A stretch of 36,070 nucleotides of DNA from Jimgerdemannia flammicorona (GCA_003990765.1 RBNJ01000230.1:1-36070); one strand, 5' to 3'. Counted from the first letter of the stretch, positions 1-36,070 are shown. A program made the numbers and translations. Notes: a model not told the origin generated them from the sequence alone.

Positions 1-67
1 TTTTTTTAGTCTCTTGGACTTCGTCTTTATTACCAGTCTATGAATAAGTATACAATATAACCACCCA

Positions 68-3000
68 CTAACCAATCCCCATCGGGGGGCCCCACCCTTC
101 CTCCTCATGTATAAAGACTACCCTCTCACCAACAACTCCAACTCTCCCACCACTCTGACCACAGATTTTCACCACTAAGCGGTACCTCCGACCCCCCTGC
201 AGCCCCCAGCCAAGCCACCATCCCGTCAAGGTATCCTCCATAAGAAACTGCCACCTTGCTAACCTGCTCCCCAAGCTCTGTCACTTCTCCTCCTCAAATA
301 CAAATAGCCAGTGTCCGGCCAGCCCAATCCAAATAGCCAATGCCCAGCCTAACGTAATCCACTCTTCCCCTACCCCTCCTATCAATCGATCCCTCAGGTC
401 CTCCCACCTCCCCCGTACATCATCACCCCTATGCCTTACCCCCAAGCAGTCCCCAATGGCCTGCCAAAAGTCTCCCAACACCTCACACTCCCCTAGCCAA
501 TGTTCTGGCGTCTGTACCAATCCCCCTTCCTGCCCTACATTATGGCATTCCTCGCAGTCAAAGCAGCCTCTGACCACAAGGTGTCCAGAGCAGAAGTTAA
601 GCATCACATTCCTCCTCAGAACACGCCACCAGACTATCCAGTACTTCAGCGGCATCCAATTTTTCACTGCGGCACTCCAGGTCCAAACCCCATACCAGTC
701 CCACTCCTCACCAATTCCAACTCCTTGCCAACCGCTAGGCCACAGATCCTGGCCTGGTCCCCTTTGGCATTTGATGCCATCACTAATGTTGAACTCCAGT
801 AAAGGCACGCCCCCCAGAAGAATACAATCCCACCTCCACATCACCAGGCCCCAAGCCCTCTCCCCCTCATCCCCTCACTAGCGAATACCAATGCGGTGAG
901 CCCCCTCAGCTATACCCCACCAGAAGCCTTTATATCTCAGTTGCGCAGTGTTCTGAAGCCCAATCAATGAAAGAAGATCACCAGTCAAGCCTCTAGGTGA
1001 TGTCCTACCCTCCCATATCTTCTGCAGCAAGGGGACCCAGCCCCCTCCACGCAACTCCACTGCCCTCCTCAGCCACCACGCCCACAAGCAGTGTAGTCTT
1101 TTGGGGAAGTCCACCAGCCCATGACCACCTCTTGTCACTGGTAGGGACAGAGTCTCCCAACCAATCTGACTCTGTCTGCCAGCCCAAATCCATCCCTTGG
1201 CCACCTTCACCAATCTCTTCACCACCCAGGCTGGGAAGTCCAGATGATAGGTCAAATACCACAGCTTCGGCAGCCAGTAATCATTCAAAATCGAGATCCT
1301 TCCTGCCAGAGAGAAGTGTCTACCTCTCCAACCCCGCAGGTCTTCCTCCCAAATTCCAATCCTCTGCTCCCACCACAGTCTGGGCAAAACAGACCCATAG
1401 ACCGACAGATAGATGCCCAAGTACCACACTGCCTCTCCGGTGGGGACAATTGTTCCAATAACTTCCCCACCCACCAAGCTATTGCCCAGCACCATTGTCT
1501 CACACTTGTGCCAATTCAGCTTTGCCCCAGAGTTCACCTCATACCACTCCACTGTCTTCTGGAGCTCCTTGACATCTGCAGTCACCCCCAAACCAACCAC
1601 CATATTGTCCACAAAGGCTCCAACCTTCCAGCCAATTCTATAGATAGATAGCCCCACTATCCTCCGCCGAATCCTGTCCATGAGGGGTTCCAAAGAAAGA
1701 GCATACAAAATGGGGGACAGTGGGTCCCCCTGGGGCACTCCCCTGCCCAGAGAAAAAGCCACCCCTCGATGTCCATTGCACACCAGCGCAGCCCTACTCC
1801 TTTCCAGTAGGCTGACCATTACCGATCGAAATGAGGCCGGAACTCCAATTCTATCCAATACTTTCGCCAGCCAGACCCACCATACCTGGTTATAAGCCTT
1901 CTCCTGATCCAAGAAGACAAGATGCCCATCTAGTCCACAGGCTCGAGCACCTTCAATAACTCCATGCACCCAGGCCGTGCCATCTCTAATGAGCTGACCC
2001 CCGATGAAGCCCCTCTGTTCAACACCCACAATCTGCTGGGCCACCTTCTGTAGCCTTGCCACCACCACCTTAGTCACCAACTTCCTATCCATATCTAACA
2101 GCATTATCGGCTGCCAGTTCCTCCAATCCTCTCACCTTCTCTTGTTCTTATAGAGCAGCATCACCAGCCCAAGGTCTTGCTCCCCCACCCATCTCCCTGA
2201 CTGCAATATAGAGTCACACAGTGCTGTCAACTCCCCCAATATACTCGGGACTCCAACCATTCGCTTTCAGAAATCCCAGGGGAGGCCATCCTCCCCAGGC
2301 GCTATACCTGAGGCTGTCGCGGCAAGAACCTGGTGGATCTCGTCCTCCTTTACTGGCATCACCAGATCACTTAGTCCCTCAGCCTGTGGTGGGTGCCAAT
2401 CTTCTAATGTTTGGTCAATGGCTGTAGCATCTGCCCCACCCTCCTCTTCACTCCACAATCCACTCCATCGCGCCTTCAGCATTCCAAGGATGTCCTGTAC
2501 ACCATGCACTAGTACATCATCTGAGTCAAGTACCCCTTCCCACCGCTGTTGTACCCTTCTCGCCCGAAGTGTCCTTGTGAGAAACTTGGAAGGCCTCTCC
2601 CCTTCCTTCACCCCCTACCAATGAAGCCGAGCCACCAGGCCTTGCACCCTTGACTCTTCCTCTTCTCGCAGTACCTGTTGCAGTTCCCCAACCTCCATCC
2701 TTACCCTCGCAATTCTCCAATCCTCTTCTCCCTCCACTGCAGCCAGTCTCGCCCATTCCTCTAGGAGCCTAGCCAACCTAGTAGAAGCCCAATGTACTTT
2801 CTGCCTTCACTGCTTCCCAGCCACTCTGCCAACCTCGCTCCAATACATCCTGGCCATTTCTTTCATCCTCATCCACCGAACCCCAATCACTGCCCCTTCC
2901 TGCCACCAATTCGCCACCTTCAGCTGAATGTCTTTCGCCCACTCCTCCCACCGGACCTCATCATCTAACAAGGAGGAATTCAGGCGCCAATGTCCAGGCC

Positions 3001-3724
3001 CATCTCTACTTCCCCCAAAAAACCCCTGTCCCAAGAGACCCCAGTGATCCGACCACGGGCACCATTCAACCTCTAACACCTTCCAGACATCATGGCCCCA
3101 ACAGTCGGCTGTCAGAATCCAGTCAATCCTTGTCCCCAGACCTCCAACCCAATGCGTATATACTCTCCTGTCCCCCCAGTGCTCCCTACTAGCATCCACC
3201 AGTACTCCTAGCCTTTCAACCTCCTCCCACGTCGCTAACCCCCCACTCCTGCTCTCCGCACCCCATCCTCCATCAGTTCTATCCAGTTGTACATCCCGAA
3301 CCATATTGAAATCTCCTCCAAGCATATCCAACCCAGCTTCAGCAAGGATCCCACTCTCCAGTAGCCCTTTCACCCATTCCACATGCTCCCCCCGCACTGC
3401 AGGGCAGTAACAGGAGCCAACTGTGACTGGCTCCCAACCTGCTCGAATCCACTCACCCCAGACCAGTCTCTCCCCCCAGCTCCTCACATCCTTGATCTCC
3501 CCTCTGCCTTTCCAGACCAGAATCCCAACCTTGCTGTTCCAAATCGCCATGCCACCCCATTCCTTAGTCCATTTCATCCTATCAGCATCATCCTTGCACC
3601 TGACATCCTGCAAGAGGAAGAGATCGGCCTCCAATCCCTTCAACTAAAGAAAAATGTTCCTGCATCTAGCTGCGCCCCTAAGCCCATTCACGTTCAAAGA
3701 AAAAATGTTGGTTGTACTGTTCAT
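68..3724 (-). pseudogene. LINE1 ORF2 (APE endonuclease, reverse transcriptase, C-terminal CCHC), about 1219 codons, broken by nonsense codons
   Basis: ATG at 3724 gives MNSTTNIFSLNVNGLR. APE motifs LQD, GGDFN, RID, SDH; RT motifs PGEDGLP, DQEKAYN, GVPQGDPLSP, FVDN, YLGI; zinc motif CEEC...HWLGEC. Track ORFs 2807-3643, 2267-2611, 878-2104, 281-844 and 68-274 are all in one frame. Confidence 0.92.
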
Positions 3725-3754
3725 AATGAAATACAGTTTGTTCTCGATCAATCC

Positions 3755-5785
3755 CTACTGCTCCATGCCCCTTTCCTCCCGTGCCGTGTCCAGATTATGT
3801 TCAGCCATCACCTCCTCCTCTTCGGCCCTCTGAGCCTCCAGTCCAGCCAACAGCTCATTCATCTCCTCATCAGCCTTCTCCTCAAACTCCTCACGGTACT
3901 CGATGCAAGCCTCCTGCCAAAGTTGCAACCCATGACGCCTGTTCCAACAGTATTCAGTCTTCTCCCCCGTGACCACTGCCAACTCTGCCTCCCTCTCCTT
4001 ATCCACCTCATACCCTTCCTCTGCCAGGTACACTGTGAGAATTTCCGCCTTTAGTGCCATCGCCACTCCTTCCCCCTGCAAAATTCTCGTCCAGTGCTCA
4101 TCACCCATCCCACGCAAGTCCACCTCCCCCAGCTCGTCTGCCGCCAGGTTATTCATCATCCGGCACATCCAAAGTAGGTTCCCCACCTCCTTCCCACCCG
4201 GGGTCGCCAGCCTCCCTCCATCCAGCATCGTGGTGTCCACTCCCGTACTCACGTCCTCATCCCACACCTCCGGGACATCTACCAGTTCCTCCTCCCCTGC
4301 TGCCCCCACTTGATCCCCATCCAATGCCTCCAGAATGCTGAATTTCACCTGCTGGATTCCCAGCATCATCACGTCCTCCCCAGGCTTGTTCCTGGAAGCC
4401 GGGCCACGCCTGATTAGAGGGGAAGGGGTGGGGGAGTTCTCCCAGCCGGCGTCCCAAATCTCCAAGGTGCCGTCAGCATATAGGTCTTGAATCTCCACTT
4501 CCTTAGCCTTTCCGGACCCTGCCCCTTCATTCCCACTCCTCTCACCAGCCCAGACACTCGCTCTGGCCCCTTCTGTACCTGTCTCCATACTCGCAACCTT
4601 CTGATGACCACCCCCCAGCTTGGCCAGCAAATCCTTCTGCCTCTTCCGCCCTTGAGCCCTTTCCCACTGCACCTTGTCCACTCGAATCCTCTTTCCATCC
4701 ACTACCTCCAGGAGCGTCGACTCCTCGAAAGCCTTCCAGGCCTTAGCTCGCCATTCCACAGCCCCATCCAGCTCCTCCAGCGCTTCCAATAAATCTTCCT
4801 CCTCTTCATCACTCCCTTTCACCCGTATCACCTTGCAAAGAAAAGCCCCCCAGACCAACACCGAAGGCCAGTCCCTCGTCTTCCCGGTAGCCTCTTTCCC
4901 AGCTAGCCGAATCCTCACATCCACATCTCCAGTCCTGAGTGCGGTCCCTTCCCAGACCCTGAATCTGATATCTACCACCTCGCCATACTCTGCCATGACA
5001 TCCTCCACTCTCTTCCTTGTCTCCATCGCCGTCACCATGGGTACTCCTTTCACCAGCAGTTGGACCACTCTCGGATCCCATTTCAAACACCTTGCCATTG
5101 GAACATACACCTCCCCAACCACTAACCCAACCTTCAGCGCCTCCTCCAGTGGTTCTACCTCCTCAAATCCCACCTCCACCCCCTCCAGTCCCTTCAGAAA
5201 CTTCACCGAAGCCACTCCTGCCACCTGCTTAGTAATAAGCCCCAACACCATTTTTGCCGTTACTGCTAAGCCCCTGAAGCACAGCGTGACTGCGAATGCC
5301 GAGATCGACTTCTTGAGTAATGGAGCTACCGCCAGTCTCATTACACCATCCGCCAGATCCCCGGACCTCGTGCCCTTCCCACTGCTTAGCTCACCATCAG
5401 CAGTCCTATCTAGATTTTTTTCCAGATCACCCGTTACACCCCCATCAGCAGTCCCCGCCCCAGCCGCTACCCCCCCAGCTCCACTCCTATGGCCCTCCAG
5501 AGAGGCACCTCCAAGCGGTTGCTGCCTGGAAGCTGCTACCGGTACCTTCTCCCCTCTCAGCCAGCTCTCCAGTCCAGCTCCCTGTCGACCCCCCTTCACC
5601 TTCTCTACAAAGCTCACCCTGCCAGACCCTTGACCTCCAGCTCCACCCCCTCTTCCACCATGGCCCCCTGCCAGCAGGCCCCTCATACTTCCCCCCAAGC
5701 CGGGACCTCTCCCCACTTGCTGCCAGTCAAACGCTCCAGGGCCACCCTGCCCAGTACGCACCTCCAGATGCTCGTTGGTCACCAT
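3755..5785 (-). CDS. LINE1 ORF1 (676 aa; RRM-like centre, acidic C-terminus)
   Basis: Intact ORF directly upstream of ORF2, with RRM-like LLVKGVP...MAEYGEVVDIRF. Homologous to the decayed ORF1 of LINE2 (FLKGLEGVEVGFE vs FLKGKEEVEIEFE). Confidence 0.85.
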   Translation of the reverse strand: MVTNEHLEVRTGQGGPGAFDWQQVGRGPGLGGSMRGLLAGGHGGRGGGAGGQGSGRVSFVEKVKGGRQGAGLESWLRGEKVPVAASRQQPLGGASLEGHRSGAGGVAAGAGTADGGVTGDLEKNLDRTADGELSSGKGTRSGDLADGVMRLAVAPLLKKSISAFAVTLCFRGLAVTAKMVLGLITKQVAGVASVKFLKGLEGVEVGFEEVEPLEEALKVGLVVGEVYVPMARCLKWDPRVVQLLVKGVPMVTAMETRKRVEDVMAEYGEVVDIRFRVWEGTALRTGDVDVRIRLAGKEATGKTRDWPSVLVWGAFLCKVIRVKGSDEEEEDLLEALEELDGAVEWRAKAWKAFEESTLLEVVDGKRIRVDKVQWERAQGRKRQKDLLAKLGGGHQKVASMETGTEGARASVWAGERSGNEGAGSGKAKEVEIQDLYADGTLEIWDAGWENSPTPSPLIRRGPASRNKPGEDVMMLGIQQVKFSILEALDGDQVGAAGEEELVDVPEVWDEDVSTGVDTTMLDGGRLATPGGKEVGNLLWMCRMMNNLAADELGEVDLRGMGDEHWTRILQGEGVAMALKAEILTVYLAEEGYEVDKEREAELAVVTGEKTEYCWNRRHGLQLWQEACIEYREEFEEKADEEMNELLAGLEAQRAEEEEVMAEHNLDTAREERGMEQ

Positions 5786-5858
5786 GATACTAGTAGCTTT
5801 TCTCTAGAAACTGTGTCGAAAGTGTTGCCAAAGGGTTGTGTAACCTGAATGTTGGGTC

Positions 5859-6262
5859 TAAAGTAGCTCAGAGAGATACTTAAAGGTTCAAGTATTCTTG
5901 AAAGATTTCTGAGAGAAAATATTCTGAGCTTTATTCAGACAGAGAATAAAGATATTTATATATAATCTGAAAAAAAGATCTGGAAGGATCTTAGAAAGAA
6001 AGAGAAATGTCAAGAAATAGGTTTTTGGCAAAACTGACAAATACTATTCTACAATGTTCTGAAAGATTCCATAACTAGCTAAGATAAGATACTTGGTACC
6101 AAAGAAAGATAAGAATATTTTAGTAGTATCTGGGTACTAAAAGAAGGTTTCTAAGTAAGTAGAAAATAGTAAAACATAGTAGAATGTTCAAGAAATAATA
6201 AGAAAAGACTAACTAAAAGATGTGAAAATGTACTATGACTAAATATGACTGTAAAATTGTTA
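5859..6262. repeat. degenerate LTR-like fragment
   Basis: AT-rich, CpG-free stretch with a - strand TATA-like motif (gatatttatata) in a context resembling the B LTR, and a possible decayed end near 6262. Weak support. Confidence 0.3.
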
Positions 6263-6540
6263 TATATAATATAAAATTCTCTTTAATCTATATAATAGAA
6301 AGGAGATAAAGTATACTCCTTTCTCTACTATTTTACTAATTACAAAGTATTAGTAGATAACTGTTTAGATCTCTTTTTCTCTAACTTTACTCTCTCTACT
6401 CTAGTGTTATTTGCTATATCTATTGAGAAAGACAATAGTGATAAGTTGCCTCTTTATTAGTATCAGATCAGTACTTTCTTTACTTTTTTATAATTTCTGA
6501 TATCTCTTGCTATATCTAGAGTATACTTATTTTAACATAG

Positions 6541-7931
6541 TGTAACGTGCCAGCTCAATAGAGGCAAATTACAAGGTTGGGGGTTGATGTAGTTTGGCTT
6601 GAGCCCCCAGTTACTTTGTTAAAAGCAACAAAATGTTCTTGGTGTTTAGCGGTATAATAGTCAAGATCTGGATACTGTGCAAGTGGTTTCCTTTTTGGGA
6701 TGGTTCTCTGGGTGTAGCGGTGATTTGTGTGTGAATGGGCTTCCTTCTTGGGTCAACTGGGAATGGTACAATTTGTGTAGCATGACGATCTCCCAAAAGT
6801 ATGCGATCTCTGGGTGTGATGGTCTGGCAATCTAGCAGTTCTCCTTATGCGATTTCTGTGTGACAATCTCTGTATAGCGCAGTGGTTTCCTTATGCGGGA
6901 CATTCTGATAATTTGGCAGATAACTCGATTTGGCTCACTGGGGATGTAGGGCATGAGTTCTTCTTCCGGAATAAGACTGGCGGCGGGTAACTCAATAACT
7001 CAGGCTCACTGGGAACAATGGGTAACTCGGATAACTCGGGTGACTCAGATAACTCAGATAACTCGGATAACTCAGATGTCACGGATCGGCTTCAACTGGG
7101 AATACTACTCGAAGGATGCGAGTTCTTCTAAATCGGGCTCTTCAGGGAATGCAGATAACTCAAAAGTGGCGGATGATGCAGATTTGGCAGGCTTCTTGAA
7201 AATGGTGGCTTAACTGGGAATTAACTTGGATGGCGCAGATTTGGCTTCGACTAGGAATATAGTGGATAACTCAAAAACGGCGGGTGACGCAGATAACTCG
7301 GATAGCGTGGATTCTTCCTGAATCGGCGGGCTTCTAACTGGGAAATGGCAGATAAAACTGGCAGCGTTCTTTGGGAAAGGGTCTCTTGGCAAAGTTACGT
7401 CAAAGACTGGCTTCATTTGCATGACAAATCACTGTGAAGTTGCATCAGAAACTGGCTTGAGCAAGGCAGCTTTTTAATGCGGTGGAAAAGGCAGAAATCT
7501 TCAGGCTTATCTGGCAAGCGAACCAAGGGTTTCTCTTCAAAGGCAGTGAAGTTCTTCTTGAACTTAGGTGGCAAATCTTCAGCTTTGTATCAGAAAGTGG
7601 ACCGGAGTGGGAATAAGGGGACCAATTGCTCAATCTTTAGAGGCTTCTTTGGTTTGCACTTCAATTTGGACTGAGGTTTTTATTCACTCTCACCTCTGGG
7701 GTAATTTATACAAGTTGGTTGCTATCTGGTTACTATGTGGCTAACTATAGATCTGCTACTTATGGCAGGTGTACAGAGTCTGTACAGGTAAACAGACCCT
7801 TTCTGGTATGTCTGGCTATTTATACAGTTTCCGCAGCAAGGGTTGCTGGTTACTAAGCTGAGTGTTCACGTCATCTTGTTCGCATCATCTGGTTAAGATA
7901 TGATTTGGGTGGTACATCTTGGCTTGTCACA
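6541..7931 (-). mobile_element. solo LTR-like element C (1391 bp)
   Basis: TGTAAC...GTCACA termini (TG..CA, near-perfect inverted ends), abrupt switch to CpG-containing composition, TATAAATA on the - strand near 7820. No matching TSD. Confidence 0.7.
7021..7077. repeat. 9-bp tandem repeat (ATAACTCRG)n inside element C
   Basis: ggtaactcg gataactcg ggtgactca gataactca gataactcg gataactca; dispersed GATAACTC copies near 6918, 7153, 7264 and 7292. Confidence 0.85.
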
Positions 7932-8364
7932 CTACTAATAATAGCTGAAGATAAAAAGATAGACTACTATATTTGAGATCTGAAAGGAAACACATAAGTT
8001 AAGGTCAAGCTAGAAGAGCCACAGATCCTCAATGAAGCTATGAAAATTATCAATAGGTTTGATATCATCACTTTTAACAACTGCTTTAAACCAGAATACT
8101 ATAAGAAGAACTATTTCAAGAACTATTACAAGAACTAACTCAAAGTAGTTAGCTCAGTACCAATAGATCTAGATACTATGAATAAGAAGAACAACAAGCT
8201 TATCTCAGAAGAGAAAGACTATTTAAAGAAATCTAGAGCTTATTTATTTTATTATTAAATAGAATACATTGTAACCAAATATTTAAAGAAGATAAGCAAA
8301 CTCTTAAGACCAGTTATAATATTGTCCAAAGATATACCTATCAACTTCACTATTAGTTAACCTA

Positions 8365-8778
8365 AACTTAAGATCAAGAAGCTTCACTTAAAGGCTCAGA
8401 TCTCTCAATATCAATCAGAAGAAGCTATTGGTCTTGACCTATACTCTGTCAAGTAAGTTACTATCTCAGCCAAAGACTGAACTCTAGTACCTACTAAAAT
8501 TGCAGTCTAATGTCCTAAAGAATATTATACTAGAATTGTACTATAATTAGAACTTAGTATTAAACATCATTTAGATATTAATACTGATGTTATTGATTCA
8601 GACTATTAAGGACAAGTTCAAGTCTTACTTATCAATTAGAAGAATCAAGATTATATAGTTAAGGAAGGAGACTAAGTTATATAAATAATCCTAGAGAAAA
8701 CCAGTTAATCCAAGATTATAGAAGTCCAAGAACTATCTGAAACTAAGTATAATCTAAAAGATTTTAATAGTACTAATC
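8365..8778 (+). pseudogene. dUTPase domain of Gypsy A
   Basis: KIKKLH...AIGLDLYS (motif I), RIVL*LELSIKH (II, from RIAPRSGLS), DVIDSDY*GQV (III), EGD*V (IV), KDFNST (V, from GFGST). Confidence 0.85.
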
Positions 8779-9831
8779 AAGCAACAAGTCTCACTGAAAA
8801 TTGAGCTCAAGTTATGCTCATTTTTAAAGGTCTAGTTAAAGGAAAAGAAGTTTAAGTACTTATAGACAATAGAGCTACAGAGAACTTTATCAACCAGAAC
8901 CTCATCAAAAACCTCAAGATTCTTACTAAGCCTGTACATAAGAATGATGATATACATAGTTACTACAGATAGTATACTATATCCTATAGAGTCAATTACA
9001 GCCAAGCTATCTATCAAGATTCAGAAATATTAGAAATAAGTAGACTTCAAGATTGCACTATTAGAAGATCATGATCTGATCTTAGAAAACCCTGGCTTAC
9101 TAAATATAATCTGAATATTGATTAGTATAAGAATGAAGTTACTTTACTTCAAGATAGACAAGTCTATGAATAAGACCTCTGTTGTAATACTGTTAGCAAT
9201 ATAGTATAAAAAAACACTCAAAAAGACAGTATATATCTTTATTGCAATAGTTTGTTCTAAGAAATAAGACAAAAAGTTATCAATTAATAAAAGTGTCAAG
9301 TTACTACTTAAAGAATTCAAGGATGTCTTTTCAGACAAGCTACTTGGTTTATAAGAAGTTGATCATAAAATTGAACTAACTTCAGGAGCTATACTATCTA
9401 AGAAGTATATGTACTATATATTACCTCTCAAAATTGAAGCAGTCAAGAAGGAACTAGAAGAATTACTTATATGAGAAGTCATTCAATCAAGCAAATCTCC
9501 CTATGACTCATCAGTCTTATTTGTCAAAAAGAAGAATAGTACTCTATGAATATATATAGACTACTGTATACTCAACAAGGTTAAGAACTGATATCTATTA
9601 CCCTTGATTGATCAAATCTTTGATACTCTCAAGAATGCTAAGTACTTTACCAAGTTAGACCTTATGTTGGGTTATTATCAAATCTGAATCAAGTTAGAAG
9701 ATATTTCTAAGACAATATTTATAACCTCCTTTAGACTCTACAAATTTCTAGTTCTAGTATTTGGTCTTATCAATATATCTACTATATTACAGACTCTTAT
9801 GAACAAGATATTTAAGGACTAACTATTTATT

Positions 9832-9846
9832 TTCTTATTAGTATAT
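9832..9846 (+). repeat. LINE2 TSD, left copy (right copy 15602-15616)
   Basis: ttcttattagtatat vs ttcttattgatatat; both derive from TTCTTATTGGTATAT (F-L-L-V-Y) by one G>A each. Confidence 0.8.
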
Positions 9847-9959
9847 ATATATATTTTATATAGTCACTCAGACTTTCATTTATTACTACTCAATCTATAA
9901 ATAATATATATTTACCTACAGCCTCTCAGCCAATGTCCCTTGGATCTCTCTCCCTACTC

Positions 9960-12900
9960 TCCATCTCTCTCTGCTAAAGGACAACTCAACCACCCACCAC
10001 CTAAACCCTCCTGCCACTCTTCTTGCAAATACATTTACCAGATTCTGATGATCCCCTCCACTCAATCCCCACCCTCTTTACCAACCATTCAAAATGTCAA
10101 GTATCAACCATTCCCAACATACTATCCTAACTCCAACTGCAACTCACTGGCCCCTCTCAAAGACATGAAGCCAATGACTGATCAGCCTTACTCAAATTAC
10201 TAGAGCCCAACCCAAGGTCAGCTATTCATTTCTGATTCTACTCACTAATCTTTGCCAGAGGTCCCTCCATCTCTCTCCTTCTCTCCCCACCAGGGGCCAC
10301 AATCTCAGTCTACTAGTAATACTATACCAAAACTCCTCCAAAACTTCACACATCCCTAGCCAATGTTCAGGCATTTGTACCACTTCCCCCTCCTGGCCAA
10401 TGTCCATACATTTCTTATACTCAAATGTGCCATCTACCACCAAGTATTCTGACTGATAGTTCAGTATCATATTCCACCTTAGGAACCTCCACTATACCAT
10501 CTAGAACTTGGGGGGAAGTCACTACATCATCTGCTTGCTCCAATACCAAATACTATTTCAGTCACACTCCTTGCCAATCTCCACCCTTTGCTATGCTCTA
10601 GGCCACACATCTTCCCTGAGCCCCCACATATATTTTATCTCATTGCTAAGCTGAAAATCCTCCACCAATGAACCTTCCAGCAGTAGCTGGTCCTATCTCT
10701 ACATCTGTGGTCTCCAGTTCTCCTCCCTCTTATCATCTCTCTACCAAAGTCTAATTCTTCTTGCACTATCCACCACTATCTACCAAAAGTCTTTATAATG
10801 CATCTTCCTGCTCTCATCCATGGCCACCATTACAAGCAGATCACCAGTCACTCCACAAGGAGAATACTAGACTTCCCACATAAGTGGTATCCACTCTTGA
10901 CCTCTTAACTTGTTTGCTCTTTTCAGCCACCAAGCTCTCAGACAATATAGGTACTTGGTAAAGTCTATCAAGCCTAGCCCACCTCTGTCAACAGGCAGAG
11001 TCAGAACCTCCCAGCCTATCTGACTTTGCTGCCTGACCCAAATCCATGATCTTACTATCTTCAGAAGTTGCCTGACCACCTATACCAGAAAGTCTAGATG
11101 ATACCTCACATATCACAGCTTTGGCAGCCAATACACATTCAGCACTATCACCCTTCTTGCTAAGGATATATACTGACCACCTCATCTTAAGAGAATATTT
11201 CCCCATACTAGTAGCCACTGTTCCTACCATATATGGAGTAGAAGGGACCCATATACCAAAAAGTATATCCTCAAGTACCAGACCAGTTCTCCTACTGGAA
11301 CCACTGTTTCAATTATGTCACTACCAACTATTCTACTATCAAGCACCAGAGTCTCATATTTGTACTAGTTAAGTTGAGCACCTGAGCCTCTCTCATACTA
11401 TTTTACAGTCCTTCTTAATTTCTCCACATCTTCTAATGAACTCAGTCTAACTACCATATTATCTACAAAAGCCCCAACCTTCTAGTTAATCCCCAGAATA
11501 TCCAAACCTCCAATTTGATACCAGATTCTATCCAATAGAGGCTCTAAGAAAAGGGCATATAGGATGGGTAACAGAGGATCCCCTTGTAGCACCCCATGAC
11601 CTAGTAGAAAAGTCACACCCCTGTGCCCATTCACTACTAATACTGCTTGACTGTTCTCCAATAGACTGATTAATGACCTCCTGAACTCTGGGGGAACTCC
11701 TACATACTTTAGCACTCTCTCCAGCCAGACTCTCCTCACCCTGTCATACACCTTCTCCTGATCCAGAAACACTAACCAGCCATCAACCCCAGCCATCTGA
11801 GTCCCTTCAATCACTCCATGGACTCAGGCAGTTCTATCTCAGATCAACTGACCACTAACAAATCCCCTCTGCTCCACTCTTAGTACCTACTGAGTGATCT
11901 TCTGCAGCCTAGTCATCAAGATCTTTGTCACTAGCTTATAGTCCATATTCAGGAGCATGATTAGTTTCCAGTTCTTCCAATCTTCTCTCCTCTCCTTGTT
12001 CTTATAGAGTAAAGAGACCAGCTCTAGGTGCTGGCCCCCCATCCAAGTTCCAGATTGAAAGACCTTATCACTCATTGCTATCATCTCCTCCAATATCCCC
12101 TCCACCCCCACTATCTTCTTCCAAAAATCCCAGGAAAGCTCATCCTCTCCTAGAGCTATCCCCATACTTATTGAAGATAAGACCTTGTGAACTTCCTCCC
12201 CCTGCACTGGATCTCCTAGTATCTCCAAGTCCAGTGCTAGGTCTGAATCCAATCTTCCAACTGCTGTTCAATGTTCAGGGTATCCTCACCTCTCTCTTCA
12301 TCACTCTATAAATTCCTCTAGCAAGTTCTCAGCAATCCCAAAATCATAAGAGTCCTTGCCACCATCTCTCTATCCTCATCCAAAATACTATTCTACTGCT
12401 GTCTAGTTCTCTGAGCTTGGAGCAACTATAAAAGAAATCTAGTAGGTCTCTCCTCCTCCTCCAATCTCTGCCACTGCAACCTTGCTACTATCCCCTTCAG
12501 CTGAACCTCTTTCTCCATTCATAGCACTTTCTTTAGATCATCAACTTCTTTTTGTATCTGCAGAATTTGCCAGTTGGCTGCCCTCCAATCATTCAGTGAC
12601 CCCATTTACCTCTCCAGAAGCACTGCTAACCTCTGTGAAGCTCATTATACTTACTGCCTCTGCTGAGCACTTCTTCCTTTCCCTGCCTCTCTCTAGTATC
12701 TCTGAGCACTTGACTTCAGCTGCCACTAGTGATCCCTATTCACTAACCCCTGCTCCTGTCAACTACCAATTATCTCAATAACCTCCATGCTACCTATAAG
12801 GAACCATCCTCCAACAAAGAAGAATTCAGTTGTCAATATCCAGGCCTATCTCCATATCTCCCAAATCTTTCACTCCCTATCAGACCCCAGTGATCCAACC

Positions 12901-13569
12901 ATGGGCACTAAACCACCTCTAGTATGTCCCAGATACCTACTCTCCAGCACTCTGCCATTAATACTCAGTTGATCCTGGAGCCCAGCCCTGCCACCCAGTG
13001 AGTATAAATTTAGCAATCCACCCAAAACTGTTGCCCCAAGTCAACCAAGAAGCTCAACCTCTCAATCTCTATCCAGTCACCAACTTGCCACTTCTGCCTC
13101 TCATTCCTCTCCTACCATCAGTTATATTTATCCCATTATCATATACTATATTGAAATCATCCCCCAGGCAATCAATCCCCACCTTACCCATAACACCAGC
13201 CTCTCTCAAGTCTCTGATCCAATCTACATATTCCCCCCTCTCAGCTGAGCAATAATACAATCCAATAGTCAAAGAGTTTCACCCAGGCCTCTTCTATACT
13301 CCCCACACCAACCTACTCCCCCAATGTCCAATATCTCCAATGTCTCCCATCTCCTTTTGAACCAGAATAGCCACCTGCCTAGTCCATATAGCTGCCTGAC
13401 CCCATTTCCTAGTCCAGTCCTATAAGTCTATATCTGCCTCATATTGTACATTCTGTAGTAGGAAGAGATCTGCATCCAGACCCTTCAACCAGCCAAAGAT
13501 ATTCCTTCACCATGTCACTTCCCTCAACCTATTTATATTTAAAGAAAAGATTCTAGTTGTACTATTTAT
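9960..13569 (-). pseudogene. LINE2 ORF2 (APE-RT-CCHC), many stops
   Basis: Decayed start (M)NSTTRIFSLN at 13569; DDFN, FLDQEKVYD, QGDPLLP, GAFVDNMV, PEHWLGMCEV. The 3' boundary is approximate. Confidence 0.88.
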
Positions 13570-13599
13570 ATTGAATAATATTTGATATAGAGATCTCAG

Positions 13600-15430
13600 T
13601 CTAGAATTCCATACTCCTCCTATTTCCATCTAGATCCAAGTACTACTCCACCTCCAACTCATCTTCCATTACAGCCTGAGCATCTAATATCTCTAAGATT
13701 TCTTGATACTCTGCCTCATCTACTATCTCAAATTCTGCCCAATAGTCCATACATACCACCCTCCACTTCTCTAATCCCTTTCTTGAACCCTACAAGTATA
13801 CTGCTTAATTATTTGCAATCTCTCAAAGTTTCTTCTCTCTCTGACCATCTACTTGATATTCAACTAACTCCAGGAGCACTACTAGGATCTCATTCCTAAC
13901 CTTTCTTGGCACCTCCTCTTTCTGGAGAATTTCCTCCCAGTGCCTATTGCTCATGATCCAGAAGTCCTCTCTCCTCAGCTTCTCAGCTACCACCCCCTCC
14001 AGAGTCTTCTATAGCCACTTCTCCTCATCTACTGCCTCTGCAACACCCTGGGCAACCCCTTTGACCTCCACCACAGGGTCCACTAAGGTGCTCCTCCTCA
14101 CTGATTCATCTCACTCCTCCTCTAGTACATCCTATAATTCCTTCTTACCACTTGCCCCATAAGAGACATCATACTGAGGGTGTACTTCCTCACTCATTTT
14201 GGCATTCTCCATTATGCTGCCCTGTCTCTCCTCACCTAAACTCTCTTGGGCCACACCTTGGACCATCCTGCTCTCTCCAGCCCAGGCACTCTCCCTCAAT
14301 CTGGCTCTACCTTCTTTGGCACTGCTGTCTGCTACACCTTCTCCCAATTTTGTCAGAAGCTCCTTCTGGATATGCCTCTCCTACATCTTCTCCTAGGCCA
14401 CCCATTCTATCCTGATCTTCTTATCATCCACAATCTCCACTACTATCTTCACCTCATACTTCTTCCAAGCCAATCTTCTCCTCTCTATGGCTCCTGCCAG
14501 ATCCTTAAGAGTCTCCAGCAAGTCCTCCTCTTCCTCCAGCATCCCTTTTACCTATGAGACTTTGCATTCCACCAGTCCCCACTTAAGAGTCACTGGTCAG
14601 TCTCTTGTCTTCCCCATATTCTTCTTTTCAGCTAGCCTCACCTGGACATCTATGTATTCTGTCTGGAGTTCAGTATCCCAAGACTCTGAACCCAATATCG
14701 ATAATCTCTCCATACTCCTTGACCATCTCCACAATCAACTTCCTGGCCCTCTCTCTCAACACTGTAGGAAGATTCAACACCATCAACTACACCACTCAGG
14801 GGTCCCAGTACATATATCTTACCATAGGAACTACTACTCCATCTACTTCTACCCCCTTCTCCACAGTCTCTAGCATCAATACCTCTGCCTCAAATTCAAT
14901 CTCAACTTCTTCTTTCCCCTTCAAGAACTTCACCAAAGCTGCCCCCTTCACCTCCTGTACCACCAGCCCCAAAATCATTCTTGTAGTCACTGCTAAGCCT
15001 CAAAAGTACAATGTGATGATGAATTCTGACCTCAAGATTTTGAGTAATGGTGCTGACACCATACTAGTCATACTATCTACCAGGTCCCCAGGCCTCATGC
15101 CTTCTCTCTATTCTGATCTGCCAATAACCATCACATCTGGATTTTTTTTCCAGATCCTCAGTCATAGCTCTATCAGCAGTCACATCACTAGTCCCTACTC
15201 CCCCCCCCTCCCTACTACCTGACTCTCCTATGGAGGCCCCTTTCTGTCTCTCAGCTGAAGCTGTTGACATCTTCCCCAGTCTCAACCAACTATCCAGACC
15301 AGATACTATTCTCCCCATCCTGACCTTGTTGGCAAAGATTGCCCTCCCCTCTCCTTGTTGTCTCAATTCACCCCTCCCTCCACCACCAGTGCCATGACCA
15401 ACCATAGGAGGCTCCAGCATCTCCAAACTG
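13600..15430 (-). pseudogene. LINE2 ORF1, decayed
   Basis: Fragments 14796-14990 and 15073-15426 align to LINE1 ORF1. Boundaries are approximate. Confidence 0.8.
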
Positions 15431-15621
15431 TCTCTTTGCCTCCTTCCAACTTGCTGCTAGCTGAAGACACTGCTGCCCCCCTGACTGATATGCTCACTAG
15501 TATATTCATTGCTGTCTATGTTAATAGTCTCCTTTTATTAAAAACATTGTAGAAAGTATTGTCTGAGTCTTGTGTCACCTTAATATTACTGGTGAAAGGT
15601 ATTCTTATTGATATATCTTGA

Positions 15622-17678
15622 TATAAGAGGATTACTTATTAGAGTAACCATTATATAGTTCTGGAAGGGGTTTTCTGGAAGTTCTGGATATTCTAAAAGA
15701 CCATTTCCTTTAGGTTAAGATCAATTTCATATGGAGTATATCCTCTATACTTATTGATTTTAAGATTGGATTGATGTCTCAACCAAAGTCCTTATTCAGA
15801 CTAGTTCTGGATGTTTAGGATTTTCTGTATTTCAGGAAGTTCAAGAAACTAAGACCAGCTTAGTTGAATTGGCATGTTACTACAGACAATACCTAATTAG
15901 GAAATTTCATAATGGGGTTAGGAGTGGGACCTAACAGGGAGTGGATTTACTTAAGAGTGGTTTATAGATTATTAAATAGGTTTATTCACTATTTATGATA
16001 TTGCTATACTAGGAGTAGTTATATAAAGAGATATTGGGAAAGTGTTCAGGAGTTATATTCAGATTGTTCTGTATATTCAAGTCTGAGATTCTGAGGTCTA
16101 GAGAAGGGGGTATTTATACTAATAGGAGGCTATCTGGACTATGCTAATATGAATGTAGCACTTAGTGCCTTACTGAGTTGGAATGTAGTCACATAGTACA
16201 AGTGTGATCTGATATATCAAGAGATCATTTAACTGCTGAGTCAGTTCATAGTCATATCATATGTATAAGGCTAATCTAACTATACTAATAACTGTTAAGC
16301 TATCTATAGATTTAGATACTGTCTGAGTAGTTTTTGATGACATTACTATCAATGATATCATCTCTGAAGAAGTAGTTATCTAGAAAGAGTTGTTCTCAGA
16401 TTACTTCTCTCTATTTGCTCAAGTAATAATATATTGGAACCTCATCACTATTCCACAGGATAGCATCATCTACCTCATATACTGAGTATAGAGTTGGTGA
16501 GTAAAGTAGGAGTGCATTGTCTTTGCTTTCATCAGATTTACTATCTGTATATCTTCTATAAGTTATAGCAATATATATTACTGGGTTGTAGTAAGCTAGC
16601 AGCTGTTGTTCATGTCACTTGTACTCAGATGGTAGGGTTGTTAGTTCAATCTTAAGGGTTGTCTGGAGGTATAGATTGTATTCTTTAGTCTCTTCATTAT
16701 AGTTGAAGTAATTGGGAGTAAATGCAGATTGGTACTCATGCTAGTAGTCATCATTTCAATAGGTCTTGTAGGTAGTTATGAACTATTATAAGTTCATTGG
16801 CAATATCAGTGGAGTGATCAGAATTGGTAGAGATTCTTGACTAGAGATCATATTGATATCAGAGAGATCATTATCTTCTGCTTTATCATCATCAAATCAG
16901 ATTATATCATAGACATCCTTCATGGTATATCCAACTTGATTATAAAAAAAAATGTGGTTGTTGGGATACAGGAAGGTTCTGTCTATAGTTTGAATATACT
17001 TGATATACTTGTGGTTGAGTTCTTGTACCATATCATCAATTTGGCTATAGGACAGAGTGGTAATCATTTCAGTGGTAGTAACTTGGAGGTAGGAAATAAA
17101 GGTGCTATACTTATAGAAGAGTTCTCAGTGTTTGCAGGTAATGAGTTTCTGGTGTTGGGACATCTGAGTAATATCTGTATCATGGTAGTGTTTGACCATA
17201 TCTTCCAGGAGATATGTATCTGATCTGGTAGTAGCTTGAGATTTATCTGATTCAGTGGACTTCATTGAGCATGTTTAGGGCATTCTATTGGGCTTCCATA
17301 AAGTAGAGAGGTGCAAGACTATGAATATTCATGAGGGGTAGAGAGAGTGTGGCTTGGTTGACAATGGTATTCCAAATATTAGTGCAGATGTAATTGTAGA
17401 TTTCAGTGATCATATTGTATATATATTCAAAAGTTAGGATTGTTTATTTGGTTTGTTGTAGTTCTCTATTTCAATATGTCTAAATGCTTAGTATATATAT
17501 ATTTGGTCCTGATTGATAAGATTTTGTTTATATAAATCTTATATTCTATGACTTTGAGTTGACTCAGCTTTGTGCACTATGACTTCAGTTTGACTCAGCT
17601 TCATGATCTTGTATGTGATTTCTGGATTTGTTCAGAGGTTGCATATGATTTCTGTAGCTTGAAGGTTGTGTACTTACA
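15622..17678 (-). repeat. B 3' LTR (about 2057 bp)
   Basis: Colinear with 30024-32073. Ends T(G>A)TAAG...CTTACA; - strand TATA box near 16111. Confidence 0.93.
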
Positions 17679-17693
17679 ACTATCCCCTTTTTA
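17679..17693 (-). other. polypurine tract of B
   Basis: The - strand reads TAAAAAGGGGATAGT directly before the LTR TGTAAG. Confidence 0.85.
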
Positions 17694-18154
17694 GCTTTTA
17701 ACATCCTCATTGAGGTTTTCTAATTTAATCTAGTGTTGTTATACTGTTTGGATGATCAAAAGTCTAGTAATATTCATTTTTCTCAGAAAGTAGCATGCTT
17801 GTAGGACAGTTGCCTAACACATTGGATTCATACATTAAAGAGTCATATATTTAATACCATGTACCAGAAGTGATTCTGATATCATTCACTGCTGGAGAAT
17901 TTTCTCTAAGGAATCTTCTTAAATATCTATACCTCATTTTCCATCAGTGGTATAGGGAGAATAGGCTGGCTTTCAGTTTTGTTGTTTTTCTAGAGGGTCA
18001 GTATTCTTTTGTCTTGACTTACTAAGTTTTTGATTTTATTCATAATAGTTATAAGGGTACTTAATATTCAGGAGGAGTAATATATAGTATAGGACTAATT
18101 AGTATTAGAGTATTTAGGTTTCAGTTGTTCAAAGAATCATATTCTTGAACTAGG

Positions 18155-18290
18155 TCAGTAGCATTCTGGAGATTGGTTTTGGATTCCTATATTACATCAT
18201 GGATTAGATAACCTTTCTATTTGACAAGGTATTCTGGATAGTTCTTGTGGCTGTATTTATTGAGGATTTGTTCAACTTCATATTCTTCTT
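18155..18290 (-). pseudogene. chromodomain at the integrase C-terminus of B
   Basis: EEYEVEQILNK...EYLVK*KGY...DVI*ESKTNLQNA matches the YEVE.I...YLVKWKGY...TWEP..NL consensus. Confidence 0.9.
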
Positions 18291-20460
18291 GGTCATTAAT
18301 AATGATAGATGCAGGTGGTTTTATAGTTTGGTTTGAGAATAGCTTGTTATAATTTTCATTGTATCACTTGAGATATTGGACATTGAAGACTGGGTAAATC
18401 TTAATGGTATCTGATAGTACCAATTTGTAGGAAGTTGGAGAGACTTGTGTGATGACTTCGAATGATCCAATAAATTTGCTCTTCAGCTTTGTAGATGGTT
18501 AGTACTTGAAGTTATCAACTTAGTATCCTCAGATATCTAGTAGGACTTTTTCTCTGATATCAAATATTTCTCCTTATCAGTACTGATTAATATACTGTGA
18601 CTATTGTTCTTGAGCTTGGGATAAATTCTCAATTATGATCTGACTTAGATTGTGTATTCAGAGTAGGAATTCTTCAATAGCTTTGACAGTGGAGGATTCA
18701 TCAGTGGTTCAGATAAGTGTCAGAGAGGTGTTTGGGTTTTGTTCTATATTGGTGAAGAACAGAGTCATTCCAAGAGAGGCTTGCTTGCTGTTGTTATAGG
18801 CAAACTTGACTGTAGTAAGGTATTCATGCCAATTATCTTGTCTGTAGGAAATATAGTTCCTTAGTATTTATTCCAGAGTTTAGTTCATTATTTTAGTTTA
18901 GCTATCAGTTTCAGAGTAAAAGGCTGTAGATAGTATAAGTTTCATTCCAAGGTGTGAATGGAGGGTTTTTCAAAAGTGGCTGGTGAATTTTGGATCATAG
19001 TCACTAATAATGATCTTGGGAAGACCATGATAGTTGAAGATATTGTCAAACAAGAGTATATCAATTTTGGATACTGTTGCAGTGGTAGTAGTAGGTATAA
19101 AATAGGCTTATTTGCTAAGATAGTCTATGAAAACAACAATTGCATCTTTCTTATTCTTGGTTTGGGGTAGTTATACAATGAAGTCCATAGAGATTTATTT
19201 CCAATTAGCAGATAGTACTGAGATAGGGTAAAGTAGGCCAGGTTTTGCTAGTGTTGAGAACTTATTACATTGGTAAGTATTATAGGAAGTGATGTAGATC
19301 TTTAGCTGATCTGTCATATGGGGCCAATAGAAGTTTTGGGAAATAACTTTATAGTATTTGTCAAATTCTAAATGTCTGGCTGTAGGGGTATTATGACATT
19401 CAAATAGGATGGTTCTTGATTGTTTGGAACATACAATCTGTCCTTATAGTAGATAGTATTGTTCTTTAGTTAGTATTGATGATATTGAGTATATTTGTCA
19501 ATATCATCACTGCTCAGGATTTTGTAGAGTACTTGAGCTTCTTTATCATCAATATATGCTGTGATGATTTATTCTATGATAGAGTTGGTAACCAAGGTGA
19601 GAGTTTGGATAACCTCTTTGATTGATAGTCTAGAGATTGTATCAGCAATAATATTTTCCTTACTAGGGTAATACTGGATTTCATAGTTAAAGTTAGTGAG
19701 GACTTTCATCCATCTGGCTTGCTTTTGGAAAAGGGTAGCCTGGGTCTTGATATTGACTAATGACTTGTGATCTATCAATATAGTGAAGTATGCTCCTTCA
19801 AGATAGAGTTGCTATTTAATCAGGGTGTCTATGATGGCTAACATTTCCTTCTCATGGGTTATATACATAGTTGATTTTGGCATCATGAGTAATAGGCCAC
19901 AGGGTGTCCTTCTTGTATGAGCACTGCTCCAAGAGCTAGGTCAGAGGTATCAGTAGTAACTTTATAAGGTAGAGCAGGGTTTGCTGCTTGAAGTACTGGG
20001 GTAGTTATTAAGGTATCTTTTAGTGCTTGAAAGGCTGTATCTTGTTTAGGTCTCCAATTTACAAGATTATTGAAGTCTCTTTCTTACTTTATAGTTTAAG
20101 GCTGTTCTTCTTTTTTACTATGCTTGGTCATTTGGGTGAGAGCAGTAGTGATCTTGGAGAAGTTTGTAACAAATCACCAGTAATAATTTACTAGTTCCAG
20201 GAATGACTAGAGGTATTTTAGCTTCTTGGGTCTGGGTCAATCCTTGATTGCAGAGATTTTGCTGGGGTCTACTTTGATTCCATTTAGCATGACAATTTAT
20301 CTAAGGAATTGAATTTCCTTCAGGAGGAATTCACATTTGCTGAGTTTTGTAAAGAGTTTGTTTTCTTGGAGTTTCAGTAGTACTAGTTCAAGGTGTTTAA
20401 GATATTCCTCCAGGGTTTTGCTGAAGACCAGGATGTCATCAATATAGACAACAACAAATT
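18291..20460 (-). pseudogene. B pol, 3' part: RT from VYIDD, RNase H, integrase
   Basis: FVVVYIDDILVFS (20421-20458), KLSKCEF, RNase H VTTDTSDLALGAVL (about 19920-19965), integrase HNTPTARH, DPKFTSHF, STAFYSETD. Confidence 0.9.
20446..20460 (+). repeat. LINE3 TSD, left copy (right copy 26282-26296)
   Basis: agacaacaacaaatt vs agacaataacaaatt (14/15). Confidence 0.9.
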
Positions 20461-20656
20461 GGACTTCTTTCCCTCAAACCATACCAGTCAAAAGGTCTGG
20501 GTGAAAATTAGATCTCTATAGTATAGGAGAAGAGAGGCCATCAGTATCCCAAGATTGGGTGTGCTAGAAGTGGTGAGAGAAGAGGAGTCTAATGGTGTCA
20601 AGTTGCTCCAATCTCAACTACAGTTTTTAAGAATTCAAGGTTTCCATTATTTCATG

Positions 20657-20870
20657 GGCCAGATGGTGTGATGCAGACTCTGGGAGCCACTAGCAATAAT
20701 TCAAGAAGATGAAGAGTCTTTCTTTCAGTAATGTGGCTGGCTTTGTAGTGAGCATCTAACTCACTAGCATGCTCTGGTGGACTAGGAGATGTGGGTTAGG
20801 CCCTTAGACTTTCTTTCACTTAGGGGAGACTCTCACTGCATTTTCAAGACATAGAGGTATATCAGGAGAT
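20657..20870 (+). repeat. 214-bp direct duplication of target flanking the PLE (second copy 25310-25523)
   Basis: Ungapped match with 10 differences by my count, all transitions. Confidence 0.93.
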
Positions 20871-21325
20871 GAGGAGGAAGAAGGCCCAGCGAGAGCCAAG
20901 AGAGCGAACCCAGAGCCAGTGTCAAAGTGAATGGAAGACATGTGGAAAGGTGTATATAAGGGAGATGAACAAAGAACATAACCAAATTTGCATCAGCCAT
21001 TTATTGCCATGTAAAAATATGGTCCTTATATACAAAATATGACATCCCAAAAGGAAGGATGCACCACAACTTGGGGCAAACTGAATTAGGAACCACATGA
21101 CCACCAGAGATAGGTGGAGATAAAGGGAGAGCCAATCCCAGTTGCAGGATAAAAATCACAAACAAACACAAATAAAACAAATCCAAATCGAGATTAAAAA
21201 ACATCCGCAGATCCTGGAGGGGTGAGTATGAGCAAGGGGTGAGGCTGAAATGGAGCGAGCCATAGTGAGCCTGAGCGAAGCAAGGGGCCAAAGGTAGCAG
21301 AGGAGAGCAGAGTAAGGCCGAGACC

Positions 21326-23437
21326 CTAGAGTGAGCGCGAGACCCCAGAGGGGGCAAGGATGTTTTTTAATCCTCTCCAGCAGAGCTGAAGGCACCAGAA
21401 GGTGATGAAAACGCAAAACGAGAGTGATGGATTAAAGAAGAAATAGAAGGAAGACGTGAATGAGCAATCAGAGGGTGTCAAGAGAGATGAAAGTCCATAG
21501 CATGAAAGAGAAGAGTGCAGGACAGTATCAGGGCATTGAGCAACATCAAATGGTATGACAAGAATCAGGGGTGGGAAAGAAGAGGGGATATAGAGAGGGT
21601 AAGGGGGGAGGGAGGGAAGAGAGGGGGGGTAAAGAGGAGAGAGAAGGGAAGAGCAAACAACAGACCATTCAACAGAAGCAAGCAGATTGCGAATGATAGA
21701 AATAGAGTAGGTACGATGATGGACCACAAAGTTGCCAAGAACCTGAACAGCAGACACCCAATCAGAATGATGGGAGCAGCATAGTACAAGATGATGAGCC
21801 TCACCATAAATATATTCAAGAAGAGTGCAATGAGGATGATTGGACAAGAAGTCAGGGAACTGTTAGGAACAGGGAAAACAGGAATAAACAACAGTTTGGA
21901 AAGGAGAAAGAGAAATGGAAAGGTCCAAAAAGGGGATACTAGTCATACCATACACCCAGATAATAGAATGGTGGGGAGGGTAGATGCCCAGGAACATACT
22001 AGGGATATCAATATCAGCAACAGTGAAGACAATAAAGTCATCAATGTATCGGCAAAAGAAGATATCCCCAGCCCAGAATGCAATGGAAAGAGGTGAAGTA
22101 ATATCATGTAACACATACAATTCATGGGCCAGGCCAACGAGGTTGGCAAGGGTGGGGGCACAATTCATTCCCATGGCAATATCAGAAGTCTGGTGAAAGG
22201 AGCCAAGGGCTGACTCAAAATAATTAGAGCCACAGACAAGGAGCATAAGCTCAACAATGGAAGCCAGTGAAACTGGGGAATCCAAAGGAAAAACAATAGA
22301 ACCCAAGAAGCAAAGGCAATCATTGATCTTATCAAAATGAATAGCAGTATAAAAGGAGGAGAAGTCACCAGAGGCCAAATGGGAAAAATGGTGAATAGGC
22401 ACAATGGTGGAGCAGAGAAGGGCAAGCTCCTGAGTATCATGAAGAATAGTATACTCAGGCCCAAGACAGTGTTGTAAGAGAGCCATCCAGGAGAGAAAGA
22501 AGTGGGATAACCACTTTGAAATCTCAGTGGTAGGAGAACTGTAAGTAGCTGTAATGGGACGCCAAGCCAAAATAGGCTTGTGAACTTTGGGAAGAGTATA
22601 GAAAACTGGAAGAGAGATATCTAGAGAGGACAAAGAGTCCTGAAAGAAGTTAAAAATGGGGTTTGCGAATAGAGAGTCTGAATGCGATCTGGCATGAGCC
22701 AGAGAAACCCAAAGAAGAGTGAGAATCTCATCCAATTCAAGAGTACTAGGCTCATAAGCTGTGGCTCGAAGGAGGGCAGAAAGGCCATCAAGGTAGAGTG
22801 ACTTTGGAATAAGTGTAAAACCCTGATTCTTATTAGTGACTGTGAGCAAATGCATAGGCAATTGCTTGACCAATTTAAGTGTGGTATGTACAGCACAGTC
22901 TGAAACCAAACAAGAGTGAGCATGTCCAGGAATGGACAGTGAGCAGGCCATGTCGAGGAATATGCAGTGTGAAGAGACATTGGAAGGGAGGACCCAATTG
23001 CTAGGAACAAAATAGCAAGAGGGCATCTCACCACGATCTTGAAAGAAAATGGCAAGGTCAAGAGTATGACAAAAACATATGAGATGAGCCAGATCGGTGA
23101 AAGTGAATTGTGAGGGAGTCACAGGAAAAATGAAGTGAGGACCCAAGGATAAGGCAAAGACTTGAAGGGGAGAAAGAGGGCAGTCAGCCAGAGAAAAAGG
23201 AGGAGACAAAAGAGCTCCAAGAGAAGAGTAAACCTGAAAGTTCAGGACAAGCAACTGGGAAAGGCAAAGGGGGGACAATATGAGGAACCACTCAGGGCAC
23301 ACCAGAAGTGATGATGGAATCCGAGAAGGGACAGGGACACTGGGGGAGAACCACACCAAGGGGAAGTTTAAGAGCAGGAGGCCTTCCCCTTCCCTCTGAC
23401 TTTTTTTGAAGGTAGTGAGCCTGATGAATGGGAGCAC
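21326..23437 (-). pseudogene. PLE reverse transcriptase (one in-frame TAA at 21863-21865)
   Basis: TNKNQG, FYTLPKVHK, WRPI, GDFSSFYT, IAMGMNCAPTLANL, RYIDD, PFLDL, then in the same frame the thumb region SNHP...IYGEAH...CS. No GIY-YIG follows. Confidence 0.9.
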
Positions 23438-24564
23438 ACCCTGTCAGAGTGCCAGACCTTGCAGCCACAGGCTTTCATGCAGCCCTTACATTCGGGGGTA
23501 TGGGTGGAGGAGGCAGAGGAGGAACCAGCAGAGGAGGTCAAAGGCAAGCGAGTAGCCGAAGGGACAGTAGTATGAGGAACACTACCATGAGGACAGATGG
23601 ACTTGGCTGGGTGCCAGTAGGCATGGTAGAGGCAACCAGAGCAGACAGCATAAGGCCAGGCCCTGACAGGGCGAGAACCAAGTTGGTGGCCATGTTTGGG
23701 GGCTGGGGGAATGGAGGAGGAAGCCTTGGTGGGGGAGAGAGACCGGAAAGAGGCCGACGAAGCTTGATTGAGCTTGGCAGGGGTCTTGGTGGGGGTCTTG
23801 GAGGGGGCCTTGGTAGCAGCAGCAGTGAAGGAACAAACCTCAGCATGAGCAGCAGTGCGAGCTTCAGCATGAATAGCCTCAGAGACCAAAACCTCAGGGG
23901 AGGCAGGCAAGGGAGCAGTGGCAGTGGTGCGAGCAGCAGCAGCAGCACATGATGTCTCCTACTCGTGAAGGCGAGCAACAAAAGAGGTGCTGGTAAGGAG
24001 AAAACGACACACAGCATCGATGTCGGTAGTGACAGAAGGAACATCTTAGATGGTGAAGTCACAGAAAGGGGCAGCATCTGAAAGATGAGAGGAGGCGAAG
24101 ACCATGAAGGCAGCACAGGTATGGTGGAAGGAGGCAGAAGCGGTGGTAGTGGAAGTGGCAGCAGTGGCAGCACAAACCTCTTCAGAGAGGGCTTGGCAGT
24201 GGGCCTCAGGAAGAACGGAGTAGCGGATGGCGAGCAGAGTGACAATGTCGATGTCACAGTGGAGATGAGCCTCCTTGGCAGAGAGGGCAAGAACTGACTG
24301 GAACTGGGAGAGGAGTGGATGACCAGAGAGACAAAGGTCCAAGAGGAGGGAAAGAATGGTGGACAAGATGTAGGTCTCGAATGAGACAGTGGTGGGGGTG
24401 AAGGCAGGGGGAGGAGGAGGAAGAGCCTCATCCATGAGCTCATCGATGAGGACAGAGGCCCTGAGGGCAGGTGGTACAGCAGAGGAGGAAAAAGGTCCAG
24501 CAGGAGCCAAGGGAGCGAATCCAGAGCCAGTGTCAAAGCGAATAGAAGACATGTGGAAAGGCAT
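23368..24564 (-). pseudogene. putative PLE ORF1 with Cys/His clusters
   Basis: Track ORFs 24046-24564 and 23368-23910 share a frame. CSGC...HPAKSIC and CKGC...HSDRVC motifs; differences between repeat copies include third-position changes in the MSSIRFDTG frame. Confidence 0.55.
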
Positions 24565-26282
24565 ATATAAGGGGGATGAATAAAGAATGTAACCGAATTT
24601 GCATCAGCCATTTATTGCCATGTAAAAACATGGTCCTTATATATAAAATATGATATCCCAAAAGGGAGGACATGCCATAACTCAGGGTGAACTGAATTAG
24701 GAACCACATGACTGCCGGAGATAGGCAGAGATAAAGGGGGAGCCAATCCCAGTTGTAGGATAAAAATCACAAACAAACACAAACAAAACAAATCCAAATC
24801 AAGATTAAAAAACATCCACAGACCCCGGAGGGGTGAGCATGAGCAAGGGGTGAGGCTGAAACAGAGTGAGCCATAGTGAGCCCAAGCGAAGCGAGGGGCC
24901 GAAGGCAGCAGAGGGAAGCAGAGTAAGGCCAAGACCCCGGAGCAAGTGCAAGACCCTGGAGGGGGCAAAGATGTTTTTTAATCTCGATTTGGATTTGTTT
25001 TGTTTGTGTTTGTTTGTGATTTTTATCCTGCAACTGGGATTGGCTCCCCCTTTATCTCCACCTATCTCCGGCAGTCATGTGGTTCCTAATTTGGTTTGCC
25101 CTGAGTTGTGGCACATCCTCCCTTTTGAGATGTCATATTTTGTATATAAGGACCACATTTTTACGTGGCAATAAATAGCTGATGTATATTCAGTTACATT
25201 CTTTGTTTGTCCCCCTTATACATGCCTTTCTACATGTCTTCCATTCGCTTTGACACTGGCTCTGGGTTCGCTCCCTTAGCTCCCACTGGGCCTTCTTCCT
25301 CCCCTCCTTGGCCAGATGGTGTGATGCAGACTCTGGGAGCCACTGGCAACAATTCAAGAAGATGAAGAGTCTTTCTTTCAGTAATGTGGCTGGCTTTATG
25401 GTGAGCATCTAACTCACTAGTATGCTCTGGTGGACTAGGGGATGTGGGTTAGGCCCTTAGACTTTCTTTCACTTAGAGGAGACTCTCACTGCATCTTCAA
25501 GGCATAGAGGTATATTAGGAGATTTTGGAAGGTGCTCAGAGGATTTTGGAAGGTGCAGCTGATGATTGGCCAAGGTGGATGAGGTGATTTCAATACATGG
25601 TGTGATAGTGACTAGTGATTGGTAGATATCAGATGGTGCAATTCAAGATGGCAGTAACAATTAGGCCAGGTAATTGGTCAGTAATAGTGTGATGATCAGC
25701 AGGAGGATCAGTAGGGTGACTACTTCACTACTTTGGGGAGGGGAGAGCCAGTAGGTCAGGTGCATGTTGCAGAGGTACTTAAGGTACTGGGGTTGCATCC
25801 AGTGGCCCTTCTGGGGCAAGGTCAGATATGATGGTAGTATCACTTGAGGTACTAGTGTCACAAGCCAGATGGTGACTTCTGACTCAGAGCTGGGCAGAGA
25901 GAGTCCATTTGTTAAGTATGTAGGTTGGCACTGAGCAGCCAAGGTAGGGTGGAGTAACTTATTATTGGGGAAATCTCAGGCCTACACACCACTTCTTTTT
26001 GCTTTGCAATTATATATATTATTTGTATGAGAGAACTGGTTGTGGCCTTGGTGGGGGCTTTGTTATCAGTAAGGAGGGAGAGGTGAGAGTGACTCAGAGC
26101 AGAGAGAACCAGGTATCAGCCACCTTGGTCTTGCCAAGGTTAGGTATCAGGTCATTTAAGGCTACTCTGTTCAGGGCCTGACCCCACTTATTTTCTTGTC
26201 AGGAAATCCAGGGGATGTTTTCCTGCTGTTCACTTTATACTATATTCTGAATAAATAAGTATGGAAAAAAAAAAAAAAAAAA

Positions 26283-27400
26283 GACAATAACAAATTTGTC
26301 TAGATATGGATGTAGGATGGTATTCATCAGTGTCTGGAAGATTGTAGGGGCATTAGTTGAGTCAAAGAGTATAACCAGAAACTTGAAATATCCATAGCAA
26401 GTTCAGAAGGCAGTCTTATAGATGTCTTCTTCTTTCATAGCAATTTGTCAATAACTATTTCACAGATCAAAAGAGCTCATAAATTGTGAGTTGGTAAGCC
26501 TATCAAATATTTAATTGATTCAGGATAGTGGGAAACAGTTCTTAATAGTCTATTTATTGAGGTCTTGATAATCAATACATATTTACAGGTCTCCTCCTTT
26601 CTTGACAACAAAGAGGACTGGGGCACCATAGAGTGATACACTAGGTCTAATGAATCCTTGTTCTAGGAGTTCATTGATTTCTTTCTTGAGTGCATCAATT
26701 TCTCTCAGAGATATAATAGATTGACTTGAAGGCAGATTTGACATCTGGGATAGTCTTGATAGTATGGTCTACTACTTATTTAGATGGTAGATCTTTTAGG
26801 AGTTTCTTTAGAAATATATCTTGGAATTTCTGGAATAGGGGTCTGACATGGCTGTCAACTTTGGAAAAGTCTTCTTCAGAGTTTTTGGGTTCTTCTTTGG
26901 ATGGTCAGATAGAGATAGCAAAGAGAGGGCATTTTTTGGCCAATTTCTTGAGTTGTAGCTTGTTGATGTGAGTGATCTTTGGACCAGAGTCACTAGAATT
27001 GAGAGGGTCCTTTTTACCTTACAGTTTGAAGTTATAGTATTCTTTCTTAATAGTTAGAGAATGGTTTACCCAATCAATCATGAGGTTTTCTTATTTTAAT
27101 TATAGAGTTCTAAGAATGATCTTATTGTCAGAAAGTGGTACAATCTGGAGTATAACATATACTTAGTAGTCACTAATTCAGAAGAGTAGGTTGCAAACTT
27201 TCTTGCTAATAATATAGAAGATTCCATCAGCAGTAACAAGTGCTTGAGTCTGTTGTACCAGAGAGGTCAGGATCTTGAGTCTGTTGGCTATTTCTTCATT
27301 GATGAAGTTGCCTAAGGCACTACTGTTTATCATAATCTTGATAGGTGCTCAGTTGACAAAAGCTTAAAGTGTAAGTAGTTTGTCTGATCCAATGCTAGTA
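26283..27400 (-). pseudogene. B protease and RT N-terminal half
   Basis: IMINSSALGNFI (from DSGA.GNFI) at about 27300-27340; [45 protein letters not shown] ending at the LINE3 tail. Confidence 0.9.
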
Positions 27401-27597
27401 ATTTTAGTTGTAGGAGCTTTCCTTCTGTTGGTTCTTCTTTGGGCCAGTTCATTGATATAAGAGAAGCAATCATTAATTATTCAAGAAGAGTATATTCTAA
27501 TGCCATGGGGGTATCAGCCACTTGGTACAAATCCATCTTCAATTTTCTTATAGAATTGTTCTTTCTTACTTACAGTAGATTGGGCTAGCACCTTGTT

Positions 27598-28010
27598 TGA
27601 TAAGCCAAATCCTTTAGATCCTTGGATGGTGGGCAGTAGTTCAGAGACTTCTTTGACTATCAGAGTTGATTCAATTTTCTTAAATAGGATCTAGACAATA
27701 TAAAAACCAATAGAGATCTTGAAGGGTGTCCAACTATGGTTTTAGATGAGGACAATTATTTCTCTTCATCAATGACTTCTTCTTCTACTGAGAGTTCTTT
27801 CAGTGCTAGGCTGCTGTAGCAATATATTCTTCCAATATATCCTTCAGGGATTTGGATGCTGATCTCTATATAGACTTGCTTGACTTCTCAGTTAGAAACT
27901 GTAGCTTCTTCAGCTGTATATAGGTCATAACCAGCTGCTTTTTGACTTCCCTTGGTTGGAGCCTTAGCAGTTGGCCTTAACTTGACAAAGTCTACTGTCT
28001 TGGTGGTCAG
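27598..28010 (-). pseudogene. dUTPase domain of Gypsy B
   Basis: FVKLRPTAKAPTKGSQKAAGYDLY (I), IPEGYIGRIYCYSSLA (II), EVID (III), TIQGSKGFGLS (V). Confidence 0.92.
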
Positions 28011-28059
28011 ATTGTTAAGATAGTACAGAGTAGTAATAGTTGCTCATATTGCTGTTCAG

Positions 28060-29950
28060 GGGTTTCAGTTGGGGCAGACACTGGTCATATGTTCTGTCTT
28101 TTGGCAATAGAAGCATGCTCTGCTTTTTTGGAGTTCATTTCTTTCTCTTTTAGTGAGTTTCTTGAAGATACTTAGCTAAGTGAGTTCAGAATTTCAGAGG
28201 TATCCATGAGGTGGATGTGGAGGGAGCTTTGGGTGTTTCATGCTTGGATTCTTCTTTCTTGGTCTAAGTCTTTTTTTTGTTGTTGAATTGTCTTTGAGGC
28301 AGAATTGGTCCAGCTGTTAGGATTTGCTTGACCATAGTCTTGATTCTTGCCAGGCACTACTGTTGGTGGTTATAACCAACTGGGCATTCTTGTTCTCAGA
28401 TTTTTCTTATAAACCATTCAGGTAGTATATCAAATAAATAGTCTGCTCTTGTACCATTTCATGCTTCATCATTGGTAATATATCCTAGGCCAATAGTATT
28501 CAGGAGTAACTTAAGTTTTGTATAGAAGGTTTTGAATTCCTTCTTGCTATGTATATCAAATTTGAGGTTGCAGAGTTTTACTTGAGATTCAGCAATTAGA
28601 GTTTCACTGCAGTATTGAGCAATTATGAGTTGTTTGAGTCTAGGGGCTACAGGGTGGTCTCTATATCCTGGGGCATTATTTGCTGCATTCTGGTCAACTA
28701 CTGCAGGTCAGATATTCTATATGAGGGATTTTTCAGAAAGGGTTCACCACTATTCTTCAGCAGGTCCTTAGAAGAATATGACAACTCAGCAGACATAGGC
28801 TATAGTGGTAGTGAAGAGTTGTTCCAGAGTGTGGTTTTGATTGTTTGTCAGAAGGCAGTCAGCAACTCACTTGTTGATCCATTGATTGGCTTCAAAGTTG
28901 ATATCAACTACACTAATAAAGCTCTGGACTTCTTGTGCAGTACCATTGAAGGTAAGTAGACTCAGACTTTTTGTTGGTCTGGTTTGTTCAGCTAAAGCAG
29001 TAATAGTTACTGCTATTATGGCCACCTGTACTATAAGGTCTAGAATCTGTTGATTTGCTATGTCATTTACTGGAGGTGGTTAGACTACTGATAGTAGTAT
29101 TACTGGTACTACCTGAGGTACTGGTGCAGAGTGTGGTGGTGTTCTTTGAGTCTGTATAAGTTGCTGGAGTAACTATTGTGGGTCTGGAGTAAGAGCTTGA
29201 TAGATAGCTATCTGTTGCTGTATAGGTGTGTTTTGTCCTGATAGAGATATATCTCATTCAGTAGTATATCCAGGATCAAATTCACTGAGATACTCCTCCT
29301 CTTCTTCAGTTTAGTCCCTGTATAATTGAGTTTGCTCAGCATTAAAGTAGATAGAATTGGTTGTATATTAGATTTCAGATGGGCTTAATTCAAAAGCTGG
29401 TTCTGATTCAATACTGGTCTCAGTTTCAGATAAGATTGTAGCTAGGCCTGCTTCTGGTTTGGGGTTAGATTGTTGACAGAGAGTTTCTCTGACTTCTTCT
29501 TTAAGAATATAGTAGGTCTTGCAATTCTGAAAGTGGTAGTATAAGGTGGTCTTAGTTCTGGTATAGTGATAGTTAGTAGAGTTGAGCTACTTGGCTATGA
29601 AGGCTTGAGCTTCATAAGGAACTAAGACTAGAAAGTCTGCTGCTGGTTGTCCTAGATCACTCAGATTTGTGAAGCTGACAAAACTCTTGTTGAGGAGAGT
29701 AAAGAAGGTTTCTATAAGACCTTCTTCATCTTGACTTGCAGGGTGTAGAGCAAGGAGTTCAGTGTATAGGGTTTCACCTATTTGCTGATTTAATTGGAGT
29801 ACTTCTTTTTGTAAATGAAGTCTGTCTCACTTGTTGCAGGTATGGAGGTTAAATTGTCCTTATATGTCAGGTTCAATTCTTTCCAGATTGTCAGATGGTT
29901 CAGAATAAATTCCAGTTCAGAGGTTAGGCTTTATACCAACTTGTAGGAAT
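28060..29950 (-). pseudogene. B gag, decayed, with CX2CX4HX4C knuckle
   Basis: ACFYCQKTEHMTSVCP at about 28073-28118; lies between the PBS and the dUTPase. The 5' boundary is approximate. Confidence 0.75.
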
Positions 29951-30009
29951 TCTCAGAAGAGTTTATAGTGGGGTAAGGAAGTGTCTTGAAGTAGAATTAG
30001 ATTGTAAAC

Positions 30010-30020
30010 TACTGCTATCA
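30010..30020 (-). other. PBS-like site of B
   Basis: TGATAGCAGTA (probably decayed TGGTAGC..) 3 nt after the 5' LTR end. The primer was not identified. Confidence 0.5.
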
Positions 30021-30023
30021 AGT

Positions 30024-32073
30024 TGTAAGAGGGTTACTTATTAGGGTAACTGTTACATAGTTCTGGAAGGGTTTTTCTGGAAGTTCTGAATATTCTGAAA
30101 GACTTTTTTCTTTAAGTCAAGATCAATTTTGTATAGAGTACATCCTCTATCTTTATTGATTTCAAGATTGGATTAACATCTCAACCAAAGTCCTTATTTG
30201 AACTAGTTCTAGATATTCAGGATTTTCTGTATTTCAGGAAGTTCAAGAAACTAAGACCAGCTTAGTTGAATCAGCATATCACTGCAGATAATATCCAATT
30301 AGAAAATTTCATAATGGGGTTAGGAGTGAGACCTAATGTGGAGTGGATTTACTTAAGAGTGGTTTATAGATTATTAAATAAATTTATTCACTATTTATGA
30401 TATTGCTATACTAGAAGTAGTTGTGTAAAGAGATATTAGAGAAGTGTTCAAAAGTTGTATTTAGATTGTTCTGTATGTTCAAGCCTAAGATTCTGAGGTC
30501 TGAGAGAGGGGGTATTTATACTAATAGGAGGCTATCTGAACTATGCTAAATATAGATATAGCACTTAGTGCCTTACTGAGTTAGAATATAGTTATGTAGT
30601 ATGAGTGTGATCTGATATATCAAGAGATCATCTGACTACTAAGTTAGTTCACAGTTACATCATATAAAGTTAATATAACTATACTAATAACTGCTAAGCT
30701 ATCTATAGATTTAAATGCTGTCTGGGTATTCTTCAATGATATTACCATTGATGATATCATCTCTGAAAAAGTAGTCATCTAGAAAGAGTTGTTCTCAGAT
30801 TACTTCTCCCTGTTCACTCAAGTAATAATATATTGGGACCTTGTCACTATTCCACAGAATAGCATCATCTATCTCATATTCTGAGTATGGAGTTGGTGAG
30901 TAAAGTAGGAGTACATCATCTTCACTTTCATTGGATTCACTGTCTGCATACCTTCTATAAGTTATAGCACTATATGTTGCTGGGCTATAGTAAGCTGGCA
31001 ACTGTTGTTCATGTCACTTATACTCAGGTGGTAGGGTTATTAGTTTGATCTTGAGGGTTGTCTGGAGATATAGATTGTATTCTCTGGTCTCTTTATTATA
31101 GTTGAAGTAATCAAGAGTGAATATAGATTGATACTTATACCAGTAGTCATTATCTCAATAGGTCTCATAGGTAGTTATGAACTGTGTAAGTTCATTGGCA
31201 ATATCAGTGGAGTGATCAGGGTTGGTAGGGATCCTTGGCTAGAGGTCATATCAGCATCAGAGGGATTGTTATCTTCTGCTTCATTATTGTTAAATTAGAT
31301 TATATTGTAGACATCCTTTATGGTATATCCAACTTGGGGCATTTGTAGGATATGGTCATTAGGATGTAGGAAGGTTCTGTCTGTAGTTTGAATATACTTG
31401 ATATACTTGTAGTTGAGTTCTTGTATCATATTGTTGATTTGGCCATAGGACAGGGTGGCAACCATTTTGATAGTAGTGACTTGGAGGCAGAGAATAAAGG
31501 TGCTGTACTCATAGAAGAGTTCTTAGTATTTGCAGATAATGAGTTTCTGGTGTTGGGACATCTGGATAATATCCATATCATGGTGGTGTTTGACCATATC
31601 TTTCAGGAGGTATCCAATCTAGTAGTAGCTTGAGATTTATCTGATTTAGTAGGCTTTGTTGAGTATGTTCAGAGTATTCTATTGGGCTTTTATGAAGTAG
31701 AGAGGTGCAAGACTATGGATATTCATGAGGGGCAGAGGGAGTGTGGCTCAGTTGACAATGGCATTCCAAATATCAGTTCAGATGCAGTTGTAGATTTCAG
31801 TGGTCATGTTTATATATATATTCAAGAGTTGAAGTTGTTTGTTTGGTTTGTTGTGGTTCTCTGTTTCAATATGTCTAAATGCTTGGTATATATATATTCA
31901 GTCCTGATTGGTAAGATTCCATTTGTATAAATCTTATATTTTATAACTTTGAGTTGACTCAGCTTTATATGCTATGACTTCAGTTTGACTCAGCTTTATA
32001 ATATTGCATGTGATTTCCAGATTTGTTCAGAGGTTACATGTGATTTTGGTGGCTTGAAGGTTGTACACTTATA
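30024..32073 (-). repeat. B 5' LTR (about 2050 bp)
   Basis: TGTAAG...CTTA(C>T)A; colinear with 15622-17678. Confidence 0.93.
30711..31807 (-). pseudogene. LTR-encoded accessory ORF(s) of B, unknown function (second copy about 16310-17413)
   Basis: ATG at 31807 (MTTEIYNCI...) opens about 210 codons whose stops are all C>T-derivable; at least one is a sense codon (CAG) in the other LTR. A second Tyr/acidic frame runs about 31230-30711. Confidence 0.65.
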
Positions 32074-33799
32074 CTTGATGATATCCTGATCTCTAGTACA
32101 ACTAAGGAAGAATATCTTAAGTATATCTAAGTAGTCTGAGAGATCCTATAAAAATACAAGTTTTATATAAAGCTCAAGAAGTGTGAATTCTTTAAAGAAC
32201 AAGTCAAATATCTTGACCACATTATCTCTGAACAAGGAATTCAAATAGACCTATATAAGATAAAAGTAATTCAAGAATAGCATATTTTATCAAATCTCAC
32301 AGAACTCTGATTCTTTCTTGGTCTAGCTAACTATTATCATTACTTTGTCAGAAACTTCTCTAATATTACTAAGTCACTAACTAATCTCATGAGGAAGACC
32401 CCTCACTCTGATCACTACATATCCTATATCTAGAACTTCTTTTATCAACAAGCCTTCTAAGAACTCAAGAACTATCTAATTTATACTCTAGTTCTATATA
32501 ATACAGATCCAAGTCTGAAATTCACCATCACTACTAATGTGTCAAATTTTACTATTAGAGCAGTCCTATTACAAGATGATAGCAAAGGACACTGTTTTAT
32601 TATCTTTGAGTCTCACAAGTTGACCCCAGCTAAACAAAAGCTAGCTACTTATAAGAAGGAGTTACTGGTGATAATATATATACTAGACCATTGATAATAC
32701 TATCTAGAAGATATTGAGTTTGATATCATTATTGACTATCAATCTCTCAAGTACATTAACACCCAATCTACCCTATTATATCTATAAGCCAAGTAGAGCC
32801 TCAAGCTTCAAACCTTCTATCCAATAATCATCTACAAGTTTGGCAAAACACTTGTAGTACCAAATGCCTTATTCAGACATTCAGATCTCACTATAATTAT
32901 GCAAGTCACTTTGGTATCTAAATTTCTAGACCAAATCAGACAAACTTATAATAAAGATACTATTACTATTAGAGTTTTCTCCAATAAGCTCAAGGATACA
33001 TATATCATTGAGGACAACCTGATCTACCATCAAGACTAAGTCTATTTATCTGATAATATAAACTTATACTATAAGATATTATGAGAACATCATGACTCCC
33101 CTCTTGTCAGTTATCTTGAAATTGAGAAAACTGTCAAGAATATCTAGTATTACTACTATTGGCTGAGTATGGTCAAGAAAATCAAGAACTATATTGCTAG
33201 CTATAATATCTGTCAGTACAATAAGTCTACCAATCAAGTATCAGCTAGTTTGCTACAATTACTGTCAATTTTAATCAAGAAATTTGAGTAAGTTATAATA
33301 GACTTTATAACTCAACTACTACAAACTCAATCTGATGCTGATGCTATTATTATATTCATTGACTGCCTGACCAAGACTATGGTTACTGAACCAACCACTA
33401 TCAATACTATTATACCTGAGATTGTAAGAATTTTCTGTAAGTCCATCTTCTATTACTATGATCTACTATAAGTAATTATCATCAACTATGACCCTAAGTT
33501 CACCAGTCACTTCTGGCAAACTCTCTTCAAGACTCTGGAAATCCAATTAGCTATATCTACTGCCTTTCACTTACAAACTGATAGACAAACTGAGTGCATG
33601 AACAGAACTCTAGAATAAATACTTAGAAACTATATTTCTTATAAATAAGATAATTGAGACCATTACTTAACTTATATAGAATTTGTATATAATAATGTCA
33701 TTCAATTATCTACTGGTCTTTTTCCTTTTTGAGTACTCTATAGTCAAGATTCTAAGATCTCTACAAGTCTAGTTTCTTTCAAGAAGAGCAGTCAAATAC
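32074..33799 (+). mobile_element. Gypsy element A, 3' segment (RT from LDDIL, RNase H, integrase)
   Basis: LDDILISST, KLKKCEFF, FLGLANYY, FTITTNVS..IRAVL, EHHDSPL, DFIT, DPKFTSHFW, STAFHLQTDRQTE. Confidence 0.9.
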
Positions 33800-34573
33800 T
33801 GTAATAACTCTGATTTTTACCCCTCTCTTATCCTTTGGATAATTAGGGAAATAAGATATTACTTAGGAGCTTAGCACACAAGTGAACCAAGAAGCCTTCA
33901 GTATGAGAAAGTACTCACTTGAAAGTAGTTGTAGTAGCAATATCCTTCAGGTAACTATAGTTACAAAAGACTTGTTCTTTACTATGCACAGACTGAATTT
34001 GCCTTAGAATTCAGATTTAATAGGAGTTTACTTAAGTCTTTATAATTTATATACTAGTCTCAACTCTGGCAGAAGTTAGCTAGGCTTTTGGAGTTTAGTC
34101 TGAAATACTAGAGTCACTTAGTTGTTATTACTAAGACTCAGGAGAATATATATATATGGAGGGAGACTTGATTCTTGTATCAAGGACTGAACTAAAACTC
34201 TCTTTATTTTGGATGGAAACTGAGAGATATTTATACAAGTTGGTTTATAATTTCTAACTAAGTATAAGTGCCTAATTTGGTAACTATAGATGAGATTTGT
34301 AATCATGACCTTTGTTAGGTGATTTATGATCAGGAATACTTTGTAATCAGGACCTCTGTTGTTAGGCAATAATCAATTACTATAGCACTTTTACTGTAGT
34401 ACCAAATTACTAAGGATAAGCTAGATATCATTTATTGTATTTTATTTATATCATTTGTTATATTTGTCATTTATATATCATATATCACTTAATGGTAATA
34501 TCATTACTAGGTTATGTGATTACTTATTGTATGTTGTATCTTATCTATTTATTTGTTCACTCATTCTATTACA
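33800..34573 (-). repeat. 3' LTR of LTR element D (774 bp), inserted in the integrase region of A
   Basis: TGTAATA...TATTACA perfect 7-bp inverted ends; - strand PPT TTTTAAGAGGGGAAAGGA at 34574-34591. Confidence 0.8.
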
Positions 34574-36070
34574 TCCTTTCCCCTCTTAAAAGTTAACATT
34601 CTTATTTATTCAAAAATTGAGAACTAGAGGAGAGGAGGGTAGAGAATCCTTCTCCTCATCTAACTTGATGTTGTTGATATTCCCACCAGTGGTTAGAGGA
34701 GTAGTTGCTAATGGCTCAATGTCTAGAATAGAGAAGTCAATGAGATCTGCAAATGATTCTTAAACTGATATAGGTAGTGAGATAGGAGTTCTCTATCTAA
34801 TACAGTTGGAGTCATCTAAGTAGAGCTCTTACTCCTCATACTAAGAATATTCATTTAGATAAGTGATCCTTTAAAGAGATCAGAAGGATCTTGGAGACAT
34901 TGGTCTGAGTTATTATTCAGGAGGGGGCTTCAGTGGGGTTTACAATCAGTGGACTTGAGAGTAATCCAGGAGTTAGCTTCTTGGACAATCTTGATCTCCA
35001 GTTCATCAACCTCAAGGAAGGAGAGATTCTGGAAGTCCTTCAGTTATATATAGTTAAGATTGGATATTGTAAAAGGTATATGACACATGATCTGATAGAT
35101 CTTCTTAGCTAGTCTTTGCTCATACCTATCCAGGTTAGTCCAGTCTGAGACCAGGTCAATAGATAGGCCTTTTGTATGTTGAAGAAGTTAGTGACCAATT
35201 TTATATTTATAACAGATTTCTAGATAGCTAGTAGCAAGGTAGGTCCTTTCTATAACTTTATAGTAGTTGAGGACATAGTGTCCTAGATCTTGGCTAGTGA
35301 GGTTAAGGGCCTCAGAGTGACAGTTCCTTTCTTAGATAGTAATCTGGATATATCCAAAGAGGTAGTCAATCTGGCTTGAGAGAGGCTGGCTATAGCAGGC
35401 TATTTGATAGTAGATAGCAGGTATTCTTGTATTGTCTTTTCTTTAGAAAGAGGAGAGAGGAATGGGGGTTGGAGCATATTTCTGTCTTGAGCATTTATAC
35501 TTGTTTGCCTATCTAGTGTAACTTAATTTCAATCACATTCCTAGTAGAATGTGTGACCTGTTGCTATAAGCAGAGCATGTGCTGATCATATGAGAAAATA
35601 CTGATTTCAAAGATATCACCATATTACAGTTGTGGTTACACAGGGTTGACAGATCTTGGTCTTCATTTTTTTTTATTTTATTGATGTATTTATGAGGACT
35701 AGCCATTCTTATCTATAGTGAGGGCTCTTATTATTATAGCTGGAGATTCAAACCTCTTGGAAATTGTATTTCTTATAATTCAAAACAATTTCTAATAACA
35801 ATATCTATTGTGTGAATAGACTTAAGATTGGTTCTAACATTGTTGACTTTCTTGAGTTCTATATAAAGTATCCATCATTCTTTAACAGAGATGATACAGA
35901 TAGTATGAACAGAGTTATTCAAATATATTTTACTATATCTTGCTGAGTTAGGTCAGAAGAGTTCTTCACTCAAATATTCTCTTATTGGTTAATTATAGTA
36001 TTTTTTTTTCTTCTATAATATTTAGTATTGTATATTCTAAATAAATATATGGTATCTTCTTGTTTTTTTT
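34574..36070 (-). mobile_element. internal 3' region of element D with a decayed accessory ORF (core about 34975-35440)
   Basis: Lies upstream of the PPT. Long frame with few C>T-type stops: YKYKIGH*LL...EQRLAKKIYQIM...ISNL...KDFQNLSFLEVDEL. Confidence 0.6.

Follow-up and report, generated by a model that had tools for sequence, protein, structure and literature searches.

Among LINEs with specific targets, rRNA, snRNA and tRNA genes, microsatellites, telomeres and one DNA transposon are known as insertion sites. Tx1L of Xenopus laevis is described, in the part of PMC1950540 available, as a stringent APE-type LINE that inserts into the DNA transposon Tx1D, while R1Bm (same source) and R2 (PMC4640811, available in part) use conserved multicopy targets in the 28S rDNA. 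The accessible text of PMC4640811 also covers Utopia, whose families differ in their specificity for the U2 snRNA gene, in some cases being weak. Nested-insertion hotspots at fixed positions and orientations within human transposable elements (TEs) were reported by Levy, Schwartz and Ast 2010 (PMC2836564, in part), and an involvement of L1 in retrogene and SINE formation is treated in the available part of PMC3747384.

The window analysed here, a stretch of 36 070 nucleotides from Jimgerdemannia flammicorona (GCA_003990765.1, RBNJ01000230.1:1-36070), consists of retroelements stacked inside one another (table 1); the mutations are of a RIP-like kind, from which the host is probably a fungus. 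Three mobile elements in it lie no more than a few bases from the codons for the catalytic YxDD motif of the reverse transcriptase (RT) in two Ty3/Gypsy elements, Gypsy A and Gypsy B, a pattern suggestive of a favoured insertion site. The likeness to Tx1L lies in an L1-group APE LINE, nick-primed, with a multicopy mobile element as target; here, however, the target would be the coding DNA of a retrotransposon catalytic motif, and any specificity would be at best partial, with LINE1 located elsewhere. As with R1 and R2, unrelated elements (here a LINE, a retrocopy and an LTR element) meet on a short conserved multicopy site, but the specificity of R1 and R2 rests on hundreds of copies and on biochemistry, as against three events in one window, and their target is a host gene whereas here it is itself a parasite. 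The human hotspots share fixed positions and orientations, yet comprise hundreds of thousands of events, with none reported at an RT catalytic motif in the accessible text of PMC2836564. Utopia is a lineage with specificity varying by family, a precedent for how LINE2 could be at YxDD and LINE1 elsewhere, although its endonuclease is restriction-like rather than APE and it is directed at an RNA gene of the host.

Table 1. Coordinates of retroelements, their parts and the flanking duplications in the window.
Feature	Position	Strand	Remarks
LINE1, L1-superfamily APE+RT LINE	1-5865	-	RVT_1, tblastn, PDB match
Gypsy A, N-terminal RT half	9232-9846	+	ends ...FLLVY; translation
LINE2 target-site duplication, left copy	9832-9846		ttcttattagtatat; codons FLLVY
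LINE2	9847-15601	-	decayed relative of LINE1; APE remnant 12806-13551; RT 10753-11985
LINE2 target-site duplication, right copy	15602-15616		ttcttattgatatat; codons FLLIY
Gypsy B 5-bp duplication, left copy	15617-15621		CTTGA; Leu codon plus two bases of Asp, Gypsy A YLDD
Gypsy B, full LTR element	15622-32073	-	LTRs, Pfam domains
Gypsy B LTRs	15622-17678 and 30024-32073		~2 kb each, 85.9% identical
Gypsy B integrase	19198-19443	-	
Gypsy B RNase H	19572-20083	-	
Gypsy B RT	interrupted at 20446/26282	-	
Poly(A) insert duplication, left copy	20446-20460		agacaacaacaaatt; minus strand AATTTGTTGTTGTCT: (K)FVVV + T of Tyr codon
Poly(A)-tailed retrocopy (first read as LINE3)	20461-26282 (end 26281/2)	+	shell 20461-20656 plus 25524-26264
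Penelope-like element	20657-25523	-	within the retrocopy, opposite strand
Penelope-like thumb-like ORF	21329-21862	-	
Penelope-like RT ORF (P0001)	21866-23443	-	
Penelope-like upstream ORF	23541-24611	-	
Poly(A) insert duplication, right copy	26282-26296		agacaataacaaatt
Gypsy B 5-bp duplication, right copy	32074-32078		CTTGA
Gypsy A, resumed part	32079-33288	+	(L)DDILISSTTKEE...; continues toward window end
Gypsy A RNase H	32461-32691	+	
Gypsy A integrase zinc domain	33148-33288	+	

Judged from their sequences, LINE1 and LINE2 are members of the L1 superfamily (APE+RT). They are colinear over their entire length, with 62% nucleotide identity, and their 3′ ends are alike in style, with AATAAA plus a tail: LINE2 has AATAAA...GTGACTA followed by the degenerate tail TATAAAATATATAT, and the poly(A) tail of LINE1 (T7 at 1-7, A7 or more) is cut off by the window edge. 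LINE1 has a single reading frame running from 5803 to 283, with eight in-frame TAG/TGA stops and no frameshifts; its 5′ end was set at 5865 from homology with LINE2. Pfam RVT_1 matched LINE1 at 881-2131 (E=1.9e-26) and also LINE2 (E=2.2e-06), and the best PDB match for LINE1 was human L1 ORF2p (3.7e-30, versus 1.5e-14 for R2). The direct Pfam match to the APE endonuclease was weak (E=0.12); GDFN and SDH motifs of this domain were spotted by eye in P0004, and the LINE homologues have the architecture APE+RVT_1+zf-RVT. In tblastn searches, the APE+RT homologue P0009 spanned 263-3709 in LINE1, and alignments of P0009 and P0011 (PF03372+PF00078) ran from residue 6-7 across 3709-263 and 13551-13144. 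The only hint of a place in the Tx1 clade is one homologue match, 28% identical, with the source-given name ‘Transposon TX1’. A metagenome scan returned only chance matches of 20-28 nt (13/13 loci). The 5′ flank of LINE1 (gctcagagagatacttaaagg...) is without RT similarity and gave no tblastn match with four Gypsy RT pieces, in agreement with the first-pass annotation, which had noted a non-RT flank for this relative of LINE2. One of the two members of the family in the window with a readable flank is located at YxDD.

Gypsy A, on the plus strand, contains the RT, RNase H and integrase of a Ty3/Gypsy element; it runs on further left of 9232, and its two LTRs are not both inside the window. Its RT is 47% identical to that of Gypsy B over 134 aligned residues. 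The left piece ends ...KD*LFIFLLVY, where it abuts LINE2, which lies at the coordinates and on the strand first proposed; the 15-bp repeats flanking LINE2 are identical at 13 of 15 bases, both mismatches being G/A, and the right repeat reads FLLIYLD. It had been suggested that removal of LINE2 restores the Gypsy A RT. The junction after FLLVY agrees with this, but only CTTGA follows the right repeat before the Gypsy B LTR begins (15622). The GAT GAT ATC CTG ATC quoted for Gypsy A is in fact located at 32079 and beyond, so excision of Gypsy B (15622-32073) is needed as well before Gypsy A is whole again. Both poly(A) junctions had been placed in the Tyr codon, to within 2 nt and with some ambiguity in Gypsy A. 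The LINE2 tail is TATAAAATATATAT and not poly(A), which leaves its nick free to fall at any point between GTA^TAT and TAT^CTT; compared with the Gypsy B nick, it lies at most 2 nt towards the 3′ side or 1 nt towards the 5′ side.

Gypsy B carries RVT_1, RT_RNaseH(_2) and Integrase_H2C2 in that order on the minus strand, as in Ty3/Gypsy elements. It interrupts the Gypsy A YLDD at the Leu-Asp codons, in antisense orientation and touching the LINE2 site, and the left cut of its 5-bp stagger and the LINE2 nick possibly fall on one phosphodiester bond (15616/15617). Gypsy B is thus a third event at the YxDD motif, made by an integrase, and for this reason LINE endonuclease specificity cannot account for it. 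Had Gypsy B arrived before LINE2, the downstream context of LINE2 would have been CTTGA plus LTR and not the 21-mer shared with the other site.

The insert in Gypsy B was originally taken for a second, different LINE (‘LINE3’). Its duplication copies are identical at 14 of 15 bases and, with the repeats around LINE2, bear out the target-site duplications of about 15 bp described for both inserts; the two poly(A)-type insertions have duplications of 13-15 bp. The Gypsy B pieces translate as ...LDKFVIV and FVVVYIDDILVFSKTLEEYLKHLEL and align with RVT_1 profile positions 113-152 and 148-201 (Pfam), an overlap of approximately the five duplicated codons; the frames are seamless, and the junction KFVVV-Y/IDD stands as first drawn. 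The insert has AATAAA at 26250-26255 and an A18 tail at 26265-26282. No match to five LINE ORF2 homologues was found by tblastn in 20461-26281, the matches being confined to LINE1 and LINE2, and no LINE domain was detected in 46 scanned plus-strand ORFs of at least 45 aa in 6299-26394, a set exclusive of the 41 plus-strand ORFs over LINE2 (9905-15549). With no LINE-type ORF on the poly(A) strand, and its only RT Penelope-like and on the minus strand, ‘LINE3’ was rejected as a LINE. The claim of two different LINEs accordingly falls: one of the inserts, a poly(A) retrocopy, is non-coding and lacks LINE ORFs, which leaves a single LINE machinery at the most. LINE2 and the retrocopy as a whole are antisense to their Gypsy hosts, as had been stated, but the RT inside the retrocopy is on the Gypsy B strand (minus). 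The combination of AATAAA and A18 without a LINE ORF fits movement in trans, which is probably how the retrocopy moved. Processed pseudogenes and SINEs resemble it in the poly(A) tail, the upstream AATAAA, the 14-15-bp duplication and the lack of a LINE ORF; it differs from them in that the copied RNA bears a whole antisense Penelope-like element.

That element has a Penelope-like (PLE) type RT with a DKN-like motif, RT core and thumb, the features listed in the available part of PMC13159263; NKNQG, LPKVHK..RPI, RYIDDF and SNHP were spotted by eye in P0001 and P0006. Pfam RVT_1 matched the RT weakly (E=0.015), P0007 is 50% identical, and the nearest Atlas clusters (HTH_animal, DUF8422 and RVT_1; score 0.95) are commonest in Rotifera. 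Terminal repeats of the pLTR type, direct and inverted, are present in 20657-25523: 20657-21372 matches 24482-24983 plus 25310-25523 directly (88-95% identity), and 24484-24816 pairs with 25302-24970 as an inverted copy (333 bp, 90% identity). No minus-strand ORF matched a GIY-YIG endonuclease in Pfam, which fits the endonuclease-deficient PLE subclass (PMC8557442, in part). No hammerhead ribozyme was found at the Rfam gathering threshold in the whole window or at E<=1 over 20400-26350.

Both poly(A)-type insertions were primed from a nick within or next to the Tyr codon, cut in the sense strand of the Gypsy host. The 21-nt strings downstream in Gypsy A and Gypsy B agree at 18 of 21 positions, which confirms the similarity first pointed out. 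The nick site is non-canonical in both, GT(A/C)T^AT and not the T-tract/A of L1; canonical TTTT/A sites, counted on both strands, were on offer at 41 places in the visible part of Gypsy A and at 23 in Gypsy B, and none was used, which makes chance unlikely. Since GT[AC]TAT is present at 21 places in Gypsy A and 31 in Gypsy B, a preference for this 6-mer gives a probability of about 1/21 x 1/31 for both inserts falling at YxDD. Were T^A the only requirement, the two hosts would offer 1824 and 2105 such steps, and the joint chance of the two insertions would be about 1/1824 x 1/2105. No insert is present in the exact second copy of TATATTGATGA, at 19546-19556 in the sense strand of Gypsy B, or in the Penelope-like element's own YIDD DNA, which matches the target at 16 of 21 positions. 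Owing to RIP-like mutation after insertion, the enzyme met a sequence somewhat different from the present one.

We tentatively favour YxDD as a preferred, non-exclusive target of a single resident L1-like machinery, at somewhat less than even probability. LINE2 entered Gypsy A, and a non-coding polyadenylated RNA with an antisense Penelope-like element entered Gypsy B, each retrotransposition begun by a sense-strand nick in the Gypsy host, within or next to the Tyr codon of YxDD. One APE/RT machinery of the L1 superfamily, that of the LINE1/LINE2 family, may have made both inserts, using its own RNA for LINE2 and, in trans, a poly(A) RNA for the other. It would favour, without requiring, sequences of the type GT(A/C)T^AT(A/C)TTGATGA(C/T)ATCCTG, which every Ty3/Gypsy RT gene offers in many copies. 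The junctions, the duplications, the nick strand and position and the nature of the inserts are directly observed; from these we infer that the same enzyme served both sites, that the enzyme itself has the preference and that this reaches beyond these two events. Counterpoints are the small number of poly(A) events, two in all, and the post hoc choice of the finding from a large scan. The Gypsy B insertion, 0-5 bp away, lies outside this mechanism; it is coincidental or else means that the site attracts insertions for other reasons. Of the original idea of a Gypsy-targeting LINE, the coincidence of sites is genuine and goes further than had been noted; one insert, however, is no LINE, LINE1 is elsewhere and one event belongs to an integrase.

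Coincidence, in which three insertions into nested TA-rich repeats fell at one motif and were noticed afterwards, seems rather unlikely. The tiny sample and post hoc selection from a very large scan speak for it, as do the location of LINE1, the empty second copy of the 11-mer core and the commonness of TE-in-TE nesting in RIP-affected fungal genomes, where one survey reports no obvious preference in the part available (PMC4522978). Both joint chances calculated above count against it, together with the use of the same strand and the same codon by both nicks, and the Gypsy B insertion within 5 bp adds a further ~10-20 bp out of ~8 kb.

It is unlikely, too, that YxDD DNA is a general structural hotspot, open to LINE endonucleases and LTR integrases of any invader lineage. 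The flexibility, TpA richness and partial palindrome of such DNA (GATAT...ATATC in Gypsy A) might draw both enzyme classes, which did strike the same few bases and possibly a shared bond; position-specific hotspots in human TEs are a precedent (PMC2836564, in part), and the L1 endonuclease senses DNA structure at the T-tract/A junction, not bases, according to the available part of PMC1950540. On the other hand, the two hosts contain 100 and 113 TATAT runs, so flexibility by itself fails to single out the YxDD site; the Gypsy B palindrome is a weak one, and current TA richness stems partly from post-insertion RIP-like mutation. Stringent Gypsy YxDD specificity of one or two LINE lineages, like that of R1/R2 or Tx1L, would suit the equal nick strand and codon, the shared downstream bases, the APE+RVT_1+zf-RVT homologues of these L1-superfamily LINEs and the listing of transposons among the targets of specific LINEs (PMC4640811, in part), but is very improbable given that ‘LINE3’ is not a LINE, that LINE1 is away from YxDD and that the Gypsy B insertion at the motif is left unexplained.

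If true, a LINE lineage aimed at the conserved catalytic codons of LTR retrotransposons would add a novel type of target, with one parasite disabling another, and a YxDD-specific LINE would supply a natural endonuclease with a recognition sequence of ~20 bp. A structural hotspot common to integrases and LINE endonucleases would instead bear on how nested repeat clusters grow. There is a small chance that YxDD DNA is a dedicated landing pad for L1-like LINEs, their poly(A) RNAs and possibly an LTR element. Each insertion would then kill a competitor's catalytic site and spare host genes, and a RIP-competent, probably fungal genome would harbour a retrotransposon-targeting retrotransposon, with the YxDD codons in a role like that of the R1/R2 site of 28S rDNA.

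Nested retroelements make up the 36-kb window, which is eukaryotic DNA. In it two Ty3/Gypsy LTR retrotransposons, Gypsy A and Gypsy B, are each interrupted at the catalytic YxDD motif of reverse transcriptase (YLDD in A, YIDD in B). The Pfam scans on which this layout draws took stop-free ORFs of 45 aa or more, covering all 141 on the minus strand and 70 of 146 on the plus strand, the 76 plus-strand ORFs outside the scan being antisense to the related LINEs LINE1 and LINE2. In these scans, Gypsy B has the domain order RVT_1, RNase H and Integrase_H2C2 on the minus strand. No second LTR of Gypsy A was found within the window, nor any Rfam family, hammerhead ribozymes included. Gypsy B also has a weak dUTPase match (27891-28043, minus strand; E=0.0012, under the Pfam cut-off) between its gag and its protease-like region. 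To the left of the coding region of Gypsy A, a tandem array of about six copies of the 9-bp unit TAACTCAGA (7023-7086) sits in a stretch of 35-44% GC; the sequence at 5866-8000 may be the LTR of Gypsy A or another element.

Coordinates of the nested retroelements
Feature	Position	Strand	Remarks
LINE1	1-5865	-	RVT_1 at 881-2131
Gypsy A, left part	RT readable 9232-9846	+	
LINE2	9847-15601	-	RVT_1 at 11485-11823
Gypsy A fragment	15602-15621		Twenty bases
Gypsy B, complete LTR element	15622-32073	-	Interrupted at 20461-26282 by poly(A)-tailed insert
Gypsy B LTRs	15622-17678 and 30024-32073		85.9% identical
Shell of poly(A) insert (insert minus Penelope-like element)	20461-20656 plus 25524-26264		AATAAA at 26250-26255, A18 tail
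Gypsy A, remainder	from 32074 onward	+	RNase H and integrase

LINE2 is flanked by the 15-mers ttcttattagtatat (9832-9846) and ttcttattgatatat (15602-15616), identical at 13 positions and with both mismatches G/A; this is a real target-site duplication, as the first-pass annotation had proposed. The left piece of Gypsy A translates as ...NKIFKD*LFIFLLVY and the right repeat as FLLIYLD. The right repeat is followed by CTTGA and the Gypsy B LTR, not by the remainder of YLDD; Gypsy A continues at 32074 with CTTGA TGATATCCTGATC..., translated LDDILISSTTKEE. The restored Gypsy A motif reported earlier is correct once Gypsy B is excised as well, a removal that had gone unstated, and with the inserts removed the reading frames of both Gypsy elements are seamless. 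Target-primed reverse transcription uses the nicked strand of the target as the primer for cDNA. LINE2 lies on the minus strand, so its primer was the plus strand, the sense strand of Gypsy A. Alignment with LINE1 places the end of the LINE2 body at GTGACTA, and, with TATAAAATATATAT as the tail instead of poly(A), the nick may lie anywhere from GTA^TAT to TAT^CTT, the ambiguity against which the annotation had rightly warned.

The duplication at the poly(A)-tailed insert in Gypsy B is equally real, its 15-mers agacaacaacaaatt (20446-20460) and agacaataacaaatt (26282-26296) agreeing at 14 positions. The two Gypsy B pieces translate as ...TNAPTIFQTLMNTILHPYLDKFVIV and FVVVYIDDILVFSKTLEEYLKHLEL, and they match RVT_1 profile positions 113-152 and 148-201, an overlap that a five-codon duplication predicts. 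Since the tail of the insert is on the plus strand, the primer was the minus strand, here the sense strand of Gypsy B. This strand ends ...GTTGTTGTCT and continues into T18, which puts the nick at GTCT^AT, or at GTC^TAT if the ambiguous A is a tail base, and thus in or at the Tyr codon. Both junctions therefore lie, as had been claimed, in or at the Tyr codon of YxDD in the Gypsy sense strand (for A, within its tail ambiguity), and the common downstream target is borne out by 18 identical bases of 21 between ATCTTGATGATATCCTGATCT (A) and ATATTGATGACATCCTGGTCT (B).

Gypsy B is itself an insertion in the motif. It is a 16.5-kb nested unit antisense to Gypsy A, adjoining the LINE2 duplication and flanked on both sides by a 5-bp duplication, CTTGA (15617-15621 and 32074-32078), which comprises, in the YLDD of Gypsy A, the Leu codon and positions 1 and 2 of the first Asp codon. 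The left edge of this stagger, 15616|15617, can be the very bond nicked for LINE2. With Gypsy B in YLDD, three independent insertions fall within about 7 bp of the motif in two hosts, one of them (Gypsy B) made by integrase. The coincidence of sites is thus stronger than first noted, with its duplications real, although one of the elements had been misidentified.

That element is the poly(A) insert, which had been called a LINE ('LINE3'). This identification fell: a LINE domain was present in none of 46 scanned plus-strand ORFs in 6299-26394 (41 over LINE2 excluded), and tblastn with five LINE ORF2 homologues (P0009, P0011, P0012, P0014 and P0015) gave matches in LINE1 and LINE2 only. The insert has a single reverse transcriptase, an ORF of 526 aa (P0001; 21866-23443, minus strand) in which NKNQG, LPKVHK...RPI, GDFSSFY, AMG..AP and RYIDDFIVF can be recognized by eye, with SNHP in the next ORF. 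Its best relative is a JGI protein of 406 aa (50% identity), and the clusters closest to it in the Atlas contain HTH_animal, DUF8422 and RVT_1 and occur most often in rotifers; Pfam RVT_1 matches it at E=0.015 only, and the PDB yielded no relatives. Within the insert, 20657-21372 matches 24482-24983 plus 25310-25523, and 24484-24816 pairs as an inverted repeat with 25302-24970. A DKN motif, RT, thumb and repeats are among the features of Penelope-like elements listed in PMC13159263, and the motifs, relatives and repeats found here together give that anatomy. Judged from its sequence, the internal unit of the insert is a Penelope-like element. Both copies of repeat X, one of the repeats of the insert, end at the same base, which delimits the unit, with its 3' end at 20657 and 25523 as the outer limit. 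No GIY-YIG domain (Pfam, minus-strand ORFs of the insert), no hammerhead (Rfam, insert region) and no telomere repeats near the element (0 matches) were found, in which it resembles the endonuclease-deficient subclass described in PMC8557442. The element lies on the minus strand inside a poly(A) retrocopy, not at a chromosome end, and pyrimidines strongly predominate on its sense strand (C 32%, T 35%).

The shell showed no similarity to LINE1, LINE2 or other window sequence. As a whole, the insert is best read as the retrocopy of some polyadenylated RNA; the Penelope-like element that it bears in antisense could have entered either before or after retroposition. The antisense orientation to Gypsy B that had been noted applies to the retrocopy as a whole, whereas the Penelope-like element is co-oriented with its host.

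LINE1 and LINE2 are colinear over their full length (62% nucleotide identity; 57% amino acid identity in the RT), with homologous 5' and 3' ends. In the PDB, the LINE1 RT matched human L1 ORF2p best (3.7e-30) and then R2 (1.5e-14), and many of 73 database matches, the closest at only 33-37% identity, carry APE, RVT_1 and zf-RVT. GDFN and SDH motifs are visible by eye in the window ORF P0004, and the direct Pfam APE match is weak (E=0.12); the APE piece has no meaningful PDB relatives. By these similarities we class both as L1-superfamily APE LINEs. A metagenome scan with the 20-nt LINE1 3' end gave chance matches only, all 13 loci matching over just 20-28 nt. A single reading frame spans LINE1 positions 5803 to 283, interrupted by eight TAG/TGA stops but by no frameshift, and the element may have encoded a single fused polyprotein. 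Its 682-aa upstream ORF (3758-5803, minus strand) shares a frame with the APE-RT ORF (263-3709), the only stops between them being TAGs at 3757 and 3646. The sense strands of both LINEs are strongly G-rich (in LINE1, G 40% and C 16%, with a GC skew of about 0.4-0.5), which results in long spurious antisense ORFs of up to 325 aa.

The 288 aligned differences between the two Gypsy B LTRs comprise 269 transitions and 19 transversions, and 188 of the transitions are CpA-to-TpA, with none at CpG. A CpA-to-TpA bias with in-frame stops is the signature of repeat-induced point mutation (RIP), and the source is probably a RIP-competent fungus. The present TA-rich sequence is therefore not exactly what the inserting enzymes met.

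For the site coincidence, we tentatively favour the explanation that a single L1-like APE/RT machinery resident in the genome was responsible for both insertions of the poly(A) type, mobilizing LINE2 in cis and the poly(A) RNA in trans, and that it would prefer, without requiring, the sequence around the Tyr codon of the Gypsy YxDD. The shared nicked strand, codon and 13-15-bp stagger, the non-canonical site and the agreement downstream of the nick all point this way. The insertion of Gypsy B falls outside this mechanism. The original interpretation, LINEs targeting YxDD, is partly supported: it keeps its agreement in strand, codon and downstream bases, but one of its LINEs is not a LINE, LINE1 sits elsewhere and Gypsy B is unexplained.

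Pure coincidence is unlikely. Counted over both strands (15,956 nt visible for Gypsy A and 21,232 nt for Gypsy B), T^A steps number 1824 and 2105, respectively, of which 104 and 78 have 9 or more T among the 15 bases upstream; TATAT occurs 100 and 113 times, the canonical L1-type site TTTTA 41 and 23 times and GT[AC]TAT 21 and 31 times. Both poly(A) insertions are at GT(A/C)T^AT and none is at a canonical T-tract/A site. Even if the exact 6-mer was required, the chance of both falling at YxDD is about 1/21 x 1/31, and the insertion of Gypsy B lowers it by another factor, roughly 10-20 bp in about 8 kb. Set against these figures, the case was selected post hoc from a very large scan, and two look-alike sites are empty: a second exact copy of the hit-site core, TATATTGATGA, on the Gypsy B sense strand (19546-19556), which lacks the T-rich upstream context, and the YIDD DNA of the Penelope-like element itself (16 of 21 bases matching). 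A structural hotspot independent of lineage, used by integrase and endonuclease alike, would agree with the position-specific hotspots of nesting reported for human transposable elements (PMC2836564), and we consider it rather improbable here. The strict reading of the first-pass annotation, an evolved and stringent LINE specificity for YxDD, is very doubtful, since the duplication and (L/I)DDIL codons expected of such a family are absent at the LINE1 5' flank.

That flank was the annotation's own caveat, and it holds. The LINE1 5' end is at 5865, while the window edge truncates the poly(A) tail, so that the nick site is out of view; a tblastn search with four pieces of Gypsy RT, of which two were in the wrong frame, detected no RT similarity in the flank, gctcagagagatacttaaaggttcaag... 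A YxDD-like site hidden there was rejected, as the resemblance (TCTTGAAAGATTTCTGA, about 5896) is loose, depends on three indels and a duplication of 30 bp, and does not lie in an RT frame.

Precedents exist for the preference proposed in the one-machinery explanation. Stringent APE LINEs are known, including Tx1L in the transposon Tx1D (PMC1950540), as are LINE families of graded target specificity (PMC4640811). Full-text searches outside most subscription journals and Repbase Reports found no account of a LINE directed at YxDD or RT-coding DNA, weak evidence that none has been published. If the explanation is true, this would be an APE LINE with a target preference, and its class of target would be new.

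Follow-up and report, generated by a model that had tools for sequence, protein, structure and literature searches.

A decayed chromovirus-type retrotransposon of Jimgerdemannia flammicorona carries an orphan gene within its 2-kb long terminal repeats

Introduction

Can an LTR retrotransposon carry a gene of its own wholly inside its long terminal repeats, and does the encoded protein recur in an unrelated neighbouring element? Both questions are raised by a locus of Jimgerdemannia flammicorona, analysed here as a window of 36,070 nt (GCA_003990765.1 RBNJ01000230.1:1-36070). A first-pass annotation of this sequence quoted two peptides, one from the 2-kb LTR of an element termed B and one from a frame at 35220-34975 beside a second pol fragment, termed D. 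The two were read as one conserved accessory family moving between U3 and the env position. Both peptides are indeed present on the minus strand at the places reported, and the following sections consider what each of them represents.

Results

Structure of element B

Element B is a decayed LTR retrotransposon of the Ty3/gypsy chromovirus type, lying on the minus strand with the following parts.

32074..32078 and 15617-15621, no strand: 5-bp target-site duplication, CTTGA on the plus strand (TCAAG in the sense of B), from flank comparison
30024..32073, minus: B 5' LTR, 2050 nt, sense start TATAAG (from TGTAAG), sense end CTCTTACA, from identity to the other copy
From 30023 downward, minus: PBS-like ACTTGATAGCAGTAG, touching the 5' LTR, from inspection of the termini
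27765..27968, minus: B dUTPase domain, between gag and protease (PF00692, E 5.1e-11)
20652-25523: nested element C, splitting B
17679..20651, minus: 3' part of B pol, holding the end of RT, RNase H, the zinc finger and core of integrase, SH3_Tf2-1 and a chromodomain match, from Pfam
15622..17678, minus: B 3' LTR, 2057 nt, preceded by the PPT AAAAAGGGGATAG, which touches it

The two LTRs are 85.7% identical across 2060 nt and have termini of the TG..CA type (sense TGTAAG to CTCTTACA), one copy being mutated at each end. The insertion site lies within the RT of D, just before YLDD. The domain order is that of gypsy elements (gag, PR, RT, RNase H, IN), with RVT_1, RT_RNaseH, Integrase_H2C2 and SH3_Tf2-1 above the Pfam cut-off and RVP_2 and rve below it. 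The Chromo match at the integrase C-terminus, in a mutated copy, reaches 23.3 bits against a cut-off of 25.1 (E 5.9e-05). The PBS-like site TTGATAGCAGTAG was called by eye, without tRNA matching, and the CCHC knuckle of gag was recognised by eye in the translated frame.

A gene within the LTR

The frame in the B LTR belongs to a genuine gene, as yet without a name, that runs in sense orientation for about 365 codons and is wholly enclosed by the 2-kb repeat. It is present in both LTR copies, located by tblastn.

31807->30711, minus: LTR-borne ORF, 5' LTR copy, ATG at 31807-31805 and TAA at 30713-30711, with 11 in-frame stops and a 1-nt deletion near 31190
17413->16312, minus: LTR-borne ORF, 3' LTR copy, interrupted by 12 in-frame stops and, near 17210, by a 4-nt insertion

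In both copies the ORF occupies about positions 267-1363 of the 2050 of the LTR, ending some 690 nt before the LTR end, and both are dead, with several stops and one frameshift apiece. The proposal of a third ORF in the 2-kb LTR is nevertheless borne out by two intact public relatives, found by phmmer among 1.84e9 representatives (P0005 at E 3.5e-82 and P0006 at E 4.9e-21) and matching the 5' copy in tblastn at E 3e-76 and 1e-56, respectively. P0005 aligns from M1 to I247 through to the end of the B frame, where the stop is common to both, with 142 of 251 identities (pairwise E 4e-96) and only two 2-residue gaps in these 251 columns. P0006 begins at the same Met (ATG) as the B 5' copy, with 47/62 identities there and 72% identity across all of its 128 residues. 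As its start recurs in one intact relative and its stop in the other, at 57-76% identity, the ORF represents a real protein-coding family. Opposite the stops of B, the relatives have R, Q or W.

Codon usage points the same way. A model trained on pol segments only, in which the true frame scored highest in 6/6 test segments, identified the right frame in each of the three ORF pieces (+0.145, +0.212 and +0.072). Stop density by itself does not single the ORF out. Read along the whole LTR, the frame of the 5' copy holds 41 in-frame stops, 32 of them common to both copies (private stops, 9 and 10), and parallel hypermutation is an alternative to a frame already closed at insertion as the source of the shared ones.

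The family is an orphan, represented by two fragments among 1.84e9 representatives. Both relatives lie on contigs of about 1 kb and no further ones are known: a search seeded with intact P0005 returned itself only, metagenome contigs scanned with both proteins gave no match, and viral contigs gave none with P0005 and one matching stretch with P0006. Two further candidates, P0007 and P0008 (E 4e-05 and 7e-05), were rejected as spurious, being repeat proteins with 25-31% identity over short stretches. A tblastn search of the entire window with P0005 and P0006 matched the two B LTRs and nothing else.

The D fragment and the adjoining tail

The second peptide lies beyond the D pol fragment, in the following context.

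32074..33798, plus: D pol fragment, with the end of RT, RNase H and the zinc finger and core of integrase, truncated some 25 residues past the PF..YG motif
33799..36070, minus: tail "E", unrelated sequence of minus polarity that abuts the truncated end of D, possibly a 3' LTR belonging to a third element
34870..35475 (about 35500->34870), minus: coding-like relic in the "D" frame of the first-pass annotation, about 200 codons with 5 stops, from codon usage

The similarity of D pol to B stops at 33774, and the D coding signal is gone by about 33570-33750. D gave no match to the SH3 domain or chromodomain, both of which are matched in B, and no D LTR is identifiable in the window. The 35220-34975 frame is therefore not at the env position of D, where it had been placed: it is antisense to D pol and lies past the truncation of D near 33798. 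Two stretches considered as integrase C-terminal motifs, GDLILVS at about 34155 (plus) and LPEGY..FQVS at about 33945 (minus), were dropped after a coding-score scan. Elsewhere in the window, a gypsy fragment at about 8000-9850 is a candidate for the 5' half of D.

The D frame itself is coding-like, its codon-usage score of +0.139 comparing with 0.021+-0.022 in dinucleotide shuffles and being reached by 0/1000 of them. It is quite possible, if somewhat short of probable, that a third element, E, likewise on the minus strand, is represented by its 3' LTR at 33799-35997 and has there a U3 ORF of its own that is unrelated to that of B or has diverged past recognition. Polarity flips where the D integrase is cut, the sense end ..GTTATTACA at 33799 abuts D, GTATAAATATCTCTCAG occurs at 34236, and a polypurine run (35999-36012) lies about 2.2 kb upstream, with the coding-like relic between it and the sense end. 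Furthermore, GTATAAATA+TCTCTCAG stands 437 nt from the sense end, as compared with 505 nt in B, and the 9-mer is found 4 times against 0.37 expected. Against this, the window holds no second copy of the tail, and no significant similarity to the B LTR, apart from a single short motif, was detected around the TATA, the ends or the starts, nor with transitions masked; the earlier statement that the LTRs ascribed to B and D share no nucleotide similarity likewise holds under such masking. Its ORF (P0003) has no homologue among proteins of 161-513 residues, and Pfam gave no match in any frame of the tail. Were this reading true, LTR-borne ORFs would be recurrent in this genome.

Position of the ORF within the B LTR

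Three sets of motifs bear on where in the B LTR the ORF lies.

31955..31992, minus: AAGCTGAGTCAA twice (TGAGTCA), 31 nt apart, conserved between the two LTRs, 150-185 nt ahead of the ORF ATG
30513..30521, minus: GTATAAATA then CCCCCTCTCTCAG, candidate LTR core promoter, with no difference between the copies, 190 nt past the ORF stop
30383..30388, minus: AATAAA, candidate poly(A) signal, conserved between the copies, 133 nt beyond the TATA

The TATA at 30521 is the only TATA box unchanged in both LTR copies. Since it and the AATAAA at 30388 lie downstream of the ORF, the ORF is probably in U3, and the 133 nt between the two motifs would give an R of about 100 nt and a U5 of about 350 nt. Such an LTR would follow the usual U3-R-U5 order, its U3 taking up about 1.55 kb. 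Of the position likened earlier to retroviral sag and nef, the enclosure of the entire ORF in the LTR stands for both copies, and the assignment to U3 draws on the TATA and AATAAA motifs; with both unchanged in the two copies and downstream of the ORF, the positional analogy is reasonable.

Two routes of expression can be envisaged. The ORF could be read from its own start site behind the TGAGTCA pair, presumably AP-1/Gcn4-type sites, and a TATA-like run (AATATATATATAC at about 31886) kept in both copies, the product being an LTR-only mRNA that would end at the LTR poly(A) site. Alternatively, it might be read from the 3' end of the element RNA. The TGAGTCA heptamer shows no enrichment across the window (12 occurrences, 8.5 expected), and the TATAAA boxes beside it in the 5' copy are mutation products, the other copy differing there.

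The same upstream sites could also suit an ORF in a transcribed leader, within a very long R/U5, where it would form the first cistron of the genomic RNA and act in particle assembly or RNA handling. Plant Ogre elements, for instance, have an extra ORF1 upstream of gag. The conserved run and the two TGAGTCA sites stand just upstream of the ATG, which is the first in frame after a stop 31 codons upstream. We consider this arrangement unlikely, however: the ORF is followed by a much better TATA (GTATAAATA), with AATAAA 133 nt further on, neither of them altered between the copies; the R or U5 required, at 1.8 kb, would be of extraordinary length; and gag begins about 900 nt or more past the LTR with a long N-terminal region of its own.

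Character and possible role of the protein

The protein of the B LTR resembles no described family: a Pfam scan returned 0 families at E <= 10, a search of PDB sequences 0 relatives and the ESM Atlas no usable match. Consistent with the first-pass annotation, no signal peptide or transmembrane segment is evident. The N-terminal part (about 125 residues) is modelled by AF2 entirely as helices (pLDDT 51), and the C-terminal part (about 240 residues) has no confident fold (pLDDT 29); the ESM Atlas model has a pLDDT of 0.39. As the AF2 inputs held 4-5 sequences only, these low values are weak evidence for disorder. The C-terminal part is acidic and rich in Tyr, Phe and Trp (pI 4.05, D+E 18.6%, Y+F+W 14.6%), and the last 50 residues have a net charge of -9.

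From this composition, the acidic, hydrophobic tail might work in transcriptional activation, for which foamy-virus Tas and HTLV Tax offer an analogy, not homology, and the helical N-terminal part could serve in binding or dimerisation. That the protein activates transcription from the LTR, or otherwise promotes expression of the element, is accordingly the role that we favour, as a tentative suggestion.

Conceivably, the LTR acquired the ORF by transduction of a host or foreign gene, as a passenger that does nothing for the element; the two environmental relatives would then be further copies either of that host gene or of the LTR. LTR elements do take up host sequence, and the B protein has neither a feature typical of retroelement proteins nor a family. 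This we judge quite improbable, given that no cellular homologue was found among 1.84e9 representatives (the two fragments only) or in word-index searches, that the codon usage of the ORF matches that of the B pol genes, and that its start and stop are kept at 57-76% identity. The capture into U3 proposed by the first-pass annotation likewise finds no host homologue to point to.

The likeness between the two peptides

No significant similarity joins the peptides of B and D in any of the comparisons (Smith-Waterman local alignment or SW, BLASTP, hhalign, tblastn), and their likeness does not exceed chance. In SW, the quoted pair scores 29 against 27.4+-5.2 in shuffles, 680 of 2000 of which reach that score. 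When the intact relative is used to score the ungapped 35-residue block, the result is 16, with 6/35 identities, and an equally good block occurs in 427/500 shuffles. Comparison of the B LTR with the tail in all 36 frame pairs gives z <= 2.34, transition-tolerant SW a z of -0.42, and hhalign probabilities of 0.3% and 0.8%, with other regions aligned. Furthermore, a tblastn search with P0005 and P0006 leaves 33799-36070 without a match at E <= 10, and the D frame (34597-35475) has no significant sequence or profile similarity to their family.

A few observations do favour a common family. BLASTP of intact P0006 against the D frame aligns 106 residues collinearly and in the originally proposed register (20/106 identities, E 0.23), SW gives a z of 2.47 that is reached by 14/500 shuffles, both frames are coding-like, and downstream of each, on the same strand, stands a GTATAAATA..TCTCTCAG motif. 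Set against the shuffles, the profile comparison and a frame that is antisense to D and preceded by its truncation, they leave a protein shared by B and D very unlikely and close to refuted. This negative result matters in that the link between the two elements should not be carried forward.

Discussion

Taken together, the account that we lean towards is that B bears in its LTR a real gene family, probably situated in U3, that encodes a candidate transactivator, and that the D peptide is unrelated. An LTR-borne gene would be copied to both ends of every insertion and would survive as solo LTRs, and could therefore act in trans on the whole family. A bolder extension, for which we see little likelihood at present, is a chromovirus-type lineage with a self-contained U3 gene in 2-kb LTRs that encodes a fast-evolving acidic regulator, either a transactivator like Tas or Tax or a silencing antagonist, with E as a second LTR carrying an unrelated U3 gene. 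With its own upstream control sites and the LTR poly(A) signal, every LTR of such a lineage, solo LTRs included, could express the regulator, and LTR-borne genes would be a recurrent strategy in this host.

In its coding region, B resembles the dUTPase-bearing fungal chromoviruses, which include PosPlaTy3 of Postia placenta, elements of Phanerochaete and Tmt1 of Tuber (PMC2864245, in part), in having a CCHC gag, a dUTPase ahead of PR, then RT, RH and IN, and a chromodomain-like end. The portion of that account considered here does not describe 2-kb LTRs or an LTR-internal ORF; a figure legend does mark an "add. ORF" of unknown function among fungal elements (PMC2864245).

A literature search of partial coverage, which is no proof of absence in print, found no LTR-internal gene in an env-less gypsy/chromovirus retrotransposon. 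A few retroviruses are known to have accessory genes inside their LTRs, and the additional ORFs of plants, bdelloid rotifers and Boty are placed either ahead of gag or in the interval from pol to the 3' LTR. What B has in common with the latter, as far as the portions of these sources considered here extend, is that an ORF without a known function accompanies gag and pol (plants, PMC7264820; bdelloid rotifers, PMC5408684; Botrytis Boty "brtn", bioRxiv 10.1101/2021.04.13.439636). For plants, a text search of the available part of the account found no wording on an ORF within or overlapping an LTR (PMC7264820).

The retroviral parallels concern arrangement. In B, the accessory ORF lies at or in the 3' LTR region and encodes a tail with a composition like that of an activation domain. 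Foamy-virus Tas/Bel1 and HTLV Tax are 3'-end transactivators of the LTR; the B protein has no homology to them, and no DNA-binding motif was found in it. MMTV sag is an ORF within the U3 of a retroviral LTR; it has no sequence relation to the B ORF (Pfam, 0 families at E <= 10), and B differs in being an env-less gypsy/chromovirus retrotransposon whose protein is acidic and without a membrane segment. The likeness to sag is one of position: a complete accessory ORF inside the LTR, in sense orientation and, in B, apparently upstream of the LTR TATA.

Organization of the nested retroelements

The window consists of decayed retroelements nested within one another. A pair of 2.06-kb repeats (15614–17676 and 30016–32071, 85.7% identity), recovered by self-BLAST and by scans for direct repeats, corresponds to the long terminal repeats (LTRs) of the minus-strand element B. 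The two LTR copies differ by 299 substitutions, 271 of which are transitions, mostly at CpA/TpG, and 34 adjacent CA/TG pairs point to lost CpGs. The older elements (8001–36070 except 20652–25523) have a CpG count of 0 in most 2-kb bins, with 2 in total outside the nested element C, and the CpG observed/expected ratio is 0.16–0.5 in 1–8000 and in element C. This combination of CpG loss and transition bias looks like methylation- or RIP-type hypermutation, with distinct age layers. Because transitions dominate and CpG is gone from the older elements, their frames are full of stops derived from CGA, CAA/CAG and TGG codons; every in-frame stop was translated as X.

Elements surrounding or interrupting B
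1–5600, minus strand: LINE-like (non-LTR) element, first copy
about 9860–15500, minus strand: LINE-like element, second copy (64–65% identity to the first)
20652–25523: element C, nested inside the reverse transcriptase (RT) of B

The first LINE-like copy is GC-rich and retains CpG; the second, flanked by a gypsy fragment (about 8000–9850) and a short left piece of the plus-strand pol fragment D (about 15530–15621), is devoid of CpG. Both the end of the gypsy fragment (about 9850) and the start of the left D piece (about 15530) fall at an FLL(V/I)Y-LDD motif. Element B is inserted in the RT of D just upstream of YLDD. Past the LINE copy, the RT frame picks up again a few bases from this site, and the two insertion points may be no more than about 20 nt apart. 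Element C, whose interior is purine-rich and G-skewed, has terminal repeats of odd geometry, with direct pairs at 20657–20870/25310–25523 (95%) and 20871–21372/24482–24983 (88%) as well as an inverted pair at 24478–24816/25308–24970 (90%).

Element B is proven to be an LTR retrotransposon on the minus strand. Its repeat ends, target-site duplication, polypurine tract and primer-binding-site-like sequence are all present, and therefore the whole 2050/2057 nt constitute U3-R-U5. The chromodomain match falls just below the Pfam cut-off.

Features of element B
LTR ends (sense): TGTAAG at the start and CTCTTACA at the end, each mutated in one copy
15617–15621 and 32074–32078: 5-bp target-site duplication (sense TCAAG; plus strand CTTGA)
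touching the 3' LTR, minus strand: polypurine tract AAAAAGGGGATAG
directly after the 5' LTR, minus strand: primer-binding-site-like sequence TTGATAGCAGTAG
interior, minus strand: gag, its CCHC knuckle identified by eye
27765–27968, minus strand: dUTPase (PF00692, E 5e-11), between gag and protease
interior, minus strand: protease (weak match) and RT
3' part of pol, minus strand: RNase H, integrase zinc finger, SH3_Tf2-1, then a putative chromodomain

A protein-coding gene within the LTR of element B

The first-pass annotation had read an accessory-protein frame in the LTR of B, and this frame is a real gene with two intact public relatives, P0005 sharing its stop and P0006 its start. Pfam returns no match anywhere in the LTR, and stop density alone fails to pick out the frame. 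A codon-usage log-odds model trained on pol segments only, for which the true frame scored best in 6/6 leave-out tests, chose the correct frame in each of the three segments of the open reading frame (ORF).

Copies of the LTR ORF
31807→30711, minus strand: copy in the 5' LTR, 11 stops, 1-nt deletion near 31190
17413→16312, minus strand: copy in the 3' LTR, 12 stops, 4-nt insertion near 17210

Homology searches used the 3'-LTR copy read in a single frame (P0004; 16315–17259, 9 stops). It matches the intact 247-residue ORF P0005 with an E-value of 1e-81 in a word-index search and 3.5e-82 in a full phmmer scan of 1.84e9 representatives, which also found P0006 (128 residues, E 4.9e-21); two repeat proteins at E about 5e-05 in the phmmer scan were discounted as spurious. 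Over its whole length, beginning at Met1, P0005 aligns with the end of the B frame (142/251 identities, two 2-residue gaps), up to a common stop position (..DSI*). The start of P0006, MTTEIYN, coincides with the ATG of the 5'-LTR copy (31807), and its identity to B is 72% over 128 residues, up to the end of its 1180-nt contig. The C-terminal end of P0006 overlaps the N-terminal start of P0005 by 14 residues, and the full protein is therefore about 361–365 residues long. Opposite the stops of B, the relatives carry R, Q and W. The contigs that carry the two relatives, from ENA and JGI/IMG, measure 998 nt (P0005) and 1180 nt (P0006), and a scan of IMG/VR with P0006 gave one stretch encoding a relative, possibly the window's own record. 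In tblastn against the window, P0005 and P0006 match the two LTR copies of B and no further copy.

The protein resembles no well-described domain among Pfam families (zero at E ≤ 10) or PDB sequences, and the ESM Atlas offers no usable match; P0005's own model there has a pLDDT of 0.39. AlphaFold, working from 4–5 alignment rows, gives helices throughout the N-terminal 128 residues (pLDDT 51) and a pLDDT of 29 for the C-terminal 247. The C-terminal part is acidic (pI 4.05, D+E 18.6%, K+R 4%), rich in aromatic residues (Y+F+W 14.6%) and devoid of Cys, and its last 50 residues combine a net charge of -9 with 13–14 bulky hydrophobics.

Position of the ORF within the LTR

The ORF spans positions about 267–1363 of the LTR and is followed by two candidate signals, each identical in both copies.

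Candidate signals 3' of the ORF
30521, minus strand: TATA motif GTATAAATACCCCC..TCTCTCAG
30388, minus strand: GTGAATAAA, 133 nt beyond the TATA motif

This arrangement fits an ordinary layout in which U3 would measure about 1.55 kb, R about 0.1 kb and U5 about 0.35 kb. Of the earlier placement of the frame in U3, the location inside the LTR stands as observed; that the ORF would be a U3 gene, we infer from the downstream TATA motif and GTGAATAAA. Two AAGCTGAGTCAA units and a AATATATATATAC run 5' of the ATG are kept in both LTR copies. The TATAAA boxes 5' of the ATG in the 5' copy arose by mutation, and TGAGTCA shows no enrichment across the window. The GTATAAATA motif occurs at 7817–7825, 16111–16119, 30513–30521 and 34228–34236, all on the minus strand (4 found, 0.37 expected). 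In the LTRs of B, and likewise at 34236, a pyrimidine run and TCTCTCAG come after it, and GTATAAATA..TCTCTCAG may represent a shared core-promoter motif.

Relationship to the sequence beyond D

The first-pass annotation had further proposed that one protein family is common to the LTR of B and the env position of D. On the plus strand, the pol of D comprises the RT end, RNase H and integrase zinc finger; the quoted frame lies on the opposite strand. The pol sequences of B and D cease to be similar at D position 33774, and the coding score of D reaches zero by about 33570–33750, while that of B persists some 900 nt more, across the SH3 domain and putative chromodomain, neither of which was detected in D. 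From about 33799 onward the composition takes on minus-strand "sense" polarity. Since pol similarity, coding score and domains all end here and the polarity flips, D is truncated before the quoted frame, and the tail (33799–36070, here E) is a different sequence. The frame itself (about 35500→34870) has a real, frame-specific codon signal of +0.139, equalled by 0/1000 dinucleotide shuffles, and contains 5 stops in 200 codons; it has no Pfam match and no homologue among proteins of 161–513 residues.

Tail E may represent a third element's 3' LTR, a reading we place somewhat short of an even chance. Its sense end, ..GTTATTACA, adjoins D, GTATAAATA..TCTCTCAG lies 437 nt from that end (505 nt in B), and a polypurine run occurs 2.2 kb upstream; however, the window holds no second copy of E, and E bears no significant likeness to the LTR of B.

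The proposed protein link between B and D fails. The two quoted peptides score 29 in Smith–Waterman (SW) alignment against 27.4±5.2 in shuffles, a score reached by 680/2000. BLASTP of P0006 (28–127) against the quoted frame (57–159) recovers the register originally noticed, at 19% identity and E 0.23, and the corresponding SW comparison gives z 2.47 (equalled by 14/500 shuffles). Scored with this intact relative, the 35-residue block reaches 16, equalled in 427/500 shuffles. Scoring tolerant of C>T and G>A gives z -0.42. Across 36 frame pairs between the B LTR and 33800–35700, z is at most 2.34. Aligning the LTR-ORF family with the quoted frame, hhalign returns probabilities of 0.3% and 0.8% and pairs other segments. 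The absence of nucleotide similarity reported earlier holds: tblastx and blastn find no match between the B LTR and the tail, even with transitions masked (positive control 1931 vs 23–30). The original observation is partly confirmed; its shared-family interpretation is not supported.

Comparison with known systems

The extra ORFs known from LTR retrotransposons precede gag or lie between pol and the 3' LTR, and ORFs inside LTRs are represented by retroviral cases such as MMTV sag. Among the full texts searched, none described a gypsy element without env whose LTR contains a complete ORF, and the phrases "in", "within" or "inside the LTR" do not occur in a review of plant elements (PMC7264820). 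Some fungal chromoviruses are reported to have a dUTPase (PMC2864245), and this trait in B hints that its host is a fungus. What stands is a modest but real finding: an orphan, fast-evolving gene for an acidic protein, which a chromovirus-type element with a dUTPase carries inside its 2-kb LTR.
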